Shown: positions 1 to 64,000 of the stretch, piece by piece
Layout of the letters: each line of letters opens with the position of its first letter
Position numbering within the stretch: position 1 is the first letter of the stretch
Origin: Syntrophaceae bacterium
GTDB taxonomy: Bacteria > Desulfobacterota > SM23-61
Direction of reading: 5' to 3'
Assembly (NCBI GenBank): GCA_013388675.1
Contig: JACAEW010000169.1
Span: 115 to 64,114, forward strand
Length of the DNA stretch: 64,000 nt
The notes under the pieces: generated by a model
Seen by the model: only the letters and a program-made list of their open reading frames with translations
Databases searched by the model: none
What the model was told of the DNA's origin: nothing
Program-made: the position numbers and the translations under genes

Positions 1-22
1 CTAAATTCATACCCGCTTTTTA

Positions 23-50
23 ATTCCGCATTCCACATTCCGCCTCCCGC
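23..50. repeat. Heptamer tandem tract, ATTCCGC-type, 4 units
   Basis: Read directly: attccgc attccac attccgc ctcccgc. The same unit family recurs at 43267-43365 and 53929-53963. Confidence 0.6.
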
Positions 51-54
51 ATTT

Positions 55-960
55 CTATAGGTCAAGGATCCTGGCAGGATTTGTCGCCGTCATGGTGCGG
101 ATGGCCCTAGCTGGCAGGCCCAATTCCAACAACCTTCCAACGTATTCCGCCATCATCTGAACCGGGGGCGGGTTGTCCACTTGGCCGGAATCCGTTGCCA
201 GGATGATGCGGGCCGGGCCGATGGCCCGAATCGCCGCAGCAAATTCTTCGAGGGGAATGGGCTCCCCGACCCGCGGCGAGCAATCGTTTAAAACAAACTC
301 CAGATAGCTCGCGCCCCGGGATAAGGCATCCCTCATCTGCTCGAGAGAATATCTGACAAACCGGGCCATGGGATGGGTAACCACGATCTTTTTGATCCCC
401 GCTTTTTTGGCCTCTGCGATGAGGGCCAGCCCTTCCTCGGGGGAAAGGTGTCCGGTCCCCAGAATCATCCCTTGCTCGGCGATGCCCGCAAGGACCGGTT
501 CCAGCTCGGGAACGCATCCTCCATCCTTTCGGAAAATGGAAATCCCTTTTACCCCCATGGGCATGGACTTGGCAAATACCGGAAGGCGGTTTAGATGTTT
601 CAGAGAGTTGGCGGCGTGAATCGTCGGCATCCAGACCTGGCAGGCCCCCAGCTTGGCGGCGCACTCGACGGCCCAGGGGTTCAAACCTCCCACCTGCCAG
701 TTCAGGGCTACTCCCCCGAAGACGGGAAGGCCCACCATCCGCCCTGCAATCTGCGCGCGGTCGGCGGTGATGGTGAGATGGCTTTTCAGCACCACCCCCG
801 CCATGCCCGCCCGTTTGGCCCGCCTGGCAATCTCGATGTCGTCCAGGATACGGGGGTACACGTCCGGTGCCGAATGGATGTGGAAATCAACGGCACCACG
901 GAGAAGGTCCCTGGCTTGTTTTTCCCGTTTCCGGTCCTGGCCGGCATTTTTCCCAAACAT
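55..960 (-). CDS. Amidohydrolase-superfamily (TIM-barrel metal-dependent hydrolase) protein
   Basis: ORF 55..993. DFHIHSAPD HxH-type metal motif near the N-terminus, later THP and ATDSG segments typical of the fold. Start moved to ATG 960, which lies 7 nt after AAGGAG. Confidence 0.6.
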   Translation of the reverse strand: MFGKNAGQDRKREKQARDLLRGAVDFHIHSAPDVYPRILDDIEIARRAKRAGMAGVVLKSHLTITADRAQIAGRMVGLPVFGGVALNWQVGGLNPWAVECAAKLGACQVWMPTIHAANSLKHLNRLPVFAKSMPMGVKGISIFRKDGGCVPELEPVLAGIAEQGMILGTGHLSPEEGLALIAEAKKAGIKKIVVTHPMARFVRYSLEQMRDALSRGASYLEFVLNDCSPRVGEPIPLEEFAAAIRAIGPARIILATDSGQVDNPPPVQMMAEYVGRLLELGLPARAIRTMTATNPARILDL

Positions 961-1000
961 TCCCATTCTCCTTTCAAACTCCACCACCCGCAAGATACCC

Positions 1001-1049
1001 CTTACCCATAACCCATAACCTATAACCTATGCCCCATTACCCATTACCT
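1001..1049. repeat. Heptamer tandem tract, ATTACCC/ATAACCC-type, about 7 units
   Basis: Read directly: cttaccc ataaccc ataacct ataacct atgcccc attaccc attacct. This is the reverse complement of the GGGTAAT unit at 20102-20206. Confidence 0.65.
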
Positions 1050-1937
1050 TTTCCTTACCTGAACCCCCAGGACTTTCTCCCACACCTTGATCATGGCTCC
1101 CTTGTTCTCCCTTCCCAGACCCTGGTCCAGGGCCATCTGGTAGGTGGTCATGGTGGCTGCGGTCACAGGGAGGGGAATGCGGTGGGCGCTGCTGATTTCC
1201 ATGGCGTGGACCATGTCCTTGTAAGCATCCTCCAGCGGATAGCCGGGGCCGAAATTCCCTTCGAGAATCAGGGGGCCAAAATTATCCAGGGCGAAACACT
1301 GGCCCGTCCCGGAACGGGTAACGGCGATGACCTGCTCCGGGTCGAGTCCCATCTTCACGGCCATGGGGACCACTTCGGCCAGGGCCGCACAGTGAATATC
1401 GAATAAAAGTTGATTGGTCAGCTTCATCAATTGACCATTGCCGGAAGGCCCTACGTATAAAATTTTGTTGCCCATTGCCTCCAGGGCGGGGCGCACTCGC
1501 TGAAAGGAGGCCTCCTCTCCCCCCACCATGATGGTCAGGGTTCCCGCCTTGGCTCTGGCTTCCATACCGGATATGGGCGCGTCCAGAAAAATGATCCCTC
1601 GGTCCTTTAGATTCTGGTGCATCCTCCTCGCGGCGAGGGGATGGATGGTGCTGCAGTCAACCAGGACCTGCCCCGGTTTCATCGTCCCGGCCACTCCCCC
1701 TGAGCCGAAAAGTATTTCTTCCACCGTCTGCGTTTCCGGAAGGCAAAGGAACAACCAGGCAACCTGCCCGACCAGTTCCCGGGGAGAAGAAACAAATTGG
1801 CCTCCCTGGCGGGCCGTTTCTTCGATCACCGAATTCTTCCTGGCGAAAAATTTCAGGGGGAACCCTGCCTTGATCAGGTTAAAGGCCATCCATTTGCCCA
1901 TGGTTCCCAGCCCGATGAACCCAATTTCCGGCTTCAT
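1044..1937 (-). CDS. NAD(P)-dependent beta-hydroxyacid dehydrogenase (3-hydroxyisobutyrate / 2-hydroxy-3-oxopropionate reductase family)
   Basis: N-terminal Rossmann motif GFIGLGTMGKWMAFNL and family-typical LDAPISGMEARAKAGTLTIMVGG. Start set to ATG 1937, preceded by GAGGGG; the longer ORF to 2144 has an implausible N-terminus. Confidence 0.8.
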   Translation of the reverse strand: MKPEIGFIGLGTMGKWMAFNLIKAGFPLKFFARKNSVIEETARQGGQFVSSPRELVGQVAWLFLCLPETQTVEEILFGSGGVAGTMKPGQVLVDCSTIHPLAARRMHQNLKDRGIIFLDAPISGMEARAKAGTLTIMVGGEEASFQRVRPALEAMGNKILYVGPSGNGQLMKLTNQLLFDIHCAALAEVVPMAVKMGLDPEQVIAVTRSGTGQCFALDNFGPLILEGNFGPGYPLEDAYKDMVHAMEISSAHRIPLPVTAATMTTYQMALDQGLGRENKGAMIKVWEKVLGVQVRKR

Positions 1938-2415
1938 AGCACCCCTCTTTTCCATAACCGATCCTTTTTTCATTCCTGACTTATTTCTTACCTGTTCGGG
2001 GGTTGAGCATAATATGGCCTTGAACAATTTGCAAGCAGAAGAATGGGAAGACCCGGAAGGGGCCCGTCCTGAGCTTGAGCAAGACTGATCCCCCAAAGGC
2101 CCCTGGGGGAGATGCATTGATTTTAATTGACTTTTGGGTTTCAAAAAGATATAGAAATCTCACCCATCCGCATCAAACTGAAAAAGGCGAGTTGTATCCA
2201 TTTTCGGCCTAAATCCTGCGAACCTTTGGTATCGGAGTTCGGCCGCTACCCTGAAGCCTGCGTCCGGCGATCGATTCTTCCAAGGGACGGATGACCCAAG
2301 AATGATTCTAATTTTGGGAGGGGCCGAAAGAGGCTAAATATCCCTAAATAACCCGGGGAGGATCGAATCGACGGTCCCCAGGGAAAAGAAAAATCAAGCG
2401 AGGAGGAGGTGTGCT

Positions 2416-3378
2416 ATGAAGAAAGTGTTTTGGGTCGCTTTCATATGGGTTCTAACTCTATCCTTTGCCTGGACGGGAGATGCCCTGGCCCAGAAAAAAT
2501 TCCTGACCCTGGCTTCCGGCAGTCCCGGGGGGGTTTACTATCCCCTGGGCGGGGGCATGGCCGTGGCCATTCAAAAGACGACGGACCTGCGCTGTGCCGC
2601 CGAATCCACCGGAGCATCGGTAGAAAACTGCCGGCTGGTGGGAGCTAAGGAAAGCGACATGGGGATGGTTATGGGAAGCATCGCTTACAAGGCCACCCAA
2701 GGGCAGGACCCTTTCAAAGAAAAGCTGCCCCTGGTAAGCCTCTTCCAGATGTATCCGGCTCCGGAGCACATCGTGACCCTATCGGGCAAGGGGATCCGGT
2801 CGGTCAAGGACCTGAAAGGAAAAAAAGTCTCCATTGATGTGCCCGGGAGCGGATGCGCGGTCATGGCCCGGGCCATCCTGGAGGAATACGGGTTCAACCT
2901 GCAAAAAGACCTGACCATCGCCAACCTTTCCCAATCCGAATCCGTTCAGGCCCTTAAGGACGGGGTGGTCGATGCGGTCTTTTTCAACTTCGCCTACCCG
3001 GGATCCGCGGTGATGGACCTGGCCGCTACAAGGGACATCGTTTTGATTCCCCTTGAGCCTTCTATGGCTGACCGGCTCGTCAAAAAATACCCTTATTATG
3101 TGAAAATCACCATCCCCGCCAAAACCTACCCCAAAGCCGACTATGACGTCCTATGCCTTGGCGATTCCAACGTTCTGGTGGCCAACCAGGCGATGGACAG
3201 CGAGGTGGCTTACAAGGCGGTAAGGGCGATTTTCGAGAATGTCCACAAGGGGCAATGGGCCCTGATCAACATCCATCCCATCGCCGCCCAATTGACCCCC
3301 CAGAATGCCGTGAACAGCCCCATTCCCCTTCACCCGGGGGCCCTGAAGTATTTCAAGGAAGTGGGAGCGGTCAAATAA
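2416..3378 (+). CDS. TAXI-family TRAP transporter solute-binding protein
   Basis: Signal peptide, then LTLASGSPGGVYYPLGGGMA, characteristic of TAXI receptors. AGGAGGAGG lies upstream of the ATG. Followed by DUF1850 and a fused TRAP permease. Confidence 0.85.
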   Translation: MKKVFWVAFIWVLTLSFAWTGDALAQKKFLTLASGSPGGVYYPLGGGMAVAIQKTTDLRCAAESTGASVENCRLVGAKESDMGMVMGSIAYKATQGQDPFKEKLPLVSLFQMYPAPEHIVTLSGKGIRSVKDLKGKKVSIDVPGSGCAVMARAILEEYGFNLQKDLTIANLSQSESVQALKDGVVDAVFFNFAYPGSAVMDLAATRDIVLIPLEPSMADRLVKKYPYYVKITIPAKTYPKADYDVLCLGDSNVLVANQAMDSEVAYKAVRAIFENVHKGQWALINIHPIAAQLTPQNAVNSPIPLHPGALKYFKEVGAVK

Positions 3379-3428
3379 GGATTTTCGGCGACCTGGCGCC
3401 GAAGAACAAGGCATATGCCGGGAACCCG

Positions 3429-3454
3429 CAGGGGCGGTTCGCGAACCGCCTCTG
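3429..3454. repeat. REP-like GC palindrome (variant)
   Basis: caggggcggttcgcgaaccgcctctg is a near-perfect palindrome between the TAXI and DUF1850 genes. It is related to GTAGGGGCGATTCGCGAATCGCCCCTAC copies elsewhere in the window. Confidence 0.6.
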
Positions 3455-3476
3455 TACATACCCCGTCGAGAATTTT

Positions 3477-3944
3477 ATGCCCCGGTGGATTTTTCTCCTG
3501 ATCCTTTTTTTCATTATTTTTCCCCCAAGCCTCCGCGCCCAGGGTCCGGATAGGGTTTTTTTGCTCGTGGAGAGCCGGGAAACCCGCAAGGTTTTGTTGA
3601 AACTTCCCCTCCAACCCGGGGAATGTTTCCAGTATGAGTACATCCACTCTTCGGACCACACGCCGGTGCGCGATACCTTCCGTATCGAAGAAGGAGGAAA
3701 AATCACCCTCCTCGAAGAGGCCTTTCTCGGGTATGGGGCCGGACTGGAGTTTCAAGACCACCGCGAGGCCAGATTGAGTTACACCGGTTCATGGACCCGG
3801 GTTCAATTAAACAGGGGTTTTTCCCAACTTCCCATCCGCGTCGGTAGAGTAGCCCGGCAGATTCTTGCTGTGCGCAGCCAAATCTATCGCCTGGATGAAC
3901 TGGCGAGACCGGGAGACTGCCTAATCCTCTCCATTTCCGATTGA
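3477..3944 (+). CDS. DUF1850 domain protein (TAXI-TRAP associated)
   Basis: N-terminal membrane anchor MPRWIFLLILFFIIF. Its position between the TAXI receptor and the fused permease is the usual DUF1850 context. Start trimmed from ORF 3153, which overlaps the TAXI gene. Confidence 0.6.
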   Translation: MPRWIFLLILFFIIFPPSLRAQGPDRVFLLVESRETRKVLLKLPLQPGECFQYEYIHSSDHTPVRDTFRIEEGGKITLLEEAFLGYGAGLEFQDHREARLSYTGSWTRVQLNRGFSQLPIRVGRVARQILAVRSQIYRLDELARPGDCLILSISD

Positions 3945-3951
3945 GGGTCCT

Positions 3952-5880
3952 ATGGCCGGAAAAGGGCCGCTTCCCGAAATTCAGAGGCCCGGGGAAACCA
4001 ACCAAGAGCTCATAGAAAAATTCGAGGGAAAGAAACGCGACCCCGGGGGATTCTGGGGAGTCCTGGTGACAGCCCTGGCCCTCGGAGCCTCCGCCTATCA
4101 CCTTTTCTACGCCTATTTTCATCCTTTTTTTGCCCTGGACCACCGGGTTCTCCACTGGGCCTTCATGTCCGCGGTCCTTTTTTTGCTCTACCCCGCCTCC
4201 GAGAGGCGCTCGCCCCGGAAAAGGCCCTCGGTCGTCGATTCTCTCCTGCTCGTCCTGAGTCTGGGCCTCTGTCTATGGGTGTTCATCGAATCCCATAAAA
4301 TCATGCAGCGCGCGGGTTCCTACCAGGCTTTGGACGTCCTGGCAGGATCGGCCCTGATCCTCATCGTCCTGGAGGCCGGGCGGAGGTCGGTGGGATGGTC
4401 GGTTCCCCTCATTGCCGTCGTTTTTCTCCTGTACGGCTTTCTCGGCCCCTATCTACCCGATATCCTGGCCCATAAAGGGTACAGTCTAAAACGCCTCTCT
4501 ACCTACATCGCCCTCTCGACGGACGGGATTTTCAGCATTCCCCTGGGGGTATCGGCCCAGTTCATTTTCCTATTCATCCTCTACGGGGCCATCCTGCGTA
4601 AGTCGGGGGCGGGAAAATTCTTCACCGATATGGCCTTTTGCCTGACCGGCTGGGCTAGAGGGGGACCGGCCAAAGCAGCGGTGATCTCCAGTTGTTTTTT
4701 CGGCATGATCTCGGGAAGCTCGGTGGCCAATACGGTTACCACCGGAACTTTTACCATCCCCCTGATGAAAAAAACCGGCTATCCCCCTCATTTTGCCGGG
4801 GCCGTGGAGGCCTCTGCTTCCACCATGGGTCAGATCATGCCCCCCATTATGGGGGCCGGGGCTTTCATCATGGCTGAATTTCTGGGAATCCCCTACTTCA
4901 AGGTTTGCCTCGCCGCCGCAATACCGGCCACTCTTTCCTTCTTCGCCATTTTCATGCAGGTCCATTATCGCGCCGTTCTTCTCGGTATTCAGGGAATTCC
5001 GAAATCGGAGTTACCCTCGACGAAGGCGACCATAAAGGATGGATGGCACCATCTTCTCTCCCTCTTCCTGCTTATCTATCTCCTGGCTCGGGATTATTCT
5101 CCGGAACGGGCGGTCTTCTGGGCGATTGGGTCGGCCATCGGCGCCAGCTACCTGAGAAAGCATACCCGCATTTCCCGACAAGAACTCATCAACGGCTTCA
5201 AAGAAGGGGCTGTCGGGACCGTGGAGGTGGCCGCGGCCTGCGCCGTAGCCGGGATCATAATTGGGACGATCACCGTGACCGGCTTGGGGCTGAAATTCTC
5301 TTCCTTGATCATGGACCTTTCCATGGGCCATCTGCTCCTGGCCCTCCCGCTGACCGCCATCGCCTGCTTAGCATTGGGTATGGGAGTTCCCACCACGGCT
5401 TCCTATATCATCATCTCCTCCCTGGCCGTGCCGGCCCTGATCCACTACGGGGTCGTGGCCATCGCCGCCCACATGTTCATTTTTTATTACGCCACCCGGG
5501 CCGACGTCACCCCCCCGGTGGCGTTGGCGGCCTATGCGGGCGCGGGAATCGCCGGGGCGAGTCCTACCCAAACAGGTTACACCGCATTCTGGCTAGGGAT
5601 GGCGGGATACATCATACCTTTTATGTTCATCTACGGTCCCGAGCTCATGCTCATTGGAAGTCCCCTGGAGATCCTTTGGGCGACGATGACGGCCACCGTG
5701 GGAATCATTTTTTTGGCCGCAGCCGTGCAGCGGTGCATGCATCAGAAGGCTCGATGGTATGAAATGCTCCTGTTTTTCGCCGCGGCCTTGTTGCTGATCA
5801 AGCCCGGCTTGACTACGGACCTCCTCGGGTTTAGCCTGGGAGGAGCGGCCTATTTCAGCCAGAAATACCGGAAAAGATAG
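3952..5880 (+). CDS. TRAP transporter fused permease (TAXI-type 4TM/12TM fusion)
   Basis: 642-aa polytopic membrane protein directly after TAXI and DUF1850. Glycine-rich DctM-like segments such as FFGMISGSSVANTVTTG. Confidence 0.85.
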   Translation: MAGKGPLPEIQRPGETNQELIEKFEGKKRDPGGFWGVLVTALALGASAYHLFYAYFHPFFALDHRVLHWAFMSAVLFLLYPASERRSPRKRPSVVDSLLLVLSLGLCLWVFIESHKIMQRAGSYQALDVLAGSALILIVLEAGRRSVGWSVPLIAVVFLLYGFLGPYLPDILAHKGYSLKRLSTYIALSTDGIFSIPLGVSAQFIFLFILYGAILRKSGAGKFFTDMAFCLTGWARGGPAKAAVISSCFFGMISGSSVANTVTTGTFTIPLMKKTGYPPHFAGAVEASASTMGQIMPPIMGAGAFIMAEFLGIPYFKVCLAAAIPATLSFFAIFMQVHYRAVLLGIQGIPKSELPSTKATIKDGWHHLLSLFLLIYLLARDYSPERAVFWAIGSAIGASYLRKHTRISRQELINGFKEGAVGTVEVAAACAVAGIIIGTITVTGLGLKFSSLIMDLSMGHLLLALPLTAIACLALGMGVPTTASYIIISSLAVPALIHYGVVAIAAHMFIFYYATRADVTPPVALAAYAGAGIAGASPTQTGYTAFWLGMAGYIIPFMFIYGPELMLIGSPLEILWATMTATVGIIFLAAAVQRCMHQKARWYEMLLFFAAALLLIKPGLTTDLLGFSLGGAAYFSQKYRKR

Positions 5881-5927
5881 CTTGAGGTTTATCCTCCCGA
5901 AAGGGAATTCGCCATAGGAGGTCTTGA

Positions 5928-7268
5928 ATGAATCGAGAGAGGGACCACGTATTTTACCGCAATTCCAAGAAGTCCTATCCAACCGCAGTCCGGGGGGAGG
6001 GGATTTACATCCATGATTCCACCGGAAAAAGGTATATCGACGGGTCGGCCGGGGCCGCGGTCGTTGGAATCGGCCATGGGGTGAAGGAGATTACCGATGC
6101 CATGGTTCTCCAGGCGCAGAAGATCTCCTTCGCCCATGGCTCCCAGTTCACCAGCGAAGCCTCCATCGAGCTGGCCTCCAGGCTGGTCCGCCTGGCCCCC
6201 GAAGGCATGACCCGCGTTTACTTCCTCTCCGGCGGCTCGGAAGCCGTGGAAACATCCGTAAAACTGGCCCGGCAATACCAGGTGGAAAGGGGAAAAACCG
6301 AAAAATATAAGGTCATCTCCCGCTGGACCAGCTACCACGGAAACACCCTGGGGGCCCTGGCCCTCTCCGGACACTCGGGACGAAGGCGGCTTTATTTACC
6401 CCTCATGCTCCACACCCCCCACATCGCCCCGCCTTACTGCTACCGTTGCCCCTTCGGGCTTCAACCGGAAACGTGTTCCCTCGAATGCGCCGCAGACCTG
6501 GAGAGAACGATCCTCTACGAAGGACCGGATTCGGTCTCCGCCTTCATCGCCGAACCCATGGTGGGGGCCACGGCGGCCGCTTTGATCCCCAGGCCCGGTT
6601 ATTACGAAAAAATCCGGGAAATCTGCGACCGTTATGATGTGCTCTTCATTTCCGACGAGGTGATGACCGGGATGGGGAGGACCGGGAAAAATTTCGGGAT
6701 CGATCACTGGAAGGTAAAGCCCGACATGATCGTCGCCGCCAAAGGGCTAAGCAGCGGATACACCCCCATGGGGGCGGTCATCGTCAAAGAAGAGATTCAT
6801 CGGGCTATTCAGGAGGGGTCAGGAGCCTTTGTCCACGGCCACACCTACAGCCAGAATCCCCTTTCCGCCGCCATCGGCTGTGCGGTGGTCGATTACCTGA
6901 TCAAACACGACCTTATCGGCCGATCGGCCCAGATGGGCGAATATTTCCTTAAAGCCCTGAAGTCCCTGGAGCGCCATAACTTTGTCGGAGACGTGAGGGG
7001 AAAGGGTCTCTTTGCGGGAATCGAGTTCGTGAAGGATAAAAAGACGAAAGAACCCTTTGAACCCAAGTTGAAGCTCAACGCGCTCATCGGAAACCGGGCT
7101 TTTGAAAAAGGATTGATCACCTACCCCGGAGGCGGCGGCGCGGACGGGATCCGGGGAGACCATATTCTCCTGGCTCCCCCGTTCATCATTAGCAAGGAGC
7201 AAATCGATGAGCTGGTAGGAATCCTGGATCGGACCTTCACGGAAGTGGAAAAGGAATTGGCGAGATAA
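5928..7268 (+). CDS. Class-III PLP-dependent aminotransferase (omega-aminotransferase family)
   Basis: Motifs LSGGSEAVETSVKLAR, FIAEP and ISDEVMTGMGRTGKNF are typical of class-III transaminases. AGGAGG lies upstream. Confidence 0.85.
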   Translation: MNRERDHVFYRNSKKSYPTAVRGEGIYIHDSTGKRYIDGSAGAAVVGIGHGVKEITDAMVLQAQKISFAHGSQFTSEASIELASRLVRLAPEGMTRVYFLSGGSEAVETSVKLARQYQVERGKTEKYKVISRWTSYHGNTLGALALSGHSGRRRLYLPLMLHTPHIAPPYCYRCPFGLQPETCSLECAADLERTILYEGPDSVSAFIAEPMVGATAAALIPRPGYYEKIREICDRYDVLFISDEVMTGMGRTGKNFGIDHWKVKPDMIVAAKGLSSGYTPMGAVIVKEEIHRAIQEGSGAFVHGHTYSQNPLSAAIGCAVVDYLIKHDLIGRSAQMGEYFLKALKSLERHNFVGDVRGKGLFAGIEFVKDKKTKEPFEPKLKLNALIGNRAFEKGLITYPGGGGADGIRGDHILLAPPFIISKEQIDELVGILDRTFTEVEKELAR

Positions 7269-7351
7269 AAAGGCTGACAAAAGGATTGGAGGATTGGGGG
7301 AAAAGGTCCTTGATAAAAAGAGGTCTTTGCCTCCGACCTCCAACCTCTAAG

Positions 7352-7386
7352 CTCTTACCCCTTACCTTTAACCCCTTACCCATCAC
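7352..7386. repeat. Heptamer tandem tract, CCCTTAC-type, about 5 units
   Basis: Read directly: ctcttac cccttac ctttaac cccttac ccatcac. Abuts the stop codon of the CMD-family gene. Confidence 0.55.
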
Positions 7387-7388
7387 CC

Positions 7389-7793
7389 CTATTTTTCTTT
7401 TAGAGGCCAGAGTCCTTTTTCCTGCAGAACCTCCCGGAAGACCTTCAGGGCCGAGTTCATGACCGGCACGCCCCCGTAGGTGGCCATCTGGAAAATGACC
7501 TCGGCGACTTCCTGGGGGGTGCAGCCCACGTTGATCGCCCCATGGAGGTGCATTTTCAGCTCCTCCGCCCTTTCCAGAACGGTCAGGGCGGCCACGGTTA
7601 CCAACTGCCGGGTCTTATGGGGGATTTTCTCCCGGGCATAGAGCTTTCCGGTGAAAAACAAGGAAATCTCCTTGGCCAGTTCCTTGTCGAAAGACCGCCA
7701 CACCTCAAAGGGACGTTCCCCGGTTACGCCTTTGAAATACAGGTCTGCGGTTTTCTGGGTCTTTTCTTTCAGGTCATCCAATGAGTCGCTCAT
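7389..7793 (-). CDS. Carboxymuconolactone decarboxylase (AhpD-like) family protein
   Basis: 134 aa. KTRQLVTVAALTVLERAEELKMHLHGAINVGCTPQEVAEVIFQMATYGGVP matches the CMD-domain helix pattern. Confidence 0.75.
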   Translation of the reverse strand: MSDSLDDLKEKTQKTADLYFKGVTGERPFEVWRSFDKELAKEISLFFTGKLYAREKIPHKTRQLVTVAALTVLERAEELKMHLHGAINVGCTPQEVAEVIFQMATYGGVPVMNSALKVFREVLQEKGLWPLKEK

Positions 7794-7825
7794 TCCGACC
7801 TCGCTTTTCGATTATTTGAATTTTC

Positions 7826-7882
7826 TCCTCCCCCCTTGAGGGGGAGGATACATCCCAACCTTCCCCCGCAAAGGGGGGAAGG
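7826..7882 (-). terminator. Two C-tract/G-tract hairpins downstream of the Lon-like gene
   Basis: tcctccccc-cttga-gggggagga (7826-7848) and ccttccccc-gcaaag-ggggaagg (7859-7882). They lie between the lon-like stop at 7926 and the CMD-gene start at 7793. No clear U-tract. Confidence 0.4.
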
Positions 7883-7925
7883 AGTTTACCCTCCCTTGTG
7901 CAATTGCGGGAGGTCAATGTCTCTG

Positions 7926-10373
7926 CTATTTCTTCTCTTCCCCTCCCTCAAACTCCTTCATCTTCTTGGCCAAGTCCCGGAGTTTCTGATCCACGAGGCC
8001 GTTCACCGTCCCTGCGGGGTAAGTCCCATCGGGGTTCTTTTCTCCCGCGGGCATACCGGTCAGAATTTCGATCCCCCGGTCGATGGTTTCGACCGGGTAG
8101 ATATGAAACTTTCCTTCCTTCACCGCGGCCACGACATCTTTTCGCAGCATCAGGTCGCCCACGTTTTGATGGGGAATGAGAACCCCTTGCCTTCCGGTCA
8201 GCCCGCGGGACCGGCAAACGTCGAAAAACCCCTCGATCTTCTGGTTCACCCCGCCGATGGGCTGAATCTCGCCGTTCTGGTTGACCGAGCCGGTCACCGC
8301 CAAATCCTGGCGCAGGGGTACGTTCGCCAGACTGGAGACGATGGCATACACCTCCGTGGAGGATGCGCTGTCCCCGTCCACCCCGCTGTAGGACTGCTCG
8401 AAGGCCAAGCTGGCGGTGAGGGTCAAGGGTTTATCCTGGGCGTATTTGCCGCGCAGGTATCCGCCCAAAATCAGCACTCCCTTGTTGTGGGTCCTTCCCG
8501 AAAGGTCAGCCTCCCGCTCGATGTTAATGATCCCGGCCTTGCCCATGGAGGTCTTGGCGGTGATACGGGATGGTTTTCCGAAAGCGTATTCTCCCATGTC
8601 ATATACCGATAGGCCATTTACCTGTCCCACTTTGGCGCCCTCGGAGTCGATGAGGATGATTCCTTCGTCGATCATCTCCTGGATCTTGTCTTCAATCATC
8701 CGGAGCCGATCGATCCTCTCGGCAATGGCCTGATCCACGTGTTTTTCCCTCACTTCCCCGCTGCCGTCCTTCTTGGCCCAATAGTTGGCCTCCCGCAGAA
8801 CATCCGTGATTCGATGAAACTCGGTGGAAAGCTTCTTCTGCCGGCCTGCCAGCCGCACCCCGTACTCGATGACCGCAGCCACCCCGCTTCGGTCGAAGGG
8901 CAGGAGTTTTTCGTCCTGGCAGATCTTGCGGATGAAAGAGGAGTACTGCAACTGGGAATCCTCATTCCGATTCATCACCGAGTCGAAGTCGGCCTTAATC
9001 TTGAAGATTTTTTTGAAGTCCTCATCCATGTAGTAGAGGGTTTCATAGATATAGGCGTCGCCGATCATAATGACTTTGACTCGAGCCTCGATCGGCTCCG
9101 GTTTCAGGGCCGAGCTGGCGAAGAGGTAGAAGGGGTCGAAGGACTGCATCTCCATGGAGCGGTTCCGCAGGGTCCGCTTCAAGGCGATCCAGACCCCGGG
9201 TTCGATAAAAACGTCAAGGGCGTTGAGGACCAGGTACCCCCCGTTGGCCCGCAGGAAAGAGCCGCTCTTGATCTTGGTGAAGTCCGTCTTCCAGATCCCT
9301 CCCATTCGGTCGATATTCCGCTCGATGGTCCCGAAGAGGTTGCGGTAGGTGGGGGAGGTCTCGATGATGACCGGCGCCCCCTTGGTCTCCGAATTGTCCA
9401 CCAGGACATTCACCTGGTATTCGCTGAAGGTGTCGGGGGGTGCGGGCAATGCCAGGCCGGGGATGGGGAGCTGCGGGGTTTCAGCCTTGGGTTGAAACCG
9501 GGAGGGGTTTTCCAGAATGGCATCCTTGGCTTCATCGAGGTAGCCCTGGATTTTGGGCTGGGAGTACTTCTCTTTCAAATCCCCGATGGCCTCTACGACC
9601 AGTTGCGAAACGGCCGATTTATCCAGGGCGTTCAGCTCTTCCTGGATTACCTTCTCCACTTTCCGGGTCTCTTTTAATACCTGTTCCATATCCCCGCTTA
9701 GTTGGCCGTATTTCCCTTTCAAGCCCTCAAAAGTCTCTTTGGGAAACTGGCCCTGGTCCACCAGGTTCTCCAATTGCTCCAGGGGTACGGGATTTCCGGC
9801 CACCACCGGTACGATATCCGGACGGGTGAAGGGACCCACCTGGACCTGCACCACGGTGAACCCTTCTTTCTTGGCCTTGGCTTCGAACTCCTTGATCATG
9901 GCCTTTTCCCGTTCCCGGTGTTTCTCCACCAGACCTCTTCGTTGTTTCTGGTACTCTTCGCTCTCGAAGACCTGGGGGATGGCCTTCTTCAAGGATTCGA
10001 TGATGTCCTCCATGTCTTTTTTGAAGACTTTCCCTTTTCCGGCGGGCAAGGTGATGCATTTGGGCTGGTCCGGGTCTTTGAAGTTGTTCACGTAGCAGAC
10101 GTCATCGGGAATCTTCCCGGTCTTGTCGATTTCCTCGAGCAGGCACTTGATGGTCGTGGTCCTTCCGGTCCCCACTAGGCCGACGATAAAAATATTGTAA
10201 CCCAGGCTCTCCACTTCCAGGCCCAGCCGTATCGCCTTCAGGGCCCGATTCTGGCCGATCACATCGGTGCAGGGCTGGACCTCCTGAGTGGTTTTAAAGG
10301 GAAGGGATTCCGGCGAGCAGCGCCAGCGCAGCTTCTCCACCGGGACCTCGGGATAGGTTTTCAATTCGGCCAT
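7926..10373 (-). CDS. Lon-like protease, LonC-type (degenerate AAA-like domain with helical insertion)
   Basis: Walker A position reads GLVGTGRTT (Arg in place of Lys). Walker B position reads GGYLVLNAL (no DE). A K/E-rich helical insertion follows. The C-terminal Lon protease domain has the Ser context VDGDSASST and the Lys context GGVNQKIEG. Confidence 0.8.
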   Translation of the reverse strand: MAELKTYPEVPVEKLRWRCSPESLPFKTTQEVQPCTDVIGQNRALKAIRLGLEVESLGYNIFIVGLVGTGRTTTIKCLLEEIDKTGKIPDDVCYVNNFKDPDQPKCITLPAGKGKVFKKDMEDIIESLKKAIPQVFESEEYQKQRRGLVEKHREREKAMIKEFEAKAKKEGFTVVQVQVGPFTRPDIVPVVAGNPVPLEQLENLVDQGQFPKETFEGLKGKYGQLSGDMEQVLKETRKVEKVIQEELNALDKSAVSQLVVEAIGDLKEKYSQPKIQGYLDEAKDAILENPSRFQPKAETPQLPIPGLALPAPPDTFSEYQVNVLVDNSETKGAPVIIETSPTYRNLFGTIERNIDRMGGIWKTDFTKIKSGSFLRANGGYLVLNALDVFIEPGVWIALKRTLRNRSMEMQSFDPFYLFASSALKPEPIEARVKVIMIGDAYIYETLYYMDEDFKKIFKIKADFDSVMNRNEDSQLQYSSFIRKICQDEKLLPFDRSGVAAVIEYGVRLAGRQKKLSTEFHRITDVLREANYWAKKDGSGEVREKHVDQAIAERIDRLRMIEDKIQEMIDEGIILIDSEGAKVGQVNGLSVYDMGEYAFGKPSRITAKTSMGKAGIINIEREADLSGRTHNKGVLILGGYLRGKYAQDKPLTLTASLAFEQSYSGVDGDSASSTEVYAIVSSLANVPLRQDLAVTGSVNQNGEIQPIGGVNQKIEGFFDVCRSRGLTGRQGVLIPHQNVGDLMLRKDVVAAVKEGKFHIYPVETIDRGIEILTGMPAGEKNPDGTYPAGTVNGLVDQKLRDLAKKMKEFEGGEEKK

Positions 10374-10579
10374 GGAGTTCCTCCTCGGGAAAATTGGGGT
10401 CAGGGGTTTCGTGCGGGGGTCAGCACAACGGGCGGTATTGCTTCAATTCACACCCGACACCGACACCATCTTGGGGAAGGTTAGCAAAAAACCGGGGATG
10501 GGTCAAATGGTATAAATCGGGATCAGGGGTTCGTGTCGCGCGGGGGCTCATGTATTGGCGGGTTGGAAAGGACGTAGTA

Positions 10580-10602
10580 GGGGCGACCCGGCGGGTCGCC
10601 CC
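10580..10602 (-). terminator. Perfect GC hairpin (REP-like variant) after the ArsA-like operon
   Basis: ggggcgaccc-ggc-gggtcgcccc lies 16 nt beyond the stop of the gene ending at 10619. No obvious U-tract. Confidence 0.45.
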
Positions 10603-10618
10603 GTTAGAAGGAGTGCCC

Positions 10619-11599
10619 CTAAACAAACAGTTTATCGGCCAGCTTGCGGAGCATTGCCGGCCCCTGGACTTCGGTCTCAAAGAGAGGAATGATGGAACGG
10701 ACCCCGTCGCCGAACTTTTGCCAGATTTCCTCCATGTGCTCGTCCTGCATCTTCACCCGGTTGCGGACGAACTCCGGGGCATCGGCTTTGACCGTTTCTT
10801 TTTGGATCAGGCCGTTCACGATCACGCCGCCTACCGGGATCCCGAAGTCGTGGAACCATTGGATGAACCGGGTGATCACGGCGATGGGCAGGGCTTCGGG
10901 CAGGGTCACGAAGAAAAAGGAGGTCAGCGCGGGGTCGGTCAAGAGAACCTTGGCGTGTCCCATGCGGTCCTTGAATCCGAGCAGATAATCCATCAGGGGG
11001 TCCTTCTCCTCTTTCTTCGTGTAGGAGAGGGCCTTCCTCAGGACCTTGGCCTCTTCCCGGCTTTTGAGCATCTTGTCCACCCAGAGGGCATAAACCTTGG
11101 ACATGCCCAGGAGGCGCCGGGCATTGGCGGTGGGCGCCGTGTCAAAGACATAGATTTCGTATTCGTCCTTGAACATCAAATCGAGCATGTTCTCGAACAT
11201 GGCGGATTCTTCGAAGGCCGGGTTCATGGTCGCCGACTCGACGAATTCCTCGGCCTTGATGGTGATGTCCGCAAATTTGAGGAACCAGGCGATCTTTTCC
11301 CGGATCTCCTGTTTCGACCGTTCGATGGACTCTTTGGTGTCGATCTCAAATCCCCAGCAGAGCTTTTCATCGCAGATGATGGCCGGTTTTCCGAATACAT
11401 CCTGGTTCAGCAGATTGCTCAGGCTGTGGACCGGGTTCGTGGAGGCCAAGAGCGTCTTCTTTCCCTGCCGGGCGAACCAGAGTGCGGAAGCCCCGGCCAT
11501 GATGGTTTTGCCCACCCCCCCTTTCCCCCCAAAAAAGACAAATTTCAGCTTGGGATGGTTCTTTATGTAATCGGCCATGCTGATCGTGATTCCGCTCAT
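10619..11599 (-). CDS. ArsA/Get3-family P-loop ATPase (single half), subunit 2 of a tandem pair
   Basis: P-loop FFGGKGGVGKT. Switch region VFDTAPTANARRLL, versus canonical DTAPTGHT. The start overlaps the upstream stop (ATGA at 11596-11599). Confidence 0.8.
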   Translation of the reverse strand: MSGITISMADYIKNHPKLKFVFFGGKGGVGKTIMAGASALWFARQGKKTLLASTNPVHSLSNLLNQDVFGKPAIICDEKLCWGFEIDTKESIERSKQEIREKIAWFLKFADITIKAEEFVESATMNPAFEESAMFENMLDLMFKDEYEIYVFDTAPTANARRLLGMSKVYALWVDKMLKSREEAKVLRKALSYTKKEEKDPLMDYLLGFKDRMGHAKVLLTDPALTSFFFVTLPEALPIAVITRFIQWFHDFGIPVGGVIVNGLIQKETVKADAPEFVRNRVKMQDEHMEEIWQKFGDGVRSIIPLFETEVQGPAMLRKLADKLFV

Positions 11600-12534
11600 A
11601 ATTTCCCTCCGTTGCCGAACATGGCTTGGGCCATCTTCTCGATCATCGGCAATCCGGTGACATCCCGTTCCATCTCCGGAACCGAAGCCAGGATTTCATT
11701 CTTGAAAGTCTCGTCGATCAGCTTCAGGTATTTCTCCTGCATGGTGATCCGGTGACGCAGGTACTCGGGGATGTCCTGATTTTTGAGCCCCGGAGGAATG
11801 ACCCGGTTGATGATGTAGCCGCTCAGCGGAACGTCAAATTTAGCGAAGAGCCCTGCGGCCTTCTGAGTGTCCTTGATGATCATCTCTTCGGGAACGATGA
11901 CAAAGAAAAAGGCGGTCTTCTGCTTATCCGTAAGGATGCTCGAGGATTTGTTGATCCGGTCCTTGATCCATAGCAGCTCGGTGAGAATCTTGTCTTCCTC
12001 GGTTTCCTTCTCCCTCTTCACGACGGCCACCACCTTGTCGTACTCGGCCATCTCCCCCCGAAGGTGGGTGATTTTATCGATCCAGGCGTCGTACACCGAA
12101 GCCATGGAAAGGTAATAGAGGGCATGTCCCAGGGGAACCAGGTCGTAAATGTAGTAGTCGTAGCCGCCCTTGACAACGATGTCCACCACCTCGTCGAAGA
12201 TGGCGCTCTCTTCCATGGCCGGCTCGGCCGCTGCGGCTGAGATGTAGCCTTCGATCTCTTCGGGAACCTTCGGCAGCCCGTACATGTCCAGGATCTTTTT
12301 GCGGATTTCCTCCTGGTACTCCTTTATGCGGCGGTCGGCGTCGATCTCCTGGGCGTAGAGATTGGGCATGATCTCCACCGCCCCCTTGCCGAAGATATCC
12401 CGCTGGAAGATGTCGCTTAGCGAAGCCTGCGGGTCCACGGAAAAGACCAACACTTTTTTCCCCTGTTTGGCCAGGTAATAGGCGGCTGCCGCGGAAAAGG
12501 TGGTCTTTCCCAACCCCCCTTTCCCCCCGAACAT
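11596..12534 (-). CDS. ArsA/Get3-family P-loop ATPase (single half), subunit 1 of a tandem pair
   Basis: P-loop FGGKGGLGKTT sits at the extreme N-terminus of the ATG-defined ORF. Switch region IYDLVPLGHALYYL. A possible ATT start at 12582, 6 nt after AAGGAGG, would add 16 residues (see findings). Confidence 0.75.
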   Translation of the reverse strand: MFGGKGGLGKTTFSAAAAYYLAKQGKKVLVFSVDPQASLSDIFQRDIFGKGAVEIMPNLYAQEIDADRRIKEYQEEIRKKILDMYGLPKVPEEIEGYISAAAAEPAMEESAIFDEVVDIVVKGGYDYYIYDLVPLGHALYYLSMASVYDAWIDKITHLRGEMAEYDKVVAVVKREKETEEDKILTELLWIKDRINKSSSILTDKQKTAFFFVIVPEEMIIKDTQKAAGLFAKFDVPLSGYIINRVIPPGLKNQDIPEYLRHRITMQEKYLKLIDETFKNEILASVPEMERDVTGLPMIEKMAQAMFGNGGKL

Positions 12535-12668
12535 GATGTACCGCCGGTCCGGATACTTTTCAAAAATGTCTGCGAGTGGAATGGCACACCTCCTTATGGT
12601 GGAAAATCAATTTCATCCTTTTCTTCCCGAAATAATCCCTCACTCCGGACAAGCCCCAAAAGAAAGCT

Positions 12669-12737
12669 GTAGGGGCAACCCTACGCGGCCGCCCGCAAAA
12701 TGGGAGGCCATCACGCTTATGGCATGGCTGCCCCTAC
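12669..12737. repeat. ~70-bp composite palindromic repeat, copy 1
   Basis: gtaggggcaaccct...cgcggccgcccgcaaaatggg...tgcccctac. Shares blocks with the copies at 24388-24453 and 36761-36826. Confidence 0.55.
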
Positions 12738-12790
12738 AATTCTATTGCCCCTTCTTGCAAAATTCATCCACAACAAAATAATAGAGGAAA

Positions 12791-12812
12791 GGGGCAATTC
12801 ATGAATTGCCCC
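12791..12812. repeat. REP-like GC palindrome
   Basis: ggggcaattcatgaattgcccc is a perfect palindrome abutting the stop of the small ORF. Confidence 0.6.
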
Positions 12813-13123
12813 TACGCCAGAGCGTCCGTCAGGTCGCGCTCCCGGAGCATCCTGCGTTTCCAGGTAGAAATCTGGGGGACGACATAGGGCAGAATCCGCA
12901 AAGAATAATAAGGAGGCAGAATCGGCACTCCCAGCAGGTCGCCCATGGTGATGAGAATAAAGAGATGCTCCATGCTCCCCCGGGTTTTCAGGGCGAACCG
13001 GGCGGTATCATGGGCGGCCATCCCATAGATCAGTTCTTTTGCCGCCTTTCCGAATCTGCCGAAAAAACCTTTTTTTTCTTCTTTGGCCATAGCCCTTCTC
13101 CTTTCTCTCCTCTCGGTTGCCAT
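12812..13123 (-). CDS. Small basic protein with a central hydrophobic segment, upstream of the ArsA-like pair
   Basis: Product MATERRERRRAMAKEEKKGFFGRFGKAAKELIYG...HLFILITMGDLLGVPILPPYYSLRILPYVVPQISTW... Two candidate starts have SD-like sequences: 13123 (AGGGGA) and 13090 (AAGGAG). No family recognised. Confidence 0.45.
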   Translation of the reverse strand: MATERRERRRAMAKEEKKGFFGRFGKAAKELIYGMAAHDTARFALKTRGSMEHLFILITMGDLLGVPILPPYYSLRILPYVVPQISTWKRRMLRERDLTDALA

Positions 13124-13460
13124 TATATTCCCCTGGAAAGGTTTGTCAAACAAAAAAAGCCGGATATTTGCCCTCCCCAGGAATATCCTCAGTCTTCCAC
13201 CTTTCTCGACTGAGATGATATAGATCATGGACGCCCGGCAGAGATTAAAAATAATGTTGACATCTTTTTTCAGTTGTGCCAAAAATGGGCCAAAAAGCAT
13301 TTTGGACCATGCGGAAACATCCCAAAAGGAGGTGGTGTGGGGTAAAAAATCTCCCTGATTGCGGGAAGTTAGATCGTCGATATGGCTTGAGTCTCTCTTG
13401 AGAACCGATGCAGGAGAGAAAGCAAGGGCTTATTAGATTTAACCAACAGGAGGGAGAGAG

Positions 13461-15212
13461 ATGACATCGTTAATGGCCTTGATTATGGGTATTGTCTGGA
13501 TTTTTCTGGTTTACCGGATATATGCCCGATATGTGGACCGGAAGATCGTCATGTCTGACAATAAAAAAGCGACTCCTGCCGTCATGTACATGGACGGGGT
13601 CGAATTCATGCCCGCCAACAAAAACGTCCTCTTTGGCTTCCAATTCAAGTCCATATGCGGCTTAGGACCCGTCGTCGGTGCCATCCTGGCGGTTAATTGG
13701 GGATGGGTTCCGGCCATGATGTACCTTTTCCTGGGGGTGGCCTTCATCGGCTGGATCCATGACTATACCGCCAGCATGGTGGGGATCCGGAGAGAGGGAA
13801 TGAGCCTGGGAGGGATGAGTTACACCCTCATTTCTCCCCGAGCCAGAACCCTGATCAGCATCTTCATTTATTTCAACCTCATGCTCAGTTTCGGCGCTTT
13901 TGCCCTGCTCATCGCCGGGAATCTGACCCAGCCGCACGGACCCCTGGGCATCATCATCTGGGTCCTGATGGGTCTACTCTGCGGCCAGATGATCTACAAG
14001 TGGAAACAGTCCATCGTAACTACCACAGTGGTTACCGTCGCCATCACCTTTATCGGAATTTTTCTCCTCACCAACCTTCCGCCGGTTACGGCCTTCTTCA
14101 AAGCCATCAGCGGAGGGGACAAGCCCCCGATCATCTTCGGTTCCATAAACCAGCCCACCTTCATCTGGGTCATTGCCGTCCTGATCTTCTGCTACTTCGG
14201 GGCGGTCCTGCCCATTTGGCGCTGGGCCCAGCCCATGAATTACCTTGGGTTCTGGGTGGTCTTCATCGGCATGGTCATGATCAGCCTGGGAATTCTTTTC
14301 TGGAACCCCTCCTTCGGGAATTTCCCGGCTTATAAATCTTGGTGGTGGGGAAACAACCCGCTATGGCCGATTCTATTCGTGACCATGATGTGCGGAGCCA
14401 TTTCCGGCTGGCATTCCCTGGTTTCAAGTTCGGGTACCGCCCGCATGATCGAAAAGGAAACCGACACCCTCCCGGTGGCTGGTGGGGCCATGCTCCTGGA
14501 AATGATCATGGGTCTTCTGGCCCTGATCATCGCCGTCTCGGCCTTTGGAAGCTTTGAAGGCTTTGCGGGGGCCATGAAAAAAGGAGCCGGCGCTGTCTTC
14601 ATGCAGGGAGGTGCCAACTTCTTGGGTAAGATCGGTATCCCGGCGGAGGTCGCCGGCGTGTATTCCAACGCCATGTTCGCCATCATCGGTTTGACCCTGA
14701 TTCATCTAGGGGTGCGATTCATGCGTCTGTACGGAGCGGACGTGCTGGGGGAATTCTGGCCGATCTTCAAGAACGTCCACTTTTCAGCCGTCTTCACCAT
14801 CATCATCTTCGCCGTCTTCTGCTTCACCGGGGTTCTGGCCACCCTCTGGTTCCTGGGAGGGGCGTTTAACCAGATGCTGGCTTCCATGGCCTTGCTGATC
14901 GCCTCCTGCTGGCTTGCCTATGAGAGGAAGAATTACAAAATCACTCTCTACCCCTCGATCTTCCTCTTTGTGACCACCATTTCGGCAGCCATCTGGATTT
15001 CCTATGGAACGATCCAACACTTCTTCACCACTCCCAATATCACCACCGATCGGGCAATTGGCGACTGGCTCACCGGGCTCATTGCCCTCTTCCTGGTTTT
15101 CTGCGCCGGGACGCTGATTGTGGATGCTTTCAAAGCCATCCGCAAATTCACCGCAGAAAAGGCCGCCGGCCAACCCGTATCCGTCCCCGGCAGCAGCGGG
15201 AGCGCGAAATAA
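13461..15212 (+). CDS. cstA: Carbon starvation protein A family transporter
   Basis: 583-aa polytopic protein. N-terminal region FGFQFKSICGLGPVVGAILAVNWGWVPA...HDYTASMVGIRREG is typical of CstA. GGAGGGAG lies upstream. Confidence 0.85.
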   Translation: MTSLMALIMGIVWIFLVYRIYARYVDRKIVMSDNKKATPAVMYMDGVEFMPANKNVLFGFQFKSICGLGPVVGAILAVNWGWVPAMMYLFLGVAFIGWIHDYTASMVGIRREGMSLGGMSYTLISPRARTLISIFIYFNLMLSFGAFALLIAGNLTQPHGPLGIIIWVLMGLLCGQMIYKWKQSIVTTTVVTVAITFIGIFLLTNLPPVTAFFKAISGGDKPPIIFGSINQPTFIWVIAVLIFCYFGAVLPIWRWAQPMNYLGFWVVFIGMVMISLGILFWNPSFGNFPAYKSWWWGNNPLWPILFVTMMCGAISGWHSLVSSSGTARMIEKETDTLPVAGGAMLLEMIMGLLALIIAVSAFGSFEGFAGAMKKGAGAVFMQGGANFLGKIGIPAEVAGVYSNAMFAIIGLTLIHLGVRFMRLYGADVLGEFWPIFKNVHFSAVFTIIIFAVFCFTGVLATLWFLGGAFNQMLASMALLIASCWLAYERKNYKITLYPSIFLFVTTISAAIWISYGTIQHFFTTPNITTDRAIGDWLTGLIALFLVFCAGTLIVDAFKAIRKFTAEKAAGQPVSVPGSSGSAK

Positions 15213-15222
15213 AACCCTATCT

Positions 15223-15270
15223 GAAATCCCCCCACCCCCCTTTTAGTAAAGGGGGGCACGGGGGGATTTC
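15223..15270 (+). terminator. Nested C-tract/G-tract double hairpin after cstA
   Basis: Outer stem gaaatcccccc...ggggggatttc encloses inner cccccctttt-agt-aaagggggg. Starts 11 nt after the cstA stop. Member of a dispersed family (see 21711-21797). Confidence 0.5.
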
Positions 15271-15419
15271 TGGCGAAACCTGCAATTTTGGTTGCAGCCC
15301 TGCAACGCGAGGTTTATTTAGGTCCCCGATGGGTTTATAATACTCTTATGCAGCCGATCACCCTGGAAGTCATCTCTTTGGTCCCGGGCCTTTTTGACAC
15401 CTGACCCTCCTGCGAGTTC

Positions 15420-15719
15420 ATGTCCGACCAGGTGGGTTTGCGGGCCAAACGAGACAGAGCAATGCTGAATGAATATCCGAAAGAGCTGAAGGAAGATTAT
15501 CTCTTCCTTTCCGGCTGGATCCGCGAATTGTCCCAAAAATACGGCTCGAGGATCTTAATCCGAGTCATCGACGCCCAATCCTTCCAGGGAGTCTACAAAT
15601 CAATTCGCTACTGGGTGCATCGATATCCAACCTTTATTATCAACCACAGGAAGAAATACACGGGAAAAGACAAAGATCGGCTGGATGCCCTCCTGCAAGA
15701 AAACCTTGCCACCCCCTGA
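15420..15719 (+). CDS. Hypothetical protein
   Basis: ORF only. No clear SD at either candidate start (15420 or the ATG 42 nt downstream). No family recognised. Confidence 0.35.
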   Translation: MSDQVGLRAKRDRAMLNEYPKELKEDYLFLSGWIRELSQKYGSRILIRVIDAQSFQGVYKSIRYWVHRYPTFIINHRKKYTGKDKDRLDALLQENLATP

Positions 15720-15728
15720 AGCCCGACT

Positions 15729-16232
15729 TTGGACATGACCCCCGAACCCAAAAAACACATTATCGCTGCCAGGAACATCCTATTCGGTACGGGGTATTTC
15801 CTGATCTTATCCCTGCCCGAAGGCTGGAGAGTCACCCGAAGCTACCTGGAGCCGGACGTGCACTCGGTCGTCATGCGCGACCCGATCACCTGGGTCGAGG
15901 CCGGGCAGACGGACCAAGTCGTCTTTCATCCGACTCGGAAGATCGGCGTGGACCTGACCATCCTGATCAAGAGGGGGAAACATGAATCCCTGAATCCAAA
16001 GGGGGTTCAGGTCTCTTCCCGAGGGTCGGGCACCGTGGGGGGACATCCAGCAGCCTATTTTTACGGGGAGGTTCGAGAGGGACTTTTCAAAAAAAGGACC
16101 CGCAAGACTCTTCGCGTCTGCTTTTACTGCCCGGAGTTGCAACACACCATTTTCCTCCATTTTACCGGCAAGTGCCAGGAGTCCGAGCTGAGAGAACTCC
16201 ATGAATCCCTGGCCGGGCTGGAGTGCCATTAA
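15729..16232 (+). CDS. Hypothetical protein
   Basis: ORF only, with a TTG start or an ATG at 15735. Cys-containing C-terminal part (RVCFYCPEL...GKCQ...LECH). No family recognised. Confidence 0.4.
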   Translation: MDMTPEPKKHIIAARNILFGTGYFLILSLPEGWRVTRSYLEPDVHSVVMRDPITWVEAGQTDQVVFHPTRKIGVDLTILIKRGKHESLNPKGVQVSSRGSGTVGGHPAAYFYGEVREGLFKKRTRKTLRVCFYCPELQHTIFLHFTGKCQESELRELHESLAGLECH

Positions 16233-16310
16233 ACAAGCTATACCCCCCACCTTCTCTTTATAAACGAGGGAAAACAGAGTTCGGCTATTGGATTGCCCAT
16301 GACTTGCCAA

Positions 16311-16366
16311 TATAAACATAGTATGTCGAAAAAATATCGACATACTATGTTTATATGTGCTATATA
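16311..16366 (+). promoter_or_regulatory. 19-bp perfect inverted repeat overlapping a sigma70-like promoter upstream of abiEi
   Basis: tataaacatagtatgtcga (16311-16329), 7-nt spacer, tcgacatactatgtttata (16337-16355). The right arm contains TCGACA as a possible -35; after an 18-nt spacer, TATATA (16361-16366) is a possible -10. This is an AT-rich island in GC-rich DNA. Confidence 0.45.
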
Positions 16367-16407
16367 TAAGCAGTGTCGTGACAATTCCCTCTTCCCCCTT
16401 TAGCTCG

Positions 16408-16429
16408 CCTAAGCCACAGGTGGCTTAGG
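16408..16429 (+). promoter_or_regulatory. Second palindrome in the abiEi leader
   Basis: cctaagccac-ag-gtggcttagg, 33 nt upstream of the abiEi ATG. Confidence 0.35.
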
Positions 16430-16461
16430 GGGAAGCAGAAAAACCTGAGTACCTAAGGAAG

Positions 16462-17118
16462 ATGATTGAAGAGCTAAGAAAGAGGATAGCCGGGGAGGAA
16501 TTTGACTACCAGACCCTTTTGGACGTTCTCAAGGAGTATGAGCGCCCCCGCGACAAGATCACCGCTCTGCTGCGGCAGGGAAATATCATTCGGGTGAAGA
16601 AGGGTATCTATGTCTTCGGTGAAAGGTACGCCCGAGGGCCTTTCTCCAGAGAGGTCCTGGCTAACATGCTCTTTGGGCCATCCTATATATCCCTCGATTA
16701 TGCCCTCCACTATCATGGCCTGATCCCGGAGCGCGTCGAGGCCATGACCTCAGCCACGTGCGGCCGCGGCCGGCGTTTTTCTACCCCCGTAGGCCTATTC
16801 CTTTACCGTAAGATTCCCATGGCCGCCTATTCAATCGGCATCGATCAAGTGGAACTCGAAGGGGGCCGTACGTTCTTAATCGCGACCCCCGAAAAGGCAT
16901 TGGCCGACAAGATTCATGATGACCGGGGCACGGCTGTTCGCAGTCAAGCGGAAATGAGGGAATACCTCTTAACTCATCTGCGAATCGATCCCGGAGGATT
17001 GGAAAGGCTGAATGCCAAGATGCTCATTCTGATCGCTGCCCGATACGGGTCCCGTAAGATCCGACTGCTGGGCAGTTTGATCGGCGGGCTTACTGGGCGG
17101 GAGGTAGGCCATGAATGA
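16462..17118 (+). CDS. Type IV toxin-antitoxin system AbiEi-family antitoxin / transcriptional regulator
   Basis: 218 aa. ITALLRQGNIIRVKKGIYVF...GPSYISLDYALHYHGLIPE is the AbiEi-type winged-helix pattern. Overlaps the downstream toxin gene by 8 nt. Confidence 0.8.
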   Translation: MIEELRKRIAGEEFDYQTLLDVLKEYERPRDKITALLRQGNIIRVKKGIYVFGERYARGPFSREVLANMLFGPSYISLDYALHYHGLIPERVEAMTSATCGRGRRFSTPVGLFLYRKIPMAAYSIGIDQVELEGGRTFLIATPEKALADKIHDDRGTAVRSQAEMREYLLTHLRIDPGGLERLNAKMLILIAARYGSRKIRLLGSLIGGLTGREVGHE

Positions 17119-17977
17119 CGCGATTGCCCGTATGCTTGACCGCCACCAGTGCAGAAGCGTCGGAGACTACGTGAGAGCCCTGCGGGAGATCCTGCAGGAA
17201 ATTGCCCTGCTTGGGCTTTGGCGAGGCAAGTTTTTTGAGAAGGCCGCCTTTTATGGCGGCACAGCTCTCCGGATCCTTTATGGGATGGACCGTTTTTCCG
17301 AAGACCTCGATTTTTCCCTGCTCCAACCCATGCCCGATTTCGATCTTTCGCGTTATGTCGGAGCTCTGGAACGGGAGATCCGTTCGTTCGGTTTCGAGGT
17401 TAGCGTGGAGAGGCGAAAGAAGAAGACGGAAAGTCCGGTCCAGTCGGCATTCCTCAAGGCCGACACCCTGAAGCATTTGCTGGTCATAGAGACTGCCGAA
17501 GAAATAGCCTGGCAGATTCCTCGTGGCCAGGTCATGAAAATCAAGGTCGAAGTGGATACCGACCCACCTCCGGGATTTGACACCGAAACCAAGTTTCTGA
17601 TGCATCCCATCCCGTTCTCGGTCAGAGCCTTTGTCCTCCCCGACCTTTTTGCCGGCAAAATGCACGCCGTCCTCTGCCGGCAGTGGAAGACACGGGGCAA
17701 GGGCCGTGACTGGTACGATCTGGTCTGGTATGCCGGGTACCATCCAAAGCTTCACCTCGAGTACCTGGAAAAAAGAATGCTCCAGAGTGGACACCTAAGG
17801 GAGGGTGAACACCTGACTCAGGATAAGTTCCTGGCGCTGATATCGAAGGCGATTGAGAAGCTCAACGTAGAACAAGTTAGGAGGGAGGTAGAACCTTTTG
17901 TAAAGAATCCCGAAACGCTGGAAGTCTGGTCGAAGGAGTTCTTCCTGGATGTGGCGAGACGGATCGTACTGCAATAG
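17111..17977 (+). CDS. Nucleotidyltransferase AbiEii/AbiGii-family toxin (DUF1814)
   Basis: FYGGTALRILYGMDRFSEDLDFSL nucleotidyltransferase motif, later KMHAVLCR and RDWYDL segments. Confidence 0.85.
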   Translation: MNDAIARMLDRHQCRSVGDYVRALREILQEIALLGLWRGKFFEKAAFYGGTALRILYGMDRFSEDLDFSLLQPMPDFDLSRYVGALEREIRSFGFEVSVERRKKKTESPVQSAFLKADTLKHLLVIETAEEIAWQIPRGQVMKIKVEVDTDPPPGFDTETKFLMHPIPFSVRAFVLPDLFAGKMHAVLCRQWKTRGKGRDWYDLVWYAGYHPKLHLEYLEKRMLQSGHLREGEHLTQDKFLALISKAIEKLNVEQVRREVEPFVKNPETLEVWSKEFFLDVARRIVLQ

Positions 17978-18102
17978 CCGCGGGAGGCGCTAAAGGGTCG
18001 GCCGCTGCCCTTCTTTGATAATGGGGGAATGGTCGCCAATTTTCTTGACATTCTTTACTATCCTAATTTAAGCTAACAATAAATTTACTGGATTGGAGAA
18101 CG

Positions 18103-19128
18103 ATGATGAGCGGAAAATCCTATGCCGTAGCCGTCGCCGGGGCCACCGGAGCTGTAGGATTGGAGATGATCAAAACCCTTGAACAGCGTAAATTCCCCGT
18201 GGGGTCCGTTAAACTTTTGGCCTCGGAACGGTCCGTCGGCAAAGAACTTCGGTTCAATGGAAAGCCGGTAAAAGTGGAAAAGCTCACCAAGGATTCGTTC
18301 AAAGGGGTGCAGGTCGCCCTTTTTTCGGCCGGCGCCTCGCGCAGCCTGGAGTTTGCCCCGGCAGCCGCCGCTTCCGGGGCGGTCGTGGTGGACAACAGCA
18401 GCGCCTTTCGTATGGACCCGGAAATCCCCCTGGTGGTGCCCGAAGTCAACCCCCACGCCATCGCCCAGTACAAGAAAAGGGGGATCATCGCCAACCCCAA
18501 CTGCTCCACCATCCAGATGGTGGTGGCCCTGAAGCCCATCCATGACGCGGTGCGAATCAAAAGAATCGTGGTCTCCACCTACCAGGCGGTTTCCGGCACC
18601 GGGCTGAAGGCCATCGATGAGCTTTTGCTCCAGACCCGTGCGCTCCTCAACTCCCAGGAGATACAAAAAAAGGTGTATCCCCATCAGATCGCCTTCAACT
18701 GCCTGCCGCACATCGATGTGTTTTTGGACAACGGATACACCAAGGAAGAGATGAAGATGGTCAACGAGACCCGCAAAATCATGGAAGACCCGACGATCCG
18801 CGTGACCGCCACGACCGTCCGGGTGCCCGTTGTCCATAGCCACTCCGAATCGGTCAACATCGAAACGGAAAAAAAGATCACTCCCCAAGAAGTCCGGGAA
18901 ATTCTCTCCAAGGCGCCCGGGGTCAAGGTGGTGGATAATCCGGCCCTCAACGAATACCCGCTGGCCATCCACGCGGCTGGGCGGGACGAAACCTTCGTCG
19001 GCAGAATCCGCGAGGACGAATCGATCCCCAACGGGATCAATATGTGGGTGGTCTCAGACAACGTCCGCAAGGGAGCGGCCTTAAACGCGGTGCAGATCGC
19101 CGAGATCCTAATCGAAAAATACATTTGA
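18103..19128 (+). CDS. asd: Aspartate-semialdehyde dehydrogenase
   Basis: VAVAGATGAVG NAD(P) motif, active-site context IANPNCSTIQMVVALKPI, and C-terminal RVPVVHSHSESV. Confidence 0.9.
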   Translation: MMSGKSYAVAVAGATGAVGLEMIKTLEQRKFPVGSVKLLASERSVGKELRFNGKPVKVEKLTKDSFKGVQVALFSAGASRSLEFAPAAAASGAVVVDNSSAFRMDPEIPLVVPEVNPHAIAQYKKRGIIANPNCSTIQMVVALKPIHDAVRIKRIVVSTYQAVSGTGLKAIDELLLQTRALLNSQEIQKKVYPHQIAFNCLPHIDVFLDNGYTKEEMKMVNETRKIMEDPTIRVTATTVRVPVVHSHSESVNIETEKKITPQEVREILSKAPGVKVVDNPALNEYPLAIHAAGRDETFVGRIREDESIPNGINMWVVSDNVRKGAALNAVQIAEILIEKYI

Positions 19129-19286
19129 TCGCCGATATCTCCCCCAACTCCCCCTCACCCTACCCTCTCCCAAGGGGGGAAAGGGCAAATATTTTCAAAT
19201 ATAAAGAGAAATCCCCCCCCTTTTACAGGGGAGGGACAGGGTGGGGATGGGTCCAAGGAAATTTCTTTTCTTGATATGATGGCTTC

Positions 19287-20093
19287 ATGAAATTCCTCCA
19301 AGACATCACCCTGGGACAGTACCTTCCCGGCAATTCATTCCTCCACCAGCTGGACCCACGGACCAAATTTTTGTCCCTGATCTTATTGATGGTCGTCACT
19401 TTTACGGTGCAGGACTTCTTTTCCATGGGCCTGCTTTGGTTCCTTTTCTTCGTAGGGTTGGCCGTTTCGGGCTTGTCCTGGACTTACGTCTTCCGGGGAG
19501 TTCGATCCTTTCTCTGGCTCTTTCTGTTCACCGCTTGCCTTCATTTCTTTCTTACCCCCGGCCCCTCCCTTCCTTTTTTCCCGATCGGTTTTCTGAACCT
19601 GACTTGGACTGGATTGTCCAAGGGAGCCTTTGTTGCGGCCCAGCTTTTTCTGGCCATTCTTTTCTCCTCCCTCATGACTCTTACTACTTCTCCCCTCCAG
19701 CTCGCTTATGGGCTGGAGAAGCTCCTAATGCCTCTGAAACGGTTCCGGGTCCCGGTGGAAGATTTTTCCATGATGACCATGCTGGCGATCAAGTTCATAC
19801 CCATTCTCCTGGGAGAAGCCAACCGGATCATCAAGGCCCAGAGCGCCCGGGGCGTGGACTTCGAATCCGGCAGCTTTTTCCGCCGGGCGAGGAATCTGCT
19901 CCCCATTCTGACCCCTCTTTTCCACAGCGTATTCAAAAGGGCCGACGATCTGGCTATCGCCCTGTTAGCCCGGGGATATCTCAGCGGGGGCAAACGAACC
20001 CACCTCCACGAACCCCAAATGGCAGGAAGAGACTATTTCGTGCTGGCCTGCATAGCAGGGTTTACGGTTTTCGAGCTTAAATTTGGCGGATAG
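19287..20093 (+). CDS. ecfT: Energy-coupling factor transporter transmembrane protein EcfT (CbiQ family)
   Basis: N-terminal GNSFLHQLDPRTKF, multi-TM protein, and the conserved ARG...(R/G) coupling-helix region ILLGEANRIIKAQSARG. Confidence 0.75.
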   Translation: MKFLQDITLGQYLPGNSFLHQLDPRTKFLSLILLMVVTFTVQDFFSMGLLWFLFFVGLAVSGLSWTYVFRGVRSFLWLFLFTACLHFFLTPGPSLPFFPIGFLNLTWTGLSKGAFVAAQLFLAILFSSLMTLTTSPLQLAYGLEKLLMPLKRFRVPVEDFSMMTMLAIKFIPILLGEANRIIKAQSARGVDFESGSFFRRARNLLPILTPLFHSVFKRADDLAIALLARGYLSGGKRTHLHEPQMAGRDYFVLACIAGFTVFELKFGG

Positions 20094-20101
20094 AAAGAAT
20101 A

Positions 20102-20206
20102 GGTAATGGGTAATGGGTAATGGGTAATGGGTGATGGGTAATGGGTGATGGGTGATGGGTAATGGGTGATGGGTTATGGGTAATGGGCAATGGGTAATAG
20201 GCAATG
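20102..20206. repeat. 15-unit heptanucleotide tandem array (GGGTAAT / GGGTGAT)
   Basis: Read directly: aggtaat gggtaat x3 gggtgat gggtaat gggtgat x2 gggtaat gggtgat gggttat gggtaat gggcaat gggtaat aggcaat. Strict 7-nt period, intergenic between ecfT and cobO. Confidence 0.9.
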
Positions 20207-20430
20207 ATCGATGGGCATGGTTCAATGAAGATGGTCTCTTAAAAAGTCGAAAATTGGCCCTCCCCCTCGATGGGGGAATATTGGGGTGGGGGTGATGAAT
20301 AAAAGAGTTTCAATCCCTTTTCCATCCCCCTCCCCTTAATCCCCTCCCACCAGGGGAGGGGAGATTTCACTTTTTAGGGACTCTTCAATGATCATTGACA
20401 AATGATTGTTGCGTCTTTTCGGGGGCATGC

Positions 20431-20967
20431 ATGAGCAGTAGGAAATTCATCGGCCAAATCCAGGTTTACACCGGAAACGGCAAGGGCAAGACCACCGCCG
20501 CCCTCGGGCTGGCGTTGCGGGCGGTGGGCCACCGTTTTAGGGTGCTCATAATCCAGTTTCTTAAAGGAGGGATCGCTTACGGGGAGCTGAAGTCGGCCAA
20601 GAAGCTCTCTCCCTACCTGACGATCCTACCCATGGGGCGGGAGTGTTTCGTGGACAGAAAGAATCCTCATCCCGTTGACCGACGATGGGCGCGGAAAGGA
20701 TGGGAGCTAGCGAAGGAGGCGGTCCGGAGCGAGAAATACCGGGTAGTTATCCTTGATGAGGTAAATGTTGCGGTTCATTACGGCCTGGTGCCCCTGGGGG
20801 AACTCCTGGGCCTGATGAAGAATAAACCCGAGCCGGTCGAGCTGATTCTGACCGGCCGCTGGGCCAAACCCGAGGTCCTCCGCCAAGCCGACCTAGTCAC
20901 GGAGATGAAAGAAGTCAAGCACTATTACCGGAAAGGAATCGAGAGCCGGATTGGAATAGAAAGATAG
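20431..20967 (+). CDS. cobO: Cob(I)yrinic acid a,c-diamide adenosyltransferase
   Basis: IQVYTGNGKGKTTAALGLALRAVGHRFRVLIIQFLKG is the CobO/BtuR P-loop region. DEV motif ILDEVN. Start set to ATG 20431. Confidence 0.85.
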   Translation: MSSRKFIGQIQVYTGNGKGKTTAALGLALRAVGHRFRVLIIQFLKGGIAYGELKSAKKLSPYLTILPMGRECFVDRKNPHPVDRRWARKGWELAKEAVRSEKYRVVILDEVNVAVHYGLVPLGELLGLMKNKPEPVELILTGRWAKPEVLRQADLVTEMKEVKHYYRKGIESRIGIER

Positions 20968-21047
20968 TCGAATAATCAAAGGGTCTGATAAACCATTCAT
21001 CTATTTGACTCCTTGACTATCTGCCTATTCGACTTTTTTTATTCGCC

Positions 21048-21076
21048 TTGAGCCTTTCCCCTCCTCATGCTAAAAT
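21048..21076 (+). promoter_or_regulatory. Sigma70-like promoter for rsmD-coaD
   Basis: TTGAGC (21048-21053), 17-nt spacer, TAAAAT (21071-21076). About 40 nt upstream of the rsmD TTG start. Confidence 0.4.
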
Positions 21077-21116
21077 CACTCTCGCATGAACCGAGGCGGA
21101 GGGAGAAGCGAGTCGT

Positions 21117-21674
21117 TTGCGGGTCATCGGCGGCAAATGCAAGGGAAAGAAACTTTTTGCTTTGAAAGGCCTGAGTCTCCGCCCCACCTCCGACCGGGTG
21201 AAGGAGGCCATTTTCGATATTCTGCAGAAATATCCCTCCGGGCAAAATGTGTTGGACCTCTTTGCCGGGACCGGAGCGCTGGGCCTCGAAGCGTTGAGCC
21301 GGGGAGCGCAAAAGGCCGTCTTCATGGAGCAAAGTTCCCGGTCCTGTGCGGTTCTGAGGAGAAATATCGAGGCCTGCCGGTTCAGCGGCCAAAGCGAAGT
21401 CGTTTCCAAGGCGGTACAGGCGGGGCTGAGGGCCCTGGAAGAACGGGGGGATTCTTTCGACCTAGTCTTTCTGGACCCCCCGTACGGAAAAGGACTGGCC
21501 TACCGGACTCTTGAGATCCTCTCCCGGAGCCGTATTCTTTCGGTCAACGCCCTGATCGTTGCCGAACATTCGCCGGATGAGGACTTGAGTTCGATCTCTT
21601 TTTTGGAGCGAATCGACCGACGAAGATATGGGGGAACGGAGGTTTCCCTCTTTCGGCGCAAGGAAAAAGAATAG
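21117..21674 (+). CDS. rsmD: 16S rRNA (guanine966-N2)-methyltransferase
   Basis: RPTSDRVKEAIFDIL, SAM motif LDLFAGTGALGLEALSRGA, and FLDPPY. TTG start after GGAGGGAG. Conserved rsmD-coaD pairing. Confidence 0.85.
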   Translation: MRVIGGKCKGKKLFALKGLSLRPTSDRVKEAIFDILQKYPSGQNVLDLFAGTGALGLEALSRGAQKAVFMEQSSRSCAVLRRNIEACRFSGQSEVVSKAVQAGLRALEERGDSFDLVFLDPPYGKGLAYRTLEILSRSRILSVNALIVAEHSPDEDLSSISFLERIDRRRYGGTEVSLFRRKEKE

Positions 21675-21710
21675 AATGGGATGCGAATAAACCTAAATGA
21701 TGCCAAATTA

Positions 21711-21797
21711 CCCCCCTTTGAAAAAGGGGGGAATGGGGGGATTTTCTTGGAGAGCCGGGGTCAGAAATCCCCCCCGCCCCCCTTTAATAAAGGGGGG
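21711..21797. repeat. C-tract/G-tract hairpin repeat cluster (about 1.5 copies)
   Basis: ccccccttt-gaa-aaagggggg, then ggggggatttt, then gaaatccccccc-g-ccccccttt-aat-aaagggggg. Uses the same modules as 15223-15270. Confidence 0.6.
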
Positions 21798-21987
21798 CCA
21801 AAAGTCACTCCCGGTGAATTCCTACAACAATGTCTGGAACGCATTTTGACCCAATGAAATCGGGGCTGCGGAAGCGCTTGCAGAGAATATTTATGCACTT
21901 GTTGAGTAAATTCAGATGAAAAATCAAGAATTCGGAGACCCGGAGGTAGAATCCAGAATAGCGACGTGACGTTCGCACGGTTTTTTT

Positions 21988-22022
21988 GTTCTGGCTCCTG
22001 CCTTCTGACTTCTGACTTCTTT
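21988..22022. repeat. Heptamer tandem tract, CTTCTGA-type, about 5 units
   Basis: Read directly: gttctgg ctcctgc cttctga cttctga cttcttt. Related to the tract at 54926-54988. Confidence 0.55.
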
Positions 22023-22062
22023 GTTCATGAATCTGCGTCCCCTGAGAAAAGAGGATTAATCC

Positions 22063-22563
22063 ATGAGCGAAAAAATCGCGGTTTATCCCGGCTCGTTCGA
22101 CCCGATCACCAACGGCCACGTGAATCTGATCGAGCGGGCCCTGCAGGTGTTCGACAAACTCATCGTGGCGGTGGCCCATAACCCCAATAAGACGGCTCTC
22201 TTCTCGGTGGAAGAACGAATCGAAATGATCCGCGTCGCCCTGAAAAACGACCCCCGGGTCAGCACCGCCTCCTTTCAGGGTTTGCTGGTGGAATTCGCCG
22301 TGCAGCAGGGGGCCAATGTCATCGTCCGGGGCCTGCGGGCCCTTTCGGATTTCGAGTACGAATTCCAGATGACCCTCATGAACCGCAAGCTCAACCGCAA
22401 GGTGGACACCATGTTCCTGATGACCGGATATAAATGGTTCTACACCAGTTCCAAGATCATTAAGGAAGCGGCCTCCCTGGGCGGGTCCGTGCGGGGCCTG
22501 GTCCCGGAGATTGTTCATCAGCGTTTGAAAGACAAATTCCCTGCGTACCGGAATCTACCCTAA
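22063..22563 (+). CDS. coaD: Phosphopantetheine adenylyltransferase
   Basis: AVYPGSFDPITNGHVNLIERA (T/HxGH motif). The 166-aa length is typical. Confidence 0.9.
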   Translation: MSEKIAVYPGSFDPITNGHVNLIERALQVFDKLIVAVAHNPNKTALFSVEERIEMIRVALKNDPRVSTASFQGLLVEFAVQQGANVIVRGLRALSDFEYEFQMTLMNRKLNRKVDTMFLMTGYKWFYTSSKIIKEAASLGGSVRGLVPEIVHQRLKDKFPAYRNLP

Positions 22564-22567
22564 GGCC

Positions 22568-22595
22568 GTAGGGGCGATTCGCGAATCGCTCCTAC
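22568..22595. repeat. REP-like GC palindrome
   Basis: gtaggggcgattcgcgaatcgctcctac, 5 nt after the coaD stop. Confidence 0.7.
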
Positions 22596-22620
22596 TTTCT
22601 TTACAAGAAAGGAGTATTTT

Positions 22621-23814
22621 ATGAAACTAGCCGACCGAGTCAATCGCATCAAACCCTCCCCCACCTTCGCCGCAGCGGCCAAGGCCGCGGCCATGCGGGC
22701 CAAGGGTATCGAAGTCATCAGCTTTGCCCAGGGAGAGCCGGACTTCGACACCCCGGACAATATCAAAGAGGCCGCCTACAAAGCGATTCGGGAAGGCATC
22801 ACCAAATATACCCCGGCCTCCGGGTTTCCCGATCTCAAGGACGCCATCATCCACAAATTTAAGAGGGATAACGGCCTCACCTATGACCGGTCCCAGGTCT
22901 TCGCTTCTGCCGGAGCCAAGCTTATCATCTATAACCTGGCCCAGGCCCTTTTTCAGGCCGGGGACGAAGTCATCGTCCCGGCTCCTTATTGGGTCTCCTA
23001 TACGGACATCGTCCTTTTGATGGATGCCACTCCGGTGGTGGTGCAGACTTCCGAGGACCGGGGTTTTAAAATGACCGTGGACCAGCTCAAAGCCGCCGTT
23101 ACCCCGCGCACCAAAGCGATCCTGATCAACAGTCCCTGCAACCCCACGGGGGCAACTTACACGGCGCAGGAATTGAGGGACCTGGTTGACGTTGTGCTTC
23201 CCCAAAAAATCCTCATCATCGCCGATGACATCTATGAAAAATTCGTTTACGACGGCACGGTCTTTACGAGCATCGCCTCCCTGGGCAAGGAAGTCCAGGA
23301 TCAGACCGTGGTCGTCAACGGAGTTTCCAAAACTTATTCCATGACCGGATGGCGGATCGGTTATGCGGCCGGCCCGGCCGACCTAATGGCCGCCATGGAC
23401 AAAGTCCAGACCCAGAATGTTTCCAACCCCGTCTCTTTCTGTCAGAAGGCGGCCGTCGAGGCCCTGGCCGGACCGCAGGATTCGGTGCAGAAGATGGTCG
23501 CCGAATTCGACCGGCGCCGCAAATACATCGTGCAGCGATTGAACGCCATGCCCGGGATCAAGTGCGCCATGCCCAAGGGAGCTTTCTACGTTTTTCCGAA
23601 CATCACCGGTCTTTTCGGGAAGAAATGGGGGGACAAGGTGATCTCCAACTCGGGGGATGTGACCGATTTGATCCTGGAAGAGGCCAAGGTGGCGGTCGTA
23701 GCCGGCAGCGGGTTCGGCAACGACCACTATATCCGTTTTTCCTACGCCACCTCCATGGCCAACATCGAGAAGGGCATGGACCGGATTCAGGAAGCCCTGA
23801 AAAAGCTTCGGTAG
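22621..23814 (+). CDS. Class-I PLP-dependent aminotransferase (aspartate aminotransferase type)
   Basis: GEPDFDTP, INSPCNPTG, and SKTYSMTGWRIGY (PLP-lysine context). Confidence 0.85.
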   Translation: MKLADRVNRIKPSPTFAAAAKAAAMRAKGIEVISFAQGEPDFDTPDNIKEAAYKAIREGITKYTPASGFPDLKDAIIHKFKRDNGLTYDRSQVFASAGAKLIIYNLAQALFQAGDEVIVPAPYWVSYTDIVLLMDATPVVVQTSEDRGFKMTVDQLKAAVTPRTKAILINSPCNPTGATYTAQELRDLVDVVLPQKILIIADDIYEKFVYDGTVFTSIASLGKEVQDQTVVVNGVSKTYSMTGWRIGYAAGPADLMAAMDKVQTQNVSNPVSFCQKAAVEALAGPQDSVQKMVAEFDRRRKYIVQRLNAMPGIKCAMPKGAFYVFPNITGLFGKKWGDKVISNSGDVTDLILEEAKVAVVAGSGFGNDHYIRFSYATSMANIEKGMDRIQEALKKLR

Positions 23815-23838
23815 GAGCGATTCATGAATCGCCCCTAC
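23811..23838. repeat. REP-like GC palindrome overlapping a stop codon
   Basis: gtaggagcgattcatgaatcgcccctac. The TAG stop of the aminotransferase (23812-23814) lies inside the repeat. Confidence 0.7.
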
Positions 23839-23865
23839 AGCTTTCAGCGGTCAGCTCTCATCCAT

Positions 23866-24351
23866 CTATTCTTTCTTTTGCTGAGCGCTGATTGCTGGCC
23901 GCCTCTTTTCAAAATAATCCCGCAAAATCTGCCCATGATCAAAGGCCAGGGGGAAGGGAAGATTTTCCTCCGAAAATATCCCGATTTCCCCGGCGTCATC
24001 CCCTGCCCGGGGTATTCCCATCGCCCTTGCCGTGAAGACCGTTGAAATGTTGTGCTGGCGGGGGTCCCTCCGGGGGTCGGAATACGTATGGAATTGTTCC
24101 AGAGATTCCACCCTTAGCCCGGTCTCCTCCCGAGCCTCCCGGAGCGCCGCCTGCTCCAGAGTCTCGCCGTAGTCCACAAAGCCTCCGGGCAAAGCCCAAG
24201 CCTTCGGCTCGTTTTTCCGGAAAATCAAGACAATCCCCTTCTTTCCGTCTTCCCGCTCCACCCGGATGATGATATCGACCGTAGGGAAAGGATTCAAATA
24301 ACGGTATACTTCTGCCCCGCACTTTGGACAAAGGACCTTTTTTCTCTCCAT
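23866..24351 (-). CDS. NUDIX hydrolase
   Basis: Nudix box [29 protein letters not shown] at the N-terminus. Confidence 0.8.
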
Positions 24352-24387
24352 TCAACCTCCCTTTATTATTTTTCTTAATGTGGGGGT

Positions 24388-24453
24388 TCCGCCGTTGCGG
24401 GATGGCCGCCCGCAAGATGGGCACTCCCGCCATGGCGGGAGGGTTGCCCCTAC
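24388..24453. repeat. ~70-bp composite palindromic repeat, copy 2 (inverted orientation)
   Basis: The reverse complement gtaggggcaaccctcccgccatggcgggagtgcccatcttgcgggcggcc aligns with 36761-36826. Contains the perfect palindrome ccctcccgccatggcgggaggg. Confidence 0.6.
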
Positions 24454-24559
24454 GATTTGTATGCGGCGAACCCTCACCCCCAAAAACCCAAAATTCAAAG
24501 CCAATTATTGTAAAAACCGGCCTTGAACCTAAACCGCCGGGAAAACGACTTCAAGTTCC

Positions 24560-24588
24560 TTGACATTTAACCGGTTCCCTGTTATAAA
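24560..24588 (+). promoter_or_regulatory. Sigma70 promoter for the lipoprotein-coaBC-udg operon
   Basis: TTGACA (24560-24565), 17-nt spacer, TATAAA (24583-24588). About 20 nt before the lipoprotein-gene ATG region. Confidence 0.55.
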
Positions 24589-24608
24589 TCAAGAAAAATT
24601 AAGAGGTT

Positions 24609-25085
24609 ATGCCAATGAAAAGAATCGGACCTTTTGCCCTTCTCGCCGTCCTTTTTCTCTCTGCCCAATTCACCCTCACCGGGTGCGCATCCAGCCCCGC
24701 AAAGGAAGGAGGAACCGCCCCATCGGAGACAGCCCTTAGGGCCTCCTTTTCCGGTTTCGAAGACGTGGTGATCCCCTCTGATATTTCCGTAAATAAAAAG
24801 AAATCGCAAGTATACAGCGCCGGCAAGGCTAAAGTGGGGCTTCTCACTTTCGAAGGCCGGGTCGAACCCAACTCCCTGGCGGATTTTTTCCAGAATAACC
24901 TTCCCCGCGGCGGCTGGAAATTGATGACCTCCCTGAAAGACCGGGACCACAATCTGGTTTTTTTGAAAGACGACCGGGTTTGTTTGATCACCATCAGCGA
25001 AGGCTGGTTCACCACTGTCTGTGAACTGAGGGTCGGGCTGGTTGAAAAAGCCGCGGAGCCGGCCAAAGGAACAACCACCCGCTGA
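24609..25085 (+). CDS. Putative lipoprotein, unknown function
   Basis: Signal peptide with lipobox FTLTGC. No family recognised. Confidence 0.55.
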   Translation: MPMKRIGPFALLAVLFLSAQFTLTGCASSPAKEGGTAPSETALRASFSGFEDVVIPSDISVNKKKSQVYSAGKAKVGLLTFEGRVEPNSLADFFQNNLPRGGWKLMTSLKDRDHNLVFLKDDRVCLITISEGWFTTVCELRVGLVEKAAEPAKGTTTR

Positions 25086-25109
25086 CCGTTCTTTTTAACC
25101 CGCGGAACC

Positions 25110-26303
25110 ATGTTGAAAGGCAAAAAAATCGTTCTTGGAGTGACGGGGGGGATTGCCGCGTATAAATCGGCCGAGCTCGTCCGGGAACTGGTGCGGTCGG
25201 GGGCCGAAGTATTCGTGGTGATGACTCACGGCGCACAGGCCTTCATTACCCCCCTCACCCTGCAGACCCTGTCGGGCTATAAGGTCGCCACCGACCTTTT
25301 CAGCCTGATCGAGGAGTCGGAAATCGGCCACATCTCCCTGGCCGAGAGGGCCGACATCCTGGTCATCGCTCCGGCCACCGCAAATGTGATCGGGAAGATT
25401 GCCGGGGGAGTTGCCGACGATCTGTTAACCACCGTCGTTATGGCCACCCGAGCACCCGTTCTTCTGGCCCCGGCCATGAATGTGCATATGTGGGAAAACC
25501 CCATCTGCCAGGAAAACATCCTGAAGCTCCGGGGACGAGGGTATCACTTTGTCGACCCTGAAAGCGGGGAACTGGCTTGCGGTTACGAGGGAAAGGGAAG
25601 GCTGGCGGAAATCCCGGCCATCGTGGAGGAAATCCGGGCCATCCTCTCCCCCAAGGACTTTTCGGGAGAAATTCTCCTGGTCACCGCGGGGCCCACGGAG
25701 GAGCCCATCGACCCGGTTCGCTATCTGAGCAACCGATCTTCGGGGAAAATGGGGTTTGCCCTCGCCCGCGCCGCCCGTCTGAGGGGAGCCCGGGTCATCC
25801 TGGTGAGCGGCCCCTCGGCCTTAAAACCACCCTGCGGGGTGAAATTCATTCCGGTCCGGACCGCGGTGGAAATGCGGGAGGCGGTTTTGGAAAACCTGGC
25901 CCAGGCCTCGGCCCTGATTATGGCCGCCGCGGTCTCCGATTACCGTCCCCAGAGAAGCCATGCCGAAAAGATGAAGAAATCCAAGACGGAGCTGAACCTC
26001 CCCTTGGAATTGAACCCGGACATTCTTTTCGAGGCCGGGCAGAGAAAAGGGAAACGGGTCCTCATCGGGTTTGCCGCCGAAACCGAGGACCTGTTGGCCA
26101 ATGCCCGCAAAAAGCTCACGGAAAAAAACCTGGACCTGATCGTGGCCAACGACGTCAATCGTCCGGGGGCGGGCTTCGCGGTGGATACCAACATCGTCAA
26201 GATGATCGACCGTTTCGGTAAGGTGGAGGAGCTTCCCCTCATGAGCAAAGAAGACCTGGCCCATCGCGTGCTCGACCGGGTACTCTCATTGAGGAGCGCA
26301 TGA
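25110..26303 (+). CDS. coaBC: Bifunctional phosphopantothenoylcysteine decarboxylase / phosphopantothenate-cysteine ligase
   Basis: N-terminal flavoprotein domain (ILGVTGGIAAYKS, PAMN). C-terminal CoaB domain (ISNRSSGKMG, AAAVSDYRP). Confidence 0.9.
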   Translation: MLKGKKIVLGVTGGIAAYKSAELVRELVRSGAEVFVVMTHGAQAFITPLTLQTLSGYKVATDLFSLIEESEIGHISLAERADILVIAPATANVIGKIAGGVADDLLTTVVMATRAPVLLAPAMNVHMWENPICQENILKLRGRGYHFVDPESGELACGYEGKGRLAEIPAIVEEIRAILSPKDFSGEILLVTAGPTEEPIDPVRYLSNRSSGKMGFALARAARLRGARVILVSGPSALKPPCGVKFIPVRTAVEMREAVLENLAQASALIMAAAVSDYRPQRSHAEKMKKSKTELNLPLELNPDILFEAGQRKGKRVLIGFAAETEDLLANARKKLTEKNLDLIVANDVNRPGAGFAVDTNIVKMIDRFGKVEELPLMSKEDLAHRVLDRVLSLRSA

Positions 26304-27037
26304 ATTTCAGGATTCAGACCCCGGCCCTGGACCAGCCGGACTTTCTTCTCCATCTCAGGGCCCTGGTTGCCGGTCTCCGGCACTACCTGGAGGAGGAAAG
26401 AGCCTTGGGATTCGAGGGCTGGACCAAGAAGTCGGCCCCTTCTCCCCCCATGGCTCCCCCGGGCTCTCAGGGCCCGGTCGTTTCTCCCCTGAGCCTGGAG
26501 GAGGTTCGGAGGGAATTGGGAGACTGCCGCAGGTGCAAGCTCCATTCGGGCCGGACGAATATTGTCTTCGGCACGGGAAACCCCAAGGCCAAGCTGGTCT
26601 TCGTGGGGGAAGGCCCGGGCCGGGATGAAGACCTGCAGGGGAAACCATTCGTCGGACAGGCCGGGCAGCTCCTCACCAAAATCATCCAGGCCATTCAGCT
26701 CACCCGGGAAGAGGTGTACATTGCCAATATCATCAAATGCCGCCCCCCCGGGAACCGGAACCCGGAGCCGGATGAAATCCAGGCCTGCGAGCCCTTTCTG
26801 ATCAAACAGCTCGAGGTCATCCGGCCCAAGCTGATTTGCGCCCTGGGAACGTTTGCGGCGCAAACGCTGCTCGAAACCGGAGAAAAAATCTCCCTTCTTC
26901 GGGGAAGATTCCACCAATACCAGGGAATCCCGATCATGCCCACCTACCATCCGGCTTACCTCCTGCGCAACCCCCATTTTAAAAGGGATGTGTGGGAAGA
27001 TATGAAGAAGATTAAGAAAGAATACGAACAGCTATGA
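26300..27037 (+). CDS. Uracil-DNA glycosylase, family 4
   Basis: CRRCKLHSGRTNIVFGTGNPKAKLVFVGEGPGRDEDLQGKPFVGQAGQLL and the HPAYLLR motif. Overlaps the coaBC stop by 4 nt. Confidence 0.85.
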   Translation: MNFRIQTPALDQPDFLLHLRALVAGLRHYLEEERALGFEGWTKKSAPSPPMAPPGSQGPVVSPLSLEEVRRELGDCRRCKLHSGRTNIVFGTGNPKAKLVFVGEGPGRDEDLQGKPFVGQAGQLLTKIIQAIQLTREEVYIANIIKCRPPGNRNPEPDEIQACEPFLIKQLEVIRPKLICALGTFAAQTLLETGEKISLLRGRFHQYQGIPIMPTYHPAYLLRNPHFKRDVWEDMKKIKKEYEQL

Positions 27038-27074
27038 ATTTCTCCGCTCCGGCGGATCCAAGGGAGTTTCACTA

Positions 27075-28382
27075 ATGGGTAAGAGGTCTTTCTGCGCTTT
27101 CTTTTTTCTGGGGCTTTTTCTCGCCGGCGTTCTTTGCTCTCTGCTGCCCGGGTTTCTTCCGGCCCAGGAAAAGCAGGTCAACATCCTAAAGATCAACGAC
27201 GCCATCACCCCGGCGATCGCGGATTTTATTAGACGGGGCATCGAACAGTCGGTCAAAGACCGGGCGGAGTGCTTGATCATCCAGATGGATACCCCCGGGG
27301 GGCTCGACCTCTCCATGAGGGATATCATCAAGGATATGATGAACGCCGACATTCCCATCGTGGTCTATGTGGCCCCCAGCGGAGCGAGGGCGGCATCGGC
27401 CGGCGTTTTCATCACCCTGGCGTCCGACATCGCGGTCATGGCTCCCGGCACGAATATCGGGGCCGCCCACCCGGTCGCCATGGGGGGAGGAAAGATGGAC
27501 CGGACCATGGCCGAAAAAGTGGTGAACGACGCCGTGGCCTACATCGAATCCATCGCCGAAAAAAAAGGAAGAAACGTGAAGTGGGCGGCCAAGGCCGTGC
27601 GGGAGAGCGTTTCCATCACCGAGACCGAAGCCCTGAAGATCAAGATTATCGATCTCATCGCCAAAGACGTGGATGACTTGCTGGCGAAAATCGACGGCAA
27701 AACCGTGGAAAAGCCCAAGGGCAAGATCAAGTTGGCCACCAAGGGTTTGAAGACCGCCGTGGTCGAGATGGGCTTCCGGGAAAGCTTCCTGGCGACCCTG
27801 AGCAACCCCAACATCGCCTACATTCTCATGATGATCGGCCTGGTGGGGCTCTATTTCGAGCTCTCCAATCCGGGGGCCATCTTCCCGGGGGTCATCGGAG
27901 GAATCTGCCTGATCCTGGCTTTCTTCGCCTTCCGGACTCTCCCGGTCAACTATGCGGGGGTGTTGCTGATTCTATTGGGGGTCTTTCTATTTATCGCCGA
28001 GCTGAAGGTGGCCAGTTATGGACTCCTTTCCGTGGGGGGAATCATCTCCCTGGCCTTGGGCTCGATCATGCTCTTTGATTCCCCCCTTCCCTATCTGCGG
28101 GCCTCCCTGGCGGTCATTCTCCCCACAGTTCTGGTAACGGCGGCTTTTTTCATTCTGGCCGTGGGTTTTACGATCAAAGCCTACCGGGCGAAGCCGGCCA
28201 CGGGAGCGGAGGGTCTGGCGGGGGAGGCGGGAAAGGCCGCCACGCGCATCGCGCCGGAGGGCAAGGTCTTCGTCCACGGGGAGTTCTGGAATGCTTACAG
28301 CGACAAGACCATCGAAGAGGGGGAGAAGATCCGAGTGGTCAAGGCGGAAAATCTCCGGCTGAAGGTGGAAAAGCTCACCTAA
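27075..28382 (+). CDS. NfeD-family membrane-bound serine protease (ClpP-class)
   Basis: N-terminal ClpP-like domain (ARAASAGVFI), central TM bundle, and C-terminal NfeD OB-fold (GKVFVHGEFWNAYSD). Followed by an SPFH gene. Confidence 0.8.
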   Translation: MGKRSFCAFFFLGLFLAGVLCSLLPGFLPAQEKQVNILKINDAITPAIADFIRRGIEQSVKDRAECLIIQMDTPGGLDLSMRDIIKDMMNADIPIVVYVAPSGARAASAGVFITLASDIAVMAPGTNIGAAHPVAMGGGKMDRTMAEKVVNDAVAYIESIAEKKGRNVKWAAKAVRESVSITETEALKIKIIDLIAKDVDDLLAKIDGKTVEKPKGKIKLATKGLKTAVVEMGFRESFLATLSNPNIAYILMMIGLVGLYFELSNPGAIFPGVIGGICLILAFFAFRTLPVNYAGVLLILLGVFLFIAELKVASYGLLSVGGIISLALGSIMLFDSPLPYLRASLAVILPTVLVTAAFFILAVGFTIKAYRAKPATGAEGLAGEAGKAATRIAPEGKVFVHGEFWNAYSDKTIEEGEKIRVVKAENLRLKVEKLT

Positions 28383-28475
28383 ACAGGCTAGAATATCCGC
28401 CGGTAGCAGAACCAAACTTTTTGAGCATCTTTTTGCGGCGGCATGATCGGTTATAAATTACAACAGGAGGGTACA

Positions 28476-29294
28476 ATGATTCCATCTCTTTCGTTTTTAG
28501 TCCTGGTGATTCTGATCCTCATGATCCTGGCCAGCGCGCTGCGGATCCTCAACGAGTACGAGCGGGGGGTCATCTTCCGCCTGGGCCGCATCCGCACCGT
28601 GGGAGGAACCCCCACCCCCAAGGGCCCGGGCTTGATTTTCCTCATTCCCGTGGTGGACAAACTGGTCAAAGTCAGCCTGCGGACGGTGACCATGGACGTG
28701 GCCCCCCAGGACGTTATCACCCGGGACAACATCTCCATCAAGGTGAACGCGGTCATCTACTTCCGGGTCATGGACCCCATCCGGGCGGTCATCGAGATTG
28801 AAAACTACCTTTACGGAACTTCTCAGCTGGCTCAGACCACCCTCCGTTCGGTATGCGGCCAGGTGGAACTGGACGACCTTCTCTACCAGCGGGAAAAAAT
28901 CAACCTTCAACTCCAGGAGATTCTGGATAAGCATACCGATCCCTGGGGAGTCAAGGTAACCGCCGTGGAAGTAAAGGCCATCGACCTGCCCGAAGAGATG
29001 CGTCGGGCCATGGCCAAGCAGGCCGAGGCCGAGCGTGAACGGCGGTCCAAGGTCATCCGTGCGGAAGGCGAGTTCCAAGCCGCGGAGAGATTGAAGGACG
29101 CCGCGGTGATCATCGCCGTCCATCCCATGGCTCTGACCCTGCGCTACCTTCAGACCCTGACCGAAGTGGCCACGGATAAGAACTCTACCACCATTTTCCC
29201 CATCCCTATCGACCTGATCAAGCCTTTCTTAAAGCTGGCCGAGCGGGCGGAAATGAACGCGGAGCGGGTGGAAAAGGGCAAGGAAACGAGCTAG
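28476..29294 (+). CDS. SPFH/band-7 (stomatin-like) protein
   Basis: [17 protein letters not shown] and later an A/E-rich coiled coil ([13 protein letters not shown]). Start set to ATG 28476, after AGGAGGG. Confidence 0.85.
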
Positions 29295-29325
29295 ACACCA
29301 GCCTCCCAGCATCAGCGAAGGAAAA

Positions 29326-29362
29326 GGATGGGGCTCAGAGAATTGCGCCCCATCCTAATTTT
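29326..29362 (+). terminator. Rho-independent terminator of the nfeD-SPFH operon, with its T-tract interrupted by the MITE
   Basis: ggatggggc-loop-gccccatcc followed by taatttt. The uninterrupted run ctaatttttt reappears at the far end of the insertion (29719-29728). Confidence 0.5.
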
Positions 29363-29718
29363 GGGTCTTCTCCCAATCGAGTGGGTGCTTGAGGAAGATT
29401 TTGAGCTTCCCGGGTCTACCCCTGCCGAAAGAGAGTTGGCCGGGCCCAGGGCGGCATCCCGCCCGGGGCAGGACATCCTGAGGCAGCGGTTCTTCCATCG
29501 GGTCGCGTCGGAAATGAATTAGGTTGTCCCTGTTTAAGCTGGGATTGCGTTTTAGGCGAAGGGTTCGGGGACCGGTGCCTTGCGGAGGCCGGGCCAGCGC
29601 TCCGGGACTCCGGATTTTTCCTGCCGAGGCTGTCCCGCCCCGGACGGGATGCCCACCTGGGGGCCTGTGCGATGGAGTCGTTTTCTCCCTTCTTACCCAC
29701 TCGATTGGGAGAAGACCC
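29363..29718. mobile_element. 356-bp MITE-like non-autonomous element
   Basis: Perfect 24-bp terminal inverted repeats: GGGTCTTCTCCCAATCGAGTGGGT (29363-29386) and ACCCACTCGATTGGGAGAAGACCC (29695-29718). Flanked by the direct repeat CTAATTTT (29355-29362 and 29719-29726). The interior arms are also inverted copies (ggcatcccgcccggggcaggaca vs tgtcccgccccggacgggatgcc). No convincing ORF. Confidence 0.6.
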
Positions 29719-29911
29719 CTAATTTTTTATGACTCCTTCTTTTGATTTATTTCAACCGCAGAGCCCCCAGAGAACGCCGGCATAAGCCAACAAATCGGCC
29801 CCGAAAGCCGGAAGGAATAACCGCCTTTGAATTCGTTCCCCCCGTTTTCATCGGCAGTATTGTTTTTTCCCGGTTCGACCTTTTTCGATTGAAAGCATCT
29901 TTCCGCGTCCC

Positions 29912-31126
29912 TTGCAACCCCTGTGGCGGAAGTCTTTTGTGGAACCCTGGAAACGAAATCTATACAGCCTTTGGGCGGTCGAGTTCCTGGCCGTTCTGGG
30001 AATGGCCTTGGTCCTTCCCTTTCTACCGTTTTACATCCGGGAACTGGGAGCGGGGGACCTGGAAGAGGTGAAAAGGTGGAGCGGCCTGATTTACGCCGCC
30101 CCCTTTCTTTTGGCCGTTTTTACGGGTCCCCTTTGGGGTTGGGTGGGAGACCGCTACGGCCGGAGGATGATGCTCATCCGGGCCATCTTCGGCTTTGCCG
30201 CTACCTCCTTTCTAATGGCCTTCGCCCAGACCGTTACCCAGCTTTTCCTCTTTCGCCTCGTCCAGGGCGGAGTAGCCGGGTTTATCGCGGCTACCCTGGC
30301 CATCGTGGCTACGACCACCCCACGGGAACAAATGGGTTATGCCATGGGAATCCTCCAGACCTCCCTGACGACCGGGGGGATCATCGGGCCCCTCGTGGGC
30401 GGATTCCTGGCCGACCTGATCGGATACCGAAATATTTTTTTTCTCACCGGCGGGTTGGGTTTCCTGGCCGGGATCCTGGTGATTCTCCTGGTTCAAGAAG
30501 ACGGGAAACCCGGAGAAAAAAGGAAATCCTTGGGGCTTTTTTCCAATTACCGTTTCGTCTTCACCTCCCCCATCCTTTCTACGATTTTCGTCGCCAGCCT
30601 GCTCGTCCAGTTGGCCATTATGGGCATTCAGCCGATCCTTTCTCTTTTCGTAGAAAGCCTTTGGTCGAAGGCCGAGAATGTATCCACCATGGCCGGGTTC
30701 GTTTTCGGGGTGACCGGATTTGCCAGCCTGATCGCGGCCCCCTATTGGGGAAAGCGGGGGGACCGGATCGGGTATAGAAAGACGCTCATCATGACCTCCC
30801 TGGCCACGGGAATCTCCTACCTTCCCCAGGGGTGGGCCACCGATGTGTACCAGCTTTTGATCCTCCGTTTTGTCCAGGGCCTCTTTGTGGGCGGCATCCT
30901 TCCCGCCCTTTACACTTTAACCACGCTCAATGCGCCCGATGAGCGCCGGGGGGGTATTCTGGGGATCACCCGGAGCGGTTTGTTGATCGGCAACGCGGCA
31001 GGGCCTATCTCCGGCGGGTTTTTGGCCGCTTCGGTGGGTATGCGCCCGATCTTTTATTTCACCGCGGCCCTGCTCATCCTCGTCACCCTGGGGGCCAACA
31101 GGCTTCTAAAGGACCCCCCCAATTGA
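29912..31126 (+). CDS. MFS transporter
   Basis: 404-aa protein with 12 predicted TM segments. MFS loop motif GWVGDRYGRRMMLI. TTG start. Confidence 0.75.
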   Translation: MQPLWRKSFVEPWKRNLYSLWAVEFLAVLGMALVLPFLPFYIRELGAGDLEEVKRWSGLIYAAPFLLAVFTGPLWGWVGDRYGRRMMLIRAIFGFAATSFLMAFAQTVTQLFLFRLVQGGVAGFIAATLAIVATTTPREQMGYAMGILQTSLTTGGIIGPLVGGFLADLIGYRNIFFLTGGLGFLAGILVILLVQEDGKPGEKRKSLGLFSNYRFVFTSPILSTIFVASLLVQLAIMGIQPILSLFVESLWSKAENVSTMAGFVFGVTGFASLIAAPYWGKRGDRIGYRKTLIMTSLATGISYLPQGWATDVYQLLILRFVQGLFVGGILPALYTLTTLNAPDERRGGILGITRSGLLIGNAAGPISGGFLAASVGMRPIFYFTAALLILVTLGANRLLKDPPN

Positions 31127-31286
31127 AAGGGGGATAAACCGGTAGGGACCTTTCGCCGGGGCGGGAAAAGGCGATTTCTCCCGGGGGCAAAAGGAAAGGA
31201 TAAGTTCGAAGGACCTCTTCGAAATGCGGTATAATAAAAGGTGACTTTAACCCCGCACCTCGCACCCCTGGCCCTGAACCTTTTTT

Positions 31287-32159
31287 ATGATTGACCTGCA
31301 TATCCACACCAACGCCTCCTCCGACGGGCAGTATTCTGCGCGGGAGGTCTTCCAGATGGCCAGGCACAAAGGCCTGCAGGCCATCGCCTTCGCCGATCAC
31401 AATTCCCTGCGAAACGTGGAAGAGGGGATTCGCCTGGCCGAGGAATTCGGCATGGGATTCATCCCCTGCATGGAACTGAACACTCTTTTTCGGGGTATGG
31501 ACCTCCACCTTCTGGCCTACTTCCTGGATCCCGCTGATTCCATCCTCCAGGATTGGTTGGAAGAGATTCACCGGGAAAAAGTGCAGCAGGCGGGCAAGCG
31601 AATGGAGAAACTGAACGAGTTGGGTTTCTTCTTCACCACAGAGGATTTGCGGAAATTTTCTGAAGACCGGATTCCCACCGGTCGGTCCTATTTGCAGGCC
31701 ATCCTCAGCCGGGATGAAAACCGCAAGGACCCGCGCCTGCGCCCGTACATCGACGGAGACCGGTCCCGTTCTCCTTATGTGAATTTCTACCGGGACTACC
31801 TCCGGGGAGGGAAACCGGCCTTCGTCCCCATGGAGGATATCTCCACCCCCTCGGCCATCCGTAAGATTCGCCAGCTGGGGGCCATCCCCGTTCTCGCCCA
31901 TCCCTCGGATACGGGCGAAGACAACCTTCGGGCTCTCGTGGAACACGGATTGGAAGGCCTCGAAGCCTATTCTCCCTACCACACCCCTTCGGAGCAGGAG
32001 GCCTTCAGGGTTTTCGCCGAGCGTCACGGTCTCTTGGTGACCGCCGGGTCGGATTTCCACGGGGAAAAAATCAAGCCGGATATCGAGCTGGGGCAGGTTT
32101 CGGCCCATCCCCAAGATGTCCTTGAAAAGTTGAAAAAGAGAAGGAAGGATACCCGATGA
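31287..32159 (+). CDS. PHP-domain phosphoesterase (TrpH/YciV, RNase AM-like)
   Basis: MIDLHIHTNASSDG, AFADHNS, later HP and SDFHG metal-ligand motifs of the PHP fold. Confidence 0.8.
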   Translation: MIDLHIHTNASSDGQYSAREVFQMARHKGLQAIAFADHNSLRNVEEGIRLAEEFGMGFIPCMELNTLFRGMDLHLLAYFLDPADSILQDWLEEIHREKVQQAGKRMEKLNELGFFFTTEDLRKFSEDRIPTGRSYLQAILSRDENRKDPRLRPYIDGDRSRSPYVNFYRDYLRGGKPAFVPMEDISTPSAIRKIRQLGAIPVLAHPSDTGEDNLRALVEHGLEGLEAYSPYHTPSEQEAFRVFAERHGLLVTAGSDFHGEKIKPDIELGQVSAHPQDVLEKLKKRRKDTR

Positions 32160-32800
32160 AAGCAAACAAAGTCCGCGGGGTCGTTTTCGACCTGGACGGA
32201 ACCCTCATCGATTCTTATCAGGCCATTTACCTGGGATTCCACTATGTTTATACGACGATAGGGCTTCCCCCTCTATCCTACGAGGAGGTGGAAAGGGCCG
32301 TGGGCCTGGGATTGGGCCATACCTTTCGGGAACTCCTGGGGGAAGAAAGGGTCCCCCAGGCCCTGGCCCTTTTCCGCAAGAGATACGAAGAGGTTTTCCG
32401 CACCCATACCCGTTTGCTCCCCGATGCCCGCGAAGTCCTGCAAGGCCTCCAGGGCCGGGCGATTCAACTGGCCGTGGCTACCAATAAGCTCGGCCGGTTT
32501 TCCCGGGCGATTTTCGAGCACTTCGGCATGGAAAAGATGTTTGCCGTTATCGTAGGGGACGGGGATGTTTCTCGGAACAAACCCGATCCCGAAATGCTTT
32601 ACCTGGCCATGGACAAGATGGGAGTGGGAAAGGAGGAAACCATCTTTGTCGGCGATTCCGTAATTGACATCCAGACGGGGAAAAATGCGGGAATCCGGGT
32701 TTTCGCGGTTCCCACCGGCAATACCAGGCGGGACGATTTGGTCAAGGCCCAACCCACCGTGCTTATGAGTCGCCTTCTGGACCTCCTGACCTTGGTTTGA
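32156..32800 (+). CDS. HAD-superfamily hydrolase (phosphoglycolate phosphatase-like)
   Basis: FDLDGTLIDS (motif I), ATNK (motif II region), and VGDSVIDIQTGKNAG (motif III/IV). Start overlaps the PHP stop (ATGA). Confidence 0.8.
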   Translation: MKANKVRGVVFDLDGTLIDSYQAIYLGFHYVYTTIGLPPLSYEEVERAVGLGLGHTFRELLGEERVPQALALFRKRYEEVFRTHTRLLPDAREVLQGLQGRAIQLAVATNKLGRFSRAIFEHFGMEKMFAVIVGDGDVSRNKPDPEMLYLAMDKMGVGKEETIFVGDSVIDIQTGKNAGIRVFAVPTGNTRRDDLVKAQPTVLMSRLLDLLTLV

Positions 32801-32849
32801 CCCAAGGGCTTCCTGGGAAACGGCTCGGGAAGCGCCGGTAAAAAGGCCG

Positions 32850-32879
32850 TTGCACAACCTTCCCTTGCGGGAGTACAAT
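32850..32879 (+). promoter_or_regulatory. Sigma70-like promoter for the eRF1-like / RCK_C pair
   Basis: TTGCAC (32850-32855), 18-nt spacer, TACAAT (32874-32879). About 130 nt upstream of ATG 33010, which is itself preceded by AAGGAGG. Confidence 0.4.
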
Positions 32880-33009
32880 CGGGGACAGGAAAGCTCTTCA
32901 TAATCAGGGGGGATAAGCCAGCCGACCCAATTCCACCAAAGAAGGGGGGGAAAAGTCTCTCGGCATACAAGGGGGATACACTTCATTCTCTGAAAAGGAG
33001 GACAGCAGG

Positions 33010-34155
33010 ATGCCTCTCGATGAATTTGTTCAGAGCCTGGTGAAGGTTAATCCTGGAAAGAATTCCTTCCTTTCGACTTACCTGGATTTGCGCCCGGAAG
33101 GAAGGGGTAAAAAGCTTCATTCCATTTTTCTCAAGAACCGAATGTCCGAACTCGCCCAGATTTTTCCTGCTCATTCCCGTGAGCAGGCCCTCCTCGCCCG
33201 GGATATCAAGCGGGTTCAAAAGTACGTGGAAGAAAAGCTGGATCCCTCCTGGAAGGGGATTGCCCTTTTTGCCTGTGCCGCCGAAGATTTTTTCTTGCCG
33301 ATCCCTTTGCCCCTGCCCCCGGAAAACGAAATGGCCCTGTCCTCTCGGCCGCATCTTTTCTCGCTGATGGGCCAGGCGGATCTGTTCCGGCCCTATGCGA
33401 TTATCGCCGCCGATTCCCGCCAGGCCCGCCTTTTCTGGATTCAGGACGGTCGCTTGGCGAAACAAAGGTCCCTTGTTTGGGAAGAGGAGCACACCACCCG
33501 GTTCGGCCGGATGGGCCTCTCCCTGCAGAAATTCCAGCGCCACATCCAGGAACATACCCGGCAGCGAATGAAGGAGGCTGTCGAGAATCTCCTCAAATGG
33601 GCCGGCAGGGATAAAATGGAATACCTTTTTACCATCACCGAGGAGGGAATGGAGGGGGAGATGAAAAAGCATCTGCCCCTCTCCCTGAAAAAGAAGCAGG
33701 CATCCCTTTCCCGGGTGGATTCCCGCGACCCGGACCATAAAATCCTTTCTGCAGCCTTCGAGGCGATTCAGGCCCTCTCCCGCGAACGGGCTGAAAGCCT
33801 GGCCCGTCAACTTCTCGAGGAGGCCCAGCCCTTGGGAAAGGCCACCGCAGGCCCGGAACCGACCTTGAGCGCCCTGCAGAGTCATCAGGTAGAACGCCTG
33901 GTTTTAGACCGGCGTTTCCAAGCCGAAGGCTGGGAATGTAAGTCCTGCGGGTACCAGGGGACGGGAGGAGTGCCCAAGGCCTGCCCCCTGTGCCAGGGAG
34001 CCACTGCCCCGGCGGAACTGCGGGAGGCGGTGGTTTACCTGGGGCAAACCCAGGAGATCGACCTTGCTTTTACGGATAACTATCGCCCGCTGGTAAAGGC
34101 CGGGGGAATCGGCGCCATGCTGAAGTTCCATATTTCGGGAAAAAAGGGGCGATGA
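33010..34155 (+). CDS. Bacterial eRF1/Pelota-like (baeRF-type) protein with zinc-ribbon insertion
   Basis: RFGRMGLSLQKFQRH aligns by eye with the eRF1 loop HGRGGQSALRFARL (GGQ becomes MGL). The C-terminal GGIGAMLKF resembles the eRF1/Pelota ending GGIGxxLRY. GKATAGPEPTLSALQSHQVERLVLD resembles a domain-3 start. CKSCGYQ...CPLCQG forms an inserted knuckle pair. Confidence 0.6.
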   Translation: MPLDEFVQSLVKVNPGKNSFLSTYLDLRPEGRGKKLHSIFLKNRMSELAQIFPAHSREQALLARDIKRVQKYVEEKLDPSWKGIALFACAAEDFFLPIPLPLPPENEMALSSRPHLFSLMGQADLFRPYAIIAADSRQARLFWIQDGRLAKQRSLVWEEEHTTRFGRMGLSLQKFQRHIQEHTRQRMKEAVENLLKWAGRDKMEYLFTITEEGMEGEMKKHLPLSLKKKQASLSRVDSRDPDHKILSAAFEAIQALSRERAESLARQLLEEAQPLGKATAGPEPTLSALQSHQVERLVLDRRFQAEGWECKSCGYQGTGGVPKACPLCQGATAPAELREAVVYLGQTQEIDLAFTDNYRPLVKAGGIGAMLKFHISGKKGR

Positions 34156-34207
34156 CACCGACGAAATCATGGACCCGCCGGTTCACACCATTCGATAGGA
34201 GGAAGGG

Positions 34208-34714
34208 ATGGCCTTTTGGGAACAGGTAAAGGGGAAGACCCAGGCGGTTCAAATTAAGTTGCGCATGCTTTTTTTGGAGAACCAAATCGACCAGGCCCTC
34301 CTCCGGCTGGGCAGCCGGACCTATGATCTGAATAAAAGCGGGGGAGCCTTCGGGGAGGATGAAGAGGTTCGTTCTTTTTTGCAGGGAATCTCCTCCAAGA
34401 GGCAGGAGTTGGCCCGGCTTAAGGAAGACTTTCAAAGAAGCTGGAGCGAAGAGTCCAAGGAGCTGAAAGCCCGCCTGGAGAAGGGGGACGGCGCGCTGGA
34501 ACAGGTGGAAATTTCTTTCCTGTCCCCGGCGGCGGGAAAAAAGGTCAAAGAGCTGGACCTTCCCAAGGAAGTTCTCCTGGGCCCGATCACGCGCGGAAAG
34601 GAGCTGATCATCCCCGACGGAGAAACGGAACTCCAGCCCATGGACCGAGTTACTCTTCTGGGAAAGAAAAAGGATGTGGAATCCACTGCCCGGCTCTTGA
34701 AAGGGCTTCCCTGA
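34208..34714 (+). CDS. Coiled-coil protein with C-terminal RCK_C (TrkA_C) domain
   Basis: The C-terminal LEQVEISFLSPAAGKKVKELDLPKEVLLGPITRGKELIIPDGETELQPMDRVTLLGKKKDV matches the TrkA_C pattern. The N-terminal half looks helical/coiled-coil. AGGAGG lies upstream, 52 nt after the eRF1-like gene. Confidence 0.6.
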   Translation: MAFWEQVKGKTQAVQIKLRMLFLENQIDQALLRLGSRTYDLNKSGGAFGEDEEVRSFLQGISSKRQELARLKEDFQRSWSEESKELKARLEKGDGALEQVEISFLSPAAGKKVKELDLPKEVLLGPITRGKELIIPDGETELQPMDRVTLLGKKKDVESTARLLKGLP

Positions 34715-34950
34715 GGCAAGGATCGGGCCTCACAGGAACTAAGCCTGCATGGTTGGTTTTTCCTGGTTTCAAACTCTGCATCTGGGTATAATGAGTCCCA
34801 AATCGGAGTGAAGACGGCCAGAGCGCCCCGGAGCAGAGCCAGCCTGGGCGATGCCTTTTTCCCATGATCCCGTCAAGGGCGGAGCCCCGGCGGAGTCGTG
34901 GGTTTCCTTTCATGCCAAAACCAGTTCATAAACCATAGGGAGGGAGACGA

Positions 34951-35622
34951 ATGTCCAATTACTGTCGGAATGGAGGTTACGGAGTGATTCTGGCCCTGCT
35001 TCTTGGGTCTATTTTCCTGGTGGGATGCGCGGGGAGCAAAACCTATCTGCTGAATCTTTCTTACAGCCCGCTGGGCACTCCTCAGTTTCTGCCCATTTCC
35101 GCGAAGCCAGCGACTCTGGCGGTCTATCAGTTTGAGGATGTGCGGCCCGACCGAGTTTATTTGGGCAGACGGGTTTACCGGGACGGGATGGTGGATTTTT
35201 TCAAGCCCGATGCAGGTACCGTTCAGGAGGTGGTGACCGAATCGGTGATTAAGGCGATGGAAAAAGCGGGGTTCAAGATTACCCGGGTCAATCGTCCCTT
35301 GAACCAGGATAAAGAGGATTTCAAGAACATCCCGGTAGACGTCGCTCTGGGAGGAAGAATCGAAGCTCTTTGGGTGGAGGCCAAATCCGGTTACACCACG
35401 ACGAATACCGATGCCAAGCTGCGAATCAAAGTGGTCTGGGGTTTGCCCAAAGACCAAGTCTGGATGACCAAGACCATCGAGGGAAGTGCCCAGGAAACCG
35501 ACCGTCCCTTTTACCAACCCAAGCATGCCGAAGCCAAGATCAACGAGGTTTTCAAGGATGGGCTGGATAAATTCCTGAAGGATGAAAATCAGTTGCGGGA
35601 AAAAATCCTAAAGAATAGATAA
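34951..35622 (+). CDS. Putative lipoprotein, unknown function
   Basis: Lipobox FLVGC after a hydrophobic signal segment. GGGAGGGAG lies upstream. Confidence 0.55.
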   Translation: MSNYCRNGGYGVILALLLGSIFLVGCAGSKTYLLNLSYSPLGTPQFLPISAKPATLAVYQFEDVRPDRVYLGRRVYRDGMVDFFKPDAGTVQEVVTESVIKAMEKAGFKITRVNRPLNQDKEDFKNIPVDVALGGRIEALWVEAKSGYTTTNTDAKLRIKVVWGLPKDQVWMTKTIEGSAQETDRPFYQPKHAEAKINEVFKDGLDKFLKDENQLREKILKNR

Positions 35623-35711
35623 ATCCCTTCCCCAAACTTCCCCTAAAAAGGCCAGGTCTCAACCTGGCCTTTTCCCTCATTCGTGCTGCTCCCGGCAGCG
35701 TCCAATCAACC

Positions 35712-35924
35712 TCAACTGAAGCGGCTGCCCGGCCGGGGAGCACAAGACGAGCTCGCCCCGCTTTCGCCCAGCTTCGGGCCTCCGCAGGAGAAAGCCGACA
35801 TCATACGGCTGGGATTCCCCGCCCCGCACTTGGGGCAAGTCAGCTTGGCATCCCGATCCGCAACCCCCTGGATGATTTCAAACTGATGATGGCACTTGGA
35901 ACAGCGGTATTCATAAATGGGCAT
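35712..35924 (-). CDS. FmdB-family zinc-ribbon regulatory protein
   Basis: MPIYEYRCSKCHHQFE...LTCPKCG matches the CxxC_CxxC_SSSS family pattern. AGGAGG lies upstream. Confidence 0.75.
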   Translation of the reverse strand: MPIYEYRCSKCHHQFEIIQGVADRDAKLTCPKCGAGNPSRMMSAFSCGGPKLGESGASSSCAPRPGSRFS

Positions 35925-35990
35925 CCCTGAACCTCCTTTAAGAAATGTAAGTGTTCAGTGGTGAGTAGGAAGTGGAATAAGACCCGATGC

Positions 35991-36032
35991 CTTTTCCCCT
36001 TACCCTTGACCTCTTACCCCTTACCTCTAACC
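35991..36032. repeat. Heptamer tandem tract, CCTTACC-type, 6 units
   Basis: Read directly: cttttcc ccttacc cttgacc tcttacc ccttacc tctaacc. Confidence 0.6.
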
Positions 36033-36045
36033 TGCATGGAGAGCC

Positions 36046-36207
36046 TCACCCTAAGGCCATGAGCAACCCGATCAACGCCCCCAGGGCGGTGCTGATGTAC
36101 GGGTTGCAGGTCAAACCTCAGGTGCTGCCGATTTTGGCCGAAATCAGGCTTAGGCCGTAACCCATCACGGCTCCCAGCAAGGGTGCGGCAATCACTTTAC
36201 AGGTCAT
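36046..36207 (-). CDS. Candidate small membrane ORF(s): 29 codons, in-frame TGA, 23 codons
   Basis: ATG at 36207 lies 13 nt after the trxA stop, with AAGGA upstream. Translation: MTCKVIAAPLLGAVMGYGLSLISAKIGST-TGA-GLTCNPYISTALGALIGLLMALG-TGA. Both halves are hydrophobic and begin (M/L)TC. Below the ORF-track size cutoff. Confidence 0.25.
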
Positions 36208-36219
36208 TGAGAATTCCTT

Positions 36220-36552
36220 TTACAGGACCTTTTTAACGAGGTTTTCCAGTTGATTCTTGGGGACGGCGCCGACGACTTGATCGACGATCTTTCCGTCTTT
36301 GAACATGATGAGGGTAGGAATTCCCCTCACCCCGTAGGTGGCCGGGGTTTTGGGATTTTCATCCACATTGACTTTGACGAATTTGACTTTCCCCGCATAT
36401 TGGTTGGAAAGCTCTTCGAAGATCGGGGCGATCATGCGGCAGGGGCCGCACCAGGAGGCCCAAAAATCGACGATGGTGGGCTGTCCTGATTCAAGGACTT
36501 CTTTTTGAAAGTTCGCATCCGTTCCAGCCAATAAATTATTGCCTTCGGCCAT
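36220..36552 (-). CDS. trxA: Thioredoxin
   Basis: [13 protein letters not shown] active site. 110 aa. AGGAGGA lies upstream. Confidence 0.9.
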
Positions 36553-36760
36553 AACGATCCTCCTTTTCCATCCCTAAAAAATTCTCTTATAACTTAAGAG
36601 ATGCAAGACCGTTCAAAAGGATTCCAAGACCTCATTTTTTCCCCGCCCCCGAAGGCCTGGGGCCTTTAAATGGCGGATGGCAAAGAGGAAGTTACGAAAA
36701 GCACCTTCTCCAGCTTTTCGCCTCTTAAGCGTCACCTTGTGCCCAAGGTGGCAACAAACT

Positions 36761-36826
36761 GTAGGGGCAACCCTCCCGCCATGGCGGGGTTGCCCATTTT
36801 GCAAGCGGCCGCAGAGGGCCGCCCCC
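36761..36826. repeat. ~70-bp composite palindromic repeat, copy 3
   Basis: gtaggggcaaccctcccgccatggcggggttgcccattttgcaagcggccgcagagggccgccc. Confidence 0.6.
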
Positions 36827-36875
36827 ACAACAGCCTGTTTGGTTCAGGCTGTGCCGAGTTAGGAAATGGGACGGT

Positions 36876-37136
36876 ATGGAAACATCCTTTGAATCGACTC
36901 TTGAAAAGCTACATCTAATGTTAACAAAAACCTTGGTGACAAACTACTGCAAAATGGAAGGAAAAGACCCCAAATTGGCGTTGGCCCAAGAAATAAAAAC
37001 CCTGAAGGATGAATTGCAAGATCGAGAAAGGGCTCTCCCCGCCCATACCATCCGCCCTCATCAATTACAAGCCATCGAGGAGTTGGAAGAGAAAATCCGC
37101 CTTTTGGAGGAAAAATTCCGCAAGCTGTACCCGTAA
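36876..37136 (+). CDS. Hypothetical coiled-coil protein
   Basis: ORF only. The C-terminal half is helical and charged (LQAIEELEEKIRLLEEKFRKL). Start uncertain. Confidence 0.4.
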   Translation: METSFESTLEKLHLMLTKTLVTNYCKMEGKDPKLALAQEIKTLKDELQDRERALPAHTIRPHQLQAIEELEEKIRLLEEKFRKLYP

Positions 37137-37150
37137 GCGCGACTCATACC

Positions 37151-37321
37151 ATGAATTGTATCAACCATCCAAAACGGAAAGCCTTTTCCATCTGCCAGAA
37201 ATATAACCAGGGGTACTGCGAAGAATGCTGCACATGTTCCGACCCCAAGGGATATTGCAAGTACCGCACCCAATGCATCGCCTGGCAAATCTGTAAAAAA
37301 GGCAAAGAGCAAAGCGCATAG
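37151..37321 (+). CDS. Cys-rich 56-aa miniprotein (putative zinc-binding)
   Basis: My own translation: MNCINHPKRKAFSICQKYNQGYCEECCTCSDPKGYCKYRTQCIAWQICKKGKEQSA, with 9 Cys and 1 His. No clear SD. Below the ORF-track cutoff. Confidence 0.35.
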   Translation: MNCINHPKRKAFSICQKYNQGYCEECCTCSDPKGYCKYRTQCIAWQICKKGKEQSA

Positions 37322-37441
37322 CGCCAAGCCCAAATTTTTGAGGCCCTCTGCTCTCGGCGCTATGCGGCGCTTTCATGGTCTTTTCCGTTTGACTTCCCCT
37401 CCTCCTGAATCTATAATCAGAAAAAAATCTCATTATTCCAA

Positions 37442-38812
37442 ATGGTTAAAATCAAAACCGTATTCGGCTGCCAGAACTGCGGATACCAGTCCCCCAAATG
37501 GCTGGGCAAGTGTCCGGATTGCGGGTCCTGGAATTCCTTCGTGGAAGAAGCGGTCTCTCCCAGCGTCGATCACTCGGGATTTTCTTTGGCCATCTCCGCT
37601 CAAGGCATTCCCCCCCAATCGATTCTGTCCATCGATACCGGGGAAGAAGGAAGGCAGAAAACGGAGATCAGCGAATTCGACCGGGTCCTTGGGGGGGGTC
37701 TTGTAGTCGGTTCCATTGTCCTGATCGGCGGCGACCCGGGGATCGGAAAATCTACCCTCCTTCTGCAGGCCCTGGATAGGCTATCCCGGAAGAAAATCCA
37801 GGCTCTTTACGTCTCCGGGGAAGAATCCTTGCGCCAGACCAAAATGCGGGCCGACCGCATCGGGATTTCATCCCCAAGCCTCTTTGTCCTGGCGGAAAAT
37901 TCCCTGGAAAAGATCATCGAACATATACAGAAACTCAAGCCCCGAGTGGCGGTCATCGATTCGATCCAAACCGTGTTCACCTCCCAGTTACAGTCCGCCC
38001 CCGGATCGATCGGACAGGTTCGGGAATCGGCCGGAAAACTCATGATGCTCTCCAAGTCCTCGGGCCTATCCACCTTTCTCATCGGTCACGTGACTAAGGA
38101 AGGGGCTATCGCCGGGCCCCGCGTCCTCGAACACATGGTGGACACGGTCCTTTATTTTGAGGGCGATCGGGGGCACCCCTACCGCATCCTTCGGGCGGTA
38201 AAGAACCGCTTCGGCTCCACCAACGAAATCGGCGTCTTCGAGATGAAAGACGGGGGTTTGGAGGAGGTGGCCAATCCTTCCGAGCTTTTCCTGGCCGAGC
38301 GCCCCATCGATGTCCCTGGGTCGGTGGTCATCTCCAGCGTAGAGGGCTCCCGCCCCATCCTGGTGGAGCTCCAGGCCCTGGTCAGTCCCACCTCTTACGG
38401 AATGCCGCGGCGAACGGCCATCGGCGTGGACCCCAACCGGGTCTCCCTCTTGGTGGCCGTATTGGAAAAAAAGGTGGGAATGAACCTCGCCCAGCAGGAC
38501 ATCTTCGTGAACGTGGCCGGGGGAGTCCGGATCGACGAGCCGGCAGCGGACCTGGGAGTCATATGCGCGGTAGCCTCCTCTTTTCTCGACAAGCCCATTC
38601 CCTCCGGCACCATGGTGATCGGAGAGGTGGGGCTGGCGGGGGAGGTCCGCGGGATTCACCAAGCCGAACTCCGCATGAAAGAGGCCTTCAAGCTGGGCTT
38701 CAAACGATGCCTTTTGCCCGGCAGCAACCGGAGCCGCATCGCCTTGGAACTCGAGGGCATTGAGATGGTTGGGGTTAAATCAGTGGAGGAGACCCTGGAG
38801 ATTCTCTTCTGA
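37442..38812 (+). CDS. radA: DNA repair protein RadA (Sms)
   Basis: Zinc finger CQNCGYQSPKWLGKCPDCGSWNSF, Walker A GGDPGIGKST, RadA motif KNRFG, and a C-terminal Lon-like domain. Confidence 0.9.
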   Translation: MVKIKTVFGCQNCGYQSPKWLGKCPDCGSWNSFVEEAVSPSVDHSGFSLAISAQGIPPQSILSIDTGEEGRQKTEISEFDRVLGGGLVVGSIVLIGGDPGIGKSTLLLQALDRLSRKKIQALYVSGEESLRQTKMRADRIGISSPSLFVLAENSLEKIIEHIQKLKPRVAVIDSIQTVFTSQLQSAPGSIGQVRESAGKLMMLSKSSGLSTFLIGHVTKEGAIAGPRVLEHMVDTVLYFEGDRGHPYRILRAVKNRFGSTNEIGVFEMKDGGLEEVANPSELFLAERPIDVPGSVVISSVEGSRPILVELQALVSPTSYGMPRRTAIGVDPNRVSLLVAVLEKKVGMNLAQQDIFVNVAGGVRIDEPAADLGVICAVASSFLDKPIPSGTMVIGEVGLAGEVRGIHQAELRMKEAFKLGFKRCLLPGSNRSRIALELEGIEMVGVKSVEETLEILF

Positions 38813-38937
38813 AGGGTTACCCCCTTCTTTCTGCAGAAAATATATACGGCTCGGAGATTCGAAGGCCCCCCCGGGCTTTCGCCTTTTCACCCTATCTGAA
38901 CACCCCCAGTCGAAAAAATTTCATGGAGGATGGTTTC

Positions 38938-39231
38938 ATGGACAAAAAGGGATTTGCTGGAAAGCGGTTACTCCTCGTTTTTCTTCTGATCGGCCTCCTG
39001 GCCGGGGGTTGCGGGGAAGACCTTAAAGCGGCCAACGAAAAATTAAAGAAGGAGGCGGCGGACCTTGCAGCGGAAAACGAAAAGCTGAAGGTGGAGACCG
39101 CCCGTCTGCGCGCGGAGCTTTCCGGGATTCATGGCCAAGTGGCGGAACTGAACCTGAAAGTTTCCACCCTCCAGGAGGAGAACAACACCCTGCAGAAAGA
39201 AATGGATGCCCTGAAGAAACGAAGAAAATAA
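38938..39231 (+). CDS. Coiled-coil lipoprotein, unknown function
   Basis: Lipobox LLAGGC, followed by heptad-like ANEKLKKEAADLAAENEKLKVE. Start ATG 38938 lies 7 nt after GGAGGA. Confidence 0.55.
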   Translation: MDKKGFAGKRLLLVFLLIGLLAGGCGEDLKAANEKLKKEAADLAAENEKLKVETARLRAELSGIHGQVAELNLKVSTLQEENNTLQKEMDALKKRRK

Positions 39232-39248
39232 CAACCCGGGCGGGAATC

Positions 39249-39848
39249 ATGAAACTTACGGGAATCATTCTGGCGGGGGGAAAAAACCTTCGCATGGGAC
39301 AGAACAAGGCCTTTCTCGAGGTCCAGGGGGAAAGGATCATCGACCGGATCAAGAGGACCTTTGTAGGCCTCTTCGAAGAGGTTCTGCTGGTTACAAATTC
39401 GCCCTGCGATTACCTGGACCTGGGCCTACGCACGGTCACAGACCTCTATCGGGAAGGAGGGGCTTTGGGAGGGATCTTCTCCGGTCTTTTCCACTCATCT
39501 TTTCCTCACGCCTTTGTGGCGGCCTGCGACATGCCGTTCCTTAACCCGGCCTTGATTTCTCACCTGGCACTTCAATCCCCGGGATATGACATCGTCATTC
39601 CCCGCACCGAAGACGGGCTGCAACCGCTCCACGCGGTTTATTCCCGCAAATGCCTTCCCTTTATGGAAGACCTGCTGCGGAAAGGAAATTTGAAGATCCT
39701 GGACTTCTTCCACCGGGTTAGAAAGAGGGAAGTTCCCGCCGGGGATATCATCCCCCTAGACCCTCATTTATCTTCCTTCTTAAACCTCAATACCCCGGAA
39801 GATTTGTCCCGGCTTCAATCCTTTCTGGGAAAAGACTCTGGAATATAA
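39249..39848 (+). CDS. mobA: Molybdenum cofactor guanylyltransferase
   Basis: GIILAGGKNLRMGQNKAF N-terminal motif, with later D-containing acidic motifs. 199 aa. Confidence 0.85.
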   Translation: MKLTGIILAGGKNLRMGQNKAFLEVQGERIIDRIKRTFVGLFEEVLLVTNSPCDYLDLGLRTVTDLYREGGALGGIFSGLFHSSFPHAFVAACDMPFLNPALISHLALQSPGYDIVIPRTEDGLQPLHAVYSRKCLPFMEDLLRKGNLKILDFFHRVRKREVPAGDIIPLDPHLSSFLNLNTPEDLSRLQSFLGKDSGI

Positions 39849-39998
39849 GATTCCTTTAAGGATTTGGAAACGGAGGGTTATCAGGAAGAATATAGACATT
39901 CAGGGATGGAGAATTACGCAAGGATTATACGGAACATGGTTCTCGGCCCCCAGCCCTTCCGGAGGGGGCGAGAAACCGCTGGTCTTCAAAATCCAATT

Positions 39999-40541
39999 CT
40001 AGAAGAAAGAGTCGGATTGCCCCCCCGTCCCCGGATCCCGGAGAACCACCATAATCGGGCCGAGACTCTGTTCTTTGAATTTGCCGGGAGGAGGCGGGTC
40101 CTGGGTGTACCGGTTTTGAAAACTCAATGGAAAAGTAACGGGTTCGCTGAAATGGCCGGCCCGGTCCTGAATTTGAATCGTGACCGAGAGGGAAAGAAAA
40201 TTTTGCCAGCCCACATCGTAAGGGCCTTGGGTATTCAAGTAGATGTACCCGTCAAGCTCTTTTCCATTTCCTTCCCGAATTTTCGTTAAACTTGGGGAAT
40301 AAAACCCGAACCCCGGCTGGTTAACCAGAGCCACGATTTGGTAAAGGTCACCCCCGGGATCGGAGGCTTTCAAGTAAATCCTCCAGGTATCGCCCGGTTT
40401 CATCTGTTTCGAAGCAAATGTCTCGGAGATGACCGGACCCTCCTTGCCATAGGTCTTTTCCCTTTCTTCAAAACTCATCATGGTCGCACAGCCAAGGCCC
40501 AGCAAAAATAATGCTAGAGCGGGTATGATTATTTTTTTCAT
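39999..40541 (-). CDS. Lipoprotein, paralog A of a two-member family of unknown function
   Basis: Lipobox LGLGC. Shares PGDTWRIYLKASDPGGD, TKIREGNGKELDGYIYLNT, IQDRAGHFSEPVTFPLSF and QSLGPIMVVL with the product of 41206..41730. Confidence 0.6.
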   Translation of the reverse strand: MKKIIIPALALFLLGLGCATMMSFEEREKTYGKEGPVISETFASKQMKPGDTWRIYLKASDPGGDLYQIVALVNQPGFGFYSPSLTKIREGNGKELDGYIYLNTQGPYDVGWQNFLSLSVTIQIQDRAGHFSEPVTFPLSFQNRYTQDPPPPGKFKEQSLGPIMVVLRDPGTGGQSDSFF

Positions 40542-40585
40542 CGTCCTTCTGCCTCCCTCCAATCAGGCTTTTCAGGTCTTTTTGC

Positions 40586-40999
40586 CTATTTTTTGTCCAG
40601 GGTTAATCTTCCTACATAATTGCCGTAATAATAATATCCATCGAGCCTCATTTTGTTTTCCCCCTTGTGGAAAGAGAGAACTGCTTTCGTATCCTCTTTT
40701 AATGGAAGCAATAAATTACCTTTGGGGTCAATAGTCCCATTATCGAACTGGAAAACCCGGGTGTCCTTGCCTTCCATAAACAAAACGGTCAACTTTCCCC
40801 GTAAAGGGATCGAATCGTTATCGACCTCCAGAATTGCCGGGTCATAGGATTGGTACCTGCCCCAGTTGATTTGCCTCGACCCTTCCCATGTGCCTTTCAA
40901 TGCAGGAACGTCCGACGAGGATATCGGAGAGATTGGAACCGTAGCGCATGCGCCCAGGATAAAAATCGCCATCAACAAAATAGACCCCAAACTTCTCAT
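40586..40999 (-). CDS. Lipoprotein, unknown function
   Basis: Lipobox ILGAC. ATG 40999 lies 7 nt after AAGGAG. Sits between the two paralogs. Confidence 0.55.
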   Translation of the reverse strand: MRSLGSILLMAIFILGACATVPISPISSSDVPALKGTWEGSRQINWGRYQSYDPAILEVDNDSIPLRGKLTVLFMEGKDTRVFQFDNGTIDPKGNLLLPLKEDTKAVLSFHKGENKMRLDGYYYYGNYVGRLTLDKK

Positions 41000-41164
41000 A
41001 TCCAATCTCCTTAATTTGAAATAAAACGGAATAATATCTCAGCTTGCATGATGGGAGTTTATTTTATTACGGTCTCCGGATTGAATCAAGGATCGCACGG
41101 GATTGGATATGATGATTATCTTTAATGGAAATAAACAAAGTTAGTAATTTTCTTGGACCATGTG

Positions 41165-41194
41165 CCCTTACCCCCCAATTTTGGGGGGTAAGGG
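41165..41194 (-). terminator. Perfect 13-bp C-tract/G-tract hairpin after paralog B
   Basis: cccttacccccca-attt-tggggggtaaggg, 12 nt beyond the stop at 41206. No clear U-tract on the minus strand. Confidence 0.4.
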
Positions 41195-41205
41195 GGAATT
41201 TGCAC

Positions 41206-41730
41206 TTACGGCAGGATTCCAAGCCCCACCGCTTCATTCTGGGCGCTCATGGTGCGGAGGAATATCATAACCGGACCCAGGTCCTGCTCTTGGTATGTCC
41301 CCGAAGGAGGGGTGGCTTGAGCCTCGATCCGGTTGCCAAAGGTAAGGGGCAATTCCACGGGTTCACTAAAGTTGCCCGCCCGGTCCTGTACCCAAATTGT
41401 TAAGGTCAGGCTAAAAAAGGTAAGCGATTGGTAATTTGAACCCGCCATGGTATTCAAGTATACATACCCTGAAAGTTCTTTCCGGTTCTCTTCCCGAATC
41501 CGAGTCAAGCTAACCGGAGAAACTCCTACCCCCGCCTGTTTTACGGTTGCCACGATATATTTCATATCCCCGTCGGGATCCGTGGCCTTGAGGTAAACCT
41601 TCCATGCGTCCCCAGCCCTCAAGTCAGAAACAGCAAAATGGGACGTTATAACCGGGGCGCCGGCATGCGCCGCCCCGACCCAAATAAGAGTGGCCATCGC
41701 AATAAAAATGAAAGTTTTTTTGGTATTCAT
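41206..41730 (-). CDS. Secreted protein, paralog B of a two-member family of unknown function
   Basis: Signal peptide ending AHA-GAP. Shares AGDAWKVYLKATDPDGD, TRIREENRKELSGYVYLNT, VQDRAGNFSEPVELPLTF and QDLGPVMIFL with 39999..40541. ATG 41730 follows GGAGGA. Confidence 0.6.
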   Translation of the reverse strand: MNTKKTFIFIAMATLIWVGAAHAGAPVITSHFAVSDLRAGDAWKVYLKATDPDGDMKYIVATVKQAGVGVSPVSLTRIREENRKELSGYVYLNTMAGSNYQSLTFFSLTLTIWVQDRAGNFSEPVELPLTFGNRIEAQATPPSGTYQEQDLGPVMIFLRTMSAQNEAVGLGILP

Positions 41731-42011
41731 TTTCTTATCCTCCATTTCCCCTTTTAAATACCAGCCCATTACACCCTACATTTTTTATGATGATTTTCTT
41801 TTCGGAATGATTCCGATTTCCCCATGAATCCCCCCAACCCTTCATTTTCATTCGGAAAAAGAGCCTTTTTTGAGGCCCTAAAACCGCCTATATTTGACAT
41901 ATCCCCGAAAACAGCTTTAAGATAGGGCGGCAATGGCCGAAGGAAGCTATTCTTGTTTCGCCATCCACCCCGTGGCTGGTGCCCGGAAACCCTTTAGTAA
42001 AGGAGGTACAT

Positions 42012-43268
42012 ATGCTCTATGACGCCTTTTTGACCGAAGAAGAAAGAGGCCTGCGGGACGAAGTTCGCAACTTTGTCCGCGACGAGGTACCGGCAGACCT
42101 CCTGCGCGCCATGGACCGCGACGAAACCAAATTCCCCTACGAGTTCATCGAGAAGCTGGCCCGCCAGGGGCTGCGGGGGCTGAGGTTTCCGAAAAAGTAC
42201 GGGGGCAGGGACCTTCCCTGGACCGCCGAGGTGGTGGCCGAAGAGGAAATCGGCGTCCTGGGAATGGCTTTGGGATGCGCCTTCGTGATGACCTCCATCG
42301 TAGGGGAGGCGCTGAATGTCTTCGGGACCGAAGATCAGAAGGAACGTTACCTTCGGCCGATGATCACCGGGACCAAGATCCCCGAGGAAGGCTTGACCGA
42401 GCCCCGGGGCGGGTCCGATTTTTTCGGGGCCACCACCACCGCCGTCCGGGATGGTGACAGCTTTATTCTGAACGGGCAGAAACGATTCGTAGTGGGAGCC
42501 GAAGCCGCCGATTATTTCGCCGTTTACTGCAACACCGACCCCAAGGCTCCTCCCCACCAGCGAATATCCATGTTCATCGTTGAAAAGGGTCCTGGGGTCG
42601 AGGTGGAACATGTTTATGGCCTGCTGGGATGCCGGGGTACCGGCGTAGGGAGACTCGTTTTCCGAAACTGCCGGGTTCCCAAAGATAATCTCATAGGCCA
42701 GCTGGGCTATGGTGGCTTGATCTTTGACCGGATGATGATCCCGGAGCGACTGACTTCGGCCGCGGCCTCCATCGGCGGGGGGCGCGCTGCCCTGGAGATC
42801 GCTATCCGGTACAGCGACCGGCGGGTGGCCTTCGGGCAAAAAATCCGAAAGTTCCAGGCGGTCAGCTTCATGATCGCCGACGCCATGACCCGTCTCGACG
42901 CCGCCCGGGGATTGACCTACGGGGCGGCCAAAACGGTGGACCGGGGAATGCCCCACCGGAGGTTGGTGAGCGAAGCCAAAAAATTCGCCACCGAAGCGAC
43001 CTGGTCGATCGTCAACATGGCCATGCAGGTTTTGGGAGGGATCGGCTATACCAACGTCTATCCCCTGGAAAGGTATTTGCGCGACTCGCGCCTGGGGATC
43101 ATCTGGACCGGAACCAGCCAGATCATGGACGCCCTCATCCAGCACGAAACCTTTGCCGAATGTCTTGGAGACCTGAGCGATCGGAGAAACGTCGAATTCG
43201 ATGCCATGGGCATGGACGCCGGGAAGGAAAAAGTCTATACCGACGAGGATATGTGGAGGAACTTTTGA
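42012..43268 (+). CDS. Acyl-CoA dehydrogenase family protein
   Basis: LTEPRGGSD, GQKRFV, and C-terminal LGGIGYTNVYPLERYLRDSR. Start ATG 42012 follows AGGAGG. Confidence 0.85.
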   Translation: MLYDAFLTEEERGLRDEVRNFVRDEVPADLLRAMDRDETKFPYEFIEKLARQGLRGLRFPKKYGGRDLPWTAEVVAEEEIGVLGMALGCAFVMTSIVGEALNVFGTEDQKERYLRPMITGTKIPEEGLTEPRGGSDFFGATTTAVRDGDSFILNGQKRFVVGAEAADYFAVYCNTDPKAPPHQRISMFIVEKGPGVEVEHVYGLLGCRGTGVGRLVFRNCRVPKDNLIGQLGYGGLIFDRMMIPERLTSAAASIGGGRAALEIAIRYSDRRVAFGQKIRKFQAVSFMIADAMTRLDAARGLTYGAAKTVDRGMPHRRLVSEAKKFATEATWSIVNMAMQVLGGIGYTNVYPLERYLRDSRLGIIWTGTSQIMDALIQHETFAECLGDLSDRRNVEFDAMGMDAGKEKVYTDEDMWRNF

Positions 43269-43365
43269 ATTCGGAATGCGGAATGCTGAATGCGGAATAA
43301 ATACCCGGACAGGAAGCGAAATCCTTTGTTTCTCTCATTCCGCATTCCCATTCCGAATTGCGCAT
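43267..43365. repeat. Inverted pair of heptamer tracts (GAATGCG / CGCATTC) forming a long hairpin
   Basis: Left arm: gaattcg gaatgcg gaatgct gaatgcg (43267-43294). Right arm: cattccg cattccc attccga att (43336-43362). The left arm overlaps the ACAD stop codon. Confidence 0.65.
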
Positions 43366-43372
43366 TTATAAA

Positions 43373-43567
43373 ATGGCTTACCAAATCACCGTAAAATGCA
43401 CCCACTGCGGGGAATGCCTTTCGGTCTGTCCCCTCGACGCCATCTCCGACGAGGAAGTCCGGCCCCGCATCGACCCAAACCTCTGCACTGATTGCGGCAC
43501 CTGTGCGGACATTTGTCCCGCGCGGGCCATCGAGGGCACTTCGGCACCCTGGCCACATCAGGCTTGA
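43373..43567 (+). CDS. 2x[4Fe-4S] ferredoxin
   Basis: CTHCGECLSVCP and CTDCGTCADICP motifs. 64 aa. Confidence 0.7.
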   Translation: MAYQITVKCTHCGECLSVCPLDAISDEEVRPRIDPNLCTDCGTCADICPARAIEGTSAPWPHQA

Positions 43568-43591
43568 CAATCTTTTCAGTCCTGCTATCAT
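43564..43591 (+). promoter_or_regulatory. Sigma70-like promoter upstream of moaD-like/aor
   Basis: TTGACA (43564-43569), 16-nt spacer, TATCAT (43586-43591). This would give a leader of about 160 nt before ATG 43761. Confidence 0.4.
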
Positions 43592-43760
43592 GGGTTTGAA
43601 TTTTTCCCGCACACGTCTTTGAATCCCTTCCTTTTTTGCCTCCCGGAGGGGATACCGAACGGGTTCTCCAAAAAGGATGCGATGCACGGCCTGGGGAGAT
43701 TCGAGTTGACCTTCTTCAGGTCTTTCATCGCCCGACCTAAAACATGGGCAAGGCCCGAAT

Positions 43761-44000
43761 ATGAAAATCGAATTGCGCCTCTATGCATCCCTGGGCCGAT
43801 ATTTGCCGGAAGAAAAAGATGGGAACTCGTGCGTCGTAGAAGTGGAACCTGGAACTACAATCCGTGACCTTTTCCTCAGGTTTCAAATTCCAGCGGAGGC
43901 GCGCAAGATCATTTTTTTGAACGGGATCCATGCTCAAGGGGATGAGGTTTTGAAGAACGGAGACCGGGTGGGAGCTTTTCCCCCGGTGGCCGGTGGCTAA
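43761..44000 (+). CDS. MoaD/ThiS-family ubiquitin-like sulfur-carrier protein
   Basis: 79 aa ending in VAGG, with a beta-grasp pattern (NGDRVGAFPPVAGG). Confidence 0.75.
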   Translation: MKIELRLYASLGRYLPEEKDGNSCVVEVEPGTTIRDLFLRFQIPAEARKIIFLNGIHAQGDEVLKNGDRVGAFPPVAGG

Positions 44001-44046
44001 AAATACACCTGCAGGGCAGTGATACATCCAGAAAGGAGGATCGGTC

Positions 44047-45780
44047 ATGAAGATTTTGAGAATCAACATGGGAGCAGCCGGCGGCCCCAAGGTCAGCGAG
44101 GAACCGATGGGCCAGTACGATGGTCTGGGGGGACGGGCTTTGACCTCCACGATTGTGGCCAAAGAGGTTCCTCCTCTCTGTCATCCTCTGGGGGAAGACA
44201 ACAAGCTGGTCATCGCCCCGGGGTTGCTAAGCGGGACTCCAGCGGCCATTTCCGGGCGGGTCTCGGTGGGATGCAAAAGCCCCCTTACCGGGGGAATCAA
44301 GGAGGCCAACTCTGGAGGGCAGCCGTCCCAGGTCTTGGCCATGCTGGGCTATGGGGCTATCGTCCTGGAGGGAAAGCCCAAGGACAACACGCTTTACAAA
44401 GTTTTTATTTCCAAGGATGGGGTCAAAGTGTCCCCGGACAACAGCCTCCGCATGCTGGGTAACTATGACCTCGTGGAGAAGATGAAGAAAGAGTATGGAG
44501 ATAAAATTGCCTGCATTTCCGTCGGCCAGGCCGGAGAGATGAAGATGAGCGCCGCGTCCGTCGCCTTCACCGACATGGAACTGCGGCCCACCCGCCATGC
44601 CGGCCGGGGAGGGGTCGGGGCGGTCATGGGGGCCAAGGGAGTCAAAGTCATCGTGGTCAGCGATGCCGGGGCGGAAAGACGCACCCCCAAGAACCCGGAG
44701 AAATTCCGCGAAGCCAATAAAAAATTCACCGAGGGCCTCAAAAAACACCCGGTAACCGGGGAAGGACTTCCGGCCTACGGGACCAACGTTCTCACCAACG
44801 TGATCAACGAAGCCGGCGCCTATCCCACGAAGAACTTCATGTGGGGACGCTTCGATACCTGCCAAAAGATCAGCGGGGAAACCCAGGCCCAGACCGAGAC
44901 TGCCCGCGGCGGGTTGGCCACCCACGGTTGCCACCGCGGGTGCGTGATTCAGTGTTCAGGCATCTTTGTCGATAAAGATGGGCATTACGTCACCAAACAG
45001 CCCGAGTATGAAACCGTATGGGCCCTGGGCGGAAACTGCTGCATCGATGACCTGGACGTGATTGCCCAGCTCGACCGGCTCTGCGACGATATCGGCCTGG
45101 ATACCATCGAAATGGGGGCCACGATCGGCGTAGCCATGGAAGCCGGCCTGGCCAAGTTCGGCGACGGGCAGGCGTCCATCAACCTTTTGAAAGAGGTCGG
45201 CAAAGGCACCCCCATCGGCCGCATCCTCGGAAACGGGGCGGCGGTCACCGGAAAAGTCCTGGGAGTGGAAAGGGTCCCGGTCGTGAAGGGGCAGGCTCTT
45301 CCCGCCTACGATCCCCGGGGTATCCAGGGGATTGGAGTGACGTATGCCACCAGCACCCAGGGTGCCGACCATACCGCCGGATACGCTGTAGCGACCAACA
45401 TTATGAAGGTCGGAGGATACGTGGACCCGCTGAAGCCGGAAGGCCAGGTGGAGCTCTCGCGGAACCTCCAGATCGCCACGGCGGCCATCGATTCCACCGG
45501 TATGTGTCTCTTCATCGCCTTCGCGGTCATGGATCAGCCGGAAACCTTCCAGGCCCTGATCGACCTTCTGAATGGCTTCTATGGTTGGAACTTGACCGCC
45601 GACGACGTCACCGCCTTGGGGAAGAAAATCCTCAAGACGGAAAGAGAATTCAACCTTCAGGCCGGTTTGACCGCCAAGCAGGACCGGCTGCCCGACTTTT
45701 TCAAGAAAGAAGCCTTATCCCCCCATAACTTAACCTTCAAGGTTAGGGACGAAGAGCTGGACCAGGTCTTTAACTGGTAA
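44047..45780 (+). CDS. aor: Aldehyde:ferredoxin oxidoreductase (tungstopterin AOR family)
   Basis: N-terminal AOR domain (GGRALTS, KSPLTGGIKEANSGG). [4Fe-4S] ligand region HGCHRGCVIQC. C-terminal AOR domains 2/3. Confidence 0.9.
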   Translation: MKILRINMGAAGGPKVSEEPMGQYDGLGGRALTSTIVAKEVPPLCHPLGEDNKLVIAPGLLSGTPAAISGRVSVGCKSPLTGGIKEANSGGQPSQVLAMLGYGAIVLEGKPKDNTLYKVFISKDGVKVSPDNSLRMLGNYDLVEKMKKEYGDKIACISVGQAGEMKMSAASVAFTDMELRPTRHAGRGGVGAVMGAKGVKVIVVSDAGAERRTPKNPEKFREANKKFTEGLKKHPVTGEGLPAYGTNVLTNVINEAGAYPTKNFMWGRFDTCQKISGETQAQTETARGGLATHGCHRGCVIQCSGIFVDKDGHYVTKQPEYETVWALGGNCCIDDLDVIAQLDRLCDDIGLDTIEMGATIGVAMEAGLAKFGDGQASINLLKEVGKGTPIGRILGNGAAVTGKVLGVERVPVVKGQALPAYDPRGIQGIGVTYATSTQGADHTAGYAVATNIMKVGGYVDPLKPEGQVELSRNLQIATAAIDSTGMCLFIAFAVMDQPETFQALIDLLNGFYGWNLTADDVTALGKKILKTEREFNLQAGLTAKQDRLPDFFKKEALSPHNLTFKVRDEELDQVFNW

Positions 45781-45792
45781 GCGTAACGGTTC

Positions 45793-45820
45793 GTAGGGGC
45801 GATTCGCAAATCGCCCCTAC
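45793..45820. repeat. REP-like GC palindrome
   Basis: gtaggggcgattcgcaaatcgcccctac, 13 nt after the aor stop. Confidence 0.7.
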
Positions 45821-45847
45821 CCCCTAAACCTGATCTTCCAAAGCCTC

Positions 45848-46465
45848 ATGGAACACCGTCCCCCATCTTTTATCTCCGTTGAATTTCATCTATCACCGGA
45901 CCAAATCCAGGCCTTTTTTCCACTGTTGCAAAAAGGGTTCAGGGTGGAAGCCCGGATCGGGGTAAGCGTCAAGGACTTCCTCTCGGAACATATCGGGTTG
46001 AGCCCCGAATACGTCCGGGATCGGGTGAAAACAATCTTTTTGGATGGAAAATCCATCGACGACCTCGATGGAACTAGGATCCACGATGGTTCGATGCTGG
46101 CCCTCTCCGCCGCTATGCCGGGACTAGCCGGAGCGGTACTCCGCAGGGGGAGTTTCTTTGCCGGGTTGAGGAGCCGGGTGGAGGAACGAAACCAAAGGCC
46201 GTCAGGCGAGCGGGAAGAGGGATTCATCCATCTCAAGCTTTTTAATCTTCTCCTCCCCGAGATCGGCCCGCTTCTTTTGCAGGAGGGGATTTTGATTTCC
46301 AAGGATGAATTTCGGGAATTCTGGGCCCATTTCTCAGAAGAAAGCAGGCCGGGTTGGGAAAACGCCCGAGTGAAAGGGAAAGAATGCGAGATTCAATCTT
46401 TGGCCCCCCTCCTCCGGGAGGACCCTTCCCCCTGGATACGGCTGAAGGTCCAGGAAAAAGCATAA
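45848..46465 (+). CDS. Hypothetical protein (possible beta-grasp-like segment)
   Basis: ORF only. IFLDGKSIDDLDGTRIHDGSMLALSAAMPG is reminiscent of MoaD/ThiS-type strands but lacks the GG end. Confidence 0.45.
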   Translation: MEHRPPSFISVEFHLSPDQIQAFFPLLQKGFRVEARIGVSVKDFLSEHIGLSPEYVRDRVKTIFLDGKSIDDLDGTRIHDGSMLALSAAMPGLAGAVLRRGSFFAGLRSRVEERNQRPSGEREEGFIHLKLFNLLLPEIGPLLLQEGILISKDEFREFWAHFSEESRPGWENARVKGKECEIQSLAPLLREDPSPWIRLKVQEKA

Positions 46466-47232
46466 GGTCAAGGAATCGCGACAGCCTTGGACATAAGAAA
46501 AACCCTCTTTTTCTCTTGATCCTACTCCTTTTTTCCCTCCCTCTCCTTTTCGCCGCCCGGCCCCTTATCACGGAAGGAGTGGATATCGTCGAAAAGGGGA
46601 CCTTCGAGGTGGAAGTCGGTTTTGACTATTTTCGGGAAGCCAATCGGGATAGATACTACATCCCCTTAATCCTGTTGAAATACGGCCCCATCGATAAATT
46701 GGAGGTGGGGGGTAGCATTGGATACCTTTGGAACGACCTTCGTGATGGAGAACGCCAGGATGGGTGGACGGATTTTTTCCCCTATCTAAAATACCGGTTA
46801 TGGGACGAAGGCGATTCCCATCCGGCCTTAGCCATCAAGGCCCTGGCAAAATTGCCCACCCAGACTTGGCGGGACCCCACTGAATCGCGTCGGACGGACT
46901 ATGCGCTGGGGACCATTTTCGATAAGTCTTTCGGCAAGGCTATCCTTTATTTGGACCTTTTTTATTTTTTTATCGGGGACCCGGGGAAAACCGACGTTCT
47001 CAGCGGCGGCATAGCGGGGGAATATGAATTCCTGAAGGGATGGGGTGCGGTGGGCGAAATTCGATATTTTAGGAACTTCAACACGGACCGCGGGGACGAC
47101 CCCCTGTTCCTCAATTTCGGCCTGAAAAAGGATGTGGGTTGGGCGGTTCTCGACGCGGCCATGAATGTCGGCCTGAACAGCGCCGCCCCGGACTACGGAT
47201 TCACCATCGGGGCTACTATTCCGTTCAAGTAG
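46354..47232 (+). CDS. Outer-membrane beta-barrel protein (MetA-pathway/phenol-degradation-like transporter family); start uncertain
   Basis: Signal-peptide-like HKKNPLFLLILLLFSLPLLFA-ARP, then alternating beta-strand pattern, with a C-terminal aromatic residue (ATIPFK). The only ATG/GTG/TTG upstream of the signal peptide forces a 112-nt overlap with the previous ORF. Confidence 0.55.
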   Translation: MGKRPSERERMRDSIFGPPPPGGPFPLDTAEGPGKSIRSRNRDSLGHKKNPLFLLILLLFSLPLLFAARPLITEGVDIVEKGTFEVEVGFDYFREANRDRYYIPLILLKYGPIDKLEVGGSIGYLWNDLRDGERQDGWTDFFPYLKYRLWDEGDSHPALAIKALAKLPTQTWRDPTESRRTDYALGTIFDKSFGKAILYLDLFYFFIGDPGKTDVLSGGIAGEYEFLKGWGAVGEIRYFRNFNTDRGDDPLFLNFGLKKDVGWAVLDAAMNVGLNSAAPDYGFTIGATIPFK

Positions 47233-47355
47233 GGGCGATCCCCCGGGCCGCATGAGCGTCGCGCCTATGGCCCGCCGAATCATGAGGAGGCCCGATGACC
47301 GAAGGGAAATGGATTTCCTACCAAGACCAAACAGGAACCGAAAAGGAGGCTTGCT

Positions 47356-48996
47356 TTGAAAAGCACGACCCTAGCCGGCGAAATCTTGAAACAGGAAGGA
47401 ACGGAGTGTCTCTTCTGCTTTCCAGTCAATCCTTTGATCGATGCCGCCGCAGAGGCTGGAATCCGGCCGATCATGCCCTGCACGGAGCGAACCGTGATCG
47501 GTATGGCCGACGGTTACACCCGGGTGAATAACGGAAGACGGATCGGTGTCTGCGCGGTTCAGATGGGCCCGGGAATCGAAAACACCTTCGGCGGAATCGC
47601 TCAGGCTTTTTCCGATTCCACCCCCATCCTTTGCCTCCCGGGAGGGCCGCCGCAGAATCGTTCCTCCGTGCCCCCCAATTTCGACCCGGTTTTGAATTAT
47701 CGGCACGTGATCAAATGGGTGGACAGGATCAATAAAGCGGACCGAATCCCGGAGTTTTTCCGTCGGGCCTTTACCTACTTAAGGACCGGCCGGCCAGGAC
47801 CGGTGATGCTCGAATTCCCGATGGATGTGGCCGGGGTCCAGGTTGATGACTCGGTTTTTTCCTACAAACCGGTAAAGGGGGGTAAGGCTATGGCAGACCC
47901 CGAATCCGTGGCGGCCTCCGTGAAAGCGATCGTCGCCGCCCAAAAGCCCCTCCTCCATGCGGGAAGCGGTGTCCTCTATGCCGAGGCGTGGGAGGAGCTC
48001 AGGGAGTTTGCTGAGTTGCTCCAAATTCCGGTTATGACCACCCTTCCCGGAAAGAGCTGCTTTCCGGAAAATCATCCCCTCTCCCTGGGTTGCGGCGGAT
48101 TGACTGGACCCCGCCCCGTGGCCCGTTATCTCCTTGAATGCGACTCCATCCTTGGGGTGGGCAGCAGTTTTTCCATTTCTTCCTTCGCCGCCCCCCTTCC
48201 CCGGGGGAAAAAGGCGGTCCAGTTGACAGTGGACGAACGGGACCTGAACAAGGATTACGCAGTCGATTTACTGATGATGGGGGATGCCAAGCTCACCTTA
48301 AGGCGGATGATCGAGGAAGCCAGGCGCCTGTTGGGACCGGAAGGACGACGGGGAGATGACCGTGCCGTAAAAGCCATCAAAGCCATGAAGGACGAATGGA
48401 TGGACGAATGGATGCCAAAACTCACTTCCGAGGAAGTTCCCATCAACCCTTACCGGGTCATTTGGGACCTTCAGCAGGCAGTGAACCCGGAGAATACCAT
48501 CGTTACTCACGATGCCGGAAATCCCCGCGATATGACCGCCCCCTTCTGGAAAGCCCTGGTTCCCAACAGCTATATCGGTTGGGGGAAATCCACTCACCTG
48601 GGATACAGCATTCCCCTGGCCTTGGGGGCCAAGGTTGCCAAGCCGGAAAAAACGGTGATCAATATCATGGGGGACGGAGCCTTCGGCATGAGCGGTATGG
48701 AAATCGCGACCGCGGCCCGCAATCGGATCGGGATTTTGACAGTCATTTTGAATAACTCCTGCCTGGGCGGGTACGACAAACACATTCCCGTTGCCAGCCG
48801 GCTTTATCGGACAAGGTTCATCTCGGGGGACTACCGCAAGGTTGCCGAGGGGTTGGGAGCTTATGCCGAAAGGGTGGAGCAGCCCGGAGATATCATCCCC
48901 GCGGTACACAGGGCTCTAACGGTAACCGCGGAGGGGCGCCCGGCTCTGCTCGAATTCATCACCAAGGAGGAGCTGCAGCTATCAAGATATTGGTGA
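47356..48996 (+). CDS. Thiamine-diphosphate-dependent enzyme (acetolactate synthase large subunit-like)
   Basis: TPP motif IMGDGAFGMSGMEIATAARNRIGILTVILNN. N-terminal PYR domain. TTG start 6 nt after AAGGAGG. Confidence 0.8.
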   Translation: MKSTTLAGEILKQEGTECLFCFPVNPLIDAAAEAGIRPIMPCTERTVIGMADGYTRVNNGRRIGVCAVQMGPGIENTFGGIAQAFSDSTPILCLPGGPPQNRSSVPPNFDPVLNYRHVIKWVDRINKADRIPEFFRRAFTYLRTGRPGPVMLEFPMDVAGVQVDDSVFSYKPVKGGKAMADPESVAASVKAIVAAQKPLLHAGSGVLYAEAWEELREFAELLQIPVMTTLPGKSCFPENHPLSLGCGGLTGPRPVARYLLECDSILGVGSSFSISSFAAPLPRGKKAVQLTVDERDLNKDYAVDLLMMGDAKLTLRRMIEEARRLLGPEGRRGDDRAVKAIKAMKDEWMDEWMPKLTSEEVPINPYRVIWDLQQAVNPENTIVTHDAGNPRDMTAPFWKALVPNSYIGWGKSTHLGYSIPLALGAKVAKPEKTVINIMGDGAFGMSGMEIATAARNRIGILTVILNNSCLGGYDKHIPVASRLYRTRFISGDYRKVAEGLGAYAERVEQPGDIIPAVHRALTVTAEGRPALLEFITKEELQLSRYW

Positions 48997-49375
48997 ATTT
49001 TGCCGGGAAATTCATTTCCTTCGCGCGGCAAACCGGCGGATTCGGGACCCAGAACAGCTTAAAACGAATGGGTTCCACCTTATCGCAAAACCTGTGAAAT
49101 CGAGATAAGAGGGTTTTTTTATACACCCCCTACTATCATGCCCCTGAATCCCCATTCTATTTTCCCACGCCCAAACCCGGCTTTGATGTAAAAGCACCAT
49201 CCCGTAAATAAAATTTACAACTTCCCGATCGAAAAATTTAATAATTAATTTGGGCAGTTGCGAAAATTCAATCAAATGTTTGTAGGGATTTTTTACATCT
49301 TTCATTATTCTTTTTCAGGCCCCTAATCGGAATGAAGTCCTTTGATATCGAAAAGTTAATTTAAATTTGGGGTTT

Positions 49376-49391
49376 TGGTACAGGTTTTGCT
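49376..49391 (+). promoter_or_regulatory. Sigma54 (-24/-12) promoter upstream of the pilin-like gene
   Basis: TGGTAC-aggtt-TTGCT: GG and GC are separated by exactly 10 nt, close to the consensus TGGCAC-N5-TTGCW. Lies in an AT-rich leader about 160 nt upstream of ATG 49554. Confidence 0.55.
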
Positions 49392-49553
49392 CATTTAAGC
49401 AAAAGATTATTTGAAAATATCGTTCCTCAATATTGAAAATGAGGATCGGCCATTCGCCCAAAGTTCGAAAGAAAAACTCTTTTTTAATCAGTTATTCCGG
49501 GCGGGGATCAACCCATGGTAACCGGAAGACATGATTAAAAGGATACGCCTGGG

Positions 49554-50312
49554 ATGAAGAGAAGACCTCAATCCGCCGGTTTGACTCTGATTGAGATCGT
49601 AACCGTAATAACCACCATTTTTGTTCTGATCGGCATCGCCACCTACATTTACTCTTCTTATACGTCGAAAGTCCATGACGCCACGGCTAAAGGAGACCTC
49701 CGGCAGGCTTACAACGCAGCCATGGCCTTCTTCATCGACAACCCGAGCAAATTCCTCACCGAATCCGGACTCAAGCAATATGGTTTCAAATCCTCTCCGA
49801 ATTCGAGTGTAATCATCATCGATGGAAGCCCTTCCAGTTTGTTCTTGCTTTCGCGCCATAATGCCCTTGGAACCCAGGCTTACGTGCTTTATACCGAAGG
49901 CATAAATTCCCCCGGGGCCTCCGATCAGGTCTGGATCGACCAATGGGTTCCGGGGGGGGCGGCGAACGGTGGCCCGGCCACCGGTTTCCCGCCCTCTTCT
50001 CCTACGCAGGGCCCCGAACCCGCCCAAACGATCAGTTCCCTTCAGGCCAACCTCTTGGAAAAATGCAACATCATGGCCAAAGCGGCCCTGGCGCAAGCGT
50101 ACAGTGCGGCCCAATCCTTTTTCCAGAGTCATCCCGGGGATTTCCTAACCAAAGACCTGCTCATTTCCTACGGTTACACTCCAAACGAAAACGTAAATCT
50201 AACCATCATCGATGGTTCCCCCGATAAGTTCTCCATGTCGGCCGTTTTCAACATCCCGGGCGCCACCAATTTTGGGATCGACAGCTCAGGGAGTATCGTT
50301 CCTCACACCTAA
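49554..50312 (+). CDS. Type IV pilin-like protein with duplicated head domain
   Basis: Class-III signal MKRRPQSAG-LTLIEIV (Gly at -1, Glu at +5). Two homologous modules, AKGDLRQAYNAAMAFFIDNPSKFLTESGLKQYGF...IIIDGSP and AKAALAQAYSAAQSFFQSHPGDFLTKDLLISYGY...TIIDGSP, are joined by a Pro/Gly-rich linker. Confidence 0.6.
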   Translation: MKRRPQSAGLTLIEIVTVITTIFVLIGIATYIYSSYTSKVHDATAKGDLRQAYNAAMAFFIDNPSKFLTESGLKQYGFKSSPNSSVIIIDGSPSSLFLLSRHNALGTQAYVLYTEGINSPGASDQVWIDQWVPGGAANGGPATGFPPSSPTQGPEPAQTISSLQANLLEKCNIMAKAALAQAYSAAQSFFQSHPGDFLTKDLLISYGYTPNENVNLTIIDGSPDKFSMSAVFNIPGATNFGIDSSGSIVPHT

Positions 50313-50501
50313 CCATTTCTGCCCGCAGCGAACTGTCCTTAAGGTCTTACGCCGGATGGCTGATTCATACCAGAGTGCGCGGGGGCAAGGTAAGCGCCTG
50401 GAATGGCGCACCAGGAGGCGGGAAAAAACTCAATTGCCCGACAGTTTCGAAGGTCGAAGCGGGTAGTTGGCAGGAGGATGAATCCGGGGAGGGCCCATAA
50501 A

Positions 50502-50527
50502 AAAGGGGGCTTCTGAGGCCCCCCTTT
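50502..50527. terminator. Bidirectional rho-independent terminator between convergent genes
   Basis: aaaggggg-loop-ccccctttt, with T-runs on both strands. Lies between the pilin-like gene (+) and the Fe-S subunit gene (-). Confidence 0.5.
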
Positions 50528-50546
50528 GCCTTTTGATGGAAAATTT

Positions 50547-50571
50547 GGGGCGATTCGTGAATTGCCCCTAC
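50547..50571. repeat. REP-like GC palindrome
   Basis: ggggcgattcgtgaattgcccctac. Confidence 0.65.
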
Positions 50572-50665
50572 ATACTCGTACGAAAACGCCCCCTCAGGGT
50601 CGCCCCTACTTTTTTTTGATTTTTGCGTCTGCGTTTATCCGGGTTCATCTGCGTCCCCAACGTCT

Positions 50666-51379
50666 CTATTTCCGGCAGTTCTGGCAGGTCTTCAGGAAAT
50701 CGAGGGAGACGCCGGTGGTCTTGGCCATCCACTCGAGTTGGTACTCCGGCGCGAAGTAGTTGCCGCATACCGGGCAAGCCGCCAGCTTGAAATCCCGCCC
50801 CCAGATGCTGCGCACTCCATCCTTTTCGGTCATGGCGATGGCCCCGGTGGGGCAAATGTAGTGGCAGGCTCCGCAGCCGATGCAAACCCCGGTGGGTTCG
50901 GCGTAGGGGGTTCCCACCTTCTTGATCGATCCCCGCATGGAAAGGCCGATGGCGCTGACCCCCACCGCCTCTTCGCAGGCCTTGACACACTGCCCGCAGA
51001 GGATGCATTTCCAGTTCCCTTCGTCCGGCTTGAAACGGAACTTTTCCACCCCCATCTTGCGGGCCATGCCGGCGATGACCTCGGAGTCGGGACAGCGCGC
51101 CCAAAGGAGCTCCAGGACCGTCTTGCGAACCAGCCGGACCTTCTCCGTCTGGGTCTGCACCTGCAGCCCTTCCTCCACCGGGTAGAGGCAGGAAGTGACC
51201 AGGCGCACCCGGGTCCCCTTTTTTACCTCCACCATGCAGAGGCGGCATCTTCCCTCCGGGCCCAGGGATTCATTGTGGCAAAGGGTGGGAATGTCGATCC
51301 CGTTGTCCCGGGCCACCTGCAGGACCGTGGCCCCCGGCTTCGCCTTGCAGGCCATTCCGTCGATCGTGATATTTACCAT
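50666..51379 (-). CDS. NuoG/HydA-N-terminal-like Fe-S subunit ([2Fe-2S] plus [4Fe-4S] clusters, no catalytic domain)
   Basis: ITIDG...CHNESLGPEGRCRLCMVEV (2Fe-2S), CILCGQCVKACE and CIGCGACHYICP (4Fe-4S), and C-terminal CPVCG...CQNC. Only 237 aa. Confidence 0.8.
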   Translation of the reverse strand: MVNITIDGMACKAKPGATVLQVARDNGIDIPTLCHNESLGPEGRCRLCMVEVKKGTRVRLVTSCLYPVEEGLQVQTQTEKVRLVRKTVLELLWARCPDSEVIAGMARKMGVEKFRFKPDEGNWKCILCGQCVKACEEAVGVSAIGLSMRGSIKKVGTPYAEPTGVCIGCGACHYICPTGAIAMTEKDGVRSIWGRDFKLAACPVCGNYFAPEYQLEWMAKTTGVSLDFLKTCQNCRK

Positions 51380-51487
51380 GGATTTATGTATCTCCTGGGT
51401 GATTTTCTTGGCGTTATGAGTCAGAAGTAACTAGCTTCTTTGGGTTGCGATCACGCCGCACTGCGTTCTCTGCGCCTCCGGGGTGAA

Positions 51488-53341
51488 TTATTTTTTCGCT
51501 ATCGCATCGAATTTGCACACGTCGTAGCAGATGCCGCACTTGATGCACTTGGCCGGGTCGATGGTATGGGGCTTTTTCACTTCGCCGGATACGGCCTTCT
51601 GCGGACACTCGCGGAAGCAGCGATGGCAGCCGGTGCAGAGGTCCTCCAATATCGTGTAGGTGATGAGCTCCTTGCAGACCCCGGCCGGACACCGCTTCTC
51701 CTGGATATGGGCCTCGTACTCGTCCCGAAAATACCGCAGGGTGGAGAGGACCGGGTTTCCCGCCGTCCCCCCCAGGGCACAGAGGGACCCCAAGGTAATG
51801 GCCTCGGCCAGTTCCTCGATCAGGGGGATGGATTCTTCGGTTCCCCGCCCTTCGGTAATGTCGATCAAAATCTCTTTCATCCGGCGCACGCCCTCGCGGC
51901 AGGGGACGCACTTCCCGCACGACTCCTCTTCCAGGAACTTGGTGAAGTACTTGGCCACGTCCACCATGCAGTCGGTCTCGTCCATGACGATCATCCCGCC
52001 CGACCCCATCATGGACCCGGCTTTGGTCAGTTCGTCGAAATCCACGGGCATGTCAATGAGCGACTTGGGAATGCAGCCGCCCGAGGGGCCGCCGGTCTGG
52101 ACGGCCTTGAACTCCTTGTCCTTCAGCATGCCGCCCCCGACCTTGAAGATGATGTCCCGGAGGGTGATCCCCATGGGAACCTCCACCAGACCGGTGTTCT
52201 TGACCTTCCCCACCAGGGAGAAGACCTTGGTCCCCTTGCTCCCTTTCGTTCCCAGGGAGGCGAACCAGTCTGCTCCCTTGTTAATGATCTCGGGAACGTT
52301 GGCCCAGGTCTCCACGTTATTTAGGTTGGTGGGTTTGTCCCAAAGGCCCCTTTCCACCGTGTGGATGTACTTGGCCCGGGGTTCTCCGGCGCGGCCCTCC
52401 AGCGAGGCCATGAGCGCCGAGGACTCGCCGCAGACGAAGGCGCCGCCGCCGCGGTTGATGCGGATATCAAAGTCGAAACCGGAATTGAAGATATTTTTGC
52501 CCAGGAAGCCGTAGGCCCGGCACTGATCAAGGGCGATGTTCAGGTGTTTCACTGCCAGGGGGTACTCGTTCCGCACATAGATATATCCCTGGTTGGACCC
52601 GATGGCGAAGGCCCCGATGATCATTCCTTCGATCACGCTGTGGGGGTCTCCTTCCATGATGGACCGGTCCATGAAGGCCCCCGGGTCCCCTTCGTCCCCG
52701 TTGCACACCACGTAGCGCACGTCCCCGTGAGCCTCCCTGCATGACCTCCATTTCCGCGCGGCCGGAAACCCGCCTCCCCCGCGCCCCCGCAGGCCGGACT
52801 TTTCCACGGTGGCGATGATCTCCTCGGGGGTCATGGAAGTCAGAGCCTTGCCCAAAGCGGCGTATCCGCCGTGAGCGATGTACTCCCGGATGTTGGTGGG
52901 GTCGATTCTGCCGTTATTCCGGAGGGCAATGCGCATCTGGTGCTTGTAAAAAGGAATCTCATCGTGACGGGGGACCTTCTTCTTGCTCTGGGGGTCCTCG
53001 TAAAGCAGGCGCTCGACCGTGGCCCCTTTGACCAGAGTTTCTCCCACAATCTCCGCCGCGTCTTTGACGGCGACCCGCTGGTAGAAGATATCCTGAGGAT
53101 AGATGGTCACCAGGGGGCCTCGTTCGCAAAACCCGTGGCACCCGGTTTTTTTCAGCATCACCCTACCATCCAGCCCCTGTTTTTTCATCTCTTCAGCCAG
53201 GGCCTCGACAACCTGCTCGGCGCCGTTGGAAAGGCACCCGGTTCCGCCGCAGACGGTGACTTCCGGCTGTCCGGGTTTCAACTCCGTCAAAATGGTTTGT
53301 TTCAATTTCTGCAATTCTGGAAGGGTCTTAATCTTTTCCAT
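51488..53341 (-). CDS. NuoF/HydB-like NADH-binding flavoprotein subunit with extra Fe-S domains
   Basis: N-terminal thioredoxin-like [2Fe-2S] domain (CGGTGC...CHGFCERGP), FMN/NADH site [24 protein letters not shown], and C-terminal 2x CxxCxxCxxxC. Start is ATG 53341 (after GGAAGGA) or 53359. Confidence 0.85.
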
Positions 53342-53813
53342 GGGATTTTCCTTCCCCATCCGGTCGGTATTCTTGGACGATCTTATGAATCTGGTCGGCG
53401 GTCACTTTGCCGTAATTTTTCTGGTCCACCCGCACCAGCGGCGCCAGGGCGCAGGCCCCTAGGCAGTTCACCGTTTCCAGGGTGAACTTCATGTCCTTGG
53501 TGGTCCCCCCGGCTTTTACCTCCAGGGTGCGTTCAAAATTCTCCACGAGCCGCTGGCCTCCCCTTAGGTGGCAGGCGGTGCCCAGACACACGTGGACCTC
53601 GTGCTCCCCCCGGGGGACCAGGCTGAACGATTTATAAAAAGTCGCCACGGCGTAGGCCTGGGTCAGGGGTATTTTCAGTCGATTGGCCACCAGGCCGATC
53701 GCCTCTTTGGGAAGATACCGGTATTCCGCCTGAATATCCTGGAAGATGGCGATAAGCCAGTTCTTCTCCCCGTTATATTTGGTGATGATCTCATTGACCT
53801 TCTTCAAATCCAT
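53328..53813 (-). CDS. NuoE/HydC-like thioredoxin-fold [2Fe-2S] subunit
   Basis: [13 protein letters not shown] and [11 protein letters not shown] cluster ligands. 161 aa. Confidence 0.85.
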
Positions 53814-53842
53814 TTTATTCTCCGGGTGATTTTGAGTCTGAC

Positions 53843-53861
53843 GGGCGCGCGCCGCGCGCCC
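53843..53861. repeat. GC palindrome (REP-like variant)
   Basis: gggcgcgcg-c-cgcgcgccc followed by ctac. Lies between the nuoE-like and porB genes. Confidence 0.5.
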
Positions 53862-53928
53862 CTACGATCCAGGGTCCAATGGTCTTATTCTTCGCTTCCG
53901 AACGGGGGACCCGCCGGCTCGCCCCGAC

Positions 53929-53963
53929 TTTCCGCATTCCGAATTTTCCATTCCGCATTTTCA
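53929..53963. repeat. Heptamer tandem tract, ATTCCGC-type, about 5 units
   Basis: Read directly: tttccgc attccga attttcc attccgc attttca. Overlaps the porB stop. Confidence 0.55.
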
Positions 53964-54896
53964 AAGGGCTTTCCCCATCTCCACCTTGGCCTTCAGGGCC
54001 TTGTATTCTTCCGAGACTCTTTTCTGAATCTGCTCAACGAGCTCCGGGGTTAAGTGGCGGAATCGGCCCTGCCCCTGGAGGTAGTCCTGTACAGGCCGCA
54101 ACTTCGGAAAATCGATGGTCATCCGGTATTTCCCCCGTTCCACCTCATACAAGGGAAAGACCCCAGTCTCCACGGCCAGCCTGCCGTAGCGGATGGCCAA
54201 ATCCGAGGGAATCCTCCATCCGGTAGGGCAGATGGAAAGGATGTGGATGTAGGAAGGCCCCTGGATCGACTTGGCCTTCTCCACCTTTTCCATGAGGTCG
54301 AAGGGGTAGCTGGAGCAACCCGTGGCCACGTAAGGAATGTTATGGGCCGCTGCGATGGCGGCCATGTTCTTCTTCCAGGTCATCTGCCCGAAACTCGCCT
54401 TGCCCGGCGGGGAAGTGGTGGTCATCGCTCCGAAGGGAGTGGAACTGGAACGTTGGATTCCGGTATTCATGTAGGCTTCGTTGTCGAAGCAGCAGTAGAT
54501 CATATCGTGGCCGCGCTCCAGAGCTCCCGATAGGGCCTGGAGCCCGATGTCCGAGGTTCCCCCGTCCCCGCCCATGCCCACGGCTTTGACGTATTTATCG
54601 GGGATGCGGCCTTTGCGTCTCAAAACCTTCAGCCCGGCCTCCACCCCCGAGGCCACGGCAGCCGCATTTTCAAAGGCCACGTGAATCCAGGGGACTTCCC
54701 AGGCGGTGCTGGGAAAAGCGGAAGAGATGATTTCCATGCACCCTGTGGCGTTGGCGATGATCGTATTTCGCCCCAGAGCCTTAAGAACATAGCGGACCGC
54801 CAAAACCTCGGCACACCCCTGGCAAGCCCGGTGCCCGGAAACGATCGGTTCCCGGCCGCTGATCAGCTTGGGAACGTAAACTTGGTATTTATCCAT
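53961..54896 (-). CDS. 2-oxoacid:ferredoxin oxidoreductase, beta (TPP-binding) subunit
   Basis: GHRACQGCAEV, TPP motif GMGGDGGTSDIGLQALS...NEAYMNTG. Start ATG 54896 lies 6 nt after GGGGAG. Confidence 0.85.
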   Translation of the reverse strand: MDKYQVYVPKLISGREPIVSGHRACQGCAEVLAVRYVLKALGRNTIIANATGCMEIISSAFPSTAWEVPWIHVAFENAAAVASGVEAGLKVLRRKGRIPDKYVKAVGMGGDGGTSDIGLQALSGALERGHDMIYCCFDNEAYMNTGIQRSSSTPFGAMTTTSPPGKASFGQMTWKKNMAAIAAAHNIPYVATGCSSYPFDLMEKVEKAKSIQGPSYIHILSICPTGWRIPSDLAIRYGRLAVETGVFPLYEVERGKYRMTIDFPKLRPVQDYLQGQGRFRHLTPELVEQIQKRVSEEYKALKAKVEMGKAL

Positions 54897-54925
54897 TTTT
54901 AACTCCCCAAAACGGGAATTCAAAA

Positions 54926-54988
54926 GTCAGAATCCAGAACCGAAAATTTTTATCCTGGATTCTGGCTCCTGAATTCTGGATTCTTATT
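54926..54988. repeat. Inverted heptamer tracts (CAGAAYC / GRTTCTG)
   Basis: gtcagaa tccagaa ccgaaaa ... cctggat tctggct cctgaat tctggat. The left and right parts are mutually complementary. Lies between porA and porB. Confidence 0.55.
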
Positions 54989-56167
54989 TCATCCTCTGAT
55001 CCCGATGGTGTAGAACTCTTCGACCTTCTTCTTGCCCTTGAGCTTCAGGGCCTGATCGACCATTTCTTCGAAATGCTCCGGGGGAACGTCGCGCCCCCCG
55101 AGGCCGGCGATGAAACTGATGACCTTGGGCCTTTTGGTCTGGCCGTAGAGGGCGGACTTGATTTCCGAAGCAACCGGCCCCCCGATTCCTCCGGTGGAAA
55201 TCGCCCGGTCCATGACCACCAGCATTTCCACCCCTTTCATGGCCTCGCGGATGTCCTCGAAGGGAAACGGACGCCAGAGCCGGAGCTTCAGCAGGCCCAC
55301 GGAAATCCCTTTCTTCCGCATGCGGTCCACCGCTTCCATGGCCACCTCCCCGAAGCTGCCCATGGTGAGGAGAGCCAATTTGGCCCCGTCCATACGATAG
55401 GTTTCGATGGGACGATAATGCCGGCCGGTACGTTTTCCCCATTCCTTCCATACTTCCAGGATGACCGGATAGGAATTTCTCAGGACAATGTCCTGGGCCT
55501 TCCGGACTTCGGAATAGACCTCCGGCATGCCGAAGGCTCCCATGGTTACGGGCTGGTCGGGGTGCAGCCGGTAAACGGGCTGGTATGGCGGAAGGAACTG
55601 GTCCACCATCTCCTGACTGACTTCCACGATCGGCTCCACCACGTGGCTCAGGGTGAACCCGTCGAGGTTGACGATCATTGGCGTCAGAACGCGGGGGTCT
55701 TCTGCAATCCGGAACGCGCAGATCGTATGGTCGTAGACTTCCTGGCCATTCTCGGTGAAGACCTGGACCCAGCCGCAGTCCCGGCAGGTCATGATATCGC
55801 TGTGGTCGTTCCAGATACTCAAGGGGGCGGACATGGCCCGGTTGGCCACCGACATGACCACCGGCAGTCGCATTCCCGAAACGATATACAGGATTTCACT
55901 CATCAGCGCAAGCCCTTGAGCGCTGGTGGAGGTATAGGTGCGGGCGCCGACTGCCGAGGTGCCGGCACAGACTGACATGGCCGAGTGCTCCGATTCCACC
56001 GGGACAAACTCCGCATCCAGCTCTCCATTGGCCACCAGCTCGGAAAGGTGCTCCACGATATGGGTCTGGGGAGTGATCGGATAAGCGGAAATGGCTTCCG
56101 CCCGGGCCAGCTTCACCGCCTCGGCGGCGGCGATGGAAACTTCCATTCCTACGCGTTTATCCGTCAT
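54989..56167 (-). CDS. 2-oxoacid:ferredoxin oxidoreductase, alpha subunit
   Basis: AISAYPITPQTHIVEHLS...ESEHSAMSVCAG...TSAQGLALM. Start overlaps the delta-subunit stop (ATGA at 56164-56167). Confidence 0.85.
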   Translation of the reverse strand: MTDKRVGMEVSIAAAEAVKLARAEAISAYPITPQTHIVEHLSELVANGELDAEFVPVESEHSAMSVCAGTSAVGARTYTSTSAQGLALMSEILYIVSGMRLPVVMSVANRAMSAPLSIWNDHSDIMTCRDCGWVQVFTENGQEVYDHTICAFRIAEDPRVLTPMIVNLDGFTLSHVVEPIVEVSQEMVDQFLPPYQPVYRLHPDQPVTMGAFGMPEVYSEVRKAQDIVLRNSYPVILEVWKEWGKRTGRHYRPIETYRMDGAKLALLTMGSFGEVAMEAVDRMRKKGISVGLLKLRLWRPFPFEDIREAMKGVEMLVVMDRAISTGGIGGPVASEIKSALYGQTKRPKVISFIAGLGGRDVPPEHFEEMVDQALKLKGKKKVEEFYTIGIRG

Positions 56168-56457
56168 TTCTCTTCCTCCACCATCTTGATGCAACCCGTC
56201 CAGCACTCCCGGGCGCAAATGCCGCACCCCTTGCAATAATCCAGGTTGGCCAGAAAATACCCCTCCTCATTCTTATAGATGGCCGCATCCGGGCAGAAAA
56301 CCCAGCAGACCCCGCATTTGATGCATTTCGAGGTGTCCACCACCGGGCGCTGGGACTTCCAGTCGCCGGTCTTGTATTCCCGGGCGTTTCCGGGCTCGGC
56401 CACCACGCAGCCGAGCGGAATATCCTTCCAGGTGAATTGATCGATCGGTTTGGTCAC
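56164..56457 (-). CDS. 2-oxoacid:ferredoxin oxidoreductase, delta (2x[4Fe-4S]) subunit
   Basis: CIKCGVCWVFCP and CKGCGICARECW motifs. 97 aa. Confidence 0.8.
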   Translation of the reverse strand: MTKPIDQFTWKDIPLGCVVAEPGNAREYKTGDWKSQRPVVDTSKCIKCGVCWVFCPDAAIYKNEEGYFLANLDYCKGCGICARECWTGCIKMVEEEK

Positions 56458-56570
56458 GGTATTTCCTCCGCTCCTTTTAGAAACATTCTGTGAAGCGCGT
56501 ACCTTCTCCCCCTAACTCGCTTTTTCCTCCATCGTTCGACGGGAATTTGAGGGAAGGAATGGCGGTCTTT

Positions 56571-57119
56571 TCAGTTGTCGAGGGTCGTCTCGTCATAAGC
56601 CCGACGGAGCGCTTTGAGGTTCCTTTCCGCTCCTCGACCGAAGCGGGTTTTCAGAGGAGGGGTCAGCGAATCCAGCGATACGATTCCGGTTGCCCGGATG
56701 AGAGCACCCAACATCGTCGTGTTGACGATGGGAAGGCCTAATTCTTCCCGGGCGATCCGGTCGGCGTCCACGGCGGCCAAGCGGGCCTGGTACCCGAATT
56801 CGGTGCGAATTTGATCGAGCGCCTTGTGGGTGTTTAGGATGATTAACCCGCCGGGTTTCAGCCCTTGGGAGGGATCCACGATTTTCAGCAGGCTGGGATC
56901 CAGGACCACGGCAACATCCGGAGCATAGATCTTGGACCGTAAGCGAATATAATGATCATTCACCCGGGAAAAGGCGACCACCGGCGCACCCCTTCGCTCC
57001 GGCCCGAAACTGGGAAATCCCTGAGCGAATTTACCTTCTTCGATGGCCGCCAGGGCGAGAAGCTCAACCGAGGTAACCGCCCCCTGTCCTCCGCGTCCAT
57101 GAAAACGAACCTCAATCAT
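56571..57119 (-). CDS. 2-oxoacid:ferredoxin oxidoreductase, gamma subunit
   Basis: IEVRFHGRGGQGAVTSVELLA...FPSFGPERRGAPV is typical of PorG. Confidence 0.85.
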   Translation of the reverse strand: MIEVRFHGRGGQGAVTSVELLALAAIEEGKFAQGFPSFGPERRGAPVVAFSRVNDHYIRLRSKIYAPDVAVVLDPSLLKIVDPSQGLKPGGLIILNTHKALDQIRTEFGYQARLAAVDADRIAREELGLPIVNTTMLGALIRATGIVSLDSLTPPLKTRFGRGAERNLKALRRAYDETTLDN

Positions 57120-57197
57120 GACTATATTATCCTCAATTCCCTTTTATTTTTTAATGACCAAGATCACCCATAGAAACCCTATTGACGACCCTTTTCC

Positions 57198-57226
57198 ACA
57201 TAACATATCCGTCCTAAAAGTGTCAA
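57198..57226 (-). promoter_or_regulatory. Sigma70-like promoter for the 2-oxoacid oxidoreductase operon
   Basis: On the minus strand: TTGACA (57226-57221), 17-nt spacer, TTATGT (57203-57198). About 80 nt upstream of the gamma-subunit ATG. Confidence 0.35.
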
Positions 57227-57329
57227 CCCTAATTATGAATGAACCTTCAGTCAGGAGGGTTGAAGCAGAAAGGTTGCAAACCCGTCGGCTAGATGATAAT
57301 ATTCACCCAGGTTCTTCGGAGGGGCTCCC

Positions 57330-57818
57330 GTGAAAAATAAAAAGATTAAGAATATCAAGGAAATAAAATCAATTGTGGGTCGCTTAAAGGGCCTGAAGAA
57401 AAAAGTCGTATTCACCAACGGCTGCTTCGACATCCTCCATGTGGGACACATCCGGTACTTGAAAAAAGCCCGAAGCCTGGGGGACATCCTTGTTGTTGGG
57501 CTGAATACCGACCGGTCCGTCAGAGAGATCAAAGGGGAGAAGAGGCCCATCGTTCCCCAGGATGAAAGAGCGGAAGTTCTGTCGACCCTGGAGTTCGTCG
57601 ATTACGTAGTCCTCTTCGATGACCCCGATCCACTTTCCCTAATTAAGGAGATAAAGCCTAATTTATTGGTGAAAGGGGCGGATTGGACCAAAGACAAAAT
57701 TATCGGCCGGGATGTTGTGGAAAGAGCCGGCGGCCGAGTGGCCCGGGTCCCATTGGTGCCCGGAGCTTCGAGCACCGGAGTCATCGAAAAGATCCTTCAG
57801 GCTTATTGCCGGGGATGA
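57330..57818 (+). CDS. D-glycero-beta-D-manno-heptose 1-phosphate adenylyltransferase (RfaE domain II type)
   Basis: VVFTNGCFDILHVGHIRYL (HxGH), DERAEVLSTLEFVDYVVLF. GTG start. Confidence 0.8.
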   Translation: MKNKKIKNIKEIKSIVGRLKGLKKKVVFTNGCFDILHVGHIRYLKKARSLGDILVVGLNTDRSVREIKGEKRPIVPQDERAEVLSTLEFVDYVVLFDDPDPLSLIKEIKPNLLVKGADWTKDKIIGRDVVERAGGRVARVPLVPGASSTGVIEKILQAYCRG

Positions 57819-57967
57819 ATGCGTGGGGCCTGCAGGCGGTTGAACCTCCGGTCCGGTTGAAGAAACTTCCTACTTATGCTAGAAGAGCGATAGAGTGGAT
57901 TTTGAGAGGAGCGCTGAATCCTCTTCTCGGTAAATAAAAACCCTTAACGCAAAAGGAGGAGCCATTC

Positions 57968-58894
57968 ATGAGTAAAGCCATAATCACCGCGGCCATCACG
58001 GGTTCCATCCATACCCCGACCATGACCCCGTACCTTCCCATTACCCCGGACCAGATCGCGGACAATGCCATTCAAGCCTGGGAGGCCGGGGCCGCGGTCT
58101 GTCACATCCACGCCCGCAACCCGGAGAACGGCATGCCCTCCCCCGACATAGAGATTTTCAAAAAGATCATTACCAAGATCAAGAGCAAGTGCGATATGGT
58201 GGTATGCACCACCACGGGTGGCGGCCTGGGGATGACCCCGGAGCAGAGGGTGGCCATCGTCTCATCCTGCAAGCCCGAACTGGCCTCCTGCAACATGGGC
58301 TCAATGAATTTCGCCTTATTCCCCATCCTGGATAAGATGAAAGAATTCAAGTACCCCTGGGAAAAACAATACCTGGAATTCACCGAGGACCTGATTTTCC
58401 CCAATACCTTCAAGTCCCTGCGCGTCTTCCTGAATATCTTCAATGAAAACCAGACCAAGCCCGAGCTGGAAATTTATGACGCCGGAATGATCAACAACGC
58501 GGCCTTCATGATCGAGCGGGGACTTTTGAAAACTCCGATTTACATTCAGTTCGTTTTGGGCATTCTGGGCGGCATGCAGGCCAGCATCGAAAACCTGGTC
58601 TTCCTGCACGAGTCGGCCCGCCGCATCCTGGGAGAGAAGAACTTCGTTTGGTCGGTCTGCGCCGCCGGCAGAAACCAGATGCCCATGTGCACGCATGCTC
58701 TCCTCATGGGGGGAAACGCCCGGGTCGGCCTGGAAGATGCCGTCTGGCTGGACAAGGGCGTCTACGCAAGAAATAACGCCGAGCAGGTCTTCAAGATCAT
58801 CCGGATTGCCAAGGAATTCGGTATCGAGCCGGCAACCCCTGCGGAAGCCCGGAAAATGCTGGGCCTGAAGGGGTTGGATAAGGTGGGATTCTAA
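57968..58894 (+). CDS. 3-keto-5-aminohexanoate cleavage enzyme family (BKACE/DUF849) protein
   Basis: IITAAITGSIHTP...AAVCHIHARNP is typical of BKACE. AGGAGGAG lies upstream. Confidence 0.8.
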   Translation: MSKAIITAAITGSIHTPTMTPYLPITPDQIADNAIQAWEAGAAVCHIHARNPENGMPSPDIEIFKKIITKIKSKCDMVVCTTTGGGLGMTPEQRVAIVSSCKPELASCNMGSMNFALFPILDKMKEFKYPWEKQYLEFTEDLIFPNTFKSLRVFLNIFNENQTKPELEIYDAGMINNAAFMIERGLLKTPIYIQFVLGILGGMQASIENLVFLHESARRILGEKNFVWSVCAAGRNQMPMCTHALLMGGNARVGLEDAVWLDKGVYARNNAEQVFKIIRIAKEFGIEPATPAEARKMLGLKGLDKVGF

Positions 58895-58983
58895 GATTTC
58901 CGGGAAAGGATTTCATGGCCAAAGGACCGGTCTGCGCGGGGGCCGGTCCGTTCTTTCCCATAAACCTGTAAGATCGCGCGTCT

Positions 58984-60216
58984 TCAGATGGATTCCCGCA
59001 TGGCTTTCCCGGCAATCGTCCGGTGCAGCTCCTCCCTTTTCTGCAAGACCAGCCGGATATCGATATGGCAGACTTCGCAGACTTTCCGGGTGATCTCGTC
59101 CACTCCCGGGGGACATCCGGGAACAAAAGGGAATCGCCCTTCCAGTCTTTGCGCGCACTTTCCGATGGCCACCGCCTTCTCAGCAGGAAGGACCTCCGGC
59201 GCTTCCCCCAGGACGACGGTTAATCCGCTCAACCGATCCACCTGCTGGGCCAGACGAATGTAGATGAGGGTGCTGATGAACTCATTGGTACAGCCGGTGC
59301 AGGCCTTCTCCCCCAGCACGGCAAGTCCCGGATAGCGGCTTTTCACCGCTTCGAAGGCCGGTCGAAAGGGACGCCGGACCTCGGAAATGGCCTCCCCGCA
59401 TACTTCGATTCTTTCCGGGTCGGCAATCCCCAACCCTTTTTCCTGGCAATACTGCAGGTGCATGACCTCCCGCACTTCCACTCCCATGATCCGGGCAAAG
59501 ACGCTGTCCAGGGCCACGGGGTCCCGGCTGGCCCCGACCAACCCCGGGCGGACGCAGTCATCCGGATATTCCCAGAGCCCCTCCATCCCGACAAGCCCGT
59601 CCACTACGGTAAAGTGGGGTTTGACCGCGGTGTTCAGGTCGGCGATAGCCAGTTCCAGGCCCAGTTGATGGGTTTTTCTCTTCTCTCCGCCGGGCATAAC
59701 CCCTTTCATGTTTTTTAGGCTCAGGGTTATGGCAGAGCGGATGTGGGTTTTCATGACGGGGATGCTGATGATCACATCGCTCTCCAGGACGGTGCTGGCG
59801 ATCTTGACCGTTTTCATCGCCAGGGCCCCCGGGATTTCCACCTCCCGGTGAGAGTCCCGGTTCAGGTCCACCACCGGAACCCCCAGTCTTTCCGCTTCCG
59901 CCTTGGTGCCCGATTCCTCCAGGGCCATCATCGTGTCCTGCAGGTCGGGAAAGTCGTACCCCACGGCCGATCCCTCTCCGATCACCACGCGCGAGGGTTT
60001 TCTCTCCAATATGATTTTGGTCACCGCCCCGGTGATCCGGGCATCGGTTATTTTTCCCGTTCCCGACCGATCGCGGGAGCAGATGTTGGGCTTGATGAGG
60101 ACCCTGGACTCGGGTCCGATCAGGCCATCCAGGCCGCCGGCCAATTCGATGGCCCTCCGGACGGCCGATTCGACATCCGCCCCGACTCTCACCACGGATA
60201 CCACGGATTTTTCCAT
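58984..60216 (-). CDS. DUF362 domain protein
   Basis: VLIKPNICS...VVIGEGSAVGY...VMKTH motifs of DUF362, plus a Cys-rich C-terminal extension (CTGCTNE, GCPPG). Start ATG 60216 lies 6 nt after GGAG. Confidence 0.7.
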   Translation of the reverse strand: MEKSVVSVVRVGADVESAVRRAIELAGGLDGLIGPESRVLIKPNICSRDRSGTGKITDARITGAVTKIILERKPSRVVIGEGSAVGYDFPDLQDTMMALEESGTKAEAERLGVPVVDLNRDSHREVEIPGALAMKTVKIASTVLESDVIISIPVMKTHIRSAITLSLKNMKGVMPGGEKRKTHQLGLELAIADLNTAVKPHFTVVDGLVGMEGLWEYPDDCVRPGLVGASRDPVALDSVFARIMGVEVREVMHLQYCQEKGLGIADPERIEVCGEAISEVRRPFRPAFEAVKSRYPGLAVLGEKACTGCTNEFISTLIYIRLAQQVDRLSGLTVVLGEAPEVLPAEKAVAIGKCAQRLEGRFPFVPGCPPGVDEITRKVCEVCHIDIRLVLQKREELHRTIAGKAMRESI

Positions 60217-60486
60217 GCCCATCTCCTGCAGCCGCTTCAGCCCGCTTGAATGCCATATTTTCCCGGCCCGCTGGCTATTTTGTCTTTCCAGACTACCCCA
60301 ACCGAGTCCCCATATCCACAGGAAAAAAAACCTCGCCCACGGACCCTTTTGGGGGACCCCTCTTTTTTGACTGCCACCCTCCCCGCCAAAAATTTTCCCT
60401 GGACGATTGAACCAAAATTGATTATATTCGGGCAGACAATCGGAAGACCTATCCATCCGAATTTAGAAAAAAATGGAGGGACGCGT

Positions 60487-60900
60487 ATGAAAAGAGGGTT
60501 CTCGGCTGCGTTTCTGGTGATTTTCATCCTATTTTCACCCCTTTGGGCTCCTGCCCAAACCGTATACACGGGGCTAATCTTCGATGCCCAAAATCTGGCC
60601 TTCACTCCCTCGGCTTCGGTGAAAATCCTCGACGAGGACGGGCGGGAGGTGTACGGCTCGGCCTATGTATCCAAGGAATGGGTGGAAAAGCATGGAATCG
60701 TAAGCTATGTGAAAGACCTGGCCCAGGCAAAGGCCAACCAGCGGGTTGCCGGAAATCCCCTGGTGATCAAGGCCCTCAAAGTCGCGGGACCGAACAATAG
60801 GGACCTGGTCATCTCCAACGAAGACGCTCGCCGGATTCGTGACCTCGCCAAACACCTTAATTTCCTGGATGCTGCCAAGGTCGTGATTATCGTCCCCTAA
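60487..60900 (+). CDS. Secreted protein, unknown function
   Basis: Signal peptide MKRGFSAAFLVIFILFSPLWAPA-QT. ATG 60487 lies 7 nt after GGAGGG. The longer ORF from 60250 was rejected. Confidence 0.5.
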   Translation: MKRGFSAAFLVIFILFSPLWAPAQTVYTGLIFDAQNLAFTPSASVKILDEDGREVYGSAYVSKEWVEKHGIVSYVKDLAQAKANQRVAGNPLVIKALKVAGPNNRDLVISNEDARRIRDLAKHLNFLDAAKVVIIVP

Positions 60901-60933
60901 CCCCTTTTTTCGGCTTTTTCCAGGACCAGGGGG

Positions 60934-60955
60934 GGGATGGGTCCGCGCCCATCCC
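60934..60955 (+). terminator. Hairpin after the secreted-protein gene
   Basis: gggatggg-tccgcg-cccatccc, with a T-run (cctttttt) about 10 nt further on. The ATG at 60937 lies inside the stem. Confidence 0.35.
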
Positions 60956-61008
60956 TCCGCCTGCCTTTTTTCATATTCAAACGGCCCGCCCTTATGCTAA
61001 TAATAAAT

Positions 61009-62904
61009 ATGCGCTACAAGGACCTTTTCCATAACCGCAAATTCCGCTGGCTCCTCGCTGCCTTGGCCGTCGTGGCCCCCCTCGAAATTTTATCCCTATT
61101 CGGCCTCCATCTTCCCTTCTGGGCCCAGATTCCTCTGGTTACCGCCCTGGCCTTTTTTTTCGGGCGACGCCTCCTATTGAGCGGATTGCGGAGCCTGTTC
61201 CGTCTGGATTTTTCCAACATGAACCTCCTCATGACGATTGCCATCGGGGGGGCCTTCTACCTCGGCCATTGGGAAGAAGCCGCGGTGATCATCGTTCTAT
61301 TCGCCCTGGGGGAAACGCTGGAGGACTTCGGCATCACCAAGAGCCAGGCCGCTCTGCAGGACCTGGTGGAGAAAGCCCCCAAGACCGCCCAGGTGAGGGG
61401 GAAGGAGGGAAAAGTCCCGGTCGAGCTTGTCGAGGTAGGAGAAACGGTTATCGTCAAGCCCGGCGATCAGATTCCCCTGGACGGGGAGGTGACCCAGGGC
61501 AACTCCCTCGTAGATGAAGCGGCGATCACCGGCGAGCCCCTCCCCCGCAATAAATTTCCGGGTGAGCCGGTATTTGCCGGCACGATCAACGGGTCCGGGT
61601 ACCTGGAAATACGGGTGACCCGGCAGGCGCGGGACACGACCCTGTCCAAAATCATTCAACTGACCTACCAATCCGCGGAGCGCAAATCCCAATCACAGCG
61701 GTTCATCGAAAAATTCGCCCGGCTTTACACTCCCTCCGTGGTGGCTGCCGCCTTCCTGCTGGTCTTGGTCCCCGTTTTCCTCCTGGGAAAACCCTTCGAA
61801 TCCTGGTTCATCCAGGCGCTGACCCTTTTGATCATTTCCTGCCCCTGCGCCCTGGTCATTTCTACTCCGGTCACCATATTTTCCGCCATCGGAAACGCCA
61901 CCCAGAGAGGCGTCCTGATCAAGGGGGGAAGGTTTATCGAAGAGATGGGCCGGCTGAAGGCCATCGCCTTCGACAAGACCCGAACCCTGACCCGGGGCGA
62001 ACCGACGGTATCCGATGTGCACACCTTCAACGATCTTTCTCCCGAAGAGGTGCTGGCCTGCGCCGCCGGGATCGAAACCTTTTCCGAGCATCCCATCGCC
62101 CGGAGCATTCTGGCCCGGGCGAAAGAACAGAGGGTCGAGCCCCATCGTTTTGAAAATTTCCAAGCCGTTTCGGGAAAGGGGCTTAAGGGCGAATGCCTGG
62201 TCTGCTTCGACAGCCACCAGTGCCTGGGGAACATTCGTTTTGTAACCGAAGAACACCACGCCGGGGACGAAGTTTTGAAAAAGGTGGAAGAAATGGAGCG
62301 GCAGGGCAAGACCGCCATCGTCATCAGCGACCATAAGCGGGTGAAGGGGGTCATCGGGGTTACCGACGGGATAAGGCCCGAGAGCAAGCCGGTCGTGCAA
62401 GACCTCTTGCGAATGGGAATCACGCCGCTGATCCTCACGGGGGATAATCGGCCCTCGGCCCGGTTCGTGGCCGAACAACTGGGAATCGAAAGAATCATCG
62501 CCGAACTCCTTCCCCATCAGAAGGTGGAGGAACTCAACCGGCTGATTCAGGAATATCGCCATGTGGCCATGGTAGGGGATGGGGTGAATGACGCTCCGGC
62601 CCTGGCCGGCGCCTCCGTGGGCATCGCCATGGGGGCGATCGGCTCAGATGTGGCCATTGAAAATTCCGATATCGCCCTGATGAACGACAACCTCGCGGTC
62701 CTGCCCTACCTGGTGAAATTGGGAAAGAGGGCAGTCGCTAAGATTCGGTTCAACACCGTTTCCGCGGTACTTATCAAATTCCTCTTCCTTTCCCTGGCGC
62801 TGAGCGGCACGAGCAGCCTGGTCCTGGCTATTTTTGCCGACGTGGGTGTGACCGTCCTGGTCGTTCTGAACGGGCTCCAATTGTACGGATATAAAGGCGA
62901 GTAG
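61009..62904 (+). CDS. P1B-type heavy-metal-translocating ATPase (no N-terminal HMA domain)
   Basis: TGEP, CPC (LIISCPCALVISTP), SEHP, TGD and VGDGVNDAPAL are all present. The phosphorylation motif reads DKTRT rather than DKTGT. Start is ATG 61009 or 60994. Confidence 0.85.
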   Translation: MRYKDLFHNRKFRWLLAALAVVAPLEILSLFGLHLPFWAQIPLVTALAFFFGRRLLLSGLRSLFRLDFSNMNLLMTIAIGGAFYLGHWEEAAVIIVLFALGETLEDFGITKSQAALQDLVEKAPKTAQVRGKEGKVPVELVEVGETVIVKPGDQIPLDGEVTQGNSLVDEAAITGEPLPRNKFPGEPVFAGTINGSGYLEIRVTRQARDTTLSKIIQLTYQSAERKSQSQRFIEKFARLYTPSVVAAAFLLVLVPVFLLGKPFESWFIQALTLLIISCPCALVISTPVTIFSAIGNATQRGVLIKGGRFIEEMGRLKAIAFDKTRTLTRGEPTVSDVHTFNDLSPEEVLACAAGIETFSEHPIARSILARAKEQRVEPHRFENFQAVSGKGLKGECLVCFDSHQCLGNIRFVTEEHHAGDEVLKKVEEMERQGKTAIVISDHKRVKGVIGVTDGIRPESKPVVQDLLRMGITPLILTGDNRPSARFVAEQLGIERIIAELLPHQKVEELNRLIQEYRHVAMVGDGVNDAPALAGASVGIAMGAIGSDVAIENSDIALMNDNLAVLPYLVKLGKRAVAKIRFNTVSAVLIKFLFLSLALSGTSSLVLAIFADVGVTVLVVLNGLQLYGYKGE

Positions 62905-62998
62905 CCGCCTGGGGTTCAAGGGCCGGAAAATCTCGGTCAATCGGAGAAATTCCCTTTTCCCGGTAGAGGGGCCCAAATACTTTTCAGAGGGGGATTCG

Positions 62999-63940
62999 AT
63001 GCGAAAATTATTGCTGACTACCGATGGGTCGGAAAGCTCTCTGCGTGCCGCTGCCTACCTGGCGGGTCTCTATAAGGATACAGCCGATGCGGAGGTGACC
63101 GTTCTGCATATTTCACCCTCCATTCCTCCGATCTATACGGAGGAAATTCACGATTCCGCCATCCGAAAAAAATTCGAAACCTGGAAGACCAAGAAGGAGG
63201 AAGAGGGACAGCGTTACCTGGCGGAGGTCGCGCGCGTCTTGAAAGAGAACGGTTTCCCGGCGGAACGGGTCCAGACCCGGTACTCCATCCAGATGGTGGG
63301 AGTTGCGCGGGATATCATCCGGGAGGCCGATTCCGGCAGGTATGACGCCGTCCTCATGGGAAAAAAAGGGATGGGCTGGCTCGAGGAACATTTCCTGGGC
63401 ACCATCTCCAACAAACTTCTCGAGATCGCCGAAGGAAGACCTCTCTGGATCGTAGAGGGGAAAGACCTGAACCCGAAAAAAGTCCTCATTGCCCTGGATG
63501 CGGACGAAGCGGCCCTGGAAGTCACCCGCTTCGCCGGCCGTATGCTCCAGGGCCTGAAGGGGGTCGAAATCCTCCTCTTCCATTTCTGCGGCCCTTATTG
63601 CGAAATTTTGGACCCCCCCAAATCGGATGAGGCGCGGGAGGTATTCGAGTACCTGGTAAACCGAGAAAGGGGTAAAGTCTCCGCAATATTCGCCCAGGCC
63701 CAAAAAATCCTCTCCGACGCCGGCTTCGGGGACTCCACCGTGGAAGTCCGTTTCGAAGCGGATACCTCCCTGACGCAAAAGAAAGCTTCCCGGCAAATCC
63801 TTGCCGCCGCCGCCCAGGGGAATTTCGGAACCGTCATCCTGGGGCGGAAAGGAATCACCCGGGCCCGGGAATTCCGCCTGGGCTCCATCTGCCTGCGCAC
63901 GGTGGCCGAGGCGGAAAACTGCGCCGTTTGGGTCGTCTGA
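62999..63940 (+). CDS. Tandem universal stress protein (two UspA domains)
   Basis: Two repeats of the USP pattern: LLTTDGSESS...VLMGKKGMG and LIALDADEAA...VILGRKGIT. Confidence 0.8.
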   Translation: MRKLLLTTDGSESSLRAAAYLAGLYKDTADAEVTVLHISPSIPPIYTEEIHDSAIRKKFETWKTKKEEEGQRYLAEVARVLKENGFPAERVQTRYSIQMVGVARDIIREADSGRYDAVLMGKKGMGWLEEHFLGTISNKLLEIAEGRPLWIVEGKDLNPKKVLIALDADEAALEVTRFAGRMLQGLKGVEILLFHFCGPYCEILDPPKSDEAREVFEYLVNRERGKVSAIFAQAQKILSDAGFGDSTVEVRFEADTSLTQKKASRQILAAAAQGNFGTVILGRKGITRAREFRLGSICLRTVAEAENCAVWVV

Positions 63941-64000
63941 ATGCCGCAGGAAACCATTGCAATGAAGAAAAGGCCTGCGCCGAGAAGGAGAACTTCCAGG

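Follow-up and report, generated by a model that had tools for sequence, protein, structure and literature searches.

Insertion sequences of the ISL3 family characteristically duplicate 8 bp of target DNA at AT-rich sites, and their terminal inverted repeats (TIRs) usually start with GGCTCTT. MITEs of the Correia (Neisseria), ERIC/IRU and RUP types are abundant and intergenic, form long hairpins when co-transcribed and often lie beside gene ends. The closest described counterparts of the element presented here are MITEs with ISL3-type ends: an ISL3-derived MITE of 187 bp in Microcystis aeruginosa, in the description of which the 8-bp duplication at AT-rich targets is named as a property of the ISL3 family (PMC11448079), and a MITE of 179 bp in Methanosarcina acetivorans, which occurs in 6 copies and is paired with ISMac21 (PMC3852290). 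Both are short and non-coding, have imperfect or perfect TIRs matching those of ISL3 elements, are flanked by direct repeats of 7-8 bp, fold as stem-loops and are multi-copy.

We analysed an element of 356 bp in a stretch of 64,000 nucleotides (the window), which is part of contig C45 in the draft genome (353 contigs, 5.0 Mb; estimated contamination: 5%) of an uncultured deltaproteobacterial lineage. With the MITEs of Microcystis and Methanosarcina it shares the short, non-coding form, the ISL3-type TIRs, the flanking direct repeats, the stem-loop fold and the multiple copies. It differs from them in being twice as long (354-356 bp), in its copy number (~90 compared with 6 in M. acetivorans), in a TIR that is identical across several phyla, in a conserved internal 35-nt inverted repeat and in an interior unrelated to the insertion sequence. 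The TIR of the Microcystis MITE starts with GGCTCTTCG, and congeners of the window's genome carry GGCTCTTC... variants. A broader resemblance to the Correia, ERIC/IRU and RUP elements may be drawn by analogy; their TIRs, target duplications (TA for Correia) and presumed transposases are different. ISL3-derived MITEs with 7-8-bp repeats are therefore known, and what is new is an unusually abundant family in an uncultured lineage. The first-pass annotation had read the element as a non-autonomous transposon. Our analysis supports this reading: judged from sequence comparison, the element is very probably a MITE mobilised in trans by a DDE transposase of the ISL3 family.

Reading of window positions 29100-30000 and a repeat finder reproduced all coordinates of that annotation (Table 1), including the length of the element, its perfect 24-bp TIRs and the 8-bp target duplication CTAATTTT. 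The repeat finder called the direct repeat as CCTAATTTT, the last C of the right TIR extending the match by chance. The two TIRs match at 24 of 24 positions, and genome-wide 108 of 190 ends are perfect. They start with GGGTCTTC, one base off the usual ISL3 form, and the GGCTCTTC variants occur in copies of the congeners. The interior palindrome was recovered with arms of 35 nt that are 86% complementary. No credible ORF was found in the element, as had been annotated: no frame is open across copies, there is no 3-base periodicity, and comparison of the four internal ORFs with Pfam gave nothing credible. The window contained no transposase, and no sigma-70-like outward promoter was found in or near the element. 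The family thus shows the features by which MITEs are recognised, being short (less than ~600 bp) and without an ORF, with TIRs, a duplication of fixed length, dispersed copies and empty sites.

Table 1. Features of the element and of the surrounding locus (positions in the window)
Feature	Position	Strand	Basis and remarks
NfeD-family gene, first of pair	27075..28382	+	Pfam NfeD_membrane 1.2e-28, NfeD1b_N, NfeD
SPFH/Band 7 gene, the terminator of which was hit	28443..29294	+	Pfam Band_7 1.6e-37
Predicted intrinsic terminator stem-loop 3' of the SPFH gene	29325..29356	+	Inverted repeat; -22 kcal/mol; conserved in G001-G004
Left copy of the target duplication CTAATTTT, 8 bp	29355..29362	.	Sequence and repeat finder
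Whole element, probable non-autonomous ISL3-type MITE, 356 bp	29363..29718	+	92-94% identical full-length copies, on 22 or more further contigs; not in the orthologous spacer of four congeners
Left TIR GGGTCTTCTCCCAATCGAGTGGGT	29363..29386	+	Repeat finder; same sequence as the ends of the L056 insertion sequence (ISL3)
Left arm of the internal 35-nt inverted repeat	29445..29479	+	Repeat finder; 86% complementary to the right arm
Right arm of the internal 35-nt inverted repeat	29627..29661	+	Repeat finder
Right TIR, exact reverse complement of the left	29695..29718	-	Repeat finder
Right copy of the target duplication CTAATTTT	29719..29726	.	With 29727-29728 carries the remainder of the original T-run
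MFS transporter gene, downstream	29912..31126	+	Pfam MFS_1 1.3e-65

The assignment to ISL3 derives from the ends. The exact 24-mer of the TIR was present in MAGs labelled Vicinamibacterales, Nitrospira, Gemmatimonadota, Bacteroidota, Beta- and other Proteobacteria, Syntrophaceae, Desulfobacteraceae and Thermodesulfobacteriota. In one of these sequences (L056:6138-7505), two copies of the TIR bound an insertion sequence of 1368 bp, with CAAACTTT duplicated at both sides. It encodes a transposase of 360 aa with the domains Zn_ribbon_ISL3, HTH_Tnp_ISL3 and DDE_Tnp_ISL3 (Pfam 1.6e-69), which scored 305 bits against the NCBIfam ISL3 equivalog (cut-off: 180). Further versions of 1370-1378 bp were found in one Syntrophaceae and one Gemmatimonadota genome. 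The congener G002 carries an intact version of 1647 bp (G002:C246:3-1649), the 367-aa transposase of which is 78% identical and the TIRs of which have 2 mismatches. The insertion sequences of L056 and G002 resemble the MITE in their identical or near-identical 24-bp TIRs and in having an AT-rich target duplication of 8 bp. Unlike the MITE, they encode a transposase (Zn-ribbon, HTH and DDE_Tnp_ISL3 domains), and the MITE aligns with them over the terminal 25-28 bp only, which rules out that it is a simple deletion derivative of its insertion sequence.

The insertion sequence of G002 exceeds the 1368-bp versions by ~280 bp, which are located after the transposase stop and before the right TIR. 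This additional DNA holds two hairpin-like modules bounded by GGGAGTTATCC...GGATAACTCCC, one of which also occurs in a remnant in the window's own genome (C286:2372-2650). The module may be a passenger structured element.

The annotation had placed an autonomous partner with an 8-bp duplication elsewhere. TIR-matched ISL3 insertion sequences of this kind do exist, but none is intact in the element's own assembly, in which neither tblastn nor a six-frame Pfam search detected an intact ISL3 transposase. The only trace of such a gene (C286:2348-2778) comprises the last 42 codons with an in-frame stop, a TIR with 2 mismatches, and ~280 bp of non-coding DNA between the TIR and the transposase fragment. 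With only a decayed transposase in the assembly, current mobility in this genome is doubtful, and the family is probably now stranded there. A multi-copy insertion sequence may also have been lost from a draft of 353 contigs, in which case the partner would merely be missing from the assembly.

In the proposed mechanism, an ISL3 transposase would bind both 24-bp TIRs and insert the element at an AT-rich site of ~11 bp, roughly nnAATTnn. A staggered cut of 8 bp, followed by fill-in, would then create the target duplication. In this way the copy in the window would have entered the T-run of the nfeD-SPFH intrinsic terminator, after the split from four congeners.

We found 190 matches to the TIR in the draft genome. 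Complete elements within contigs numbered 27 (23 of 353-356 bp and four deletion variants, three of them 160 bp and one 224 bp long), and there were 136 single ends, almost all of which ran into a contig end. Full-length matches to the window's element comprised 22 other copies at 89-94% identity, in addition to ~110 contig ends. Typing of the ends by the 20 bases inside the TIR yielded 101 left and 69 right ends; 15 were too short and 5 were of other types, one of these being the insertion-sequence remnant. Of 706 contig ends, 132 fall within the element. From these contig ends and the count of ends we estimate a true copy number of ~90; the element is not single-copy, and its family is expanded in this genome. 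It is also a major cause of assembly fragmentation and accounts for about a fifth of the contig breaks, as well as for several joins of chimeric appearance. The copies are related in a star-like manner (93% identity between pairs, ~96% to the consensus). In the 160-bp variants, position 107 is joined to position 275; these are paired positions of the inner stem, and the hairpin has evidently been deleted.

Two copies, at C213:9071-9100 and C204:95-124, adjoin nearly the same flank, ATTTGCCG(C/A)TCCC(G/T)TGGGAATGGAGACTTC, which points to insertion in a duplicated or strain-variant region.

A duplication of 8 bp with at most one mismatch flanks 13 of the 27 in-contig copies. Across the genome, 41 of 101 left ends share an identical 8-mer with a right end, compared with 6.3±2.4 expected. 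The remaining 14 in-contig copies lack a matching duplication. For those on C4, C131, C241, C148 and C318, the partner 8-mers were located at the ends of other contigs (C123, C26, C17, C327, C189, C277, C156 and C270). These copies are flank-swapped, either by chimeric assembly or by recombination between copies, and this largely explains the missing duplications. The same pairing of 8-mers can be used to scaffold ~30 contig pairs.

Flank positions 1-11 are ~70-95% A+T, and from position 12 onwards the value is ~40-50%, the genome average being 43.5%. In the orientation of the element, the target consensus is palindromic, with A at positions 3-4 and T at positions 5-6 (roughly nnAATTnn), a tendency which CTAATTTT fits. 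The duplication is thus of the ISL3 type in both its length of 8 bp and its AT-rich target. The 36 nt beyond the duplication gave a mean of -5.3 kcal/mol, compared with -5.8 kcal/mol beside random AT-rich 8-mers, and strong hairpins were present in 8% and 7%, respectively. A preference for terminator hairpins is ruled out, as the flanks fold no better than the random AT-rich controls. In a genome of 56.5% G+C, terminators provide some of the few AT-rich stretches; this, and not recognition of the hairpin, is why they are hit.

Pfam assigned the neighbouring genes to the families given in the annotation (NfeD, SPFH/Band_7 and MFS_1). The SPFH gene has orthologues with 89% amino acid identity in four congeners (G001-G004). 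The MFS gene is syntenic in G001, G003 and G004, where it is adjacent to the SPFH gene; in G002 the two lie on two contigs. Its true start may be a conserved GTG at 29939. The terminator stem (29325/6-29355/6) begins 31 nt past the SPFH stop and has ten consecutive G+C-rich pairs, a mismatch and two more pairs. When the element and one copy of the duplication are removed, the joined flanks read ...GCCCCATCCTAATTTTTTATG, in which the stem is followed by TAATTTTTT, and the resulting ...CCCCATCCTAATTTTTTATG is comparable with ...CCCCATCCTATTTTTTCG in G001. The spacers of all four same-genus genomes are without the element and retain an intact hairpin and T-run: immediately after a perfect stem of 13 bp (AGGATGGGGCCCA...TGGGCCCCATCCT or a close variant) comes TATTTTTT or TTTTTTT. 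The orthologous stem of G001 was flagged as terminator-like in a terminator scan. The conserved hairpin and T-run of the congeners mark the exact insertion point. The joined flanks and the congener spacers together bear out the annotated insertion into the T-tract of the nfeD-SPFH terminator, and we regard it as established that the element entered the T-run of a conserved putative terminator after the split from the four congeners.

The further statement of the annotation that the stem had been parted from most of its U-tract was too strong. The duplication itself includes TTTT, so that the stem retains TAATTTT with four of the six consecutive T's, and the insertion displaced no more than the final two. 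Beyond the element, CTAATTTTTT once more follows a stem, here the 24-bp terminal stem of the element. Given the retained TAATTTT and this terminal stem with CTAATTTTTT, a large loss of termination is not obvious, and the predicted terminator is probably only mildly weakened here. The read-through into the MFS gene envisaged in the annotation is accordingly a weaker possibility than it was made out to be.

Directly downstream of the terminator (29745-29790), the window and all four congeners have AACCGCAGAG-N4-6-CAGAGAAC in common. A second motif shared with the congeners, CTCTGTGGYGRAAGT, lies near the start of the MFS gene (29895-29935) and is partly complementary to the first. These motifs may form a conserved leader structure or operator of the MFS gene.

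Both strands of the element fold as long hairpins, and far better than shuffled sequences (z=-6.5 and -8.2). In an alignment of 17 sequences, the consensus fold has 77 pairs, 17 of which show compensatory changes; the observed covariation score was reached by 0 of 500 shuffles, and slid controls scored ~3 times lower. The inner repeat (helix 3) alone contributes eight compensatory pairs across species, some of them with three pair types. Between species, conservation of the core (columns 81-300) is 0.75-0.89, compared with 0.5-0.68 for the subterminal parts. The left ends of copies also adjoin the 3' ends of genes more often than the right ends do (46:24 compared with 21:26; Fisher p=0.036), but the ORF calls behind this test are crude and the sampling favours left ends (101 compared with 69), and we give this mild co-orientation with flanking genes little weight.

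These observations are what could be expected if the element were primarily a structured RNA or DNA module with a function for the host or for itself, and the transposon-like ends only its vehicle. The covarying hairpin might then act as a Correia-like signal for transcript stability or processing, or as a terminator cassette. Several findings make this distinctly unlikely. A scan of positions 29200-29950 against Rfam at E<=1 returned only noise, the best hit (P15; E=0.38) reaching 17.4 bits against a threshold of 70. Helices 1-3, among them the well-supported TIR and inner repeat, consist almost purely of Watson-Crick pairs and show strand symmetry, as in a DNA palindrome, and on this ground we rejected a strand-specific RNA signal; the strand-specific helices 4, 5 and 8 rely mostly on G-U pairs that were picked by the predictor itself. 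Moreover, the compensatory events come from only three or four lineages and could have been produced by templated correction of a quasi-palindrome. Within the genome, copies diverge about evenly at 2-7% by region (TIRs: 2.7-3.4%; core: 4.4%; inner arms: 2.1-4.1%), so that host-level purifying selection on the core is not seen there. The annotation had named a conserved structured RNA as the competing possibility. Covariation is indeed present in the palindrome, but it matches no RNA family, and because of the strand symmetry and the even decay of the copies it does not replace the transposon reading. In our reading, the palindrome has been maintained in active lineages of the element, either because selection acted on transposition competence or through templated correction of the quasi-palindrome, and it is not a host-selected RNA.

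An intergenic, palindromic and highly repeated sequence also recalls REP/BIME-like or other palindromic intergenic repeats, for which the agent of spread would be a RAYT-type enzyme or recombination and not a DDE transposase. We consider this hardly credible for an element of 356 bp, which far exceeds REP units (20-40 nt, without target duplication), shares identical 24-bp TIRs with ISL3 insertion sequences, and shows 8-bp duplications throughout the family as well as clean empty sites. It is likewise very improbable that the family has been inflated or distorted by metagenome assembly, through strain mixtures or chimeric joins, and that its true copy number is much lower. The fragmented and partly contaminated draft, the half of the in-contig copies whose flanks pair with other contigs instead of with each other, and the excess of left over right ends would all be in keeping with such an artefact. 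However, at least 150 distinct unique flanks were found at the ends, the copies differ from each other by ~7%, and three other, independently assembled congeners contain several to dozens of homologous copies. The copy in the window, for its part, is complete with its two flanks and a perfect duplication, and its empty site has been verified. Mobilisation of a MITE by an ISL3-family transposase thus remains the reading that we favour.

Homologous elements of 333-361 bp and 68-79% identity occur in G002, G003 and G004, and homologous matches were found in G001 too. Their TIRs are the same, though often decayed, and perfect 8-bp duplications flank some of them. A 21-nt core motif was detected only in genomes of the same genus and in one short contig binned as Bacteroidia. 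According to this distribution the core is genus-specific, whereas the TIR crosses phylum boundaries.

A second MITE-like family of ~330 bp has other ends, CTTGCCCACCCCCAG...CTGGGGGTGGGCAAG, and its own internal inverted repeat (L111-L118: G001:C5:~53090-53360 and seven contigs of G004). A 32-bp motif is common to this family and to the window's element (positions 112-143); the family itself does not occur in the window's genome. The shared motif suggests an exchange of core modules among MITE families.

In Nitrospira and other Nitrospiraceae genomes, the same ISL3 TIRs bound an element of 505 bp (L045:5370-5876, L052:2772-3276 and L063:2000-2505). Between internal inverted repeats of 32 nt it carries an ORF of 98 aa with a GIY-YIG domain (Pfam 6.2e-14), and it is a transposase-less cargo element that uses the same ends. 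A 179-bp element in a betaproteobacterial genome (L064:756-934) looks like a deletion derivative of it.

A wider interpretation would combine two proposals: that the internal hairpin is functional and preserved between species through compensatory changes, either as a fold in cis that joins the ISL3 ends or as an RNA signal on the transcripts of neighbouring genes, and that the TIR pair, identical in at least six phyla, is a general shuttle for unrelated cargo. The structured core of the SM23_61 genus, the GIY-YIG nuclease gene of Nitrospira and the paired structured modules in the insertion sequence of a congener would then be examples of such cargo. We hold this combination to be unlikely.

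Our findings leave the general understanding of MITEs unchanged. Any scaffolding or reading of synteny in this uncultured lineage must allow for the repeat. The locus itself represents a clean and dated landing of the ISL3 type in the T-run of a terminator, occupied here and empty in four sister species. The identity of the 24-bp TIR across genomes of Acidobacteriota, Nitrospirota, Gemmatimonadota, Bacteroidota, Pseudomonadota and the Desulfobacterota type points to a widely exchanged ISL3 lineage, which spawned different small elements in different hosts.

What the first reader, a model, noticed from the sequence alone, without database searches (positions are those of the whole stretch)
33010..34155. 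Bacterial eRF1/Pelota-like protein with GGQ replaced by MGL and a zinc ribbon inserted in domain 3
Seen in sequence. (i) Residues 164-178, RFGRMGLSLQKFQRH, line up by eye with the eRF1 central-domain catalytic loop HGRGGQSALRFARL, but GGQ is MGL (codons at 33511-33519). (ii) The C-terminus GGIGAMLKF resembles the eRF1/Pelota domain-3 ending GGIGxxLR(Y/F). (iii) GKATAGPEPTLSALQSHQVERLVLD resembles the start of domain 3. (iv) CKSCGYQ...CPLCQG is a two-knuckle zinc ribbon inserted there. Established knowledge, from memory: the archaeo-eukaryotic release-factor fold occurs sporadically in bacteria (the baeRF families from the comparative genomics of Burroughs and Aravind). These proteins are essentially uncharacterised experimentally and are proposed to act in ribosome rescue or translation-targeting conflict. 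Inference: loss of GGQ argues for a Pelota/Dom34-like ribosome- or tRNA-binding role rather than peptidyl-tRNA hydrolysis. The gene sits almost exactly at the window centre and has its own promoter-like element and a strong SD.
Basis: partly seen in the sequence, partly recalled or inferred. Interest (0 to 1): 0.7.

Follow-up and report, generated by a model that had tools for sequence, protein, structure and literature searches.

The report
Balon-like ribosome factor with zinc ribbon
This gene encodes a bacterial cousin of the archaeal/eukaryotic translation release factor that has lost its catalytic motif and most likely parks in the A site of idle ribosomes, like the hibernation factor Balon described in 2024; it is a lineage-restricted new member of a known family, not a new kind of system.

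Summary
ORF 33010-34155(+) encodes a 381-aa, three-domain aeRF1-fold protein. HMM alignment confirms all four by-eye motif matches. It passes Pfam baeRF_family10 (46 bits, cutoff 27). Its best PDB sequence and fold matches are ribosome-bound Msmeg1130/Balon (profile E=2.6e-10; TM 0.75-0.79), then archaeal aRF1, Rv2629 and Psychrobacter Balon. Pelota/Dom34 match much more weakly. Msmeg1130 is itself a family-10 member.

(1) The family is no longer uncharacterised, because Balon-type hibernation factors were described in 2024. (2) The zinc ribbon is the ancestral aRF1 ribbon retained. Its four Cys align with the M. mazei aRF1 ribbon, and 71% of the nearest relatives have it. It occupies the site of Balon's EF-Tu-binding hairpin. 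(3) The derived feature is loss of the family's GGWSQ motif, which became MG[W/L]S-x. Even so, this loop is the most conserved, fixed-length segment of the protein.

The subfamily is one tight clade of uncultured Thermodesulfobacteriota. It is vertically inherited in a housekeeping syntenic block with no HPF neighbour.

Most likely function: a non-hydrolytic, A-site-binding hibernation factor. Fold homology is near certain; the function is inferred (about 0.6). Verdict: new member of a known kind, modest interest.

The parts
32995..33001 (+). Shine-Dalgarno AAGGAGG, 8 nt upstream of the ATG
   Evidence: Read directly from the sequence.
33010..34155 (+). CDS, 381 aa: baeRF family 10 / Balon-like aeRF1-fold protein
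   Evidence: ORF. PF18854 46.2 bits against cutoff 27.1. About 100 homologues all starting MPLDE.... AF2 model pLDDT 88.3, pTM 0.83. Foldseek top hits are Msmeg1130/Balon.
33010..33348 (+). N-terminal domain (res 1-113; approximate boundary), no NIKS motif
   Evidence: No 'NIKS' string. Aligns with Msmeg1130 residues 22-120. AF2 secondary structure.
33091..33114 (+). Conserved basic loop RP(D/E)xxGKK (res 28-35), flexible in the model; candidate decoding-centre contact (inferred)
   Evidence: G33, K34, K35 and P29 are nearly invariant. The 31-40 block has mean pLDDT 64.
33349..33795 (+). Central (RNase H-fold, eRF1 domain-2-like) domain, res 114-262
   Evidence: PF18854 match covers res 114-253. 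eRF1 alignment from res 162 onward.
33499..33543 (+). Former catalytic loop RFGRMGLSLQKFQRH (res 164-178). MGL (33511-33519) takes the place of eRF1 GGQ, and G-L-S-L takes the place of the family-10 G-W-S-Q
   Evidence: HMM alignment to eRF1 GRGGQS. Relatives carry GGWSQxRYQRH. Across the 97 subfamily sequences, position 168 is never Gly, position 172 is never Gln, and R164, S171, R177 and H182 are invariant (R167 95/97, H178 96/97). Residues 163-171 form the most conserved 9-mer of the protein. Loop length is fixed in 93/95 sequences.
33523..33603 (+). Basic helix following the loop (res 172-198; FQRHxQEHxKQRxKE)
   Evidence: AF2 helix H172-198. R177, H178, H182, K188 and E189 are invariant or nearly so. 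Burroughs & Aravind relate the conserved positive charges of this helix to large-subunit rRNA binding.
33796..34134 (+). C-terminal (Pelota/eRF1 domain-3-like) domain, res 263-375, ending GGIGAMLKF (34102-34128)
   Evidence: Profile alignments to eRF1, aRF1 and Msmeg1130 C-domains.
33925..34002 (+). Cys4 zinc ribbon (res 306-331): GWECKSCGYQGTGGVPKACPLC. Cys codons at 33937-39, 33946-48, 33982-84 and 33991-93
   Evidence: The four Cys are conserved in 96-97/97 sequences. They align with the M. mazei aRF1 ribbon CSVCG...CPKCG, 3ir9, E=1.1e-9. Weak rubredoxin-like Pfam and PDB hits. Msmeg1130 has a Cys-less hairpin at the same site.
32851..32879 (+). Sigma-70-like hexamer pair TGCACA-17-TACAAT (not above chance)
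   Evidence: One site found against 1.0 +/- 0.9 expected in shuffles.
32156..32800 (+). Upstream HAD-family hydrolase gene, immediately upstream of the baeRF gene in all 11 subfamily loci that extend upstream (syntenic context; functional link not shown)
   Evidence: Pfam HAD_2 E=2e-45. Synteny table.
34208..34714 (+). Downstream 168-aa coiled-coil + TrkA_C (RCK_C) protein, 52 nt after the stop codon; an optional neighbour
   Evidence: Pfam TrkA_C E=1.6e-15. Present in L001, L003 and L005-L008; absent from L002, L009-L011, L013 and L014.

Best explanation
The gene encodes a catalytically inactive aeRF1-fold protein of Pfam baeRF family 10, the family that contains the mycobacterial Balon homologue Msmeg1130. 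It most likely acts as a Balon-type ribosome hibernation or parking factor.

Proposed mechanism, inferred by homology:
- Under stress or starvation it enters the ribosomal A site without reading mRNA, because there is no NIKS motif.
- The N domain contacts the decoding centre, possibly through the conserved flexible RPxxxGKK loop.
- The central domain places its invariant RFGRMG(W/L)S loop and the basic FQRHxQEHxKQR helix at the entrance of the peptidyl-transferase centre. It does not hydrolyse peptidyl-tRNA, because the Gly-Gly and the Gln are gone.
- The C domain faces the factor-binding site. There the retained Cys4 zinc ribbon occupies the position of the beta-hairpin through which Balon holds EF-Tu(GDP).

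Shown here: the fold, family membership, loss of the motif, homology of the ribbon, and the conservation pattern. Inferred: ribosome binding, the hibernation role, and the EF-Tu contact.
For: Family and sequence:
- Pfam PF18854 baeRF_family10 scores 46.2 bits against a cutoff of 27.1.
- The only NCBIfam hits of note are the MSMEG_1130-family and Rv2629-family ribosome hibernation factor models.
- The family profile's best PDB hit is Balon (MSMEG_1130) 8v9j_z, full length, E=2.6e-10.
- Msmeg1130 itself scores 124.7 bits on PF18854.

Fold:
- The confident AF2 model (pLDDT 88, pTM 0.83) superposes as a whole chain on ribosome-bound Msmeg1130 (TM 0.75-0.79).
- It also matches Rv2629 (0.69) and P. 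urativorans Balon (0.63-0.66).
- eRF1 gives only about 0.5 and Pelota 0.23-0.39.

The three structural hallmarks listed for Balon homologues (PMC10901736 supplement):
- No NIKS: met.
- No GGQ: met.
- An insertion in the C domain: met.

Conservation:
- The loop is the most conserved segment and has a fixed length, so it is under selection for a specific, non-catalytic contact.

Genomic context in a relative:
- The distant family-10 relative P0101 lies next to a divergently transcribed S30AE(HPF)+CSD chimera.
- This matches published HPF-baeRF and HPF-Balon adjacency.
Against: - Homology to the characterised proteins is remote: 17-18% identity by Foldseek and BLASTP E=2e-4 over the N-terminal third only.
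- The NCBIfam scores (49 and 40 bits) are far below the equivalog cutoffs of 480 and 320. P. urativorans Balon is not detected by sequence at all.
- In this subfamily the gene has no HPF or stress-gene neighbour. It sits in a vertically inherited block, PHP-HAD-baeRF-(TrkA_C)-lipoprotein-Trx-RadA.
- No HPF was found in the 64-kb window.
- The EF-Tu-binding hairpin is replaced by a structured Cys4 ribbon, so the EF-Tu contact may not be conserved.
- Balon's loop is poorly conserved, whereas this one is hyper-conserved, which may signal a different contact or activity.
- No experimental data exist for any member of the subfamily.
Confidence: 0.6

Rival explanations
1. It is a Pelota/Dom34-like, non-catalytic ribosome-rescue factor. 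It would recognise stalled or vacant ribosomes in the A site and, together with a GTPase or ATPase, promote subunit dissociation and recycling rather than long-term storage.
For: The inactive aeRF1 fold and A-site-shaped architecture are the same. Burroughs & Aravind proposed exactly this alternative for Gln-less baeRF proteins. The lack of HPF or stress neighbours in this subfamily does not favour hibernation specifically. The constitutive-looking housekeeping context (RadA, thioredoxin, CoA and cobalamin genes) would suit a surveillance function.
Against: Structural similarity to Pelota/Dom34 is much weaker than to Balon or aRF1 (TMq 0.23-0.39 against 0.75-0.78). No dedicated GTPase (Hbs1/aEF1a-like) or ABCE1-like partner is encoded nearby. 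The only experimentally characterised members of the same Pfam family are hibernation factors.
Confidence: 0.2
2. It is an active release factor or peptidyl-tRNA hydrolase (or a Vms1-like tRNA nuclease) that frees nascent chains from stalled ribosomes using the conserved loop with altered chemistry.
For: Burroughs & Aravind single out family 10 as a baeRF family with a conserved Gln and possible hydrolase activity. About half of the nearest relatives do carry GGWSQ. The loop here is the most conserved part of the protein, has a fixed length and contains invariant Arg, Ser and His residues.
Against: Both catalytic determinants are lost in all 97 subfamily sequences: position 168 is never Gly and position 172 is never Gln. 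In the eRF1 register, Gln is replaced by Leu or Trp. The Vms1-family (acVLRF1) Pfam hit is sub-threshold at 17 bits against 27.1. No RtcB, nucleotidyltransferase or other RNA-repair partner is adjacent.
Confidence: 0.06
3. It is a component of a biological-conflict system (anti-phage or counter-toxin) that shuts down or rescues ribosomes during attack.
For: Burroughs & Aravind propose conflict-driven origins for baeRF-1 pathways. The gene evolves faster than its neighbours, for example 77% against 80-95% in L005 and 65% against 75-93% in L001.
Against: No PADLOC hit for the protein or its neighbours. Inheritance is strictly vertical in a conserved housekeeping block across 12 loci, with no mobile-element or defence-island features. 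It is a single gene with no linked effector.
Confidence: 0.04

Closest known systems
Msmeg1130 (MSMEG_1130) and Rv2629, mycobacterial Balon homologues (PDB 8v9j/8v9l/8v9k; Helena-Bueno et al. 2024, PMC10901736)
   Same: Same Pfam family, PF18854. Best sequence-profile hit (E=2.6e-10, full length) and best fold match (TM 0.75-0.79). Three-domain aeRF1 architecture with no NIKS, no GGQ and an insertion at the same site of the C domain.
   Different: Only 17-22% identity, far below the NCBIfam equivalog cutoffs. The C-domain insert is an intact Cys4 zinc ribbon rather than a Cys-less hairpin or loop. The central loop is a hyper-conserved RFGRMG(W/L)S rather than a degenerate one. The genomic context is neither hypoxia/stress nor HPF.
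Balon of Psychrobacter urativorans (PDB 8rd8/8rdv/8rdw)
   Same: Overall fold and domain arrangement (Foldseek E about 1e-15, TM 0.63-0.69). A non-catalytic aeRF1 homologue.
   Different: Not detectable by sequence profile; 10-12% identity. Its HP motif, lasso loop and bL27 trap cannot be identified here. Its beta-hairpin is replaced here by a zinc ribbon.
Archaeal aRF1 (for example M. mazei 3ir9, 4af1)
   Same: The C domain is the best sequence match to the ribbon-bearing C-domain profile (E=1.1e-9), with all four ribbon Cys aligned. 4af1 is the third-best fold hit. The GR-x-G-x-S...F-x-R loop scaffold and the GGIGxxLRY ending are shared.
   Different: GGQ and NIKS are absent, so it cannot be a stop-codon-dependent release factor. 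The bacterial host has its own RF1/RF2 system (established knowledge).
GGWSQ-type baeRF family-10 proteins (nearest outgroups such as P0102, and L015/L016 from Acidimicrobiia and Vicinamibacterales)
   Same: Same Pfam family with higher scores (75-106 bits), the same length and domains, and the same downstream RYQRH helix. 71% also carry the zinc ribbon.
   Different: They keep the Gly-Gly and the Gln (GGWSQ, a Vms1-like GxxQ register). This subfamily has M/L-G-(W/L)-S-x. It forms a separate tight clade: 653 bits against 301 or less.
Pelota/Dom34
   Same: An inactive member of the aeRF1 superfamily that binds the A site. Shares the central and C-terminal domain folds (Foldseek E about 1e-7).
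   Different: A much weaker global match (TMq 0.23-0.39). In classical systems it is delivered by a dedicated GTPase, and no such partner is encoded nearby.

Membership tests
aeRF1 superfamily (eRF1/aRF1/Pelota fold) | Three-domain architecture: N domain, RNase-H-fold central domain, Pelota/L7Ae-like C domain | tested here: met
   AF2 model pLDDT 88. 46 PDB hits at E<=1e-4, all of them Balon, aRF1, eRF1, Pelota or Dom34. Profile hits to eRF1 and aRF1.
Pfam PF18854 baeRF_family10 | Score above the curated gathering threshold | tested here: met
   46.2 bits against 27.1, E=7.6e-12, residues 114-253 covering the whole 143-position model.
Pfam PF18854 baeRF_family10 (as described by Burroughs & Aravind 2019) | Well-conserved Gln in the catalytic loop | tested here: not met
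   72 of 147 nearest relatives have GGx[S/A/N]Q. None of the 97 subfamily sequences has Gln at position 172 or at the eRF1-Gln position 170.
Balon-type ribosome hibernation factors (Helena-Bueno 2024) | Absence of the NIKS stop-codon-recognition motif | tested here: met
   No NIKS in the sequence. The tip between helices H34-49 and H57-75 reads (L/F)P(A/P)(H/R)S.
Balon-type ribosome hibernation factors (Helena-Bueno 2024) | Extended decoding-centre-binding loop on the N domain (the HP motif in Balon) | tested here: inconclusive
   The paper gives no residue numbers in the text available here. A conserved flexible RPxxxGKK loop exists. At the site where Msmeg1130 has IHPL, this protein has LFSL. 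Equivalence could not be established without coordinates.
Balon-type ribosome hibernation factors (Helena-Bueno 2024) | Absence of GGQ in the central domain | tested here: met
   GGQ is replaced by MG(L/W).
Balon-type ribosome hibernation factors (Helena-Bueno 2024) | Characteristic insertion in the C-terminal domain at the EF-Tu-binding site | tested here: met
   An insertion lies at the aligned site of the Msmeg1130 hairpin. Here it is a Cys4 ribbon. EF-Tu binding itself was not tested.
Balon-type ribosome hibernation factors (Helena-Bueno 2024) | Binds the ribosomal A site and inhibits translation during stress | not testable with these tools
   Requires biochemistry or cryo-EM.
Balon-type ribosome hibernation factors (Helena-Bueno 2024) | Typical location in stress-response operons or next to HPF/RaiA | tested here: not met
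   12 subfamily loci show PHP-HAD-baeRF-(TrkA_C)-lipoprotein-Trx-RadA. No HPF in the window. Only the distant relative P0101 neighbours an S30AE+CSD gene.
NCBIfam NF052288 / NF052289 (MSMEG_1130 and Rv2629 equivalogs) | Score above the equivalog cutoff | tested here: not met
   48.7 bits against 480, and 40 bits against 320.
Classical class-I release factor aRF1/eRF1 | GGQ catalytic motif and NIKS/YxCxxxF codon-recognition motifs | tested here: not met
   Both are absent.
Classical class-I release factor aRF1/eRF1 | Zinc ribbon (or its mini-domain derivative) inserted in the C domain | tested here: met
   The four Cys align with the aRF1 ribbon of 3ir9. Described as standard for classical aeRF-1 in PMC6514570.
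Pelota/Dom34 | Global structural correspondence, including the Pelota-type N domain | tested here: not met
   Foldseek ranks Pelota and Dom34 at position 28 or lower, with TMq 0.23-0.39 against 0.75-0.78 for Balon. No Pelota Pfam hit.
Vms1/VLRF-1 clade | GxxQ / GGxSQ catalytic motif and a family-model score above cutoff | tested here: not met
   acVLRF1 PF18859 scores 17 bits against 27.1. The Gln is absent.
Rubrerythrin (name given by JGI to several homologues) | Diiron four-helix-bundle domain plus a C-terminal rubredoxin-like domain | tested here: not met
   Only the approximately 25-residue Cys4 knuckles match (RUBY_RBDX 17 bits against 26.5; rubrerythrin PDB E=0.007 over residues 301-337). 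The rest of the protein has the aeRF1 fold.

The most novel reading that the evidence does not exclude
The subfamily may represent a mechanistically distinct class of Balon-like factors in strictly anaerobic Thermodesulfobacteriota. Its Gln-less loop is invariant and of fixed length (RFGRMG[W/L]S...FQRH). That loop could make a specific new contact at the peptidyl-transferase centre or with the P-site tRNA CCA end, or could even carry a non-canonical activity. Its intact rubredoxin-like Cys4 centre sits where Balon binds EF-Tu. That centre could make A-site occupancy or EF-Tu recruitment dependent on metal or redox state, which would couple ribosome parking to oxidative or metal stress.
Probability: 0.12. 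Interest if true: 0.6.

Novelty: new member of a known kind. Interest (0 to 1): 0.3.

Why it matters
Balon-type factors were recognised only in 2024, and only three proteins have been studied. All three have degenerate loops and Cys-less C-domain hairpins.

This clade shows that the same Pfam family also contains members that combine the ancestral archaeal zinc ribbon with a Gln-less but hyper-conserved central loop. It is a natural test case for three questions:
- What does the 'ex-catalytic' loop do in non-hydrolytic aeRF1 homologues?
- Does EF-Tu recruitment require the hairpin form of the insert?
- Are the GGWSQ-bearing relatives hydrolases or hibernation factors?

It also corrects the database names 'rubrerythrin' and 'peptide chain release factor subunit 1' that are attached to these proteins. 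It does not open a new category of system.

Tried and rejected
- HPF/RaiA in the window: tblastn with the S30AE+CSD protein of L004 gave only chance hits. Pfam scans of 29 further window proteins found no translation or hibernation gene.
- Defence-system membership: no PADLOC hits.
- RNA leader, riboswitch or tRNA near the gene: no Rfam gathering-level hits and no tRNAs in the 64 kb.
- Own promoter or terminator: counts are at the chance level, and no terminator lies between the gene and the downstream TrkA_C gene.
- Neighbourhoods of the nearest outgroups (P0102, P0106, P0112): the contigs are too short to be informative. L015 and L016 have no HPF neighbour.
- Locating Balon's HP motif, lasso loop and bL27 trap in this protein: the paper text and supplement available here give no residue numbers (one search failed on a short search term). 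PDB coordinates cannot be superposed with these tools.
- TrkA_C protein as an obligate partner: rejected, because it is absent from 6 of the 12 subfamily loci that extend downstream (L012 ends within the gene).
- 'Rubrerythrin' annotation: rejected.
- The 300-aa antisense ORF 32983-33885(-): treated as a shadow ORF, because the + strand frame is the one conserved in about 100 homologues.
Full report
**1. The observation**

The window contains an ATG-initiated ORF at 33010-34155 on the + strand, encoding 381 aa. A canonical Shine-Dalgarno sequence, AAGGAGG (32995-33001), lies 8 nt upstream. Residues 164-178 are RFGRMGLSLQKFQRH. M168-G169-L170 are encoded at 33511-33519, exactly as reported.

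The gene is real. About 100 full-length homologues (48-99% identity, nearly all 375-386 aa, all starting MPLDE-like) exist in public metagenomes and MAGs. A 300-aa antisense ORF overlapping it is a shadow ORF.

One sigma-70-like site (32851-32879) was found where 1.0 +/- 0.9 is expected by chance.

**2. What it is**

Sequence evidence:
- Pfam places the central domain in baeRF_family10 (PF18854): 46.2 bits against a cutoff of 27.1, E=7.6e-12.
- NCBIfam gives only far-sub-threshold hits, and both are to ribosome hibernation factor families: MSMEG_1130 (48.7 bits, cutoff 480) and Rv2629 (40 bits, cutoff 320).
- A profile of the family (alignment A1) finds Balon (MSMEG_1130, 8v9j_z) as the best PDB sequence, over the full length, at E=2.6e-10. 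eRF1 chains follow at about 1e-4 and Rv2629 at 2e-3.

- GRmglS pairs with GRGGQS.
- The start of domain 3 pairs with [14 protein letters not shown].
- GGIaallkY pairs with GGIGAMLRY.

Fold evidence (confident AF2 model, pLDDT 88.3, pTM 0.83; matches):

| PDB match | TM-score |
|---|---|
| Msmeg1130, ribosome-bound, whole chain | 0.75-0.79 |
| Rv2629 | 0.69 |
| P. urativorans Balon | 0.63-0.66 |
| aRF1/eRF1 | about 0.5 |
| Pelota/Dom34 | 0.23-0.39 |

I rebuilt Msmeg1130 residues 22-375 from the HMMER alignment. It is itself a strong PF18854 member (124.7 bits). So the window protein shares a curated family with a protein seen by cryo-EM in the ribosomal A site (PMC10901736).

**3. The zinc ribbon is ancestral, not new**

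- Burroughs & Aravind (PMC6514570) describe a ZnR inserted in the Pelota/C-terminal domain as the standard architecture of classical aeRF-1. Many baeRF families carry a two-strand, presumably degenerate, version at the same site.
- A profile of ribbon-bearing C domains (A2) hits the M. mazei aRF1 C domain best (3ir9, E=1.1e-9). All four Cys align to aRF1's CSVCG...CPKCG.
- At the same columns Msmeg1130 has the Cys-less GTVGADGSLYADGEIAPHSH.
- The Balon paper identifies this C-domain insertion as the EF-Tu(GDP)-binding beta-hairpin.
- Among the 147 full-length nearest 50%-identity representatives from an exhaustive search of 1.84 billion proteins, 104 (71%) carry CxxC...CxxC.
- Within the window's subfamily the four Cys are present in 96-97 of 97 sequences.
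- The weak rubredoxin and rubrerythrin hits explain the JGI name 'rubrerythrin', which is a misannotation.

**4. The derived feature is the loop**

The nearest relatives typically carry GGWSQxR(Y/F)QRH. 72 of 147 have GGx[S/A/N]Q. [quoted passage not shown]

State of the loop in the 97 subfamily sequences:

| Position | Residue(s) |
|---|---|
| 168 | M, L, I or V; never G |
| 169 | G |
| 170 | L (49) or W (48) |
| 171 | S (97/97) |
| 172 | L, T, F or S; never Q |

The Gln is therefore missing whichever register is used, eRF1 GGQ or family GxxQ.

Contrary to the general rule that Gln-less baeRF loops are poorly conserved and variable in length, residues 163-171 (TRFGRMGLS) are the most conserved 9-mer of the whole protein. 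The loop length is fixed in 93 of 95 sequences, against 19-58 residues in the wider clade. R164, S171, R177 and H182 are invariant, and R167 and H178 nearly so. So the loop is under strong selection for something other than canonical Gln-dependent hydrolysis.

**5. Distribution and context**

- The subfamily collapses into a single 50%-identity representative (653 bits). The next relatives score 301 bits or less.
- Every genome hit is an uncultured Thermodesulfobacteriota, 'Deltaproteobacteria' or Syntrophaceae MAG. The closest (DASPRR010000228) is 77% identical.
- In 12 loci the gene lies in the same block: (NfeD-Band7-MFS)-PHP-HAD-baeRF-[TrkA_C]-lipoprotein-Zn_ribbon_8-thioredoxin-...-RadA.
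- It is consistently one of the fastest-evolving genes of that block, and the TrkA_C gene is present in only about half of the loci.
- This is vertical synteny, not a functional operon signature.
- There is no HPF/RaiA in the window, no defence-system signal and no RNA element.
- Only a distant family-10 relative (P0101, Desulfohalobiaceae, 24% identity) sits beside a chimeric S30AE(HPF)+CSD gene. That echoes the published HPF-baeRF and HPF-Balon adjacency.

**6. Mechanism**

The best-supported explanation is a Balon-type, non-hydrolytic A-site factor that parks or hibernates ribosomes. The reasoning:
- It shares a family and a whole-chain fold with ribosome-bound Msmeg1130.
- It meets the three structural hallmarks given for Balon homologues: no NIKS, no GGQ, and a C-domain insertion.
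- The basic helix after the loop is conserved, as in other baeRF proteins predicted to contact LSU rRNA.

Ribosome binding, timing (stress) and any EF-Tu contact through the ribbon are inferred, not shown. I put this at about 0.6.

Rivals:
- A Pelota-like rescue or splitting role (about 0.2). It is not excluded, but Pelota similarity is weaker and no partner NTPase is linked.
- A residual or non-canonical hydrolase or nuclease (about 0.06). It is suggested only by the hyper-conserved loop and is contradicted by the loss of Gly and Gln.
- A conflict system (about 0.04). It is contradicted by the vertical housekeeping context and the absence of PADLOC hits.

**7. Comparison and novelty**

The protein works like Msmeg1130/Balon, by inference. 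It is a member of Pfam baeRF family 10, which was tested. It is not an equivalog of MSMEG_1130 or Rv2629, and it is not a classical release factor, Pelota, Vms1 or rubrerythrin; all of these were tested and not met.

Relative to the characterised Balons it differs in two ways: it keeps the archaeal Cys4 ribbon, and it has a rigidly conserved Gln-less loop. Relative to most of its own family it differs in having lost GGWSQ.

These are motif-level variations within a known kind, so I rate it a new member of a known kind with modest interest (0.3).

Noticed in passing
window 16462-17977 (+): An AbiEii-type nucleotidyltransferase toxin gene (17111-17977, Pfam AbiEii E=2.8e-30) is preceded by an overlapping 218-aa ORF (16462-17118) with no Pfam hit. 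This is probably a type IV toxin-antitoxin (AbiEi/AbiEii-like) pair embedded among housekeeping genes.
   Followed up: partly
L015 7116-7547 and L016 2877-3365: In two distant GGWSQ-type family-10 loci from different phyla (Acidimicrobiia, Vicinamibacterales), a small ORF starts at the stop codon of the baeRF gene (ATGA overlap). The two ORFs share a conserved N-terminus, MSRQNxVNPGxYTQRGRLxQDDxAREL (48% identity over 82 aa, E=4e-20), and have no Pfam hit. This may be a translationally coupled partner of that branch. It is absent from the window.
   Followed up: partly
L004 5577-6209 (-), next to P0101 at 7001-8209: A chimeric HPF (Ribosomal_S30AE) + cold-shock-domain protein and a DUF2267 protein are divergently transcribed from a distant family-10 relative in a Desulfohalobiaceae MAG. 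This matches a recent report that chimeric HPF genes lie next to Balon genes.
   Followed up: partly
window 34208-34714 (+): A 168-aa protein with an N-terminal coiled coil and a C-terminal TrkA_C/RCK_C ligand-binding domain lies 52 nt downstream of the baeRF gene, with its own SD and no intervening terminator. It is present in only about half of the syntenic loci.
   Followed up: partly
window 33010-34155 compared with neighbours, across L001-L014: The baeRF gene evolves faster than almost all genes of its syntenic block. In L005 it is 77% identical against 80-95% for the neighbours, and in L001 65% against 75-93%, even though its central loop is nearly invariant.
   Followed up: partly
homologues P0001, P0012, P0017, P0026 and others: Public annotation of this subfamily is inconsistent: 'rubrerythrin', 'peptide chain release factor subunit 1' or 'hypothetical protein'. 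The rubrerythrin name comes only from the Cys4 knuckles.
   Followed up: yes
nearest 147 family-10 representatives: Loss of the GGxSQ glutamine and retention of the Cys4 ribbon are associated. The ribbon is present in 65/75 Gln-less representatives against 39/72 Gln-bearing ones (odds ratio 5.5, Fisher p=2e-5). This is not corrected for phylogeny.
   Followed up: partly
window 50666-56236 (-) and 41979-48996 (+): There is a cluster of anaerobic redox genes: a 2Fe-2S/4Fe-4S protein, a NuoF-like flavoprotein and 2-oxoacid:ferredoxin oxidoreductase subunits. Acyl-CoA dehydrogenase, aldehyde:ferredoxin oxidoreductase and a TPP enzyme lie nearby. This is consistent with a strictly anaerobic Thermodesulfobacteriota host.
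   Followed up: no
window 32983-33885 (-): A 300-aa antisense ORF overlaps most of the baeRF gene. It is probably a shadow ORF produced by GC-rich codon usage.
   Followed up: partly
window 1-64000: No tRNA genes and no Rfam family reach the gathering threshold anywhere in the 64 kb.
   Followed up: yes
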